Shown here piece by piece: positions 1-64,000 of a stretch of DNA of 64,000 nt (its first letter is position 1; the number at the start of each line of letters is the position of its first letter). The notes below the pieces were generated by a model. The model saw nothing but the letters and a program-made list of their open reading frames with translations, was not told the origin of the DNA and made no database searches. Source of the stretch: Callorhinchus milii (lineage: Eukaryota); the NCBI RefSeq assembly GCF_018977255.1, contig NW_024704743.1, positions 10,604,001-10,668,000 of the forward strand. Reading direction: 5' to 3'. Made by a program: the position numbers and the translations under genes.

Positions 1-215
1 GTAGCAGGGTGGCCAAAGGCATGGTCAAAGAGGAGGGTTTTGAGGTATGCCTTGAAGGAGGCAAGGGAGGGAGCAAGGTGAAGGGAATGTGGGATGGAAT
101 TCCAGAGGGTTGGGGCAGAAAGGCTGAAGGCCCGAACACCGATGGTGGGGCAGGCCAGGTGGGAGATATGGAGCAGGCTAGAGCCTGCTAAGTGGAGCGA
201 GCGAACAGGTTGATA
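1..215 (-). mobile_element. L2 LINE 3' fragment (decayed)
   Basis: Reverse strand matches the ORF2 C-terminal segment (…TLWNSIP…SFK…LFD) of the other L2 copies in the window. Confidence 0.7.
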
Positions 216-244
216 AGGTGTTAGGTTGATAAGGTTGATAAGGT

Positions 245-2902
245 GTCTATCCAAGGCACTGAACAGACAGAGTTACGTACTTGAGCTGGGGGTCGGGGTC
301 AGGGAGGGTGGAGGGCTGGGGGAAAGCAGGGAGATCGAAAGCACTGTTGAAGAGGAGGTCTTAAGTGGGTCTTGAAGGTGGCAAGGGAGGGGGCAAGGTG
401 GAGGGATTGTGGGATGGAGTTCCAGATGGTGGGGAAGGCCTGCCTGCCGATAGTGGGATGAGCGAGGCGGGGGACGTGAAGCAGGTCAGAGCCCGCTGAG
501 CAGAGGGAGCGAGCAGGATGGTAGGGGGATAGAGGTCGCAGTGGTAGGGGGGGCAAGACCATGGAGGGCTTTTAAGCTGAGGACCAGGATCTTGAACTGT
601 ATCCTCTGTGTGATGGGAAGCCAGTGGAGTTGGGCAAGGATGGGGGTGATTGGGTCATGGAGCCTGGTGCGGGAGAGCACACAGGATACACAGTTCTGGA
701 TGATCTGCAGCCTGTGGAGGGAGGAATTGGGGAGGCTGACAAGCAATGAGCATGCTTAGTCGAGATATGGACAGAATGTCATTTGTCACCTTGGCCAGGG
801 GCTGTTTCCATGCTGTGAGCAGCACGGAAACCCGATTGGATGAGTTTGTAAAGCGAGTGTCAGGAGAAGAAGGAGAAAAGCTGGGAAGTATCAACTCTTT
901 CAAGTACCTTGGAAAGAAACGGGAAGGTTGGAGATGCAATTGTAGTTTGTGAGCAGGGTTGGGTCCAGAGAAGGTTTTTTGGGATAGGGGTGATGACAAC
1001 TGTTTTTAGATGGGTGGGAACAGTGCCAGTTGACAGGAAGAGGTTGACGAGGTCTGAGAGTAAAGGGGCAAGAAGGTGGAGCTAGGAGGTAAGGAGAAGG
1101 GTAGGGATGGGGTCAAGGGAGCAGATGGTGGGCTTCATATGGGTTATAGTGGTGGTGAGAGAGGAGGGGGAGACAAGTTTGAAGGTGTGGAGGGAAGGAT
1201 GGGTAGTGCCTGGAGTGTGAGGGAGAGATGGGAGGGAGTGGTAGTTGGGAGGGTAGAGGCGGCTGAACTGATCCCCTCGATTTTGGTCTCAAGAAACTCC
1301 AGCATCTCCTCGCAGTTGGAGTAAGTTCTGTGAGTACTAGTGTGAGTTGTATGAGGTGGTTCAGGAGGTGAGGGGGGCAAGGGCATCGAGAATGGTGGAG
1401 AGGGACTTGTGAAGGAGAGTGACCGAGGAGGATAAGTCCGTGAGGGATTTAGGCCAGAGGGGGAGAAGTTCAGATGACTCCAGAGCAGTGGAGAGGGAGT
1501 GCATGGAGATTCTTTTCCAGGGGTGGTAGGAGATGGAGGTGGGTTGGGTGGCAGTGGGGAGAGTGATTGAGGAGTTAAGGGAGATGAAATGGTGATCTGA
1601 GATGGCTTTATTGATGATTGTGAGGTCAGAGACACTGAGGCTTCAGGTAATCACTAGGTCGAGAGGGTTGCCATGAACATGGATAGCAGAGTGGATTTGG
1701 AGGGAGAGGTTATGAGAGGAGATGAGAGAGGAGAAGTCAGCTGAGATAGAGCAAGAGGGGGTGAAGTGCAGGTTGAAGTCGCTTAAGATGAGGAGGCATT
1801 CAAAACAGATGGGAAGCTAGAAGGGCGGAGATGTCAGATATGAAGGTGGTGGAGGGTTTGGGAGAATTTTGAGTTAGCGATTGGAGAAATGGTCGAGGTT
1901 AAGGTGCTTGAAAGAGTGGAATGAGCTGGAGGAGTAGGGGGATAGAGTATGTGAGGACCTGGAGATGAGGGCCACAACACCGCCACGGCAGTTAGGATGT
2001 GGGATATGTCGAAGGTATAGCCAGGTGGTGTGGCCTCAGTCAGATGGAAGGTATTGCCTGGGGTGATCCAAGTTTCAGTGAGAACCAGGATATCAATGTT
2101 TTCATCAACGAAGCTGTTGTTGATGGCATGGACCTCGTTGGAATGGGAGCAGACATTTTGTAGGCTAATGCAGAGGGAACAGTTAGCAGTGGAATGTGTG
2201 AAATGCGAAGGGGTGGTGGGAGGATTGACAGGGAGGGTGGAAATATGGATGAGGGAGGAGAGGTTTGCTCCTGGGATCTGGATCCAGCCGGGCTTGCGGT
2301 GATAGTGGGGAATGGGGCAGTTAATATGGCTGCTGCTGGACAGTCAACACTGAGTGCCATGGTGAGCCCGACAGAGGATATCCAGGTTAGAGCAGAGGGA
2401 GGCTATGGGATGGTCAAGTTGGGATAGGAGGCAAGGAGGCCGGAGTGAGAGGAGGACAAAGCAGGAGAGTTGCAGGGTGGGGAGCATTTTTGGGAAAAAG
2501 CAGCTCGGGTCGGGGGCGACAACCAAGATGTGCACGCCAAGCATTGAGGCAGGCGGTTAGTGGGGCATGGTCAGCACACAGGCATGGAGACTGCAGGGGC
2601 AAGAGGTGGTGCAGTGGGGGAGAGGGGGCAGGGCACTCGTGTTATCCACCAGGTTGCCCAACCTGGAAGATAACTCCAAACAACCTGCAGGGAAAAGACA
2701 GAGGAAGGAAGGAGATTCCAAGACTATACTAGACCTGGTTCCAGGGATTCAAACCTGGCGGGCACAAGTGACATCATTCGGGGATTTAGTCGGGAGATTG
2801 TGAAATGGCAGCTCCGCCTGAATCCAGTAATGGCCGCCATCCCCGAAACCTCGGCTCTGCCTATCACTACCTACCGGTCCCAATCACCGAGACCTCGGCC
2901 CT
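245..2902 (-). mobile_element. L2 LINE, older subfamily, near full-length but decayed, RT core internally deleted
   Basis: Minus-strand pieces align with the young L2 ORF2: endonuclease region (~1650-2170), CEEMLEFLETKIEGI (~1270-1320), KVTNDIL joined at ~750 to the LPNSSLHRLQIIQN…LHWLPI C-terminus. A GC-rich 5' UTR extends to ~2900. Confidence 0.85.
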
Positions 2903-3014
2903 TTACAGTTTGGACATGACATATCATGCGACTGCCAGGATGGTGAAAGGGAAACTTGATGGATCTTGATCTTCTTTTGTCTAGCAAATTCTTATGTTCT
3001 TATGAACCAAACTA

Positions 3015-3077
3015 GAGCTTGAACCCTCAATTTTCTGACTCAGATGTAAGAGTGGGACTAATTGAGCCAAGCTGACT
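3015..3077 (-). mobile_element. tRNA-derived SINE family B, head fragment
   Basis: Reverse complement GTCAGCTTGGCTCAATTAG…CTGAGTCAGAAAATTGAGGGTTCAAG matches the family-B head at 57185 and 14090. Confidence 0.6.
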
Positions 3078-3261
3078 GTGAATTGTTGTGACTGTAATTG
3101 TAGGCAAACACAACAGTTAATTTTGTATACGCCAATGGCTTACAAATAAAGTGAATTAACATTTTTTTTAATGTGCCATATAAATTGTGGCATAGAAGGA
3201 GGCCTTTGGGCTTATCAAATTTTGCTGGTGTAAATTCATCCACTGGAGCCATTTTAATCCC

Positions 3262-3304
3262 GACATGAAAGGCGATATAAAATGTAATCTTGTTGTTATT
3301 GCTG
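3262..3304 (+). mobile_element. Extremely 5'-truncated L2 insertion (43 bp tail only) with 8-bp TSD
   Basis: GACATGAAAGGCGATATAAAATGTAATCTTGTTGTT is flanked by TTAATCCC at 3254-3261 and 3305-3312. Confidence 0.75.
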
Positions 3305-4089
3305 TTAATCCCAATTCTCTGCTCCTCCACCGTATGTTTTCAAATTGTTTCTCTTCAAATCTAATTTCCTTTCCAAGTGCTGTTATGGTTTCAGCATCAA
3401 TAGCCAACTTGTTTCAAAACATCGCAGGGGTAAATTTCTAGTTAAATATTTGTAGAGTTAATGCCAGACTTTGGAGATTATTGGGGCATGCTTATACCTT
3501 TGTCTATTTGTTTAATGCCTTCAATTAGTATGGTTTGTAGTGGTAAAGAAATGGTAGGGTAAGATACTTTTATATAATACAATTTACATTTATATAGCAC
3601 CTTTCACATTATGAGGATGTCACAATGTGCTTAAGTAATTGCCACTATTTCCTCTTCATGTGCCAATATCTTTTGTATTTCTGTAATTTTGACATAAATA
3701 GGTTTTATTTCAGTTTTCTTTCCCTTCTTAAGAGTTGTATACATTAAATGATATTTATGCATGCATGTTCTACTTATCTGCTAAATGTTTTNCCTTTCTG
3801 TTGTTTTCACTAATGGAAATGGCTCAATTAGTTATTCGGAGTTGCTGTACTCTGGCCTGATGTGCAGTAAAGCTTTATTGACTCCATGAAAGTATACGTA
3901 ATAAGCTTGGTGTTCTGCCTGCTTTCGAAGTGACTGTGGGATTTTGGCAGAAAATGGGAAGGGGTTTGGTCGTGCAAGATGCAGCATAATGAGCTGTAGC
4001 TGGAGAGCATGAATTCTGAATGAAACATCAAATGCCAATAAGGTAATGAAATGCTGGTTTCCAAGAGACAAGGGGAGGAAATTATAATA

Positions 4090-4250
4090 AAAAAATCTGT
4101 ATATTTAATAAAGCACCTTATCATGTCATTGAGATGTCTCAAAGCACTTCACAAAGATGCACTGCAAAGTGTAGTGAATGTATATTTTGTGGATGAATGC
4201 AGCAGCCAATTTGGCTGACAAACAGCCATGGATTGAGTGACCAAAATTTA
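4090..4250 (-). mobile_element. SINE Deu-like body plus L2-type tail (decayed)
   Basis: GCACCTTATCATGTC…TCAAAGCACTTCACA…GCAGCCAATT matches the 3' half of the other SINE copies. Confidence 0.6.
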
Positions 4251-5319
4251 CTATGGTTCTATGGTGCTAGGAAGATTTGTGTCTCCATGTAATATAAAGG
4301 GGGAGATGACCATTGGTGCAGTTGAAGTAAAAGTTGTTAAATTAGGATTTAAACAAAGCAAAGTAGAAGGATTAGGCCAGGGAATTCTAGAGAATTCCGT
4401 AATACGTTTGGTGTTCTGTCCACAATGACTGAAGGTTTAGACACTGATGATGATGTGGAGGGAGCTGCAGGTGCATAGGAGCCCTGTGTTACCCAAGCAG
4501 CGAGGATGGACAGAGGAATGGGGTATGAGCAGATCAGAAAGCTAGGAAGGCACTATTGTACCATTATACAAGTGACATTGTGAAATTCAGCACAAAAGAG
4601 TAGACATTGCGAAAACCGATCTATGATTGACTTCATGTGTGTGATACTCATCTGGACAATTTTACTTGTGGATTCAGGCCTGTCAGTAGGTAGAGTTATT
4701 TGGAATTTTTTTCAAGCAACTTTATTCCTGTAAATTGTTCTTGAATCCATATTAAAAAATATAGTTTTATTTTAATTGTTATAGTTCAGTAAAATTGTGT
4801 GTTTATCAAGTTTAGCAACGCATTTCCATTCTTGGCATCTAGTGTTCAGTTAAAGCACTTACAGGTGTAGTCCAGGATACATGCAGAGGAAAGCTCACTC
4901 CACTTTTTGCCAACATGTGGCTTGATCCCAACATCACAAATTAATCCTTTATTTCACTGGTAAAATATTTCCATTTACTACAAACCTGCACAATCTCGTT
5001 GAGTGGGATTAGCAGTTTGTATCATGTACAATTTTGAGTATTGTCCCATCAATCAAGGCCAGATTTGAAACAGTGAAGGGGATTATGGTGTGATAGAATG
5101 CTCCACACAGACACCAAAGTGCTCTTACACAGAAACTTAATTCAGATTGAAGTTGAATTAGCTACTGATATTAATCTTACCAGTACAAAGTTCAAATATT
5201 AAGGCCTCAACTTAATTGCGTACATAATAATAGTAACAATAATAATAATAATCCTTCTATTTGATATAGATCCTTTCATATTGGAAGGATGTGTCAAAGC
5301 ACTTCACAGAATTTCAGGT

Positions 5320-6015
5320 GCAGGAACCTAGGTGTCTTGTTTGACCCTCAACTGTCTTTTCTTCCCCACATCTCTGCCTTCCATCACCTCCATAACATCG
5401 CCCGACTCCGCCACTACCTCACCTCTCAGGCCGCTGAAACTCTTATTCATGCCTTCATCACCTCCAAGCTCGACTATGCAAACACCCTGCTTGTCGACCT
5501 TCCCAACTCCTCTCTTCACAGGCTGCAGATAATCCAGAACTCTGCAGCTCATGTCCTCTCCCGCACCAAACTCCGTGACCCCATCTCCCCCACTCTAGCT
5601 TGACTCCATTGGCTCCCTTCAGAGGATCCAGTTCAAGATCCTGGTCCTCACCTACAAAGTCCTCTATGGCCTCTCCCCACCTTACCTCTGTGATCTCCTG
5701 ACCTCCTACCAACCTGCCCATTCCCTCCGCTCAGCCGGCTCCGGTCTGCTCCAAGTCCCCCGACCCACCTGCCTCACCATTGGCAGGAGAGCCTTCAGGC
5801 ACTCTGCCCCCAACCTCTGGAATTCCATCTCCCGGTCACTCTGCCTTGCCCCCTCTTTAGCCTCCTTCAAGCCCCGCCTCAAGACCCTCCTTTTCGACCA
5901 TCGGCCACCCCCATTCCCCTCCCTTCCCTTCTCCCCCCCTGACCTCAGCTCGGGTCTGAAATGCTGTACACTGTCCGTGAAAGGCGCTATACAAATGTAA
6001 TCTTGTTGTTGTTGT
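5320..6015 (+). mobile_element. L2 LINE 3' fragment
   Basis: [13 protein letters not shown]…LHRLQIIQNSAA ORF2 C-terminus; ends GTGAAAGGCGCTATACAAATGTAATC(TTG)n. Confidence 0.9.
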
Positions 6016-6303
6016 AAGACTGCCACAGAGGGCTGGTTTGATTCCGACATTCCATTGCCAAACATGTCACCTTGGAACCGGCTCAGCTCCAAAGAGGCCC
6101 CACTTACCTTCCCCGCAAGGAGGATTGTCACTAGTTGGTCATGCTGCACTGAAGTAAGTGCTGACTGTTCAGGCAGAAAATATGTTGTTACTTCTGTTGT
6201 GAATGGTTTCCTGCTCCATAAAAAGCACATTCTCAGTATATATGTATCCAGAGGACATGTGGTGCTGATGGACTTCAGGTTGGGACTTTTTTGGAATCCA
6301 AAG

Positions 6304-6671
6304 TAATAATAATAATAATCCTTGCATTTGATATAGCGCTTTTCACGTCAAGAGGACGTCTCAAAGCGCTTCACAGAAAACACTGTAAAGTGAATTGACT
6401 GTATATTTGTGGGCGAACGCGGCAGCCAATTGCGCACAGCAGTGTCCCACAAACAATCGTGGATTGTGTGAACACATTATTGTTGTTTTTTTTAAGGATT
6501 ATTATCCCCGGAAAAGTGATCTGCCATTCGACTAGAAACCGGATTCTTACTGCTAGGTAAACAGAGGCGTGTGTAGTAAGGAAACTTGTCCAACATTTCG
6601 CCCTGCCAGAAATAGCACCCAGGTCTCTCGCTTGCAAGACAAGTGCTTTAATCACTGAGCCACAGGACTCC
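6304..6671 (-). mobile_element. tRNA-derived SINE family A, full length (long variant)
   Basis: Head GGAGTCCTGTGGCTCAGTG with anticodon loop CTTGCAA (Ala-TGC-like), CORE-like segment, Deu-like segment, L2-type stem-loop tail and (ATT)n. Confidence 0.88.
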
Positions 6672-7450
6672 TAAATACTATTTTAATTCAGTTAGAAATG
6701 CGTATGCAAACGTTAGCCATAATGGAATGATTTGTAGACACTATGAGCCTAATTAAAGTCAGCTAAATTGTAGAGTTTATGTCTAAGCACGACAAATGTT
6801 ACTTTTTAGTTGGTATAACTTTAGATAAAATGTAATGGAAAATGACAGTATGTGTGCCTTGAAGAGTTAAATTGATTCAGAAGTATTTATACATGTTTAT
6901 TACAGCTGCAGCTCTCTTCTAATTGTTGATGTAATGGTCCTATATTGTTTATAATTTGATTCAGCTCATGGGCACTGCATTCAAGGACGGTTCCAGTTTG
7001 TTTAAACCAGCCTGAAAACAACTATCAGGTGGATGAGGATGTGCAGATTTGCACGGACCATCTTGAATTTTTTTAACTAAAGGACAATTATAGACTAGGT
7101 ATAGCTAACCTATACTATGTTCAGTTCAAGTCAATGAGAGCATGACTACATTAGCCACTCCTCCAGGAAGGCAGAACTTCTATCGGAGGTTCTGTGACTC
7201 GAGCCACTCACACTCGACCTTGACTGTTCCAAGGTTCCAGTGATTCAGCAACATCGGAAAAAGTAAAAAAAAGAGAACAAGAAAAGAAGAACTGCAGAGA
7301 TATGAGAATACAGCTGCAGCACAACTGCTAGAGATTCAAATTTGGTTCTTTGAATCGATACCAGCTCAACAGAGCGTTAACACTGCTGCTGGTTGTGCCT
7401 CCCAGGCTCAATACAGTCATTATTTCTGCTACTTGCTGTACTACTGGCTA

Positions 7451-9209
7451 CAACAACAACAACAAGATTCCATTTATTGAGCGCCTTTCATGTCGGCAGG
7501 ACGTCCCAAGGCGCTGTACAGTTGGGTCAGGACCCGAGCAGGGGGGAAATGGTCAGGGTGAGGGGAGGGAAGGGAGGGAGCGAGGAGGGGGTAGAGAGTC
7601 GAGAGGGGAGCTGAAGGCTCGGTCAAAGTGAAAGGTCTTGAGACCGGCCTTGAAGAAGGAAAGGGAGGAGGCGGCGAAGGCACTGGGGGATAGAGTTCCA
7701 GAGCCAAGGGGCTGAGAGGCTGAAGGCCTGGCCACCGATGGTAGGGCGGTTGGGGCGGGGGATGTGGAGCAGACCGGAGCCAGAGGAACGGAGGGTACGG
7801 GCGGGTAGGTACTGGGATAGTAGGTCGGAGAGTTAGGAGGGAGCAAGGCCGTGAATGGCCTGGTAGGTGAGGGTGAGGATCTTGAATTCGATCCTCTGGG
7901 GGATGGGGAGCCAGTGGAGGTGAGCGAGGGTGGGAGTGATGTGGTCGCGAAGCCTGGTGCGGGACAGTACATGAGCTGCAGAGTTCTGAATGACCTGCAG
8001 CTTGTGGAGGGAGGTGCCGGGAAGGCCGGCGAGGAGAGAGTTCCCATAGTCCAGCCTTGAGGTGATAAAGGCGTGGACCAGAGTTTCAGCAGCGTGAGGG
8101 GTGAGGTAGTGCCGTAGTCTGGCGACATTCCGGAGGTGATGGAAGGCGGTGCCAGTTGTGGAGCGGATATAGGGGAGAAAGGACAGCTCAGGGTCGAACA
8201 GAACCCCGAGGTTCCTGACTGGCTTTGAGAGGTGGAGAGTGCAGCCTTGGATGCTGATGCTGTCAGCGCCTGAGGTGCGGAGGCGCTGACGCGAGCCAAT
8301 CAGGAGGGCCTCAGTTTTGCGTACGTTGAGCTGGAGAAAGTTATCTCTCGTCCATGACTCGATGTCGGACAGGCAGACTGTCAGGACATCGGTGGTCGTG
8401 GAGTTGAGGGTAGAGGAGGAAAGGTAGAGTTGGGTGTCATCCGCATACATGTGGAAGTTAACCCCATGTCTGCGAATGATGTCACCAAGGGGGAGCATAT
8501 AGAGGGTGAAGAGGAGGGGACTGAGGACAGAGCCTTGAGGGACACCGCACGAGACAGTGCGGGGGCTGGAGGAAAAGCCATTTGAGGAGACAAAGTGAAG
8601 ACGGTGGGAGAGGTACGACCTAAACCACTCAAGGACAGGGCCTTGAAGGTTGAGGTGGGAGGACAAGCTATGGAGGAGGATAGCGTGGTCGACCGTATCG
8701 AATGCTGCCGATAGGTCGAGGAGGACGAGGAGGCAGAGGGAGCCCTGGTTACAGATGGTCAGGATGTCATTGGTGACCTTGACCAGGGCAGTTTCTGTGC
8801 TATAGGCAGCACGGAAACCCGATTGAAGGGGTTCGAATAGTGAATGGTTGGAGAGGAAAGAACGCAGCTGGGAGGCGACAACTCGTTCCAGGACCTTGGA
8901 CAGGAAGGGGAGGTTGGAGATGGGCCGGTAGCTTGATAGCTGCGATGCAACAAGGGAGGGTTTTTTTAAGGTGTGAGTGATGGTGGCAGTTTTTAAGGAA
9001 ATGGGAAAAGAGCCAGAGGAGAGGGACAGGTTGACGATGTCTGTGATATGTGGGGCAAGGAGGTGGAGCTGGGAGATAAGGAATGGAGTGGGGATGGGGT
9101 CAAGGGAGCAGGTGGTAGGTTTCAGGGAGAGGATGAGTTTGGTGACAGAGGACAGGAAACGGGTACGAAGGTGTGTAGGGGAGGATGGGTAGGTGTCGGA
9201 GTGTGGGAG
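7451..9209 (-). mobile_element. Young L2 LINE, 3' part of the host copy interrupted by the 9210-13014 insertion
   Basis: RT motifs [16 protein letters not shown]; (CAA)n tail at 7451. Corresponds to 11201-13014 of the intact copy. Outer TSD TGGCTA at 7445-7450 and 13646-13651. Confidence 0.95.
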
Positions 9210-9383
9210 TCGGGGAGCGGCGGCAGGACAGCGCGGGGAGGAGCCTGGGCCTACTGACCCAGGTACTTAAACTCGACGCCGGAGCGAGTGCAGCCAGTCG
9301 GGGAGCGGCAGCAGGACAGCGCGGGGAGGAGCCTGGGCCTACTGACCCAGGTACTTAAACTCGACGCCGGAGCGAGTGCAGCT
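9208..9383 (+). repeat. Two tandem 88-bp monomers at the L2 5' end
   Basis: 9208-9295 and 9296-9383 differ at 2 positions. Each carries a CCTGGG-N8-CCCAGG inverted repeat followed by TACTTAAA. Confidence 0.95.
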
Positions 9384-12300
9384 AGGGGGAGGGGACGGAG
9401 CGGGGAACTGCGACGTCATAGATTAGTTTTCAGGTGAGTGCGCGCGCACAAAAAAAACAAACAAAAAAAAACCCTCTGCGCCCCCCCCCCCCCCCAGGGC
9501 TCACATCAGAGCCCACTATGGTCCTGTTGGGTTCGATGCCCCAATCTGCGGGATAATGCCATCCACCTGACCGCTCGCTCCCGGTCCCCGCGTGCGCACT
9601 ATGGCTGCCGCTTTGACCCGAGCCCCCTCACCCCCTCCCTCCCGCCCCCCTCCTCTCTCCCCCCAAACCCTCCCCCCTCTCCATCTCTCCCGCTCTCTCC
9701 TCCTCTCTCTCCGTCCCTCTCGTCTTCTATCCCCACTTGACCCTCCCACAACCTCCCTCTGTTCCAGTCTGGGAATCCTCCGCCGGGCTCACCGTGGCAC
9801 TCGGCGTTGGCTGTCCAGCAGCAGCCACACCGACTGCCCCATTCCCCACCACACTCGCCAGCCACCCCGGACACAGACCCGGGGAGTCAACCTCTCCTCC
9901 CTCATCCCCATCTCCCCCACCCCTGCCTCACAACCTGGACCCCCCTCCCCTCCCACACACCCTTCTGTCAACCGCTCCCTCCACATCGGACTGCAAAATG
10001 TCCGCTCCCTCTGCAACAAGGCCCTGGTCATCAACGATCTCATCCTTGATGAGAACGTTGATATCATGGCCTTGACAGAAACGTGGCTCACCCCAGGCGA
10101 CACCTTCCCCCTCACGGAGGCCACGCCACCCGGCTACACCTCCCACCACATCCCCCGCCCCAACCGCCGTGGCGGTGGTGTTGCCCTTATCTCAAGGACA
10201 CCACTTGCCCTATCCCCCTACTCCTCTGGCTCTTTCCCCTCCTTCGAGCACCTCACCCTCTCCCACCCCTCATTCCTCTCCCTTAAAATCCTCCTCCTCT
10301 ACCGGCCCCCTAAAACCTCTCCCACCTTCATCTCTGACATTTCAACACTCCTCACATCTCTTTGCCTCTCCTCTGATCGCCTCATCATCCTGGGCGACTT
10401 TAACCTACACTTCACCCCCTCCTGCTCCATCTCCACAGACTTCTCTTCCCTGCTCTCCTCACTCAACCTTTCCCTACACATAAACTCCCCCACTCACAGT
10501 CACGGCCACCCACTCGATTTGGTGATCACCCGGGGCCTCAGTGTCTCGGATGTCACTATTACCGACAAGGCCATCTCCGACCACTACTTCATCTCCTTCA
10601 CCACCTCCACCCCCCTCCCCACCTCCACCAGACCCACCACCATCTTCTACCGCCCTTGGAAGAAGTTACCCCCACAATCCCTAACCGATGCCTTGGAGTC
10701 CTCTGAACTCCTCTCCCTCTGGCCTTCAACCCTCACCGACCCCTCTTCTCCTCTCTCCCTCCTCCACAATATCCTCTCCTCCACACTCGATACTCTTGCC
10801 CCCATCACTTCCCGCACTGTCTCCTACTCCCGCTCCTCCCCCTGGTACACCACCCACCTCCGCTCACTGAAATGCCAGGTGCGGGCTGCTGAACGCACCT
10901 TTGTCAAATCTGGCCTAACGGTCCACCGACAAATCTGGCTGGACCTCCTCAAAATTTACCGCTCCACTCTAGCCTCGGCCAAGTCGTCCTTCTACTCCAG
11001 GATAATCCTGGAGGCGAAGAACAACCCCAGGCTACTGTTTTCCACCACATCCCGACTCCTCCGTCCCCCCGCCACCCCGCGCAGGTCATCTCCTCCAACC
11101 TTCACTGCGAGGAGATGCTGGATTTCCTTGAATCCAAGATCAAGGGAATCCGCTCCGCGGTCACTTCCCCTCCAACTTCCACCCACCACCCACCCCTTCC
11201 CTCCCACACTCCGACTCCTACCCATCCTCCCCTACACACCTTCGTACCCGTTTCCCCACCCTCTGTCACTGAACTCATCCTATCCCTAAAACCAACCACC
11301 TGCTCCCTTGACCCCATCCCCACTCCACTCCTTATCTCCCAGCTCCATTTTCTTGCCCCACACATCACTGACATCATAAACCTGTCCCTCTCCTCTGGCT
11401 CTGTCCCCATTCCATTAAAAACTGCCATCATCACGCCCACCCTGAAAAAACCCTCCCTTGATGCGTCGCAGCTATCAAGCTACCGGCCCATCTCCAACCT
11501 CCCCTTTCTCTCCAAGGTCTTGGAAAGAGTTGTCGCCTCCCAACTGCGCTCTTTCCTCTCCACCCATTCTCTTTTTGAACCCCTTCAGTCAGGTTTCCGT
11601 GCTGCTCATAGCACAGAAACTGCCCTGGTCAAGGTCACCAATGATATCCTGACTATCTGTGACCAGGGCTCCCTCTGTCTCCTCGTCCTCCTCGACCTAT
11701 CGGCAGCATTCGATACGGTCGACCACGCTATCCTACTCCACCGCTTGTCCTCCCACCTCAACCTTCAAGGCACTGTCCTTGAATGGTTTAGCTCTTACCT
11801 TTCCCACCGTCTTCACTTCGTCTCAACGAATGGCTTCTCCTCCACCCCCCGTACTGTCTCATGTGGTGTCCCTCAGGGCTCTGTCCTCGGTCCCCTCCTC
11901 TTCACCCTCTATATGCTCCCCCTCGGTGACATCATCCGCAAACATGGGGTTAACTTCCACATGTATGCGGATGACACCCAACTCTACCTTTCCTCCTCTA
12001 CTCTCAACTCCACGACCACCGATGTCCTGACAGCCTGCCTGTCCGACATCGAGTCCTGGACGAGAGACAACTTTCTTCAGCTCAACGTGCGAAAAACCGA
12101 GGCCCTCCTGATTGGCTCACGTCAGCGCCTCCGCACCTCAGGCGCTGACACCATCAGCATCCAAGGCTGCACTCTCCACCTCTCAAAGCCAGTCAGGAAC
12201 CTCGGCGTTTTGTTCGACCCTGAGCTGTCCTTTCTCCCTCACATCCGCACCACAACTGGCACCGCCTTCCATCACCTCCGGAATATCGCCAGATTACGGC

Positions 12301-13014
12301 ACTACCTCACCCCTCACGCTGCTGAAACCCTGGTTCACGCCTTTGTCACCTCAAGGCTGGACTATGGGAACTCTCTCCTCGCCGGCCTTCCCGCCACCTC
12401 CCTCCACAAGCTGCAGGTCATTCAGAACTCTGCAGCTCGTGTACTGTCCCGCACCAGGCTTCGGGACCACATCACTCCTACCCTCGCTCGCCTCCACTGG
12501 CTCCCCATCCCCCAGAGGATTGATTTCAAGATCCTCATCCTCACCTACAAGGCCATTCACGGCCTTGCTCCCTCCTACCTCTCCAACCTACTATCCCCTA
12601 CCTACCTGCCCGTACCCTCCGTTCCTCTGGCTCCGGTCTGCTCCACGTCCCCCGCCCCAACCGCCCTACTATCGGTGGTCGGGCCTTCAGCCTCTCAGCC
12701 CCGAGGCTCTGGAACTCCATCCCCCAGTGCCTTCGCCTTGCTTCCTCCCTTTCCTCCTTCAAGGCCGGTCTCAAAACCTTTCTCTTTGACCGAGCCTTCA
12801 GCTCCCCTCTCGACTCTCTTCCTCCTCCTCGCTCCCTCCCTTCCCTCCCTCACCCTGACCATTTCCCCCTCCTCTCTCCCTCCCTTCCCTCCCCTCACCC
12901 TGACCATTTCCCCCCTGCTCGGGTCATGACCCAACTGTGCAGCGCCTTGGGACGTCCTCCTGACGTGAAAGGCGCTCTATAAATGGAATCTTGTTGTTGT
13001 GTTGTTGTTGTTGT
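9210..13014 (+). mobile_element. Apparently full-length, single-ORF L2-clade LINE (about 3.8 kb)
   Basis: TSD TGGGAG at 9204-9209 and 13015-13020; ~390-bp CpG-rich 5' UTR; APE endonuclease plus RT ORF; 3' stem-loop AGCGCCTT…AAGGCGCT; (TTG)n tail. Confidence 0.95.
9601..12858 (+). CDS. L2 ORF2: APE endonuclease + reverse transcriptase, frameshifted at ~11070 and ~12597
   Basis: ATG at 9601; endonuclease motifs LQNVRSL, LTETWL, GGGVAL, ILGDFN, GHPLDLV, SDHY; RT motifs [46 protein letters not shown]-terminal LHWLPI. No internal stop codons, only single-base deficits in C-runs. The end is placed at the TGA used by sister copies. Confidence 0.85.
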
Positions 13015-13649
13015 TGGGAGGGAAGGGGTGGGTGGTGGGTGGATGTTGGAGCAGAAGTGACCGCGGAGCGAATTCCCTTGATCTTGGATTCAAGGAAATC
13101 CAGCATCTCCTCACAGTGAAGGTTGGAGGAGATGACCTGCGCGGGGGGGGGGGCGCGGAGGAGTTGGGATGTGGTAGAGAACAGTAGCCTGGGGTTGTCC
13201 TTCGCCTCCAGGATTATCCTGGAGTAGAAGGACGATTTGGCCGAGGCTAGAGTGGAGCGGTAGATTTTGAGGAGGTCCAGCTAGATTTGTCGGTGGACCG
13301 TTAGGCCAGATTTGACCCAGGTGCGTTCAGTGGCCCGCACCTGGCTCTTCAGTGAGCGGAGGTGGGTGGTGAACCAGGGGGAGGAGCGAGAGTAGGAGAC
13401 AGTACGGGAGGTGATAGGGGCAAGAGTGTCAAGTGTGGAGGAGAGGGTGTTGTGGAGGAGGGTGAGAGCAGAAGAGGGGTCGGTGAGGGTTGAAGGCCAG
13501 AGGGAGAGGAGTTCAGAGGACTCCAAGGCAGCAGTTAGGGATTGAGGGGGTAACTTCTTCCAGGGGCGGTAGAAAATGGTGGTGGGTCTGGTGGAGGTGG
13601 GGAGGGGAGTGGAGGTGGTGAAGGAGATGAAGTAGTGGTCGGAGATGGC
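13015..13649 (-). mobile_element. Young L2 LINE, 5' part of the interrupted host copy
   Basis: [12 protein letters not shown]…[12 protein letters not shown], equivalent to ~10568-11206 of the intact copy. Rejoins 7451-9209 exactly across the TGGGAG TSD. Confidence 0.93.
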
Positions 13650-14089
13650 TATATCTTCAAATGAGCCAAGCAAGAGATGTTTGTCAACTACTTATGAACT
13701 TTGATAATGACTTTAATATTGCCATTACAGTAACATTGCTCTACGTGAGAATAACAGAAAATGTTGTTTGGCGTAAGCCTGGCTATCGTAATTATCTTAT
13801 TGCAACTTTTCTGCCTTATTAAGTAAACAAGCTTTAAAACATAAAACTAGTGACTTTGGTTCCCCTGTTCAAGGTTCCTAATATAAAACTGAGGCTAACA
13901 GAATAAGCTGGTCTTTTCTGGAAACACTTTGTCCCAGGCTGCAGCAGAGTGGTTAAGTTCACCATTGACTGTACATTCGAACCCAACAGCATCACATCCA
14001 AAATAGAAGAATTATAAGGACTAAAATGTAATCTGGGCTGGAAAGTCTGTCCCTGTTTGATGGTTCTCAACTTCAGCTATTTGTCTGGA

Positions 14090-14470
14090 GTGTCAGCAAT
14101 AACTCAGTTGGGTAGCACTGTCACCTCTGAGTCGGTGAAAGTTGTGGGTTCAATCCCTACGTCGGGACTTTGAACCCATATAGTCTATGCTGACACAAAA
14201 CTAACAGTTAGAAGTGCCGTTCTTCAGATGAGACATTAAACTCATCTGCTTGTTCAGATGGATGTCAAAGATTCCAAGGCACTATCAAAAAATCTCATAG
14301 ATTAAATTAGTCTTTTAATTTAAGTCTGCTTGTGTGACATTGCTGTGCAGAGATGGGCTGCATTGTCTGGTTACAAAATATAGTCACTAAACTTTGCAGT
14401 ATATCCTGTGACATGCTTTGAGATGTCCTCCTGCCATGAAAGGTGGGCTACAAAATGCAAGGATTATTAT
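14090..14470 (+). mobile_element. tRNA-derived Deu-domain SINE family B (SacSINE1-like)
   Basis: GTGTCAGC…CTCAGTTGGGTAGCACT…CTGAGTC…GTTGTGGGTTCAATCCC head, CAGATGAGACATTAAAC, Deu-like core, tail AAATGCAAGG(ATT)n. Confidence 0.8.
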
Positions 14471-15037
14471 TATACTCATCATCACATTCAGTCCCTTCTC
14501 TTTTAGAAACACATCATCTGGGTGTTTTTATTTAAAAAAATTACACTCCATGTCTTTCCAATTAATTCCACAAATCTGTTCAGCTCTACTTATTTCCAAC
14601 TTTGTACATTTTGCAATATGTAATCATAATCGCCAGTAATAATCATCACAGTATTGATAATTGCAGTCAAAATCAGTCGATACCTAAAGAACAGTTTAAT
14701 TTTCTCCTTGATTTAAGCACAATGGTTGGACCTGAGGCCAACCTGAAAACTACCAATAAAGTTGTCAGCCCACATAATGTGGGCCATTAATCTGATGGTT
14801 CATAGTATATGGTTTTAATTGAAGAAAATAATCTGGTTAAAGACTGTATCCCACAAACCAGTGTTTAGGCACATTATCCCACAGGGTGGTGACTGCAGTG
14901 TTGCCTTTAGGCCAATTTTGGGCCTAGTCACTGTGCCAAAATAGTGTGGTTACACACCATGACCAGAGTTAGTTATTGTTTGACACTGATTGCCATTTTC
15001 CTCCGGGTGATAATTACTGGTGGTGACATTTAGCACA

Positions 15038-17420
15038 TCATAGAATCATAGCATTATACAGCGCAGAAGGCCAGCTTTTTGAAAAGAGGTATCCAATTCA
15101 ATCCCACTCCCCCGCTCTCTCCCCATAGTCCTGCAAACTTGTCCTCCCCAAATAATTATCTACTTTTCCCTTAAAAGTTGTTATCGAATCAGCTTCCACC
15201 ACCCCTTCAGGCAATGCAATCTGGATCTGAATAGCCCTCTGTGTGAAAAAAATTTTCCTCTATTTCTTTTAATAACTATTTTAAATCGGTGTCCTTGGGT
15301 TATCGACCCACCCGCTAGTGGAAATAGTTTTTCCTTATTCACCCTATCGAATCCCCTCATAATTTTGAAAACTTCTATAAAGTCTCCTCTTAACCTTCTC
15401 TGCTCCAAAGAGAATAATCCTCGCTTCTCTAGTCTCTCCTGATAACTGAAGTGCCTCATTCCTGGTACCATCCTGGTAAATCTCCTTTGCACCCTCTCCA
15501 ATGCCTTGACATCCTTTCTAAAGTGTAGTGCCCAGAACTGAACACAGTACTCCAGCTGAGGCCTAACCAGTGTTTCATAAAGGTTCATCATAACTTCCTG
15601 ACTTTTGTATTCTATGCCCCTATTTAAAAAACCTAGTGTCCCGTATGCTTTTTTAATAGCTTTATCTGCCTGTCCTGCCACCTTCAAAGATTTACTTATA
15701 TAAACCCCAGGTCTCTCTGTGCCGTCACCCCTTTTAAGATTGTACCATCAGCGTATATTGCCTCTCCTCATTCTTCCTCCCAAAATGCATCACTTTGCAT
15801 TTCTCCGCAATAAAATTCATCTGCCACCTGTCTGCCCATTTTACCAGTCTGTCTATCTCCCATTGCAGTCTGCTACTATCCTCCTCACTATTTATTACTT
15901 TTCCTAGCTTAGTATCATCTGCAAACTTCTATAAAGTCTCCCCTTAACCTTCTCCCTGTACCCAAGTTCAGGTAATTTATATAGATCAAAAACAGCAGTG
16001 GTTCCAATACTGACCCCTAGGAACACCACTGCATGCTTCCCTCCAGTCAGAAAAACCAAAACAACTATTCACCACCACTCTCTGCTTTCTGTCTCCCAGC
16101 CAGTTCTGTATCCATGCTGCCACTGTCCCTTTTATACCGTGGGCTTCTATTTTGCTTACAAGTCTCTTATGTGGTACTTTATCAAACACCTTTTGAAAAT
16201 CCATATAAACTACATCAACTGCACAACCTTCATACACCCTTTCCGTTACTTCATCAAAAAACTCTGTTAGGTTTGTTAGACATGATTTGCCTTTAACAAA
16301 TCTGTATTGGCTGTCCAGATATTTTTGTAAGTGAAAATGTATTTTGTCCCATTTATAGTCTCTAGAAGTTTCCCAACCACTGACATTAGGCTCCTATCAT
16401 TAACTACTGCTCCATCTCCAACCTCCCTTTCCTCTCCAACATCCTGGAATGAGTCGTTGCTTCCCAGCTTCACTCCTCCCTCTCCTGCCACTGCTTTCAT
16501 GGACTCGTACAACCGGGTTTCCTCCCACAGAGCAGAAACAGCCCTGGTCAAAATGACAAATAATATTCTGTCCTTCTGTGACCAGGACTCCCTTTGCCTC
16601 CTCCATCAAATCCCTCCTTCTCTGGACTATTCCTTATTGCATTGCTATTCATCTCTCCCAGCTCTCTATGTAATTTTTTTTCCCTCTCAGATGCTACATG
16701 TTGATTCCCTTTCCCCCATCAAAATTAGTTTAAACGCTTCCCCGCAGCACTAGTTAACATCCCTGCGAGGACATTGGTCCCAGCCTTGTTCAGATGTAAC
16801 CCATCCACCTTGTACAGGTCCCACCTGCCCCAGAACTGGTCCCAATGATCCAGGATCCTGAAGCCTTCCTTTCTGTACCTTTCCTCGAACCCTGCATTCA
16901 TGTGTTTCATCCTGCTGTTTTGATACTCACTTGTGCAAGGCACTGGGAGTAATCCAGAGATCCCCACCTTTGAGGTCCTATTATTTAGATTTTTCCCAGC
17001 TTCTGATACTCTCCCTGTAGGATCTCAGCCCTTTTTTCCCTACATTGTGGATCTCAACATGGACCACGACTTCTAGATGTTCCCCTTCCCCCTATTGAAC
17101 GTTTTGCACCTGTTCAATGATGTCTTTAACCTTGGCACCAGAGAGGCAACGTACCATGCGAGAGTCACGTCTTTGGTTGCAGAAACGCCTGTCTACTCCT
17201 TTCACGATTGGGTCCCCAATGTCCACCGCATTGACATTCTTCCCTGTGTGCCCCTGTGTATCCATTTGCTTTTGACTTCCCTCCCGAGAGGTGTTATCAT
17301 CCTCACCAGTATTCAGTACAGAGAGCTCGATCAGCCGGAGGCACTTCCTACACACATGTTTGTCCAGGGCACACAAAGCATCCTGGAGTTCCCACATGGC
17401 ACACATTGTTGCAATTTTCA
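15038..17420 (-). mobile_element. CR1 LINE, decayed, with large internal deletions
   Basis: RT/C-terminal motifs MDFQKVFDKVPH, LVRPQLEYCVQFW, LEQRRLRGD; ORF1 esterase pieces IGDPIVKG, LSGAKVKD, DGLHLN; zinc-finger-like CAMW…CRKC; TGATTCTATGA tail at ~15040. Confidence 0.9.
16395..16605 (+). mobile_element. L2 internal RT fragment lying at the CR1 deletion junction
   Basis: CCATCTCCAACCTCCCTTTCCTCTCCAA…GAAACAGCCCTGGTCAAAATGACAAATAATATT matches 11480-11680. Confidence 0.75.
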
Positions 17421-17861
17421 CCTCTTGTTAGAAACTTTGTCAAGATCCATGTTTTTGGAAAGGATCCTTTAAAAGCCAGGCTTTCATCGCATCTTCATTT
17501 ATTTCCGATTCTCTCCCATTCTTTTTCCCTACTCTCAAGCTTGGCAGTGAATCATATGATTGGGTTTGGCCCATCGCTTAGGATTCTCAACCAAAAATCT
17601 TTGTTGGATCTTGACTGTTCTTGTTTCATTTGTGTTGGGTGTGTGTGTGCGTGCATGTGTGTTTTGATTTCTTTGATTTTCAATAATAATAATCCTTCTA
17701 TTTGATATAGCGTTATACACAGTCCATGCAAAACTAATTTAAAAAACTGCCACCAGCCTTAAGGGGGAAGCTCACATTACCTGAATCTGTATTCTGTAAA
17801 GAAGGCTGACAAACAAACTACAGGAAATTGCTTGAAATCTACATTCCATGTTAACAAAACA

Positions 17862-18030
17862 TTAATAATAATAATCTTTGCATTTGATATAGCACCTTAT
17901 CGCATCGTTGATACGTCTCAAAGCACTTCACAGAATATACTGTAAATTGAAGTTACTATATATTTTGTGGGTGAATCATGGTAGCCAATTGAGCACAGCA
18001 GTGTCCCACAAATAGTCGTGGATTCAATTA
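17862..18030 (-). mobile_element. SINE family A, 3' half
   Basis: (TAA)n-CTTTGCATTTGATATAGC…CACAGCAGTGTCCCACAAA. Confidence 0.75.
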
Positions 18031-18349
18031 ATATATTTTTTGAAAATACACAGAATTTGGTGAAATTTTAAAAAGCATTTTTAGGACAGACATCAGGAAT
18101 CATTTATTTATGCACAAGTCAATCAATAGCTAAATAGAGTTACCAGGAAGGTTGGTAGTGGCCAGAATATTGAATTTGCTTAAAAACAATATGTTGCAAT
18201 GGGAGGATAACAGGGTGAGTATTTTTCAAGGATGGGATCAAATGGGTTGAAGGGCCTTCTTCATTGGAATGATGTTCTGATAGTGTGGGTTGGAGGGGGC
18301 GGTGGGGGGGAGCTGGAGATGACTGAGACTGTAGAAGATCAACCCGATA

Positions 18350-18680
18350 ATAAAATTCTTATTTTTGATCGAGTGCCTTTTACTTCGGAAGGATATTTCA
18401 AAGCACTTCACAGGATTCACTGTAAAATGGAGTGACTATGTGGATTTGTGGATGAACCCTGCAGCCAATTTGCACGCAGCAATATCCAACAAACAGCCGT
18501 AATCGATTTTATTTGGGGGATTGTTAGCAAGGACACTGAGAGGAATTCACTGCTTTTTTCAAAGAGTGCCATGAGATCTCTAATTACCTCCTGAAAACTA
18601 GGACAGAGCATTCAGTTTAACATCTAATCCAAAGGACCTCACCTCCGAAACAGAAACACACCCCTAGCACTGTCCTATAG
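18350..18680 (-). mobile_element. SINE family B, decayed
   Basis: Tail and Deu-like core GCAGCCAATTTGCACGCAGCAA…GTGCCATGAGATCT…GTTTAACATCT. Confidence 0.65.
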
Positions 18681-20302
18681 TGGGAGAATCTTATGAGAGG
18701 TCAGAATTAGCACCAGCCACAGAACCAGTAGACCAAACCTAATGTATTAACAGAGTCATTGGGAATAAATAATAAACTTGAAATCAACACCTACAATAAA
18801 CATAGACAATACAATTTACAATAAATCCTGTGAAGCACTTTGAAATGACCACCCGATATGAAAGGCGTTGAATCAAATGCAAGAATTATTATTATTATCA
18901 TTTTCTCATGTTAAGTATCCAAACATGGCAGTCAATATGTGCCAGCATCAACCCACAAACAATGAGTCAAAATAATTGGAATTTTTAATTCCCTTCATTA
19001 CATTTTACTTCCGTAGTGAAAACAGCAACGTGTGATGTACTCGTTCCTGAAATGTTATAACAGCTTACTTCTGGAGCTTCAATCTAAAAGGTTACAAAAC
19101 CCCTGCATACCTCCTTCCCTCCCCATATCAATGTTGTTTTCCAGATTTTTATCTTGCAATTCCATGTTTCTTAGGAAGACATTTCATGTCTTCAGTGAAG
19201 ATGTTGCCATCACCCAGATACTTTATTGCTCCAGCATACATGAGCATAAACATACAGATGTTTGCGTTTATCTTAAATGGAAAAAAAATAGCTCCTGGTG
19301 TGTTCACTGCTTCATGTGCACAATATCCCTCCTAGAGATATATTTCATCACTGTTACATGTGGCTTTCATTTCTGGGAATTCTTTCGCTGATTAACTCCA
19401 CATTCTGCACAACATTGGGCCATCACTTCACCCAGTGCAGTATGATAAATATGGATTGGTAAAGTCAGTCGAAAGTGGAGTCATTTGTCATTCTTCAATA
19501 AAAGTACTCTTGCTGGAACTTCTTTGGTGTTTGCCATTGCAAGGGCAGCAAGCAGAAATAGAATAATCCCATGAGAGATTCACACAAAGAAGGTCCCTCA
19601 GACCATTTAATCTTATCCATTCAGAATACCCAGCCTCTGTTTTACCGTAAAACATCAAGCTACGTAACAATAATAATAATAATCCTTGCATTTGATATAG
19701 CGCCTTATCACATCGTTAAGACGTCTCCACATTCTATTGCAGCAAAATCATAGCTCAGTGTGAATCACTGCTTTCAGAAAGGATGGAAGAAAATATAGAG
19801 GGGAAATGTTTCGTTTTGCTGTGGAAAATGGATCCGCACACCTGGACTCACTTGAGGAACCCTTGAATATTTTTGCCAAATGTACCCAAGGCAACAGGAA
19901 GCACCAGTGTGATGATGATATGACTCACCACACTGCAGTTTCTGTTGTGCAGCTGGAGCTAAGCATCAGAGTTCTCCAGCAATAGTTTAAACATGGAAAA
20001 TATGCCAGGCTTGGGGAAGGAGTCAAGTTAATTTGTATTGTGTGAAATGATTGTCCTTTCTTGTCTCCCAAATCAATTATCTATTGCTGTCTGACAAGAC
20101 TCGAGACTTTATGATATGGTTAAATATGATGCTTTACCATCATAAAAATGCAGTAAAAGTAGCTGGAAGAGAAATTACATTGCAGTGGGTTGGTCGTTCT
20201 GAATGCCACTGAGCGTTTGTTATTTTAAAATTTTTATTGATATTTGATTACCTTGGTAGAATTCTGTAGCTGCCAAAAATAGATATAAATAGTTGTAATC
20301 TA

Positions 20303-20998
20303 TCCTTTCTACCCAACATCCGTGCCATGACTCGCTCTGCCTTCCCGCACCTCCGCAACATTGCCCGGCTCCGCCATTGTCTCACACCACAGGCCACCAA
20401 AACCCTCATGCATGCCTTCATAACATCCAGGCTTGACTATGCATACTCCCTGCTTGTTGGCCTCCCCAACTCCTCCCTCCATAGGTTGCAGATCATCCAG
20501 AACTCTGCAGCCCGTGTTCTCTCCTGCACTAGGCTCCATGACCCTATCACCCCGATCCTCGCCCGACTCCACTGGCTTCCCATCACACAGAAAAATCAGT
20601 TTAAGATCCTGGTTGTCATCTTCAATGTCCTCCATGGCCTTGCTCCCACCTACCACTATGACCTCCTAACACCCTACCAACCCGCCCGCTCCTACCGCTC
20701 AGGGGGCCTGCTTCACGTCTCCCGCCTTGCCCACCCCACCAATGGCAGGTGGGCCTTCAGCCACTCTGCCCCCACCCTCTGGAACTCCATCCCTTAGTCC
20801 ATCCGCCTCACCCTTGCCTCCTTCAAGACCCATCTCATGACCCTCCCCTTTGACCATGCTTTCAATCACCCTCCTTCCCCCCCCTGTCCTCCACCCTCCC
20901 CAATCCGAACCCCAAGCTCGGGTCCGAAACACTGACTGTCCAGGGCCTTGGGACATCCTCCCCACGTGAAAGGCGCTACACAAATTTTGTTGCTGTTG
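20303..20998 (+). mobile_element. L2 LINE 3' fragment
   Basis: ORF 20327-20797 ([10 protein letters not shown]…LHWLPI…LWNSIP); stem-loop tail. Confidence 0.9.
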
Positions 20999-21559
20999 TA
21001 ATGTATGAGAGTTTACGAAACCACGGTTCAGGGATGTGAAGTACAATTTTACAACAGCCAGGAAGTATTTTCTTTACCAACCTAATAGTTAAAAGTTTGG
21101 AACAGATTATTATTATCTTTATAATCTGACTGTGTTTACGGTCACCTCCTCTCCCTCCCCGGCTCTGTGTCAGGATCCGCCATTCTTAAGTGTTCCGAGA
21201 TGCTGCCTTGCTTGAAGGGCGCTATATAAATGCAAGTTGTTGTTTTTGGTATAACACTTTTTATGTCGGGAGGATGTCCCAAAGCACTTCAAAGGATGTA
21301 CAGTGAAGTGAGTGTGTTTTGCACCTAAAGGCAGCAGCGAATTGCATACAGTACTGTCCCAGAAGGCAATTGTATTTGGAGGATTTTATTTGTTGTTCCC
21401 AGTTCATCCAGCCATGTAGCAAGAAAAAATAATAAAGCCTAGAGTAGTACAGGTCTCCCGTGGCCCTGCCGATGGGAAGATAAGGTTGTCTCAGACTTCT
21501 TTACTATTTTGACTATTGGCAATAGTTCATTAAGTGCCACTTGACTCCTAAGTGCAAGT

Positions 21560-21865
21560 GGAGTCCTGTAGCTCAGTGGTTAGATATCTCGCCTGGCAAG
21601 CAGGAGACCTGGGTTCATTTCCCAGCAAGGCGAAATCTTGGGCAAGTTTCCTTACTCCACACGCCTGATAATTTTCCCGCAAGAAAAAAAATAATTTGGT
21701 CATTCAATCCACGATTGTTTGTGGGACACTGATGTGGGCAACTAGCTGCTGCGTTTCGCCCACAATTATACAGTCAATTCACTTTACAATATATTCTATG
21801 AAGCTCTTTGAGATATCTAGAAGATGTGAAAAACGTTATATGAAATGCAAGGATTATTATTTATT
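21560..21865 (+). mobile_element. SINE family A, full length (short variant)
   Basis: GGAGTCCTGTAGCTCAGTGGTTAG head, CTTGGGCAAGTTTCCTTACTCCACACGCCTG|ATAAT junction, AAATGCAAGG(ATT)n tail. Confidence 0.88.
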
Positions 21866-21900
21866 AACACAGAGTCTCTATTTTTCTCTAAATTGAAGCA

Positions 21901-21974
21901 ACAACAACAACAAGAACAACAACAAGATTCCATTTATAGAGCGCCTTTCACGTCGGGAGGACGTCCCAAGGCGC
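21901..21974 (-). mobile_element. L2 tail-only insertion with TSD
   Basis: (CAA)n plus stem-loop, flanked by TGAAGCA at 21894-21900 and 21975-21981. Confidence 0.75.
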
Positions 21975-22189
21975 TGAAGCAGCAGTATGAGAACCCTGGC
22001 AGAGACACAGTATTTAGATAAATGGACTGGGTGTGTAAATGAATTTGGGAGTTAACCAGTGACAACCTGATCCCAAAAAGAAGTGTTTATAATGCCTCCA
22101 ATAATAATAATAATAATAATCCTTGCATTTGATATAGCGCTTTTCACATCTTCTCGACATCCCAAAGCGCTTCACAGAATATGATTCAG

Positions 22190-22838
22190 CAACAACAACA
22201 AAAAGAAGATTACATTTGTATAGCTCCTTTCACGTCGGGAGGACGTCCCAAGGTCCTGGACAGTGTACAGCATTTCAGACCCGAGCTGGGGTCAGTGGGG
22301 GAGAAGGGAGGGGAGGGGAAGGGGGCTGGTTGATGGCATAGTCGAAGAGGAAGGTCTTGAGGAGGGTCTTGAAGGAGGCTAAGGAGGGGGCGAGGCAGAG
22401 TGATTGAGGATGGAATTCCAGAGGGTGGGGGCAGTGTGGCTGAAGGCTCTCCCGCCAATAGTGGGGCGTTTGGGTTGGGGGACATGGAGCAGACCGGAAC
22501 CGGCTGTGTGGAGGGAGCGAGCGGGTTGTTAGGGGGTTAGGAGGTTGCGGAGGTAGGGTGGGGTGAGGCCAAGGAGGGCTTTGTAGGAGAGGACCAGGAT
22601 CTTGAACTGGATTCTCTGAAGAATAGGGAGCCAAGGGAGTCGGGGGAGATCGGATCACTGAGTTTGGTGCGGGAGAGGACACGGGCTGCAGAGTTCTGGA
22701 TTATCTGCAGCCTGTGGAGGGAGGAGTTGGGAAGGCCGACAAGCAGGGCATTTGCATAGTTGAGCCTGGAGGTGATGAAGGCATGAACAAGAGTTTCAGC
22801 GGCCTGAGGGTTGAGGTAGTGGCGGAATTGGGCGATGC
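22190..22838 (-). mobile_element. L2 LINE 3' fragment
   Basis: Reverse complement of the ORF2 C-terminus and stem-loop tail. Confidence 0.88.
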
Positions 22839-23261
22839 TACGGATTCACTCTTTCCATTATGTGTATTCACAGGTTTGTTCCTTCTCCTGAGATAAAGAT
22901 TTGTCCCATTGACTTAAGTAACAATGTATATTTATGTAGAGCCCTTCACAACAGGAATCTCATTCAGAATTTCAAAATACTTCAGACAGCTGATTGTAAG
23001 CACTTTGTAAAACCCAGCCATTTGTACACCAGGAGCCATAAATCCTATGTAAATCTAAATAGCTGTTGGAACATTTTAATTATCTTGTTCTTGTTTCATT
23101 CTGAGTTTTGCCACCTCATTAATAGTAAATAATTTTAGACTCACTAACCAAGATGTTTACTGCTTTGGCGCTTAGATTAGTTGTGAAGTAGATATATAAA
23201 TAAAAGGGTATGTTGACCTTTTTTGTAACCTTGCTCGTTCCCACAAAGATCTGATCAATTT

Positions 23262-24256
23262 ATAATAATAGTAGTAATAATCTTTGCATTTGATATAATA
23301 ATAATAAAAATAATAATAATAATCATCCTTGCATTTGATATAGCGCTTTTCACGTCTTCTAGACATCTCAAAGCACTTCACAGAATATATTGTAAAGTGA
23401 ATTGACTGTATATTTGTGGGCGAAACGCAGCAGCCAGTTGCACACAGCAGTGCCCCACAAACAGTCGTGGATTGAGTGACCAAATTGTTTTGCTTTTTTC
23501 TTGAGGGATCATTATCAGGCGTGTAGAGTAAGGAAATTTGCACAAGGTTTCACCATGCTGGGAATCGAACCCAGGTCTCTTGCTTGCAAGACTCGTCATT
23601 ACCTCACCCTTCAGGCCACTGAAACTCTTGTTTATGCCTTCATCACCTCCAGGCTCAACTATGCAAAAGCCCTGCTTGTTGGCCTTCCCAACTGCTCCCT
23701 CCACAGGTTGCAGATAATCCAGAACTCTGCAGCCCGTGTCCTCTCCCGCACCAAACTCCGTGACCCCATCTCCCCCATTCTCGCCTGACTCCACTGGCTC
23801 CCTATCCTTCAGAGGATCCAGTTCAAGATCCTGGTCCTCACCTATAAAGCCCTCCATGGCCTCACCTCTTCCTACCTCTGCGACCTCCTAACCCCCTACC
23901 AACCTGCCCGTTCCCACCGCTCAGCCGGCTCCGGCCTGCTCCACGTCCCTCGACCCACCATTGGTGGGAGAGCCTTCAGCCACTCTGCCCCCAATCTCTG
24001 GAATTCCATGCCCCAATCACTCCACCTCACCCCCTCCTTAGCCTCCTTCAAGTCCCACCTCAAGACCCTCCTCTTCGACCATGCCATCGGCTCCCCTCCT
24101 TCCGCTCCTCTCCCTTACCCCCCCAACCCCAGCTCGGATCTGAAACGCTGTACTCTGTCCAGCGCCTTGGGACATCCTCCCGACGTGAAAGGCGCTATAC
24201 AAATGTAATCTTGTTGTTGTTGTTGTAGTGCTCTAATCGCTGAGCTACAGGACTCC
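23262..24256 (-). mobile_element. SINE family A (short variant), split by an L2 inserted in its tRNA head; tail duplicated
   Basis: Body and T-loop (GGGAATCGAACCC) at 23262-23592. The rest of the head, AGTGCTCTAATCGCTGAGCTACAGGACTCC, is at 24227-24256. Confidence 0.85.
23593..24226 (+). mobile_element. L2 LINE 3' fragment nested in a SINE
   Basis: RHYLT…[15 protein letters not shown]; (TTG)n tail. Confidence 0.9.
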
Positions 24257-24419
24257 ATGTTGAGCTTTATTGCGCCTCTGGTCTCCCCCCCACCTCTCTG
24301 CCTTCCCTCACCCCTACACCACCCCTCCCCCATGCTCGGGCCTCAACACCTGACTCTTCAGCGCTTTGGGACGTCTCCCGACATGAAAGGCGCTCCATAA
24401 ATGTAATTTTGTTATTGTT

Positions 24420-24735
24420 ATCATATCGTTGAGGCATCTCAACGGGCCTTACAGAATATATTGTAAAGTGAATTGACTGTATATTTTGTAGGCAAAATGC
24501 GGGCACACAGTAATGTCCCACAAACAGTTATGGATTGAGTGACCAATTTATAATTTTTTTTTGAAGGATTATAACTGGGTTTCTACTTAATTTTAGGTAA
24601 ACAAATGCATGTGGAGTAAGGAAACTTGCCTAAGGTTTCGCCCTTAGGAACCGGGACCCCAAACCTGCCCGGGACTCAAACACAGGTCCTCTCACTTGTG
24701 AGGCGAATGCTCTAACCAAAACGCTACAGAACTCC
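24420..24735 (-). mobile_element. SINE family A; tail interrupted by a plus-strand L2 3' end (~24275-24420)
   Basis: Head …GCTACAGAACTCC, GGAGTAAGGAAACTTGCC, Deu-like segment. Confidence 0.75.
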
Positions 24736-25109
24736 ATTTTCTTTAGATATAATAGTTCGCCTTTGAATTCAGTGTTTCCACGAAGAAGGATACAATTCAA
24801 GAAAAGGGATTATGAGCTTGAGTTCACTCTCCATGCTGCTTGACTCCCAATACTAGCTCGGGGCTTTGAGACATCCCCCAATGTGAAAGGCGAAATGTAA
24901 ACGTAAATTGTATTACAAATTATAATGCATTGAAGGAGTGATCAAGGCACAATTGAACAGGAATAAATTGAGATCCTATACATTGTAACAAGGTTTAGAT
25001 AACAAATCATAAAAGTTGCATTTATTTAGCATCTTTCATGTGCAAATAAATGTCTTGAAGCACTTTGCAAAATATGATCGATTAGATATAAAGCAAACAT
25101 CCACTTCAA

Positions 25110-25352
25110 CGACAACAACAACAACAAGAGTCCATTTATAGAGCGCCTTTCATGTCGGGAGGATGTCCCAAAGCCCTGGACAGTTGGGTCAGGACCCGAG
25201 CAGGGGGGAAATGGTCAGGGTGAGGGGAGGGAAGGGAGGGAGCGAGGAGGGGGTAGAAAGTTGAGAGGGGAGCTGAAGGCACGGTCAAAGAGAAAGGTCT
25301 TGAGACCGGCCTTGAAGGAGGAAAGCGAGGAAGCAAGGCGAAGGCACTGGGT
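25110..25352 (-). mobile_element. Young L2 3' end
   Basis: Near-identical to 7451-7690, including the (CAA)n tail. Confidence 0.9.
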
Positions 25353-25364
25353 GATATATAACCT

Positions 25365-25660
25365 TTACATTTGATGTAGCACCTTTCACATTAGAACAAT
25401 GTCTCAAAGTACTTCACAGGATAATACTATAAATTGTAGTGACTGTATATTTTGTAGGTAAAGATGGTAACCAATTTGCACACAACAATGTCCTACAAAC
25501 AACCATGATTGAATGACCAATTTTATCTTGGGGATTATTGGTGCCATGGGGTCATTAACGTCGCTGTGAAATCAGGCAAAACTTTGGTTTAATGTCTCAT
25601 CTGAAGGCGGCACCTCCATCAACACTTTTCCCAACACTGCAGTGGAGTGTCAGCCTACAC
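25365..25660 (-). mobile_element. SINE family B, decayed
   Basis: GGTTTAATGTCTCATCTGAAGG…ACTGCAGTGGAGTGTCAGCCTA plus Deu-like core and tail. Confidence 0.7.
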
Positions 25661-28274
25661 AAGCAAACAATCAAAAATGTATTGGAAACTATTGGGATGA
25701 CATAAAAAAGATGGCAAGGGCAATTTAGTGAATAGCTCTCTAAATTAGCTCCTTTTATATAATACCCCAAACTCAACTATGTAAATTCAATAATGCTACT
25801 GTAATGTTAGCTCACTGCTCCAAAATGCTATTCTGCATGAAGACTGCTATATAAATACAAATTGTTGTTGTTTTAGCATGTACTTGAGCCAAAGACAAGG
25901 CTGGGTGCAGAATCGATTGGGATGTTTTTAAAGCAAGACAAGCAAGACTTACTTAAGATATGGAGAAATGGGATCTACTATGATCTAAGAGGAAATGATG
26001 TAACAGTCTGGACAGCCCAAGATCAACTTCTGCTTCTCTCTTCTTGAAGCACAACTGATTGGAACATCCTCTTGATGTGAAAGGCACTATACAAACATAT
26101 TTTTGTATTGTATTGTATCCTGCCCACTTCCCCTTTCCAGCTCTTAATACTGTTGTGCCTTAATTTGTTTCATGAAGCTTCCTCTAAGGATTTTTTTTCT
26201 AATGGCATTTTATTTTTTCTTTGAAATACTGAGGTTGAGTTTGTAGTGTTTCTCAATGAGACTCCTTAGTAAGGAATCTGAGTCGCATAAACTACTCGTG
26301 TGTTCAGGGTGGGGGTGGTTTCTCCATCCAGTAGCCAAAAGAATGTCATATTGACCCACAGAAACTTTGCTCTGACATGACCTATCTCTGGAGCAGAATT
26401 CCCTCAGGAATTCGAACAGGATTCCTTGTTTAGGAATCCCTTTAAGCAAAAATTTTACAAGTTCACCTATAAAATACACAGACCAAACATACACTACAAA
26501 TAAATCCTGTGTGGCACTTTGAGATGTTTTCCAGATGTGAAAAGCGCTATATAAAATGAATGAATTAATATTATTATCATCTACAAAACACACAGTAAAC
26601 TGTGTGAGATGCTTTGATATGTTCTCTTGACGTGAAAGGCACTTTATCAAACCCAAAGGCTTATTAATGTTAAGTTAGACCTCACTGCTTCATTCACTGA
26701 GTACACTGGGTATGTCTGGGTCAATGAGTGTTAATAGGGTAATAACGAAGATTCCAGTCTGTTTAAGCTGGTGCTCAGCTGATGTAATGAGTTGCAGCTT
26801 TCTGTTTCTTCCAGCGTAAAACCTGCTAGATTATTCATTAATATTGTAAATGGGTTTGTTCCCATAACAATAAACATAAAATCCCTTTTTGTGTTACATT
26901 TTAACATATCTTTGGCTACCCACATATCGCAGACCATTAATGATACTAAACTCACGACCTCAGCCAATCTGATTACCTCGCTTGAATAATCCATCCACTA
27001 ATGGATTTTATAAGCAGACTATCTAATAAGATAATGATTTTGCTCAGCATATAAAATGCTAATAAATTAGCTTGAATTTCTTTCTAACTGAAAGTCAGGC
27101 TTTTATATTTGAATAATGAGTGGGCTGCTGCTGGTTCCTTGAAGCAACTGAAGGGAACGTTATGAAGTACTTTGAGATGTTTCAACAACGTGCTGAGGCG
27201 TTGTATCAAATGCAAGGATTATTACGAATCCTGACATCTATCATTCAGTTCTCTTTCTGAACCTGCTGTTTAATGCTTAACTGATAGAAAGAAGTCTTGA
27301 TACTTAATATAATAGAATAATAGAATTGCATTTGATTCTTATCACATGGTTGAGACACCTCAAAGTGCTTCACAGAATATAGTGAATTGACTGTATATTT
27401 TACGGGGGAGACGCAGCAGCCAATTGCATACAGCACTGTCCCACATGCAGACTGAGTGACTCAATTGTTATTATTGTTTATTACTTATTGCTTATGATTC
27501 TTATTATTTGAGAAACAGATTTTTTTTATTGAGAAACAACTCTACGTTTCTCTAACCTCTAAATGCCCTCTAACCTCTGGAACTCCCTCCCTCCACTACT
27601 TCATCTGCCCCCCACCCTTTCCCCGCCTTTCTGCCCTTCAGGACCATCTCAAATCTTACCTCTTTAAACATGCCTCTGGACACATACCACAGCCGCACTT
27701 TGCCCCACTCACTTGCGGATCCAAACCCGCCCTGTGAAGCTCTCTCTCCAAGCTGTTACGCTAGGTGAAGGCGCTTCATATTGTTGTTGTGTTTTAACTT
27801 CTAAATGCAGATGGCACATAAAGAAATGCAATTCAATTTTTAAAAAGCATTTCTTTCAACCAAATCATCAATATCAGAAGAGCTAAAAACTGGTGCAAAT
27901 ATGCAAACAGGAAACAGATGTTTTTTGATTATATAAGTGTCAATGCAGGGCTGCACTGGGTGTAGGTATCATTGAGGAGCAGCTATTGCTCAATTAAAGT
28001 TAAGACATGAACAATTATTGTAATGTGATGATCAACTAAATGGGGTAATGTTGCCTTTTGCAGGAGCTTTGAGTCTTTCAGGACTTAATCGGCTCAAAAC
28101 GCACTAGCAGAGGCCTATCTCCCCGTAAGGAAGCATATTCCTTAACAAGTGTCACAACATGAATGGCAGTAAATGACTTAGGTGATATACTCACCTTTGA
28201 AGAAACTGAATCTGCTCTCACTTTAATATCTAACATTAAGATATTAATAACTAACATTATATAATAATAGTATT

Positions 28275-28602
28275 CCTTACATTTGGTACATTGTTTTACA
28301 TTTTTTCACATTCTTTCACATTGCAAAGTGCTCAAGGCGCTTCACAGATTCAGTGTAAAGTGGTGTTTTGTTTATTAATCTTGCAGCCAATTTGCTCACA
28401 GAAATGCCCAGAAACAGCCATGAAGTGAATGACCAATTTTTTTTATTTGCAGGATTGTTGGCCAGGACACTGGGAGAAACTCACTCCCCAGCATTGCAAT
28501 GGAGTGTCATCTTAGACTACATGGGTTCCACGTTCAGATGTGGGGCTTGATCCCACAATCTTCTAACTCAAGGCAAGAGTGCTAACAATCAACCCAGGCT
28601 GA
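28275..28602 (-). mobile_element. SINE family B
   Basis: Head …CCCACAATCTTCTAACTCAAGGCAAGAGTGCTAAC…GGCTGA; Deu-like core. Confidence 0.7.
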
Positions 28603-28774
28603 AAAACTGTCAATATTAGATACATATTATGCATTAATATTAGCTACTTTGATAACATTAGATATTATTAACAAACATTCAAAAAATCACTTTACAGTAT
28701 ATTCTGTGAAGCGCTTTGAGATGTCTAGAAGACATGATAAAACGCTGTTCAAATGCAAGGATTATTATTATTAT

Positions 28775-29151
28775 TAATAATAATAATCTCTGAATTTTGA
28801 TATAGCACCTTATCACGTTTTCAAGACGTTTCAAAGCGCTTCACAAAATATACTGGAAAGTGAATTGACTGTATATTTTGTGGGCGAAATCCTACAGCCA
28901 ATTGCGCACAGCAGTGTCCCACAAACAGTCATGGATTGAAGTGACCAATTTATTATTATTATTTTTAAACGGAATTATTACCCCCAGTAAAGCAATCTGC
29001 CAATCATTAAAAAAACAGGTTCCTGCTTACTGCTAGGTAAACAGAAGCATGTGGAGTAAGGAAACTTGCCCAACATTTCGCCCAGCCAGCAATTAAACCC
29101 AGTTCTATCACTTGCGAGGCAAATGCTCTAACCACTGAGCTACAGGACTCC
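28775..29151 (-). mobile_element. SINE family A, full length (long variant), tail-to-tail with a plus-strand SINE tail at 28687-28775
   Basis: Head …CACTGAGCTACAGGACTCC; the two tails share one (ATT)n/(TAA)n tract. Confidence 0.85.
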
Positions 29152-29990
29152 ATAGGACTATAGTTATTATTACTATATTATTATTATTAACAACAACAAC
29201 TTACATTTGTAGAGTGCCCTTCACCCTGGGCAGTGTCTTGGAGTGCTTTAACATTAGATATCCACAAGTATTCCACCTGTTCTATAAATGTTATCAGTCT
29301 TCGTTTTGTCAACCGCTGCAGTTGGTCCAATTCAAGACATTGTTCAGACTTACAGGCCATTCACAATCAATGGATTTATGGTTGGGCTTACTAGACATAA
29401 ATGGAACATATGAAGTGAAGCACTTTGTGGTGCTTCCCGAGTAGCTGAATAAATATTCTCCATCTCTTGTAGAGCCAGTGTCAGGATCTGCACAATATAT
29501 TTACCATTTAATATTTGATCTGATCTCTTGTAAAGGAATACAGAGGTCTCTGAAGTAACATCTGCCCATTCATTTCAAGTCAAGTTAGAAAAGTTACCAT
29601 TGCCAAGTAGTTCAACAATGGGTCAGGTTTTTGGGATCAACTGAGATTTTAATCCACATGGCTATAATCAGGAAGGTTTTGTTAACTATCAAAAGTTAAC
29701 TTCAGCAGAGATCCCAAGAGTGTGAGGAGGCAACAGAGTGTGGAGAAACAGAGTGAGAATTCTGTTTGGGAATTAGGTGAGAGTGGGAATTCGGTGAAGA
29801 GGGGGAATTCGGTGGAGGTGAGAACTTGTAAAGGAGAAACAAACCCCCCAAGAGTCTGCACAAAAAGGTCACATTCCTATGGCGGTAATTGTTGAGTAGG
29901 CATTTAGGATATAAGGAGTGTGAGCAAGGGAATAAAAGATGTGAAATTACTTGTTTTTACCTATTTATCCCAAAACTGTTGAGACAAAAC

Positions 29991-31025
29991 ATGTCTGAAA
30001 ACCTGGCAGGGCAGCTGAGACCCATTACATGCACAATGTGTGCCAAGTGGGAACTCCAGGATGGTTCATGTGTTCTGGACAAACACATGTGTAGGAAGTG
30101 CCTCTGGCTGCTTAAGTTTTAACTCAGGGTCACTGAGCTTGAGGAGAGGCTACAGTCACTACATAGGATACGAGAGGCTGAAGAATTTATGGATCGAACT
30201 GTTCAGGAGGTGGTCACCCCACAGCCACAGAGAGTTCAGGAGGTGGTCATCCCACAGCCACAGAGAGTTCAGGAGGTGGTCATCCCACAGCCACAGAGAG
30301 TTCAGGAGGTGGTCAACCTAGCTACACATAGGGCTCAGAAGAAGGGTGAGTGGGTGACCATCCAACATGGAGCAAAAAAAGAACAGGCAGCACAGAAATC
30401 CCCTAAGAGTGTAGCACTCACAAACCGGTTCTCGGTACTGGATACCGGTGAGGACGCCTCTGGCGAGAAGAGTCAAAAGGTAATGGATGTTCAGGGAGAT
30501 AAGGAGAAAAATCCCAATGCTGTTGTCATTGGGGATACAACAGTAAAAGGGATAGACAGGCCTTTATGCCATAAAAGACGGGACTTGCGCCTGGTATGCT
30601 TCCTCCCTGGGGCTAGGGCGCGTGACGTCACGGAACGGGTGCAAAATATACTACAAGGGGAAGGAGAAAATCCGGAAGTTGTCATCCATGTCGGGATCCA
30701 TGATGTAGGTGATAAAAGGGCTGAGACCCAACAGGGAGAATATCGGAAGCTTGGGAAGAAGCTAAAGAGCAGGATCTCAATGGTGGTGATCTCAGGATTA
30801 CTCCCAATGCCTTATGCAAGTGAATACCAAACTGGGAGGATCCAACACACGAATGCCTGACTGGAGAAATGGAGCATGAAGGATGTCTTCAGGTTTCTAA
30901 ACCACTGGGATCACTTCTGAGGCATATGGGACCTATACACAACGGATGGGTTACACCTGAGCAGGGCTGGGACCAACGTCATTGCAACAAAGATAACAAA
31001 TACTGTGGGGAGGCATTTAACCTGA
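29991..31025 (+). pseudogene. CR1 ORF1 (zinc-finger/coiled-coil plus SGNH esterase-like domain), with in-frame stops
   Basis: One frame reads CTMC…CRKC, LRVTELEERLQSL, VVIGDT, LPGARA, VIHVGIHD, DGLHL. Stops at 30120, 30858 and ~30918. Confidence 0.85.
30201..30315 (+). repeat. 33-bp in-frame tandem repeat (3.5 units) inside CR1 ORF1
   Basis: GTTCAGGAGGTGGTCA(C/T)CCCACAGCCACAGAGA x3 plus a partial unit, encoding VQEVV(T/I)PQPQR. Confidence 0.95.
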
Positions 31026-31179
31026 TTTCGAGGGGGGATGGAGATCAGAATGTAGCATCAGGGAGGGGAAACAAGTTACATAATGGACGAGGAGAGACAA
31101 ATAGAAATGAAACAAGGAATAGTCCAGCAAAAAGTGGAAAGAGATGTGGGAGAAATATAGAGCGGATCAAGCTGGTATT

Positions 31180-33900
31180 GGAGTGCATGTGTGTAAATGC
31201 ACGGAGCGTGACCAATAAGCTTGGTGAGCGGCGGCTCAAGTTGCCACATGATATAATGGTAAATACGGAGACTTGGCTCAAGCAAGGACCGGAATGGGAG
31301 CTAAATATTCCTGGCTACAACCTATTCAGGAGGGATAGGGAAAGGAAAAAAGGAGGAGGGGTGGCAACAGGCATTAGAGACAAAATCACGGTCTTGAAAA
31401 AGGACGATGTGTTAGAGGGTCCAAAAACTGAATCTATTTGGTAAGAGTTACAGAGCAGAAAAGGAGCTGTTACTCTGTTAGGTATTTACTATAGACTTCC
31501 AAATAGTGGGAAGGAAATAGATGAGCAAATCTGCAAGCAGATTTTGGAGAGATGCAAAACCAATAGAGTAGTGATAATGGGGGACTTCCATTATCCTAAC
31601 AATACACTGGGAAACACACAGTGTAAAGGACAAGGAAGGGGAGGAATTCCTGAAATGTGCAGGAGAACTTTCTGGATCAGTATGTTTCCAGCCCAACGAG
31701 GAAGGAAGCAGTGCTGGATTTAGTTCTGGGAAATGAAGTGGGGCAAGTGGAGCAGGTTTCAGTAGGAGAGCATCTGGATAACAGTGATCACAATGTCATT
31801 AGGTTTAGAATAGTTATGGTAAAGGACAACAATCAATCAAAGGTAACACTTCCTCAACTGGAAGAGGGCTAATTTCAGTGAGCTAAAAAGGGATCTGGCC
31901 AAGATAGATTGCAAAGAAAAGATTGGCAGGTAAGACAGCAAACAAACAATGGGAAGCCTTCAAGGAGGAGATAGTTCGGAGGCAGAGCAAATACATTCCC
32001 AAAAAGGGGAAAGGATGACTAAGGAAATTGGGATTAAAATTAAACAGAAAAAGGACACTTATGGCAAATGTCCGGACCAAAACACAAAGGATAATCAAAT
32101 AGAATATAGGAAGTACAGAGGAGAAGTGAAAAGGAAAATAAAAAGGGCGAAGAGATTGTACGAGAAAAGATTAGCAGGAAACATAAAAGGGAACCTAAGG
32201 TATTTTATAAGCATATCAAGAGTAAAAGGTTAGTCAAAGGTAGGGTGGGTCCAATTAGGGACCCAAGTGGAAATCTTCTTGTTGAGGCAGAAGGCATGGT
32301 TGATGTACTAAATAAGTACTTTGCAACTGTCTAAACAAAAGAAGACGATGCAACCAATGCCACAATATCGCAGGGGTGTGAACAGAAATTGGATATGATA
32401 AAAATCAACAGAGAGGAGGTACTAAAAAGGCTGTCAGTGCTCAACATAGATAAGTCACCTGGTCTGGACGGGATGCATCCTGGGTTACTGAGGGAAGCAA
32501 GCGTGGAAATAGCGGAGGCTCTGGCCACAATCTTTCAATCCTCTTTGGACACTGGAGAGGTGCCAGAGGACTGGAAGGTTGCAAATGTTACTCCCCTGTA
32601 CAAAAAGGGGCAGAAGGATAAACCTGAGAACTACAGGCCAATCAGCCTAACATCAAGTAGGGAAACTTTCGGAGACTATAATCCGGGGCAATATAGATTC
32701 TCACTGAGAAAAATATGGTTTAATAAAGAACAGTCAACACGGATTTGTTAAAGGCAGATTGTGTCTGACAAACCTAATTGAATTTTTGGATGAAGTGCAG
32801 TAGATGTAGTTTATCTAGATTTGCAAAAAGCATTTAACAAAGTGCCACATAAGAGACTTATAAACAAAATAGAAGCCCAAGGTATTAAAGGGACTGTGGC
32901 AACATGGATCCAGAACTGGCTAGGAGACAGAAAGCAGAGAGTGGTAGTAAACGGTTGCTTTTTTGACTGGAGGGCAGTGTGTAGTGTTGTCCATCAGGGG
33001 TCAGTATTGGGACCACTGCTCTTTCTGATCTATATGAATGATCTGGACCTGGATATAGGGAGCACAATTTCCAAATTTGCAGACAATACTAAGCTAGGAA
33101 AAGTAGTTAATGGTGAAGAGGATAGAACCAGACTCCAAGAGGACTTAGACAGATTGGTACAATGGGCGGAAAAGTGGCAGATGAGATTTAATGTGGAGAA
33201 ATACGGTGTTGCATTTCGGTAGGAAGAATGAGGAGAGGCTGTATATAAGCTAGATGGTACAATCTTAAAGGGGGCAAATGAACAGAGAGACCTGGGTGTC
33301 CTGAAGGTGGCAAGACAGGTAGATAAAGCTGTTAAAAAAGCATACGGGATACTAGGTTTTATAAATAGGGGCATAGAATTCAAAAGTCAGGAGGTTATTT
33401 TGAATATTTCTGAAATGCTGGTTAGACCTCAGTTAGAGTATTGCGTTCAGTTCTGGGCATCAAACTTTAGGAAAGCTGTTAGGGCATTGGAGAGGGTGCA
33501 AAGAAGGTTTACCAGGATGGTACCAGGAATGATGGACCTTAGTTATGAGGAGAGGTTAGCAAAACTAGGATTATTCTCCCTAGTGCAGAGAAGATTAAGA
33601 GGGGATTTAATAGAGGTTTTCAAGATCATGAGAGGATTTGATAGGTTCAACCGGGAAAAAACTGTTACCACTGGCATGTGGGTCAGTAACTTCATGACAC
33701 CGATTTAAGATAGTTGGTAAAAGAAACGGAGGCGAAGTTAGGAAAAAAAATTTCACCCAGCGAATTGTTCAGATCTGGAATGCATTACCTGAAAGGGTAG
33801 TGGAAGCCGATTCAATAACAACTTTTAAGAGAGAAGTAAATGGGTATTTGGGGAGGACACGTTTGCAGGGCTATGGAGAGAAAGTGGGCCACTGGGATTG
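31180..33900 (+). pseudogene. CR1 ORF2 (endonuclease + RT), multiply disrupted
   Basis: [75 protein letters not shown] across several frames. Confidence 0.88.
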
Positions 33901-34099
33901 AGTTGGATTACTCTTTTAGTAGTTGGCGCAGACACGATGGGCCGAATGGCCTCTTTCTCTGCTGTATGATTCTATGAAAAGGGTTATTAGATAAAGCACC
34001 TCATTAGTGAAGTGAACTCATCTCCTGTTGCTTAAGCACTCAATACCCAACCATGTAGAAACTCCTGAAAGAAATTGCATTGGAATGGTTTTTACGATT

Positions 34100-35300
34100 G
34101 TAGAATTATACAGCACAGAAGCAGGCAATTCGGCCCATCATGTCTGTGACAGCTCTTTGAAGAGAGGTATCCAAATCCACCGCGCTCCCCCCATAGCCCT
34201 GCAAACTTGTCCTCCCCAAATAATTATCTATTTCTCTCTTAAAAGTTGTTATCGAATCGGCTTCCACCATCACTTTCAGGCAACGCATTCCAGATCCAAA
34301 CAACTCACCATATGAAAAAAAAATTCCTCATCTCCCCTCTGTTTCTTTCAACAACTATTTTAAGTTGGTGCCCTTGCGTTACTGACCCATCCACCAGTGG
34401 AAATAGTTTCTCCTTGTTCACCCTATTAAATCCCCTCTTAATTTTGAAAACGTCTATTAAGTCTCCTCTTAACTTTCTCTCCTCCAAGGAGAATAATCCT
34501 CACTTCTCTAGTCTCTCTTGATAACTGAAGTCTCTCATTCCTGGTACCATTCTGGTAAATCTCCTTTGCACCGTCTTCAATGTCTTGACATCCTTCCTGA
34601 AGTGTGGTGCCGAGAACTGAACACAGTACTCTAGCTGAGGCCTAACCAGTGTTTTATAAAAGTTCATCATAACTTCCTGACTTTTGTATTCTGTGCCCCT
34701 ATTTATAAAGCCTAGTGTCCGTATGCATTTATAACAGCTCTATCTACCTGTACTGCCACCTTCAAAGATTTACTTATATGAACCCCAGGTCTCTCTGTCC
34801 CTTCACCCCTTTTAAGATCGTACCATCAGCTTATATTGCCTCTCCTCATTCTTCCTCCCAAAATGCATCACTTCACATTTCTCCACATTAAACTTCATTT
34901 GCCACGTGTCTGCCCATGTTACCAGTCTGTCTATGTCTCTTTGCAATATTCTACTATCCTCCTCACTGTTTACTGCTTTTCCCAGCTTTCCCATCTGCAA
35001 ACTTGGAAATTGTACTCCCTATACCTGAATTTTGGAGAGTGCCAATTGCAGCGTGTGTCGATTTTTACATTCTGTCTTAATTTCAAAGCCCATTAAAACC
35101 AGCATCAAAATTTAAGGCTGCAATTAAGAATTGTCTAAAAAATGTATGCTCTGAAATACAAAGAAAAAAAATTGTAGTCCTTATACCCAAGACCAGGTCA
35201 TTTATATAGATCAAAAAGAGCAGTGGTCCCAATACTGGTTCCTGAGGTACACCACTGCACACTGCACCTCCAATCGGAAAAACAACCGTTCACCACAACT
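34100..35300 (-). mobile_element. CR1 LINE 3' ~1.1 kb, with a ~145-bp foreign insert at ~35027-35168
   Basis: LRGDLIDVFKI, WQMKFNVEKC, VVVNGCFSDW in reverse frames; tail at ~34100. Confidence 0.9.
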
Positions 35301-35994
35301 CTATGATATAGTCTGCCTAGTCCTTCAAAATGCACTTCCAAAAAGAATATAATAATAATTCTTGCATTTGCCTTATCACGTTGTAAGAGAAAACAGTCAA
35401 GATATTGCAAAATGTTTGGCAGGATGTATACAACAACACGGTAAATTTATATAGTGTTCTTCACATGGAGAATGGTCTCAGAGTGCTTAGGTGCGATCTT
35501 AAAACAGGTAAAGAGAAGGCAAAACTGAGGGATTGAGGCAGGGAGCTTCTGCCCCTGCTTCAAAGCCAGTGGCCACATTTGTGGTAAATACAAGCTGTCA
35601 GCTCTGAGTATCGTCAGCCACTTGTGCAACTATCATTTTTCAGGTGTCAAAACAGACGTTAATGCAATGTGTTTAGGGCACTATCTGGTTAGACCACCTT
35701 GATCTCGGGAATGAACTTACAGAGATGTACAATACAATTACAATTTACATTTTACGTGATTGGAGGTCTGAAATGTAATATTCGCAAACTGTATTTCTTT
35801 TGTCAATTGTGTCTTAGGGTTTATGAATAACTGACTATGGAAATTGCAAAAAGAGTGAATTGCAAAACTCAGCATGTACAAACGAAAAGGACATCGATAC
35901 AAATATTGAGACAGTTTCTCCCCCACTGGAGTTTTGCTTGCTGGACATTTTTGGTTGGATTTTACCTGCTTGGGGTTTACAATTCATTTTAAGA

Positions 35995-36230
35995 TATCAA
36001 TTTAAGATAGTTAGCATACAAGGCCAAGGGAAGGTTAGGAGACATTTTTTCACACACAGAATGGTTAGGATATAAAATGTCCCGCCAGGAGCAGTTGTTG
36101 AGGCAGAATCCACGTCAGATTTCAGAAGGGAACACGATAGATACCTAAGAAGAAGTGAACTGCAGGGGTTTGGCGAAAGTGCAGGTATATACATTTTTTC
36201 TGTTCTGTAAATGTCTATGGTTCTATGGTT
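35995..36230 (+). mobile_element. CR1 3' end, old
   Basis: KVRRHFFTHRMVRI-like segment; TCTATGGTTCTATGG tail. Confidence 0.65.
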
Positions 36231-36444
36231 CACAAGTCTTGCTGCTAATTTGGCAATCAAAGATTGTCTGGTTATCAAACGATGCATTATCTGGTTATCA
36301 AACGACCTCTGAGTGTGTGAGTGTAATTCATGTAAATGGGCCTCTGTGTGGCTCGACTGATACTGGTGAAGCTTTTTTATTCTTAAAAATCTTTGTTCTG
36401 TCCCACTCTGAGTTACACCTGTATCTCCTCCATTAATATGAAAA

Positions 36445-36775
36445 TAATAATCATCATTATATTTGATGTAGCTCTTTTCACATCAGCTGGACATCTCAAA
36501 GAACTTCAGGTGAATGCAGCAATGAAATTTCACCTAGCAATGTCCCACAAACAGCCAAGAAGTAAATGGCCAATTTTATTTGGGGATTGTTGTCCAGAAT
36601 ACCAAGAGAAACTCCCTTCTCTTTTCGAATTGTGCAATGGGATCTTTAACATCCAACTGAATAGATCCGCAGGATCAGTGTGAACTATGTAACTTCAAAG
36701 TTCCAACATGAGTCTTGAACCCACAACCTTCTGACTCAGATGTGAAAGTGCTACCAACTGAGACGGTCTGACACA
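36445..36775 (-). mobile_element. SINE family B
   Basis: CTTGAACCCACAACCTTCTGACTCAGA…GTGCTACCAACTGAG…CTGACAC head; GGGATCTTTAACATCCA; tail. Confidence 0.75.
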
Positions 36776-38084
36776 CATTTTATTAATTTTGAATCTTTTC
36801 TCCTCCACAGCTCTCTCGTGCACCCCAGAAGCTGATTATAAAATAGCATTGGCAGAGTCCTGGTTGCTGTGTGTCAGCCTTACTTGTTGGTCAGAGAAAA
36901 TGCACGAAGCAGAGAGAAGGAGAGAGAGGAGTAAAAAAAACCACACAAAAATTGTGTATTTTGTTTTCCCTCAAGAATGAGAGTAGTTGCAGCTTTGTGG
37001 GAGGAGAAATTGATAGCTATACCATTCTCTGCTAAAGAGCGGTAGGCTGTATAGTTAGATTCACAAGTCTCTGTGCATTGAGTTACGACTATCAGAGGAG
37101 CAAATTCGGAAAACATTGTCCTTGCCCACCCTTTCATCCACAGATAGATAAGTTCTAATTTGGCACAATGGAACAACATGGAGAACAGGAACACACGCTT
37201 GGAAAAATAATTGGCCCTTTGACTAAAACAAAAATAAAAATAAAATATGACGAGGTTGGATTTATTCACAGTTCTGCCCCGAATACTTCTGCATAATAAT
37301 TTCCAGAAAATCATATTTGACAAGGTTACATAATAACAAGATGTACAAAGAAATAATCCTGAACGGCTTCACACGGACACACTGAGTATGAGGCTGCATG
37401 CGCAGCGGAAACTGTTGAAGTGTGTGCACTGTTGTGTTGAAAACAAAAAACAACCAACACTGCAGGTTTTGTTTAAAGATTGTTTTTTGTACTTTATAAA
37501 ACATGTTGATTCCTGAAGGATATTGATTGTGGGTCATTCCTTTGGTGACTCTTTGGCAATGCATCTTCAGGGTCAAAATTAATGACAAGTATAGTACTGA
37601 ATCTGTTTCAGTTCACGCCTCCTAAACATCCTAATAACAACAGTCCTTGCATTTAAAATCTTTCACATCTAGAAGACATTGCAAAGCACTTTGCAGGATT
37701 TGCTGTTAATTATAGTGACTATTTGCTGGCCAAGACACTCCGTTCTCACTAGGAATAGAGCAATGTCCACCTTTAACGTCCACCCGATCAGGCAGGCGGG
37801 ACCTCATCTCATCTGAACGATGGCACATTTGGCAATGGAGCACCCCCACACTGCTTTAAGGTTTTAGTTTATACCAGTGGTTCTCAAATTAATTATCTTA
37901 GTGGCCTCAGTGTTCGGCTGCAGTTCTAGTTTTTTCTAAAAATATTTGTGAAATCATGTAAAAGAGAAAATATAGATATATGCACATTTCAAATGATTTT
38001 CATTATTTCTGTACATTTCTGTACTGGAGTCCTGTAGCACAGTAGTTGGAGCACTTACCTCTCAAGCAAGAGAACCCGGATTTT

Positions 38085-38680
38085 GGACAGTCAGGGATTT
38101 GGACCCGAGCAGGGTATTGGGATCAGGAGGGGTGGAGGGCAGTGAGGGTAGAAGTAGGAGGGTGGACAAAGGCACTTTTGAAGAGGAGGTTCTTCAGACG
38201 TGCCTTGAATGAGGCAAAGGAGGGAACAAGGTGAAGGGTCTGTGGGATGGAGTGCCAAATGGTGGGGGCAGAGAGGCTGAAGGCCTGATCCCTGATGGCG
38301 GGGCGGGCCGAATGGGGGATGTGGAGCAGGCCGGAGCTTACCAAGCAGAGGGAACCGACAAGATTGATATGGGGTTAGAAAGTCACTGAGGTAGGAAGGA
38401 GCAAGGCCGTGGAGCGCCTTGAAGGTGAGGACAAGGATTTTGAATTCTATCCTCTGGGTGATGGGGGAGAAAGTAGAGCCGGGCGAGGGCAGGGATGATA
38501 GGATCACAGAGCCCGTTGCAGGAAAGGACACAACTTGCAGAGTTCAACAGCTTGTGGAGGGGAGAGTTGGCATAGTGGAGCCCAGATGTAATAAATGTGT
38601 GGATTTGGGCAGTCTTAGAAGAGAAGCAGTAGCAGAGCCGGGAGATGTTGTGGAGGTGGGGGAAGGCAGAGAGGGTCATT
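38085..38680 (-). mobile_element. L2 3' fragment, between a SINE-A head (38026-38085) and a SINE-B 3' half (38683-38930)
   Basis: [25 protein letters not shown] in a reverse frame. Confidence 0.85.
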
Positions 38681-39627
38681 ATACAGATGTTAAAGATCCC
38701 ATGACACTATTTGAAGGGAGAAAGGAGTTTCTCGCAGTGTCCTAGCCAACAATCTCCCAAATAAAATAATTGGTTATTTGCTCCATGGCTGTTTGTGAGA
38801 CATTGCTGTGTACAAATTGGCTGCCAGGTTTGCCCACAAAACACAATCACTGTGCAGTATATCCTATGAAGTGCTTTGGGACATCTTCCTGACATGAAAG
38901 GTGCTATATCAGATGTAGGGATTATTATTATTCATTATTTGCAGAAGATGGCAATGTACCTGCTCCAAAATTGGAAAAAAAATTAAATACAAAGTTTATT
39001 TCCCTGGATGCTGGAGAAGATTAAATGATAATTTGTGTATTTCTTCTACTTGTGCTGCACAATATTGATCAAACAGAGCTTCAAAAAAAACTACACAAGG
39101 TTCAAAACTCAATCTGTGCTGAGATAGCCGGGGCTACAACTAAAAAAAATTGTTTTTCTAGCTGTTACACAGAAGATAAAACATGAATACTTTGAGGGCT
39201 CAAAAGGTGTTCCCATCCCCACAGGATTAATTATTTTCCTAGAGCAGTTTTTAGAATAATAGGATTGCAAAGTGTGTGTGACCTGCGCTAACTTGCGGTT
39301 TGGCCTGTATGGGCGATCACACCATAAAACACAAAGAGTGAGTGCACACACTACAGTCGAAACCTGACCATCCAATATTTTATATGCAGCTTATTTTTTA
39401 GACATAAGCAAACAGGTTCCTTTGATTCTGTTACCCCTAGGCTACAGAACAAAAAAATGCACTAGTCCATCCTGTTTAGCAAAGACATGTCACATATTAT
39501 AAATAGAAGGTGTTGCAAGCAGCATTTTGAAATTAAAAGCACATCTGTATTTTTGTCCCCCATTTCCATTTTCCTCTTTTTTCTCTCTCTTTTTGGAAGA
39601 CTTTGGACTAACGCACCACTCAAAAAG

Positions 39628-40700
39628 AGAACAACAACAACAAAATTACATTTGTATAGCGCCTTTCATGTCGGGAGGATGTTCCAAGGCGCTGGACAGA
39701 CAGAGTTTTGGACCCGAGCTAGGGGTTAGGGTTGGGAGGGTGGAGGGCAGGGGGGAAGCAGGGAAATCGAAAGCACGGTCGAAGAGGAGGGTTTGAGATG
39801 GGTCTTGAAGGAGGCAAGGGAGGAGGTGAGGCAGAGTGACTGTGGCATGGAGATCCAGAGGGTGGGGGCAGAGTGGCAGAAGGCCCACACGCCAATAGTG
39901 GGGTGAGTGAGGTGGGGGACGTAAAGCAGGGTGGGGCCTGTCCACCTCAGGTGAGGATGGGGGTAATAGGGTCACGGAGCCTGGTGTGGGAGAGGATGCA
40001 GGTTGCAGAGTTCTGGATGATCTGCAGCCTATAGAGGGAGGACCTGGGGAGGCCGACAAGCAATGAGTTTGCATAGTCAAGCCTTGATGTGATGAAAGCA
40101 TGTATGAGGGTTTTGGCAACCTGCGGTGTGAGACAGTGGCGGAGCCGGGTGATGTTGCGGCGGTGAGGGAAGGCAGAGTGGGTCATGGCGCAGATGTGGG
40201 GTAGAAAGGATAGTTGAGGGTCAAACAAGATGCCAAGGTTCCGGACTGGCTTAGTGAGGTGGAGTGTGCCAACCATGGATGGTGATGCTGTCAACGCCTG
40301 AGGTGAGGAGGGTTCCTGGGTGAGTTGTAGTGTGCAACCATGGAGGTTGATGCTGCCAGAGCCTGAGGTGCAGAGGCGCTGGTGCGACCCAATCAGGAGG
40401 ACCTCAGTCTTGTTCACATTCAACTGTAGGAAATTTGCCCTCATCCAGGACTTGATGTCTGACAGGCAGTCTGTCAGGACAGCAGTGCTCCTGGAGTTGA
40501 GGGTGGAGGCAGAAAGATAGAGTTGGGTGTCAACCATTGGAAGTTGACCCCAAGCCTGCGGATGATGTCACCAAGGGGGAGCATGTAGATATTAAAGAGG
40601 AGAGAGCCACTGACAGAGCGTTGGGGGGACGCCAGACATGACAATGCGGGGGCTGGAGGAGAAACCTGGAGGAGACAACAAAGTGGATATGATGAGAGAG
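39628..40700 (-). mobile_element. L2 3' ~1.1 kb, decayed, with an internal ~75-bp duplication
   Basis: DTQLYLS…FLQLNVNKTE…RNLGILFD; (CAA)n tail. Confidence 0.88.
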
Positions 40701-40999
40701 ATAGGATTCGATCCAGGCAAGGGCAGGTCTGTGAAGATTATGCGTAATCTGATTATGTGTAATCTAAGTCCGTGTGTAAGATCTGATTTACCTCTCCTTT
40801 GAAGCAACATTTATCTTCGTCTCTGAAATTACACCGAAACCAGCCCGATAAAATCTACTCACATTCCTGTGGATTGTCAGATGCCATCAGTTAGCTTTTA
40901 CTCACAATCAGGGATAGAATAGGGTTGCAGTAAGCATTTCTGCACAGAATAAATGTGTCAAGCATTTTCTTAATTATCTGAGTGCACATATCATTGAGC

Positions 41000-41900
41000 A
41001 ACATCAACAACAACAACAAAAATACATTTATAGAGCACCTTCATATTGGAGGACATCCCAAGGATCTGGACAGTTAGGAATCAGGACCCGAGCATGGGGG
41101 AGGGGTGGGATAGGGGTAAGTGAAGGCATGGAGGTGGGAAGGTAACTGAAGGCACGATCGAAGAGGAGGGTCTTGAGACTGGCTTTGAAGGAGGCAAGGG
41201 AGGAAGTGAGTCAAAGGAACTGTGGGATGGGGTCCTGGAGTGTGTGGGCAGAGAGGCTGAATTCCCGAGTTCTGGCAGGAGACATGGAGCAGGCCGGATC
41301 CCGCAGAACGGAGGGAGCGGGCAGGTTGGTAGGGAGTCAGCAGGTCAGAGAGGTAGGCGGGGGCAAGGCCATGGATGGCCTTGAAAGTGAGGATGAGGAT
41401 CGTGAATTCTATCCTCTGTGGGATGGGGAGCCAGTGAAGTCGGGTGAGGGTGGGAGTGATGGGGTCATGGAGCCTGGTGTGCAAGAATACACGAGCTGCA
41501 GAGTTTTGGATGATCTGCAGCTTGTGAAGGGAATAGTTTGGAAGGCCGTTGAGGAGGGAGTTTCCATAATCGAGCCTTGATGTGACGAATGCGTGGGTGA
41601 GGGTTTTGGCAGCCTGAGGGGTGAGGCAGTGGCGGAGTCTGGCAATGAGGCAGTGTGAAAGGTAGGACCTGAACCAGTCAAGGACAGAACATTGAAGGTT
41701 GAAGTAGGAAGAGAGGTGGTAGAGGAGAATTGAGTGGTCCACAGTCTCAAAGGTGGCGGAGAGGTCGAGGAGGACGTGGAGGCAGAGGGAGCCTGTGGGC
41801 AGCATGGAAACCCGATTGGAGGGATTCATGGAGGGAGTGGGAGGAGAGGAAAGAGCGAAGGTGGGAGGTGACGGCTCCCTCAAGGACCTTAGACAGAAAA
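41000..41900 (-). mobile_element. L2 fragment, internally deleted
   Basis: LLDLSATFETVDH…WFRSYL joined directly to IARLRHCLT…LHWLPI; tail at ~41000. Confidence 0.88.
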
Positions 41901-42114
41901 GAAAGCAAGAGCTTTACTCAGAAAAATAATTGTTTATGTGTAATTATCATATATTCTGTGCCGTAGAAATTTACGACAGAGAAGAAGCCCATTCGGCCCA
42001 TACTTGAGGGAGAAGGGAATAGAGGAGCACAGGAGAGGGGTTTAAGAGAGGTGGAGGTTTGTGTGAAGTATAAAAACCGACATGGACTAAATGGCCTATG
42101 TCGTTGACGTATCA

Positions 42115-42783
42115 TCTATACTAATAAAGACGAAATGTCTGTCTGTGTTCAGTGTATCTGTCCACCAATAACCGATTAACATAGAGACATGATTTACACC
42201 TCATCGGAAATATCTTGTATGTGGGAGCGTCATGGCATTTTTTTTTCAGGATCTGCTATCGTTGATGAGCTATATTTAAAAAATGCTTTAATTAAAGCCC
42301 AAAATATGAGGTATATGTGGTATTTTGCAATAAATTAGCAACTGAGGAAATCACACAACCCTAGAGAGATACATCTATAGGAATGCATTCTGCAACAAAG
42401 TAGCAACAGAAAAAAACTATGACCTCCAAGCTCATCACAAATGTATGCACTTCAACAAGGAGAGCTCCCAACAGGAGTCCACCCAACAAGTGTCCTCCCA
42501 CAGGAGTCCTACTAACAGGAGTTCTCCCAACCAGGAGTCCTACCAACAGAAGTCCTCCCAACCAGAAGTCTTCCCACAGGAATCCTCCCACTGAGACCTC
42601 TCACTGAATACTCCCAATTGGAGTCCTCCCACAGGAGTCCTCCTAAAAGGTATCCTCCCACTGAGTCCTCCCATGTGAGTCTAGATAAACACTGAATGTT
42701 TCTCTGTGTGTCTGTCTGTGTGCTCTGTCTACATTCCATATTGGATCTTTTGGTTGCAAGTGAAGCTGCAATGGTACAGCTAG
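42115..42783 (+). mobile_element. Non-autonomous Helitron (669 bp)
   Basis: 5' A|TCTATACTAATAAAG; 3' ACAGCTAG|T; subterminal hairpin TTGCAAG-TGAAG-CTGCAA (42754-42771) 8 nt before CTAG; no TSD. The flanks rejoin into a CR1-like tail. Confidence 0.75.
42456..42680 (+). repeat. Minisatellite, ~14-15-bp unit (CAGGAGTCCTCCCAA-like), roughly 15 copies, inside the Helitron
   Basis: Repeated GGAGTCCTCCCA / GAAGTCCTCCCA variants. Confidence 0.85.
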
Positions 42784-42839
42784 TTCTATATAATAATCCT
42801 TGCATTTGTATATTTGTTCAATGGTCATATATTATTGCT

Positions 42840-43130
42840 ACTCGAATGCCCACTCACAGGTCAAACCACTCATCTCCAGTGTCATTCTCGTAAATATCCT
42901 CTGCACCTCCTCTATAACCTTGATGTCTTTCCTAAAGTGAAGTGAACAACACTGGATACAATATTCTAACTGAGATCTAACTAAGATTCATATATGTTTA
43001 GCATTACCTCTTTGCTTTCATGTTCTTTATCCCTATTTATAAAACCTAGGATTGCATTATTTTTTGACAGCTTTATCCACCTGCCTTTCCACATTTAAGG
43101 ATTTATCCATGTTAACCTCTGTTCCTCTAT
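42840..43130 (-). mobile_element. CR1 ORF2 C-terminal fragment, old
   Basis: CCCTATTTATAAAACCTAGG…ACAGCTTTATCCACCTG is homologous to 15618-15670. Confidence 0.65.
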
Positions 43131-43146
43131 TCCTTTTTGAGCCCAG

Positions 43147-43943
43147 GAATTAGTTTTATTCATCTGAACAAGGTACATTCTTATGGATAGAATCTGCACT
43201 GAAAAGCTCAGACATCGTTTGTATTACGTAATGAACAGAAGATATAGACATCTGCTAATAAAATAAATACCAAAATCACATCTGGTTTAATTATATGATG
43301 GATACAAAGGGGGCATAGTAATAATAATGATGATAGTGCTTGTGTTTAATGTAGTGCTTAGAGAAGTTCACCCTTCGGAACTCCATCCCACATTCCCTTT
43401 GCCTAGCTCTCCCCCCTTACCTCCTTCAAAGCACGTCTCAAGACTGTCCTTTCAGCGCCGTTTCAGTGCCTTGGGACATCCTCCCAACGTGAAAGACGCT
43501 CTATAAATGGAATCTTGTTGTTGTTGTTGTCCTCTTCGATAGCGCCTTTGGCCAACTGTCACGGCCCTCCACCCTCCCTGATCCCAAGCTCTCCCTGCTT
43601 GTTTCCAAATCCCTGACTATGCAGTGCCTTGGTTGTCCTCTTGATGTGAAAGGTGCTGTACAAATATAGTTTTTTAATTGTTTTGTACATCTTTCTGATG
43701 TGAAAGATGCTATGTAAATGTAAATTGTATTGTACTTGTATTTATAGCACCTTTCACTTCTGAAGGACATCTCAAAGTGCTTCATAATATTTTACTGAAA
43801 TGTGTAATGACTGTATCATGTAAACATCCTGGTTGGAGAGGCTACAACAACTCAGACACCTGGGTCTGTGAGGCCAGAGATGCTACCCGCTAAAGGGTGC
43901 TGTATCAATGCAAGTTGTTGTTGTTGTGTATGAATGCAAGTTG
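43147..43943 (+). repeat. Segmental duplication, copy 1 (inverted partner at 63280-64000)
   Basis: Reverse complement of 63280-64000 across unique sequence, an L2 3' end and SINE pieces. Carries an extra ~83-bp L2 tail. Confidence 0.95.
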
Positions 43944-44475
43944 AGCCAATCAGGAGAGCCTCGGTCTTGTTGACGTTCAACTGAAGAAAATTAGCTCTCA
44001 TCCGGGACTGAATGTTCGACAGACATTCTGTCAGGATAGCAGTGGTCCTGGAGTCAAAGGTGGAGGCAGAGAGGTACAGTTAGTTGTCTTCCGCATACAT
44101 GTGGAATTTGACCCCGTGCTTGCGGATGATTTCACCAAGAGGGACCATAGATATTGAAGGGGAGGGGACCAAGGACAGGGCCTGAGGAACACCACACGAG
44201 ATGGTGCGGGGGCTAGAGGAAAATCCGTTTGTGGAGATGAAGTGGAGGCAGTGTGTGAGGTTTGATCTGAATCAGTCAAGAACAGAGCCGTGAAGGTTGA
44301 GGTGAGAGGAGAGGTTTTGGATGAGGATAGAGTGATCGATGGTGTCGCAGGCAGCAGAGAGGTCAAAGAGGACGAGGAGTTAGAGGGAGCCCTGGTTGCA
44401 AATGGACAGAATGTCATTTGTCACTTTGACCAGGGCTGTTTCTGTGCTCTTGTCGGCATGGAAACCTGATTGGAG
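43944..44475 (-). mobile_element. L2 internal RT fragment
   Basis: Homologous to 11600-12120 ([10 protein letters not shown]…HMYAED…FLQLNV). Confidence 0.85.
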
Positions 44476-46324
44476 AAGAAGAAGAAAAGAAAAGAGTTTC
44501 TCCCAATGTCCTGGTCAACAGTCTTGCAGATTTTTTTGAAGTTAGCCTAATGTTTGACAAATGTGAAAACCCATCACTATTATTCAGAATATCCAAACCA
44601 CACTGAGAGTTCAATGTATGTATGCCACATAAATATACATGGAAATTTCTTTGTGTCTGGAAATGGAGTGCACATTCTCTCTCCAGTGGGATGCATAACC
44701 TAATTCCAGAGAGTATTAGATGCAAGTTGGTAAAAACCAAGGCTTGGGGACCCAAAGTGCATGTTGGGGTACTACTGAAGATAACTAGCTAAAATCATGC
44801 AGCTTGCCTTGTGTTTGCCAAAGCACTGTCTGGCAAACTTTGCGCTGCTTTGTCAGCATAGGACTACTTTGGTCTTATCCTGCCTTTGGCTTGCAGAGTT
44901 AACAGGAACTGAACAGGAAGGATGCCTTCCCCCATTGGGAAGAATCACTGGCCCCAGTGACTGTTCCTCCAATTCCAATGAGATAAGTTGGCTGGTCTGT
45001 CATCAGCAGTGCCCTGGAGTACTGCGGATCTGCCTGGTTCCGGCTCTGGAACCATCAGAGAGAATCGACTTAATTCAAAAATTCTGTTACAAGCTCATCT
45101 ACAAGGATACACAACTTTCCCCAACTACCAAGGAAAATAGAGTTATTTGAGAGTTGTAATCTACATTATGACAATGAAGAAAGTAATTTTTTCTATTTAA
45201 TAGTTGCACAAATGCACACCAGATACTCTGTGTTGCAAATACTAATAATGTTCAGTTCACAGGCAATGTGAACATTTTTGTGTTCATATCTATTGTGGTA
45301 AATTCCTTTCGGATGTTAAACGAAGGTCCCGTCTGCCTGTTCAGATGGACATTCAAGATCCCATGGCATTATTTGAAAAGAGAAGGGAGTTTCTCCTGGT
45401 ATCCTGGCCAACAATTCTCCAGATTAAGTTAATCATTCACACAGTATAATAATATAATTCAATAATAATAATAACCCTTGGATTTGACATAATGACTTTC
45501 ACATCAGAAGGATGTCTCAAAGCACTTCAAAGGATTCTACTAGTAAGTGTTGTGACAGTGTATTTTATAGTCAAACATGGCAGCCAATTTGTGTGCAGCA
45601 ATGTCTCACAAACAGCCAACAAGGGAATGACCAATCTTGATCATGGGGGATTCATTCTGTTGTTTGCAGAACATTGCTGTGCACAAATTAGCTACCATGT
45701 TAGCTTACAAGTACACAGTCACTACACTTTACCGTAAAATCCTGTGAAATGCTTCAAGACATTTCAACAACCTGACAAGGTTCTATAGCAAATGAAGGAC
45801 TAGTTTTATTAAACTATTTATGAAAAAAAAACTGGAAACACTGTTGTAAATCAAACAGGCGTTTGCTGGACTGTAATGTAAGCATAGTCCACCCTCATTA
45901 TAACACTATACTACAGGATTGAGCATTTTACACAACCTAATGAGCTGCTTCTTTTAATGAATATCCAGGAATATATTATAAAATATAACGCGAAAAACCT
46001 AGAAGCAGAGGAATTACAACAGAAAGAAATTGATGGAGCAAACTATAATGAGATTTATAATGAATGTGTGGTGGAGGTCAGGAATTGCAGAAACCATGTT
46101 TGAATCATACTATAACTAGGCTCACAAATGTGCTACAATTTTTCAATTGCTGATCAATTATGCTAATGTCCTACCTTTTCTTAAATACTCCTAATATTTA
46201 TGTACTATTTTTGGCCGCAGTTAATCTCCATGGCGATTTCAAGGAAGATGAGTTGGGTGTTAGAGAAGTGAACTGTGAGCAACTATTAGGAAGCCTGGAC
46301 CCTTCAATCTTGAAAGAAGACATA

Positions 46325-46570
46325 TAATATAATAATAATAATCCTTGCATTTGATATAGCGCTTTTTCACGTCTTCTAGATGTCTCAATGTGCTTCACTG
46401 AATATACTGTAAAGTGAATTGACTGTATATTTTGTGTGTGAATTGCAGCTGCCAATTGCGCACAGTAGTGTCCCACAAACAGTGGTGGATTGAAGTGACC
46501 AATTTATTATTTTTTTTCATTGAGGGATTATTATCAGGCGTATGGAGTGAGGAAAGTTGCCCAAGGTTTC
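46325..46570 (-). mobile_element. SINE family A (short variant), head missing
   Basis: (TAA)n tail, Deu-like segment, TTATCAGGCG…GGAAAGTTGCCCAAGG. Confidence 0.8.
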
Positions 46571-46914
46571 AGGACAGACACCGGGAACATTTTTCGTTAC
46601 CAAGAAGGTAATTAACAACTGGAGCAGGTTACCAGGAAGGGTTATTGAGGCAGGAGTAAACCCAATAAGCAGCTTGATCAGGGAAGGGGGATAGTGGGAT
46701 GGACGTTATGGAACGAGGAAGGGCCAAATGAAGTGCTTCTTCATTCAAATCAATATTATAATCTTGTGTATCATCTTGGTAACACTCTTGCCTCTTAGTC
46801 CCATTTTGTGGTGTTAAGCCCCAAATCAAGAATTTGAATTTACATTGTCTGGGCCAGAGTTTCTCAAATGTGGAAGGCACTATACAAATATAATTTGTTG
46901 TTGTTGTATGACTC

Positions 46915-47705
46915 TGCATGTCAGGCTTTGGCAGCATCAACCTCCATGGTTTGACACTTCAACTCACCAAGCCAGTCAGGAACCTAGGTGTCTTGTTCGA
47001 CCCTCAACTTTGTTTTCTTCCCCACATCCAAGCCATGACCCGCTCTGCCTTCCCTCACCTCCATAACATCGCCCGACTCCGCCACTACCTCACCCCTCAT
47101 GCCTCTGAAACTCTTGTTCATGTCTTCATCACCTCCAGGCTCAACTATGTAAAAGCTTGTCGGCCTTCCCAACTCCTCCCTCCACAGGTTGCAGATAATC
47201 CAGAACTCTGCAGCTCTTGTCCTCTCCCGCACCAAACTCCGTGACCCCATCTCCACCATTCTTGCCCGATTCCACTGGCTCCCGATCCTTCAGAGGATCC
47301 AGTTCAAGATCCTGGTCCTCACCTACAGAGCCCTCCATGGCCTCACTCCACCCTAACTCTGTGACCTCCTAACCCCCTATCAACCCACCCACTTAGCTGG
47401 CCCTGGCCTGCTCCATGTCCCCCGACCCACCCGCCCCACCATTGGCGGGAGAGCCTTCAGCCACTCTGCCCCCAACCTCTGGAATTCCATCCCCCAATCA
47501 CTCCGCCTTGCCCCCTCCTTAGCCTCGTTAAATTCCCACCTCAAGACCCTCCTCTTTGATCATACCATCGGCCATCCCCTTCCCCTCCTCTCCCTTCTCC
47601 CCCCCTGACCCCAGCTCAGGTCTGAAATGCTGTACACTGTCCAGCGCCTTAGGACGTCCTCCCGACATGAAAGGCGCTATACAAATGTAATCTTGTTGTT
47701 GTTGT
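46915..47705 (+). mobile_element. L2 LINE 3' fragment
   Basis: [14 protein letters not shown]…[11 protein letters not shown]; stem-loop and (TTG)n tail. Confidence 0.9.
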
Positions 47706-47954
47706 ATGCAGCTGCTATTGGCTAGCTTCAGCGCCAATACATTGCTAGTCATGCAAATCAATATAACAGATGCAAGTTTGTTAACAAAATTGCTCTTAAC
47801 CACTAAGCTGATAACAATTTTCCCAACAGTTTTAGCCCTAATAATAATAAGTTTTATGTACATCTTAAAAGATTTTCAATTATTGTTCTGTTCTAATCTG
47901 GTTACTGTCTGTGCAAGGTTTGTGCAAAAACATTTTCTTAAATGTCTCAAATGT

Positions 47955-48250
47955 AATAATAATATTCTTTGCAATTGATAGAGCACCTTATCATGTCTTC
48001 GAGACGTTTCAAAGTGCTTCACAGAATAAACTGTAAAGTGTATATTTTGTGGGCGATACACAGCAGCCAATTGCACATAGCAGTGGCCCACAAACAGTTG
48101 TGGATTGAATAATCAAATTTTTTTTTAATGGATTATTACCCCCGGAAAAGCGATCTGCCAATCGACTAACAACCAGGTTCTTACTTACTGCTAGATAAAC
48201 AGAGGCGTGTGGAGTAAAGAAACTTGCTTAATATTTCACCCTGCCTGGAA
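47955..48250 (-). mobile_element. SINE family A (long variant), head truncated
   Basis: CTTACTGCTAGATAAACAGAGGCGTGTGGAGTAA; tail. Confidence 0.8.
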
Positions 48251-48254
48251 ATCA

Positions 48255-48550
48255 AACAACAACAACAACAACTTGGATTTATATAACGGTCTCCACACCG
48301 GACGGAGTCTCAGAGCGCTTTACAGTAACGGATCCCAGGGCCGAGCCAGGGAAAGAGGGAGGAAGGTGACCAAAGGCGCGGTCGAAAAGAAAGGTCTTCA
48401 GCAGAAACCTGAAAATGGGAAGGGACGGAGCGAGGCGAAGGGAGTGAGGAAGGGAGTTTCAGAGCCTCGGGGCATAGTGGTTGAAGGCACAGCCACCGAG
48501 GATGGAGCAGAGGACTCGGGGGACGAAGAGGAGGCCAGACCCGGAGGACC
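48255..48550 (-). mobile_element. 3' end of a different L2-clade family
   Basis: (CAA)n tail, a divergent stem-loop, and a reverse frame reading like AFNHYAPRLWNSLP…LFDRA. Confidence 0.7.
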
Positions 48551-48574
48551 CAGGTTTTGTCAGAGGTCAACAGA

Positions 48575-48763
48575 GGTGGACACCTGAAGAGTCCACCTCT
48601 GTTGAATATTTAATTTGAAGGATGGCTCCAACAATCCAGCAGCCCCCCAGCACTGCACTGGAGTGTCATCTTTGATTATATGAGCTCCAAGTCCTGGAGT
48701 TGAGTTTGAACCTACAGCCTTCAGACTCAGAGGGGAAAGTACTACCATGAGCCAGGCTGACAC
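48575..48763 (-). mobile_element. SINE family B, 5' half
   Basis: GCACTGCACTGGAGTGTCA…TTTGAACCTACAGCCTTCAGACTCAGAGG…GAGCCAGGCTGACAC. Confidence 0.75.
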
Positions 48764-50439
48764 ACCAAAAGGCCCTTTTTAGACTTGGTTTTCGTGAGCA
48801 AAACTGTGAACAGAAACAACCGGCTCACTGCTGCATCCAAATCGATCAATCTTGTGTCAGATCATGTCACACTGAGATCCATTAGAGGCCCTGCAAAGGT
48901 CATGGAGGTGTGGAAAGTAATATCCTAAGGGAACCATTCAGAATAATTATAGAATGGGAAGGTGTATTGAGATTAAATTATTATTGGTTAAAAAGGAATT
49001 AATAATTCAAAACAAAGGGGGGGGGGGATTGTTTTGTTGCAGTTCTCCCCCTTTGTTTTACATTATTAACATGTCTTTTCCCCTGTTTTGTTGCAATCAC
49101 CCCCTTTGTTTTACATCAATACCTTTCACGGACGCTTTACAAGCCCATGGTTGAAAACGGGAGAAAATTAAAATGCCATTAACTCCTCTATAAATTCTGG
49201 TAAAAATAATTCTGCAGCTCTTTGTTTTTTATTTCGATTTTATTGATCTGCTGGCTGATATTTCATTAACTAAGCAGGCACCCCTCTTGTTATTATTGAC
49301 TTGAAGCAACACCAGAAACAACTTGCATTTATATAGGGGCCTTCACACAGGATAGCATCTTGGAGCATTGCATGGTGGCTGGATTGAGGCAGAGGTTAGG
49401 GGTGTCGTGGCTAAAGGCATGGCTACCAATGATGGAGCTGAAGGGTTGGGGGACATGAGATGTTCAATAAAGCCCGTAAAAAATGGAAATTAATTGCAGT
49501 GCTTGTAAGCTAAAGTATGTCATCCCTCATTGACTTTCGCCATTTGTAAGTCCGAGCGATATCTGAATCCATACGCTTTGCACTTCATTGAGAATACATC
49601 ACTGAAATGCGACTTACTAGTTTTCATATTACATCCACATTCAAAACCAAATAAGTGTGAATAATTAAAAACATGTGAGTTTTTTGCAGATATCAAGAAC
49701 TGAAATGATTTTTTTATTGATTGCTTCCAAAACAAATGTGTAAAATGTTACTCTAGTTACGGATGTAATATGTATTCCAAAACTGATGAATCATTAAGCA
49801 AATTGATCCATCATACTTTCCCAGAAAGCACATTGCTCTGAGAGTAGTTTGTAAAACTGTCAGAAGGCTGCAGAGACTGAAATTGAGCTGATGTCTTAAA
49901 CAAATCAGTATGGGTCAGATTAACAACTTCACTACCATCAGAATCAATAGTCAGGATCCCTCCAGGGGAGAGAGTACAGATTCCATTAAGGATGCAAGGA
50001 AATTCCATGCATCGGCAATATGCAAATGTGGAATTCTCAGTCTGATTTGGATACCTGTATCAGACACCCGCCTGACCACAAAAAATCTATAGTTCATCCA
50101 AGTCTAAGCCAAATCCTGATCTGCATTAAAAAACATTTCATAGTTGAATGCAATAAATAATGTTCTGGAACTTATTTTTGAAAGGACATATAAGAAGTAT
50201 ATTCTTAGAAATGAAAAATACTTAACATTGGCATTGAATTTGTGGAAATCAAAGGACATATTAAGGGGGAGAAATTGCAACTTGGTGCAGATTTAGACTT
50301 TTATCCTTTGTATTTCAGAACATACATTTTTTAGACAATTCTTAATTGCAGCCTTGAATTTTGATGCTGGTTTTAATGGGCTTCGAAATTAAGGCAGAAT
50401 GTAAGAATCATCACACACTGGAATTGGCACTCTCTAAAA

Positions 50440-51053
50440 CTTGGGTATAAGGAGTACAATTTCCAAGTTTGCAGATGATACTAAGCTGGGAAAAGCAGTA
50501 AACAGTGAGGAGGATAGTAGCAGATTGCAAATGGACATAGACAGACTGGTAAAATGGGTAGACACGTGGCAGATGAAGTTTAATGTGGAGAAATGCGAAG
50601 TGATGCGTTTTGGGAGGAAGAATGAGGAGAGGCAATACAAGCTGATGGTACAATCTTAAAGGGGGTTCATATAAGTAAATCTTTGAAGATGGCAGGACAG
50701 GTAGATAAAGCTGTCAAAAAAGCGTACGGGATACTAGGCTTTATAAATAGGGGCATAGAATACAAAAGTCAGGAAGTTATGATAAACCTTTATAAACCAC
50801 CGGTTAGGCTTCAGCGAGAGTACTGTATTCAGTTCTGGCCACAAAACTTTAGGAAGGATGTCAATGCACTGGAGAGGGTGCAAAGGAGTTTTACCAGGAT
50901 GGTACCAGGAATGAGGGACTTCAGTTATCAGGAGAGGCGAGAGAAGCGAGGATTATTCTCCTTGGAGCAGAGAAGGTTAAGAGGAGACTTAATAGAAGTT
51001 TTCAAAATTATGAGGGGATTTGATAGGGTGAACAAGGAGAAACTATTTCCACT
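50440..51053 (+). mobile_element. CR1 ORF2 fragment (FADD to C-terminus)
   Basis: ISKFADDTKLG, WQMKFNVEKC, LEQRRLRGDLIEVFKI. Confidence 0.92.
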
Positions 51054-51089
51054 CAGTTTAACGTCTCATCCGAAGGACGGCTTGTCAGA

Positions 51090-51270
51090 TGGTTACGTTG
51101 GTAAAGTGAGTGCCAGCCCAGCCCTGAGCCACAGCAAGCTAGGAGGGCTTAATGTTGGATTGCTTGTCTCTCCTGAGTTAGCTGATTTCAAACACGGCTG
51201 TGCCCCGTGATTTAGCCACTAATTGGCTTCAGTGCACCCAGGTTAACTAGGAAAGGAAAACAATTAAGAA
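51090..51270 (+). mobile_element. LF-SINE-like ancient SINE, 5' part
   Basis: CTGAGTTAGCTGATTTCA…AATTGGCTTCAGTGCACCCAGG…AGGAAAGGAAAA resembles the LF-SINE consensus as recalled; not aligned. Confidence 0.45.
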
Positions 51271-51522
51271 GCTGTCACTCTGAGTTAGTTCTAATTTATG
51301 GATGTGTTTTGCTAGAGATCGTGAGCTGAGGAAGGCATACAAAAGGTCACACCGGAGATTTTAAATGCACTGATCACCATTCAGAACCTTTAGCAGAACA
51401 GATTGGATCCACTGGCCATTAAAAATAACCAATTTTTCATTACATGTTTATAATGGGATTTCTCATTAGCTAAAAGATCACTATTTTTAGACATCGACCC
51501 TTGTTAGACATGGCTATACCTA

Positions 51523-52908
51523 CAACAACAACAACAAGGTTCCATTTATTGAGCGCCTTTCACGTCGGGAGGATGTCCCAAGGCGCTGTACAGTTGGGTC
51601 AGGACCCGAGCAAGGGGGAAATGGTCAGGGTGAGGGGAGGGAAGGGAGGGAGCGAGGAGGGGGTAGAGAGTCGAGAGGGGAGCTGAAGACATGGTCAAAG
51701 ATAAAGGTCTTGAGACCGGCCTTGAAGGAGGAAAGGGAGGAAGCAAGGCGAAGGCACTGGGGGATAGAGTTCCAGAGCCTAGGGGCTGAGAGGCTGAAGG
51801 CCCGGCCACTGATGGTAGGGCAGTTGGGGCGGGGGATGTGGAGCCGACCGGAGCCAGAGGAACGGAGGGTACTGGCAGGTAGGTAGGGGGATAGTAGGTC
51901 GGAGAGGTAGGAGCAAGCAAGGCGTGAATGGCCTTGCAGGTGAGGGTGAGGATCTTGAATTCGATCCTCTGGGGGATGAGGAGCCAGTGGAGGTGAGCGA
52001 GGGTGGGAGTGATGTGTTCCCGGAGCCTGGTGTGGGACAGCACACGAGCTGCAGAGTTCTGAATGACCTGCAGCTTGTGGAGGGAGGTGCCGGGAAGGCC
52101 GACGAGGAGAGAGTTCCCATAGTCCAGCCTTGAGCTGATAAAGGCGTGGACCAGAGTTTCAGCAGCGTGAGGGGTGAGGTAGTGCCGTAGTCTGGCGACA
52201 TTCCAGAGGTGATGGAAGGCGGTGCCAGTTGTGGCGCGGATATGAGGGAGAAAGGACAGCTCAGGATCGAACAAAACACCGAGGTTCCTGACTGGCTTTG
52301 AGAGGTGGAGAGTGCAGCCTTGGATGCTGATGCTGTCAGCGCCTGAGGTGCGGAGGCGCTGACGCGAGCCAATCAGGAGGGCCTCAGTTTTGCGTACGTT
52401 GAGCTGGAGAAAGTTATCTCTCGTCCAGGACTCGATGTCGGACAGGCAGGCTGTCAGGACATCGGTGGTCGTGGAGTTGAGGGTAGAGGAGGAAAGGTAG
52501 AGTTGGGTGTCATCCGCATACATGTGGAAGTTAACCCCATGTCTGCGGATGATGTCACCAAGGGGGAGCATATAGAGGGTGAAGAGGAGGGGACCGAGGA
52601 CAGAGCCTTGAGGGACACCGCACGAGACAGTGCGGGGGCCGGAGGAAAATCCATTTGTGGAGACAAAGTGGAGACGTTGGGAGAGGTATGACCTAAACCA
52701 CTCAAGGACAGGGCCTTGAAGGTTTAGGTTGGAGGACAGGTGGTGGAGGAGGATAGCATGGTCGACCGTATCGAATGCTGCCGATAGGTCGAGGAGGCAG
52801 AGGGAGCCCTGGTCACAGATGGTCAGGATGTCATTGGTGACCTTGACCAGGGCAGTTTCTGTGCTATGGGCAGCACGGAAACCCGACTGAAGGGGTTTGA
52901 ATAGTGAA
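51523..52908 (-). mobile_element. Young L2 LINE, 5'-truncated (1.4 kb)
   Basis: ORF 51546-52913 with [32 protein letters not shown]; (CAA)n tail. Confidence 0.95.
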
Positions 52909-54894
52909 TACACTACTGGGCCTTTGATTACTTCTTTCCATTGTTATGCACTGGTTTGGTGGGATTGGAAGGTGGTACTAGCAGATGCACAATAAATAGC
53001 TGCTCAGTGCTGTGTCTATTGCACGTTATCATAAACTGATAAACTGAATGTTTTCGTAATTTGGTGTTGTGAATGAGGATTGTGGAATCGGCTGAGCATT
53101 GATTATACAATAGCTTTTAACTCATTTAATGTTAGTTACAGAACTTGTGAATTCAAGCCCCATGTCACAGTCTAGACTGTCACCCCAATGCATTGCTGGC
53201 GTCCTGGCCAACAATCCTCCAGATACAATTGGTCATGCACTTTGTGGGTGTTTGTGGGACATTGCTGTGCACAAATTGGCTATCGCCTTCACCTACAAAA
53301 TACACAGTCACTACACTTTACAATGTATCATGTGAAGCTCTTTGTGACATTCTCCCAACTTGAGCTTGAAAGGCTGTATATAAAATGTAAGGATTATTAT
53401 GATTATTATGATTGGATCAGGGGGATTTGATGTTGAAGTTCTTCCGACCTTGCAGTCCAAGGGCAGAGGAATTATTTTGGTAATTAATGAAAGGGGAAAC
53501 CTATGATATACACAGATTGTCTCATCAGTGATATTGAGCACAGCAGTTATTAACCTTTTTCATTCTGCCTGTTTCAGTCCTACTCAGTGGACTTTTAAAT
53601 ATATTGAATGTGAACAGTGAAACCTCAGAATTTAGTAAAACTTAGTGACAAATATAGCAATAAAGATTATCATAATCATTATGTTTGATATCATTTATCA
53701 AGTCAAAACATCTCAAAGTGTTTCACAGATAAGTACTATAAAATGTGATGATTGTGTATTTGTTGGAGAACATAGTAGTCAGTTTGTGCAGAGAAATGTC
53801 CCACAAATGGCCATGAAATGAGTGATCAATTTTATCTGAAGAATTGTTGGTCAGGACACTGTAAGAAACTGCCTTCTCTTTTTGAATTGTATCATGGAAT
53901 CTTTAATATCCACCTGAGCAGCCAGGGTATAATGAATAAAACATCAGGAAATATTTATCAAATTAAACATTAAAGTAAAGCTTTTGTTTTAAAGATCTTT
54001 TTGTTGAAATTATTATTGTGTTTATAGAGGGAAGGAATGTTAGTGTTAGTGGAGGGCAGACATCCCTATTTCAGTAGGAGGTTTCTTTTGCATTCTTTGG
54101 CAAATTTACTGGATGTGATGGCATTTGCTTATATCAAAATAATCCCTTTAAAGTTTCAATCATGCACTTACATTTACAGACAAGAGGAATAGCCCCAAGT
54201 CTCAGTATCAAGCATTCACAGTTGTTAAAGTGCAGCCAACTGCTATCTTGCATTCTAAACTAAAAATAGGGTCAAAAAAATGCCTTTCACAATCCAGACA
54301 TGGCTTTGTTAATTGCAAGTTCTTGATTTGAGCCTGAAATTGTGCGTCACCTTGTTTTGTACCTGTGTTTTCCCTAAGGCATGGAATCAGGAGATTATGT
54401 TACACTCTTTAGTATATGTAAATGTGGAAAATGCCCATGCTCATCAATGTCTGTACCCATGTCATGATTGAATAATAAAAANCACAGAAATTCCTGCTTA
54501 CAAATCTGCTGACAAATTTGTTAAATGAAGCATGATCCTGAGCACCCAGCGGAGAAATTTCTATAGCTGGCGCTTTGCTTTCCCATCTTTCATGGAATCT
54601 TTCAGGCTTTTTCTTTTTTTGGTCAAACCATAAGTCATAATTGATCATTTTTTTTGAGTCACTCTTTGTCTGACACATGCAGAAACCCACCGCCATGCTT
54701 AAGATTATCCACTTAAACATGGAAATTGCAGAGATATATTGTTGGAATGGAATGTGCACTCTCTCCCTGAAAGGACACATCCCGCTTACCTAATTCCAGA
54801 AAGTCTTAGGCATGAGTTGAATAAAACAAAAAATAATTTTTTTACCCCAATATCTAAGCACCAACCATGAAAGAGCACACGGCACAGCAGCACC

Positions 54895-55230
54895 AACAGC
54901 AACAACTTGCATTTATATAGCAACATCATGCAGGTAGTGCCTCGGAGCACAGAACAATGGTGGGGTTTAATGCCGAGCTGGGGAGAAAGGGGACAGTCAA
55001 AAAGGAAACTCTTCAACTGGGTGAAGAAGGGCCAAGGTGGAGGGATTGAGGCTGAGAGATCCTGAGGTTTGGAGTGTAGTGGCTGAAGGTACAGCCACCA
55101 AGAGGGAGAAGAGGTGTCAGGGGGTGCGCAGATTGCCAAAGCCAGCTGAACGAAGAGGGTGGGTAGGGGAGTTGGGAGTGAGCGGGTTGGAGATGTAGGG
55201 AGGTGGTTAGGGCATGGTGGTATAGAATTT
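54895..55230 (-). mobile_element. Old L2 3' end
   Basis: CAACAACTTGCATTTATATAGC tail followed by decayed purine-rich ORF2-end sequence. Confidence 0.6.
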
Positions 55231-55779
55231 TGAGTGTCATGTAACAGCATCCATCCTTGTGGTCTGCCTGAGTGGATTGCGAATCAGTTCCATATAAAAA
55301 GCAATAATATAAAAAATAAAAACAAAAGTAATTTGTTCAGGCAGCATTTATGGAGAGAAGAAAGTGAGTTAACATTTCAGGTCAACCATATAACATGCAG
55401 TTTTGTACTGTTTGCCTGTGACCACTCAGAACTAGGTTGAGATTGCCCCAAATCATTTTACATCAGGTCCTTCAGTCATTAAGGTGAGGAGACTTTCACT
55501 CCATCAGTTGCATTCACAGAAAGTTCTCAGAGATGAATGGATAAATGTACTAACCCACTGCATCCAATCTCCCATGCTGGGATTGAACACTGAAAAAAAT
55601 AGTAAGCATGTAATGGCAACAAAGAAAGCTTAGATCATAAAGAAACAGTGGACCTGAATTTTAAAATTAAAGCTCAATATGGATTTCAGAGATGTAGAGA
55701 TGAAGAAAAAATCTTTCCAATCACTTAATTTTACATTGGGGATTTATGTTTTCAATAATATCAGATTTAATAATATTAA

Positions 55780-56160
55780 TAATCTTTGCATTTGATAGAG
55801 TGCCTTTTACATTGGAAGGACGCCTCAAAGCATTTCACTGGATATACTGTCACTGTTTATTTTGTAGGTGAATACAGCAGGCAAATTTTGCATGAAGTGC
55901 ATGACCAATTTTACCTTGTTGATTGTTAGCCAGCACATTGAGAGAAACTCTCTTCTCTTTCCAAATAGTGTAAATGGGACCTTCAACATCCTCCTGAAAT
56001 GAGTTTAATGACTCATCTGAAGGACCGTACCTTCAACAATACATCTTTCCTCCAATTCTGCTTTGGAGGATCTGCCAAGACTGTACAAGTCCAATGTCCC
56101 AAAATGGGGCTTGAACCCACAACCTTCTAACTTAGATGCGGAAGTGGAGCTACAAACTGA
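55780..56160 (-). mobile_element. SINE family B
   Basis: GGGGCTTGAACCCACAACCTTCT head; CTCATCTGAAGGAC; tail. Confidence 0.7.
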
Positions 56161-57184
56161 GGACGGTGGGTTCATTGTTGGAGCAGCTGTTCTGAGCCAG
56201 GCTGAAATGTGAAGTTTTAGATGCATGTATAAATCAAGTACAATCACAAAAAAAACAGAATAAAAAAGACATAAAAAACGATTTCTATAGCTGAATGTTG
56301 AAACTGTTGAAAAGCACCAAATAATCGTTTGACATTTACCAGCTGTAAAAGGAGAAAAGAGTTTTACATTTCTGTCAATTGGTGTTTGTGTAGACTTGCA
56401 GTTTGATCAGAAACAACAACAAAAGATAACTGAGTCACCAAGCCTTGTGACTGATGATAAATCAACAGTGTTTTGTTTCCTACATGTCGGCAATTGGTTG
56501 CATGATGTTGCAGTCATTGGACCTTTCGACTGAAGAAATACTGCACAGTAACTAGTGTGGCACATAGTGTGAGCTGCTCACATGTTGTTCCAATTACACA
56601 GCAGTTCCCTGACACAGCTGGTTTGCATTTCATGTCTAACATGTTGGGCAACACATAAACTAAGAGCTCTCTTTGAGTCAGCATATATCCCCATTGCTTT
56701 ACAGCTGTTCCACACAATGGGATAAGCCTGACCAAGTGAGCATTTGGTTAATAAAAAAAGTTCCAGTTTTGCGAATTTTCAGATCAAAATTCAACTCACA
56801 CCACATCCGGCATCATTAAGATCCACTTTGCTGCAGCGAGCCTAATTTAATAGTTGTGCTTCACTTTAAACCTGTTAATAGTTCTGAGATATCCCTTTAT
56901 GTGAAAGGCTCTATGTAAATGCAAATGCTTTCAACAAAAGCGACAGTATTTAAGTGTATCATTGGCAGAGTACTGAAAGAGTATCTAGTTTGCAGATAAC
57001 TAGTCTACTTGAGAGGAAACAGAACTGCTATTCCAAGATGTTGTTTCCTGAATAAAATTAATTCATCTGAGGGATCCCTATCACCAAGAGATCACTTCTG
57101 GATGTCTTTGTCATCTTAGGCTACAATTTTAGCATTTCATTCTGGTGTATACTAATTCCATAGCTTCATGCAAGCCAGCCTCAT

Positions 57185-57705
57185 GTGTCAGTTTGGCTCA
57201 GTTGGTAGCATTCTCGCCTCTGAGTCAGGTGGTTGTGGATTCAAGACCCACAGTGGGACTTTAAACTTCCATATCCTGGAGTGGATCTCCCATGAGGTGA
57301 GACACTGCGTGAATACTGAGTCACCAAGCCTTGTGACTGATGATAAATCAACAGTGTTTTGCTTCCTACATTTCAGCAATTGGTTGCAGGATGTTGCAGT
57401 CATTGGACCTTGGAACAGTTGGAGCTGCCATCTTTGGATGAGATGTTAAACGAGGTCCTGTCTGCCTGGTCAATGGGTATTAAAGATCCTTTGGCATTAT
57501 ATGAAAAGAGGTGGGAGTTCTCCCAGTGGCCTAGCCAACAACTACACCAGATCAAATTGGTCACTCACTTCATAGCTGATTGGGAGACATAGGTGCCTTG
57601 TTCACTTATAAACTACAGTCATTTCATTTTACAATAAATCCTGTGAAGCGCTTTGAGACATCCTCCCAGCCTGAAATGCGCTATGTCAAATGCGAGGATT
57701 ATTAT
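57185..57705 (+). mobile_element. SINE family B, full length, carrying a 97-bp captured local sequence
   Basis: GTGTCAGTTTGGCTCAGTTGGTAGCATTCTCGCCTCTGAGTCAGG head…GGATGAGATGTTAAAC…TCAAATGCGAGGATTATT. Confidence 0.85.
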
Positions 57706-57739
57706 TAATATTTATCACAGAGCAATGGGACTATTGATT

Positions 57740-57950
57740 TTCATAACTTTCTCCCCTCCTCAGCTGCAGGTAATGAACCCACAAAGCTTTTGAAACCTTC
57801 ATATGTAAGTACAGACAGTAAGCTTTGGCATGTGATACCATCACTGAGTGTGGGTAGAAGGGGAGAGGGGGAAACATCACTGCTGATGCTGATCCTATCC
57901 TCATTTGTCCACACACACACTTCCCACAGTGGTCACCAGATAACAATCAG
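57740..57950 (-). mobile_element. LF-SINE-like ancient SINE, 3' part
   Basis: Reverse strand CTGATTGTTATCTGGTGACC…GGAAGTGTGTGTGTGGAC…TGAGGATAGGATCAG…GTGATG resembles LF-SINE as recalled; not aligned. Confidence 0.45.
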
Positions 57951-57991
57951 ATTTACTGTACTTCACAGTAAATCCTATGAAGAGCGTTGAG

Positions 57992-57992
<1 letters not shown>

Positions 57993-58029
<37 letters not shown>

Positions 58030-58332
58030 CCTTGCATTTGATATAGCGCTTTTCATGTCTTCTAGACGTCCCAAAGTGCTTCACAGAATATATTGTAAAG
58101 TGAATTGACTGTATATTTGTGGGCGAATGCGGCAGCCAATTAAGCACAGCAATGTCCCACAAACAGTCATGGATTGAAAATGATCAATTTATTATTGTTT
58201 TTGTTTTTTTGGAGGGATTATTATTAGGCGTGTGGAGTAAGGAAACTTGCCCAAGGTTTCGCCCTGCCTGGAATTGAATTCAGGTCTCTCACTTGCAAAG
58301 CGAGTGCTCTAACCACTGAGCTACAGGACGCC
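57993..58332 (-). mobile_element. SINE family A, full length (short variant), long (TAA)n tail
   Basis: Complete head …GAGTGCTCTAACCACTGAGCTACAGGAC and an uninterrupted TAA run. Confidence 0.9.
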
Positions 58333-58347
58333 TGACTGAACGACATG

Positions 58348-58665
58348 ATAATAATAATAATCCTTGGATTTGATATAACGCCTTATCACTTATCATCTTC
58401 GAGATGTCTCAAAGTTCTTTACAGAATAAAGTGAATTGACTACATATTTTGTGAGCGATATGCAGCAGCCAATTGCGCACAGCAGCGTCCCATAAACAGC
58501 CAATTTTTAAAATTCTTTTTTTTTAAAGGATTACTGAACCCAGAAATTCGACTTAGTGCTTATTAGAGTAAGGAAACTTGCCTAACGTTTCGCCCTGCCC
58601 GGGAATTGAACCCAGATCCTCTCCTATGCGAGGCAAGTGCTCCAACCAATACGCTGCAGGACTCC
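58348..58665 (-). mobile_element. SINE family A, full length
   Basis: Head …CAGGACTCC, GGGAATTGAACCCAG T-loop, tail. Confidence 0.85.
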
Positions 58666-59859
58666 ACGGATAAGGAGCTGTATCAAATGCAAGGATTATT
58701 AGATATTATATATTAAAAAAAAGTCTTACAGGTTAAGGCTAGGTGATATTTGGGGTTTCTGAAGTGCAAACTTTGACTGGCTTTAATTCACCCACAAACC
58801 TAGGACCTTCCTATTCAATAAGGCCATTATTGGCCTTATTGAATAGGTTTAATGTGTAAAATTATTTACACATTAAACCAGATAACTGCTTCTTAATAAG
58901 GAAAGCCAAAGTGAGTAATAACTATTTTGAAATGAATATGAAACGAGTTTGGAAGGAAAATAAACAACAGGGATTTTACATTTAACCAACTCCACAGAGC
59001 CATCTGCACCAAAATTCAAAATGCCAGCATAGTGAAACCCAGTTAAGTAAATATTTGATCAGTATTGAACTGAGGTGAAAGGAAATTGAAAAGTGTCCAT
59101 TTCATAGGCCTGACCCCCTACCCCAATGTATATTTGCAAATGGTCAAGCCTCGGGCCCATGTGTTTCTGTTCCTAAGTTGCTGCAACTGCTTTAGCTGCG
59201 CTTTGTTAATAAAAACACAACTTAAAAGATATGCCCCCACTGAGCACACCGCATAACTGCGGTGCCTTCAACTCCTTTCATTGACCACATGAATCATTCC
59301 CCTCAGGGTGTACAGGAATCTGTGACACAGAAATTAGGCCAGTACACTTGCTGCTTTTGAGCACAGTTAAGAACTGCTTTGAACATTGTCCCATATAAGC
59401 CATTCTAAATACTATAATTGTAGTCTATTATCTTGAATTGTGGACTGAGTCATATGTCTGTTGACTTGCGTGGAAAAAATACAACTTTGGGTTGGTTATG
59501 CTGCCATCACAAGTCCTGCTAACACATGTCATGCAACTTTTGTGTAATTTATGCTTTGCTTTGCAAAACACCTATGTGTATGTTATTTGGTGCTTTTTAA
59601 AGGAATAATTAGCAGGGTAAATGTGGTACTATAAAATTCCATTCATAACCTATTGCCTCGGAATGGTTGAAAGGAATCAGCTAAAATGCTGCAGAGGGAT
59701 CTCTGCATTTTCACTGTAATGAGAATGAAATCAAAATGACTTGAATATTTTTGATACCTGCATGTGATAGAACAGACTGCTACAACAACAGTTTACATTT
59801 ATGTAGTGGCTTTCATGTCAACAATTGTGCTGCTGTTGATTTAATATCCAGACTGTTCC

Positions 59860-60165
59860 AATGTAGAGTTAGAGCATGCGCTCAACCCAGAAGACCTGGA
59901 TTCGATTCCCGGGCAGGGCGAAATGATAGGCAAGTTCCTTACTCTACATACTCAATTTACTTAGCAGGATGTAGGAACCCAGTTGTTAGTCCAGTAGTGG
60001 ATTGTTTTTCCGGGGGTAATAATCACTTTAAAAAAATCAAAAACAAATTTCTCCCACAAAATATACAGTCAATTCAATTTACTGTATATTCTGTGAAGCA
60101 CTTTGAGATGTCTCAAAGATGTGATAAGGCGCTATATCAAATGCAAAGATTATTATTATTAATAT
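59860..60165 (+). mobile_element. SINE family A (long variant), followed by a decayed SINE-B (~60180-60460)
   Basis: GACCTGGATTCGATTCCCGGGCAGGGCGAAA; TATCAAATGCAAAG(ATT)n. Confidence 0.8.
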
Positions 60166-62394
60166 TATAATACAATGCTGGGGAATGTTGCATTTGCTGG
60201 AGGTAGCGTCCTTTAAATTAGGTCCAAGGGCACTATGCGAAAAGAGGAGTTTCTCTCAGTATTCTGGCCAACAATCCTTCAAATAAAATTGTTATTTCAC
60301 TTTATGGCTATTTGTGGAACATTATAATCTGTGTGCATATTGGCTGCTGCATTTGCCTACAAAATGCACACTCACTACAATTTGCAGAAAATTCTGTGAA
60401 GGACTTTGAATTGTTTTGTTGACATGAAGAAGTGCAATATCAAATGCAAGTGCTTATTTGTTGTTGTTATTTGAAAGGGATTCAGTTCATGGTCATGGTC
60501 AGGTATGTGAACACGTAATGTCTCATAGGAAGAGAAAGATTAATGTTTCCATTTACAACACCGTAACTCTACACCAACATCTATTTTGTTTAATGGATAA
60601 TAATGCAAATATCCATGTGGATTCTGATACAGATGATTTTGTTGGCCCTGAGGCAGATAATTCATGAGGACAGATATTCAATGCTAGAGTGCACCATATT
60701 TTTTTACTTGGTTTACTGCTGTGCTTTAATATGTAAGGCATGCCACCTTATTGAAAGACTTGGTTGTATTGATGTTACATTTAATACTACTATTATGGCC
60801 CCAGGACATTCACTAAGGCACAAGTTGTATTAAAATGTTGCAAAATCCTTGGTTATACAATAGAATTTACATTTATATGCCTTCACATTGGAAGGACTCT
60901 CAAAGTTCTTAACATTGATGGCTGGGCACCCAGCTGGGGATGACAGCTGATGGGTGTGGGGAGGGAAAAGATGACCAAAACCTCACTCTTCTACCACTGC
61001 TTAAGATCAGCTGGTTCGGGTGGTCTCCATGACCCTTGTAACCTCCGCTCCACAATTGGTGGGTTTGCTTTCAAGTTACTATACCCCAAATCTCTTAAAC
61101 TCCTTGTCTTAATTCCTCCATCTTGCCACCTCTTTGCCCATCTTCAAATCACACCCGAAGACTTTCCTCTTTGACTGTACTTTCAGTCACCTCCCTTTCC
61201 ATTCTGGCTCGGTGTCAAGGCACACCACATTTAAGCAGTCTGTGAGGCTATCCGCGAGAAGGGCGATATATGAATGCATGTTGTTGTTGCTAAAAGCGCG
61301 GCAAAAAGGGAGGTCTTTAGATGGACCTTGAATGAGGTGAGGAAGGGGGGGTAGTCGGAAAGACTCCAGTATGGAGATCCAGAGAAGGGCTGAATGCACA
61401 CCCACCAATGAGGAGTGGGGGGGGGGGGGGGGGTGGGGAGTGAGCACAGGGGGATAGGACAGGGGATATGGAGTAGTACAATGTTTGTTGTGTGAGGGGA
61501 GCAGCCAGGTTGGTAGCGTAAGGTTAACAACAAGAAAGTATACAATGAAAATTGAGTGGAGCATGACAAAAATAATATTCTGAATCAATGCTTTTCCAAA
61601 AGCTATCACAAATGCCACAGAAAATCAGAAATGCTTTCCCCCAACATCTGAATAAACTACAACCTTCATGATCTTGTCAGAACATTTCCCTGTGTCATGC
61701 AGAATAAAGAGCGCTATGACCTTTAAAAGGCATCACATACACTTTGCTATATTTATTACACTGGAAATAATATTTCTTCCAATATTTCAGAGCTTTCTGG
61801 AAATCAGAGCCATGTATATTAAAGATGATTTACAATAGCTTCTGATTAAAAAAATCATTCCTGTTTTTTGCAGAAAACCTGGCATTTGCACTTTATTACA
61901 TTTTCTTTGAAGCAATTAAGTCTATCAGTTCAGGGTGTAGCAAATCACCCGGTGATCAAGGATGAAAGATTTGGCAGAGTTTCAGGAACCTGAGCATGTT
62001 GAATTAGAGTATTTCACTGACAGACCTCCTTTGGTACAAGATTATTGTAAGATTGTTGCTTCTTGCAAGGACATTGAAAGCCCCCGCAGAGATTTGGCTT
62101 TTTCCCATACAGATTCATTCCAACAAAAACATCAACAAGTGGCAGTTTCTCTTGGAAGCTACAGTAGGAATGTAATCCTAGGAAATTATGAGTAAATATC
62201 ACAAATGGGCTGCTGCCAAGGCAGGTACAAACCCCTTTTTTTTCAGATTTTGGCTGTTGAAATCCACTGATCCCAAATCAGTGACCCCAGGTTTCACCCT
62301 ATTTAGAACACTGTGGCCGAATATCGTGACTGATGTTTACAGATCAAATGACACAAAACCTATCAACATACAATGCATTCAACCCGGAGAAATA

Positions 62395-62790
62395 AAATAA
62401 TAATAACAATCCTTGCATTTGGTATATCGCCTTTCATGTCGGGAGGACATCGCGAAGCACTTCATAGTATTTCCTGTAAAGTGCATCTCAAAGGGCTTTG
62501 CAAAATATACTGTAAAGTGAATTGACTGTATATTTTGTGGGCGAACTCCACAAAGTCGTATATTGAGTAACCAAATTATTTATTTATTTATTTGAAGGGA
62601 TTATTACCCTCGGAAAGCAACCTGCCAATCGACTAATAATCGGGTTCCTACTTACTGCTAGGCAAACAGAGGTGTGTGAAATAAGGAAATGTGTCTAACG
62701 TTTTACCCTGCGTGGGAATCGAACTTGGGTACTGTCACTTGCGAGGTGAGCCCTATAACAGGATTCCTTTAGGTGAGCTACATGACTCCA
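62395..62790 (-). mobile_element. SINE family A (long variant)
   Basis: GGGAATCGAACTTGGG T-loop, CTTACTGCTAGGCAAACAGAGG, tail. Confidence 0.78.
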
Positions 62791-63279
62791 CAGGACTCTT
62801 CTTGGCTAAGATGCAACTCTATTTCTTCTACCGTCTAAGTCAATTTCTTTACTAAAAAATATCAAAGGCCATCTTGTACTAACTTTCACAATATGCCTTT
62901 TTTCAACTGCTTGGATGATTCATTCCAGGTATTCCACGTTTTGCCCACAAAACATACAGTCAATTCACTTTACACTATATTCTGTGAAGTCCTTTGAGAT
63001 GTCTTGAAGATATGATAAGGCGCTATATCAAATGAAAGGATTATCATTATTATTATTCATCATTATCTGTATAGTGACATTTAAGCTGTCAGTTCACATT
63101 CCCTCTTTAGAGTTTGAGTCTATGTCTCCTTGTGGTAGGTTTTGTGTCTACATTAAAGATATTGCTGTGGTTCAGTTTAGAACATTCGTTACTCTAATAA
63201 GACTATTTGTGCCACTTCTGTTCTCCAGATTGAATATTTCCAAGTTCTGCAGCCACTGCCCTTGAATCAAAAACAACAA

Positions 63280-64000
63280 CAACTTGCATTCATACACAAC
63301 AACAACAACTTGCATTGATACAGCACCCTTCAGCGGGTAGCATCTCTGGCCTCTCAGACCCAGGTGTTTGATTTGTTGTAGCCTCTCAAAACCATGATGT
63401 TTACATAATACAGTCATTACACATTTCAGTAAAATATTATGAAGCACTTTGAGATGTCCTTCAGATGTGAAAGGTGCTATAAATACAATTACAATACAAT
63501 TTACATTTATATAGCAGCTTTCACATCGGGAAGATGTACAAAACAATAAAAAACTACATTTGTACAGCACCTTTCACATCGAGAGGACAACCAAGGGATT
63601 GCATAGTCAGGGATTTGGAAACAAGCAGGGAGAGCTTGGAATCAGGGAGGGTGGAGGGCCGTGACAATTGGAGGGTGGCCAAAGGCGCTATCGAAGAGGA
63701 CGGTCTTGAGACGTGCTTTGAAGGAGGTAAGGGGGGAGAGCTAGGCAAAGGGAATGTGGGATGGAGGTCCGAAGGGTGAACTTCTCTAAGCACTACATGA
63801 AACACAAGTACTATCATCATTATTATTACTATGCCCCCTTTGTATCCATCATATAATTAAACCAGATGTGATTTTGGTATTTATTTTATTAGCAGATGTC
63901 TATATCTTCTGTTCATTACGTAATACAAACGATGTCTGAGCTTTTCAGTGCAGATTCTATCCATAAGAATGTACCTTGTTCAGATGAATAAAACTAATTC
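63280..64000 (-). repeat. Segmental duplication, copy 2 (inverted; runs to the window edge)
   Basis: Reverse complement matches 43147-43943. Lacks the L2-tail insertion present in copy 1. Confidence 0.95.

Follow-up and report, generated by a model that had tools for sequence, protein, structure and literature searches.

Nested antisense L2 retrotransposons in Callorhinchus milii: anatomy, origin and the absence of an esterase ORF1

The window analysed here, i.e. the whole stretch of 64,000 nucleotides, contains two minus-strand pieces of an L2 element separated by a plus-strand L2, which raises the question of how such a nest arose and what its ends reveal about the complete form of the family. 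Very probably, the nest results from two retrotransposition events, both ordinary, of an L2 family that lacks ORF1 and is very abundant. The arrangement is real but ordinary, and L2s without ORF1 and with 5' repeats have already been published.

Architecture of the nest

The minus-strand outer L2 (7451-9209 and 13021-13649) is interrupted by the plus-strand inner L2 (9208/9210-13014), the latter consisting of a leader, ORF2 (ATG at 9601; endonuclease and RT) and a (TTG)n tail. The features are as follows:

7445..7450, unstranded: left copy of the outer TSD, TGGCTA (letters at the junction)
7451..9209, minus: 3' half of the outer L2, with (TTG)n tail (7451-7465), 3' stem-loop and RT region (RVT_1, E 8.8e-37)
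9204..9209, unstranded: left copy of the inner TSD, TGGGAG, its final AG being also the first two letters of the 88-bp unit
9601..12800, plus: inner ORF2, with N-terminal extension, APE endonuclease, RT and C-terminal HWLP region (Pfam)
12819..12914, plus: tandem duplication of 44 bp in the 3' region of the inner element, missing in the outer copy (alignment, repeat scan)
12941..12977, plus: inner 3' stem-loop, with an 8-bp lower stem AGCGCCTT/AAGGCGCT, an internal loop and a 5-bp upper stem (folding)
12991..13014, plus: inner (TTG)n 3' tail (repeat scan)
13015..13020, unstranded: right copy of the inner TSD, TGGGAG (letters at the junction)
13021..13649, minus: outer L2, 5' half, the truncation falling at the end of the endonuclease domain, with a stop codon at 13281-13283 (ORFs, alignment)
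13646..13651, unstranded: right copy of the outer TSD, TGGCTA, with 4 nt of microhomology to the element

The outer halves, 7451-9209 and 13021-13649, are adjoining parts of one 5'-truncated L2. Their alignments to the inner copy overlap by 6 nt (inner 11201-11206), and family contigs from two public runs (X1 and X5) pass directly from 9209 to the sequence at 13021, so that nothing separates the two halves in the family. The exact rejoining of the minus-strand pieces, proposed in the initial annotation, is thereby borne out, as are, from the junction letters and the half-to-inner alignments, its antisense nest with the positions and letters given for it; its order of insertion, the outer L2 first and the inner second, also stands. 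The comparison with public contigs covered 7100-10560, thus 9209/9210 but not 13014/13015, low-share runs being left out. Among the contigs listed, none spans 9209/9210 and none represents an empty allele at 7450, which carries no weight either way; the flank contigs of X15 and X16 reach just 23-24 letters into the element, under the 31-letter bar.

Concerning the duplications, both 6-bp copies of each claimed TSD are present, but most of their letters are microhomology. In the inner TSD, TG extends the 3' tail and AG equals the opening two letters of the 5' unit, and the outer TSD shares 1 nt with the tail and 4 nt (GCCA) with the element, so that the unambiguous duplication comprises only two letters (inner) and one letter (outer).

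The inner ORF2 gives Pfam matches above the cut-offs (Exo_endo_phos, E 3.4e-15; RVT_1, E 5.8e-37), and its N-terminal extension has the L..LR and LGI..R..HRG motifs common to homologs. It has two frameshifts, near 11075 and near 12597 (frames +1, +3 and +2), and is covered by the ORFs 9571-11289 and 10893-12929. The description of a full-length single-ORF element therefore holds for the anatomy, which is whole and has one ORF, but not for its intactness. The outer ORF2 is broken by two stops, one frameshift and the inner insertion, the 3' half carrying a stop (7833-7835) and, near 9154, a deletion of 1 nt. The uninterrupted ORF2 of a retrotransposition-competent LINE is thus found in neither copy, and neither is able to encode a working protein.

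The leader and the absence of ORF1

The leader of the inner element contains the following features:

9208..9383, plus: two tandem 88-bp units, 98% alike, 69% G+C, CpG o/e 0.86 (repeat scan, 88 bp x 2.0)
9264 and 9352, plus: TATA-like TACTTAAA in the 88-bp units (motif match)
9296, plus: Inr-like GCCA(+1)GT in the 88-bp unit, the A at 9296 (motif match)
9384..9600, plus: single-copy part of the leader, tether-like, with poly-A and poly-C runs and no ORF1 (sequence)
9431-9439, plus: donor-like CAG/GTGAGT in the leader (sequence)
9481-9497, plus: acceptor-like poly-C-AG in the leader (sequence)

According to the initial annotation, the inner TSD fixes the true 5' end and shows that no ORF1 is present. 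The first claim fails: the TSD of the outer copy is just as good, yet this copy is 5'-truncated, and ZfL2-1 inserts are described with TSDs of ~5 bp, accompanied by microhomology or extra letters, in full-length and truncated inserts alike (PMC4245944), so that a TSD cannot fix the 5' end of the family. Moreover, the inner 5' end coincides with the boundary of an 88-bp unit in a tandem array, so that the family may lack a single fixed 5' end and the unit number may vary.

The absence of ORF1 itself holds, although the TSD argument does not prove it. In all eight relatives with an esterase ORF1, its stop lies 238-322 nt before the endonuclease motif, whereas here 781 nt are without a trace of it: an HMM built from these eight relatives found nothing in 9210-9991 (best nearby chunk E 6.6), and the leader has no long ATG-opened frame. 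As controls, seven of the eight held-out relatives were recovered in a 782-nt stretch (the one missed, L016, has its esterase domain further upstream), and the HMM detects decayed ORF1s elsewhere in the window (E 7e-31 and 5e-14). No esterase match was found in 3.8 kb of L001, the nearest relative with long upstream DNA. An esterase ORF1 is thus absent from the inner element; the HMM addresses this type of ORF1, a non-esterase type upstream of the unit array being outside its reach.

It is very unlikely that the inner element, too, is 5'-truncated and that the real element is longer, with an ORF1 upstream of 9210. Against this stands not only the position of ORF1 in the relatives, just the leader occupying the corresponding span here, but also the 5' end on the first base of a unit, expected by chance in 3 of 88 phases. 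In addition, a 118-nt contig from X1 (9225-9342, no differences) equals 88+30 letters, in our interpretation the length of the unit closed into a loop with words of 31 letters; this would fit further units upstream instead of a gene.

For the leader lacking an esterase ORF1, a promoter role of the 88-bp units may be proposed from their motifs. The inner 5' end is in phase with the pair of TATA-like (-32) and Inr-like (+1) sites, and the insert start is most likely the transcript start of the parent element. The shuffle value for this pair (p 0.0003) is post hoc and uses consensus sequences (TATAWAWR with 2 mismatches, BBCABW) with the unit read circularly, and the phase figure was given more weight. 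It is conceivable, though rather doubtful, that the units act as a hand-over promoter, in which a transcript start at the first base of unit n+1 would be directed by the TATA-like box at -32, towards the end of unit n, and by the initiator at the junction. Each round of copying would then lose at least one unit, so that the family would have to regrow the array in order to survive—by unequal exchange or template switching—and the unit number would count the remaining generations. If true, this would represent an upstream-type core promoter inside a LINE, unlike the usual internal promoters, and would explain in a simple and testable manner how vertebrate L2s without ORF1 restore their 5' ends, the literature found describing the structure without a test. 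A promoter-activity test of L2 5' units was not found in the open-access literature, subscription papers (such as the original ZfL2 descriptions) and Repbase/Dfam being beyond its scope.

Several further observations concern the units and the leader. An exact 27-nt pattern from the unit matched no stretch in metagenome contigs, and tandem repeats with a period of 25 or more upstream of the endonuclease were seen in only 4 of the 79 related loci scored, a count of little weight because such arrays collapse in short-read contigs. In X1, the depths over the unit and over the leader downstream of it (32.4 vs 13.2) give a ratio too noisy for a unit count, and the depth dip at 9420-9535 does not point to splicing, repeats at 9433-9505 having been skipped in the depth count. 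A structured-RNA role of the unit was likewise discarded, as it folds no better than shuffles (z 0.07).

Subfamilies and origin of the nest

The rejoined outer copy aligns to the inner one with 2229 matches, 157 mismatches and 51 gap columns, and the two are sister subfamilies, 93.4% identical, with similar decay. The outer copy, taken originally for an older member of the same family, was indeed inserted first, but it belongs to the sister subfamily and is about equally decayed, each copy showing about 1-2% decay since insertion. At eight listed sites, the public contigs split 26-60% between two letters, the inner copy having the other letter each time, and a third copy carries the outer letter at 5 of the 6 split sites covered (both from the best 40 of 225 rows). 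The inner-specific changes fall mostly at third codon positions (33/44) and are mostly synonymous (32/44), the synonymous share being 7/17 for the outer-specific and 8/22 for the third-copy changes; over 1015 nt, 10 private non-synonymous changes were counted in the outer and 12 in the inner copy. The family is extremely abundant, the summed contig depth—not a copy number—being ~1.4 million at the 3' end, 1,000-57,000 in the leader and endonuclease, and 33-82 in the flank.

In the most probable history, target-primed reverse transcription would have placed a ~2.4 kb 5'-truncated copy of one subfamily on the minus strand, the stagger measuring 6 bp and the 5' end being joined through microhomology. 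By the same route, a complete 3.8 kb transcript of the sister subfamily would later have been inserted antisense into that copy, the nesting being probably due to chance in a genome crowded with the family. As in ZfL2-2 and UnaL2, the 3' stem-loop is most likely recognised by the single protein of the family (endonuclease and RT). The locus itself matters little, inverted nested LINE copies being expected at such family abundance; it is useful as a clean record of the family anatomy and of two co-existing subfamilies.

Both inverted repeats of the initial annotation are present, the start of one, 10568, being corrected to 10570: 7451-9209/11201-13014 and 10570-11206/13015-13649, with duplex energies of about -3600 and -1340 kcal/mol. 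The alignment of 7450-9209 to 11201-13005 is 90.6% identical, and that of 13015-13649 to 10570-11206 is 93.7%. It should be noted that the repeats are interleaved in the order A' < B < A < B', A directly adjoining B', so that full pairing of both would be impossible. Formation of dsRNA and recombination at the nest are possible, and a hand-over promoter, if real, could drive a read-through RNA folding into a 637-bp hairpin against its own family.

That the nest has a function or owes its existence to homology—whether as a source of dsRNA silencing the family, by likeness-guided insertion or as a recombination product—nevertheless appears highly improbable. The arms are able to pair strongly, in a transcript that starts in the inner leader and runs past the tail 10570-11206 would pair with 13015-13649, and neither AATAAA nor ATTAAA occurs on the plus strand of 12700-14200; the crossing repeats, however, compete for pairing. 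None of the 135 non-repeat ORFs matches Pfam, so that no host gene is evident, albeit short exons would escape. The window has 12 inverted pairs that reach 300 nt and 80% identity; 10 are other than these two, among them one whose spacer is 770 nt. Since no conversion tract was found, gene conversion between the arms was discarded, and an antisense insertion with ordinary microhomology of 1-4 nt is unexpected under guidance by homology. Very unlikely, too, is an assembly or scaffolding artefact from a collapsed high-copy repeat, to which the extreme abundance and the lack of a bridging contig for the inner junctions among those listed might point, since both junctions bear the marks of insertion (the 3' tail and the unit start on opposite sides, a duplication of 2-6 nt, an intact target) and each copy retains the letters of its subfamily along its whole length, identity being 90-97% in all 200-nt blocks and the longest identical run 61 nt.

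Relation to known L2 elements

The two insertions belong to an L2-type LINE of single-ORF anatomy, as originally annotated: ORF2 has an APE endonuclease followed by RT, as in the L2 clade (Pfam), and the element combines the lack of ORF1 before ORF2 with 5' repeat units, as in ORF1(-) L2s of the ZfL2-2/UnaL2 type. A 3' stem-loop with a short tandem tail, typical of L2, is present, the fold clearly beating shuffles in the inner copy only (12925-13014, z -2.27, 8/200 shuffles as good; z -0.65 and -0.94 in two other copies), and the 8-bp lower stem is found in all three copies folded. The 6-bp duplications with 2- and 4-nt 5' microhomology match the L2 TSD pattern described in PMC4245944. In the RT tree, made by a quick method from taxa without named L2 or CR1 references, the element groups with medaka, clownfish and mormyrid proteins (SH-aLRT 95) inside a 97-supported fish group with esterase ORF1; the RT identity to the best loci is 52-55%.

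The single-ORF nature of UnaL2 and ZfL2-2, stated in the initial annotation, agrees with their descriptions (PMC1636434, PMC4176376). Both ZfL2-2 (CR1-2_DR) and UnaL2 share with the inner element one ORF (endonuclease and RT), a 3' stem-loop split by an internal loop and a short tandem tail, and ZfL2-2 also has repeat units in the 5' UTR (PMC4176376). Compared by description, the inner tail is (TTG)n vs UGUAA and the loop CCUCC/CUGCC vs GGAUA, and the inner copy is 3.8 kb and broken, whereas ZfL2-2 measures about 4.2 kb (PMC4176376).

Chondrichthyan L2s without ORF1 are described in PMC13343379, some ORF1(-) elements bearing 1-5 repeated 5' subunits, and the available text of that source contains no promoter analysis of them. 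The canonical ORF1(-) L2s of Chondrichthyes clade A likewise group with esterase-ORF1 fish L2s and have a 5' array of species-specific subunits, the unit being 88 bp here and 100-500 bp as stated there (PMC13343379). The family of the nest may be among the consensus sequences of that paper. Mouse and rat LINE-1 monomer promoters resemble the leader in having tandem CpG-rich units and a single-copy tether to the ORF (PMC5381506), although they belong to another clade, have ORF1 and are built from monomers of about 200 and 650 bp; a further difference is that in the inner L2 the next unit begins ~32 nt after the TATA-like site.

Nesting of the two L2 copies

The nest is genuine and ordinary, and both of its L2 copies are dead members of the known ORF1-less type; the anatomy described in the initial annotation is correct, its argument from the target-site duplications (TSDs) wrong. 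The window is repeat-dense, with a paralogue within it for 55% of its length, and its self-comparison revealed two inverted matches, 7450-9209 versus 11201-13005 (90.6%) and 10570-11206 versus 13015-13649 (93.7%). The outer, minus-strand element is bounded by TGGCTA (7445-7450 and 13646-13651) and the inner, plus-strand one by TGGGAG (9204-9209 and 13015-13020). Once the inner element is excised together with one TGGGAG, the two outer pieces can be aligned to the inner copy with the joint unbroken—93.4% over 2386 aligned letters—and, in two public runs, L2 family contigs pass directly from 9209 to the sequence at 13021, so the outer element is a single 2.4-kb 5'-truncated copy split by a 3.8-kb antisense one. 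The proposed antisense nesting in a rejoinable L2 was thus confirmed. It should be pointed out that both duplications are largely microhomology with the element ends, leaving one unambiguous letter for the outer and two for the inner; the same junction pattern is described for ZfL2-1 inserts, having ~5-bp TSDs and joined via microhomology or extra letters (PMC4245944).

Although flank contigs from the runs X15 and X16 reach only 23-24 letters into the outer tail, none of the listed contigs covers the 9209/9210 junction and the right inner junction lies outside the stretch compared, the junction anatomy and the subfamily letters, consistent within each copy, make a misassembly unlikely.

Coding capacity and the question of ORF1

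The inner copy comprises the following features:

from 9208, plus strand: two 88-bp units, 98% alike (repeat analysis)
after the units, plus strand: single-copy leader of 217 nt
9601, plus strand: start ATG of ORF2
inner ORF2, plus strand: N-terminal extension, its L..LR and LGI..R..HRG motifs aligning with the starts of fish homologues
inner ORF2, plus strand: APE endonuclease, then RT (domain matches)
3' end of the element, plus strand: stem-loop, then (TTG)n tail

Of 7999 candidates scored, 145 matched this ORF2, the best of them fish EN-RT proteins of ~1000-1100 aa, with at most 42% identity over the N-terminal half. Its description as a full-length single-ORF L2 holds for the extent and the one ORF, not for the frame, which is broken near 11075 and near 12597, so that the copy cannot encode the protein in full. 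In the outer copy, stop codons lie at 13281 and 7833, and one nucleotide is deleted near 9154. AATAAA directly precedes the tail in the outer and third (51520-52909, minus strand) copies, with TATAAA there in the inner one (12970-12990 (+) versus 7470-7485 (-)). Many related fish L2 ORF2 proteins (P0002, P0004, P0009, P0010, P0014 and P0018 in alignment A1, also metagenome locus L001 at 3447-3550) possess, before a conserved Y....L..L motif, a hydrophobic signal-peptide-like N-terminus that the inner element lacks; it could be annotation read-through or a genuine N-terminal feature.

Concerning ORF1, the esterase type occurs in 12 of 80 related metagenome loci, and in the eight from which the model was built, 238-322 nt separate its stop from the downstream endonuclease motif. 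No esterase ORF1 match was found in the 781 nt upstream of that motif in the inner element, the search recovering 7/8 held-out controls and also decayed ORF1s of other LINEs in the window. The claimed absence of ORF1 is thus borne out by this search, not by the TSD from which it had been argued. A quick RT tree had 73 rows: the two copies, 19 proteins and those 52 of the 83 loci or window regions for which 250 or more residues could be aligned. In it, the neighbours of the element are medaka, clownfish and mormyrid proteins and L001, where no esterase ORF1 was found in 3.8 kb upstream and the leader is of similar length to that of the inner element. ZfL2-2 likewise has a single ORF and 5' repeat units (PMC4176376). 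More distant, mutually inverted LINE copies at about 15000-17400 and 30400-35200, probably CR1, show 26% RT identity and decayed esterase-type ORF1s. In two distant relatives, frames lying 5' of the endonuclease match the OTU protease family (L029, 297-1199, E 0.0012; L059, 2561-3025, E 2.6e-05).

The 88-bp units and the 5' end

The TSD had been taken to fix the true 5' end; since the outer copy carries one despite its 5' truncation, a TSD delimits the individual insert and not the family. The inner element starts with the first base of an 88-bp unit—the A at 9208, equivalent to 9296, or two letters further. The TATA and Inr consensus sequences are TATAWAWR and BBCABW, respectively. The sole AT-rich word of the unit, TACTTAAA (6/8 to TATAWAWR), begins 32 nt upstream of the A at 9296 in GCCAGT, the Inr-like word opening the next unit, and this relation of TATA-like word, Inr-like word and 5' end holds for 3 of the 88 phases. 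The leader is repeated in the genome, the summed contig depth, not a copy number, being 1,000-16,000 over 9304-9767 versus 33-82 in the flank. A 118-nt contig from the run X1 (88+30 letters) matches the unit without differences, as would fit a closed loop of tandem units. Based on these observations, 9208-9210 is most likely a natural start phase, and the unit number in other copies can differ from two. The one point of some interest is the phased unit as a putative hand-over promoter, in which unit n would start transcription at the first base of unit n+1; this would be a property of the L2 family, not of the nest, and a literature search on promoter activity of L2 5' units found no test of it.

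Donor-like CAG/GTGAGT and acceptor-like poly-C-AG sites, together spanning 9431-9497 (+), flank a possible 64-nt leader intron. An older, ~73%-identical relative of the same family (about 250-2915, minus strand) reaches beyond the ORF start into ~400 nt of leader that is richer in GC, and carries an internal deletion around 1316-1364. A pyrimidine-CAG site lies in this relative at about 2698 (-), with a weak donor-like word at 2875, and no esterase ORF1 was found in it.

Relative age and inverted repeats

The host, described as an older copy of the same family, does belong to that family and was inserted first, but it represents a different subfamily with similar decay. Over 1015 nt shared with the third copy, the private changes number 44 in the inner (32 synonymous, 33 third-position), 17 in the outer (7 synonymous) and 22 in the third copy (8 synonymous). 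Being mostly synonymous or third-position, the inner excess reflects divergence of the source lineage under selection rather than decay. The non-synonymous private changes are nearly equal (12, 10 and 14, respectively), so the host is older solely by prior arrival. Public contigs are divided between two letters at eight of the listed sites, and at every one the inner copy carries the other letter (of the 40 contig-difference rows shown, 26 were mapped, those inside the outer copy, one per place). The third and fourth (25107-25356, minus strand) copies are 5'-truncated members of the family, a clean TSD being seen at neither; the third carries the subfamily letters of the outer one.

Both long inverted repeats expected from the nesting are present, with computed pairing of about -3600 and -1340 kcal/mol and spacers of 1991 and 1808 nt. 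Because the two repeats cross and one arm ends where the partner arm of the other begins, full simultaneous pairing appears excluded. The arm-to-arm identity is even (longest perfect run 61 nt). No poly-A hexamer was found on the plus strand within 12700-14200, and a transcript reading from the inner leader past the tail would form a 637-bp hairpin. None of the 135 scanned non-repeat ORFs of the window (137 listed) matched Pfam. Ten further inverted pairs in the window reach 300 nt and 80% or more. At 22192-22824 / 23594-24226, two LINE 3' ends form another inverted pair at short distance (85.7%, 645 nt, 770-nt spacer).
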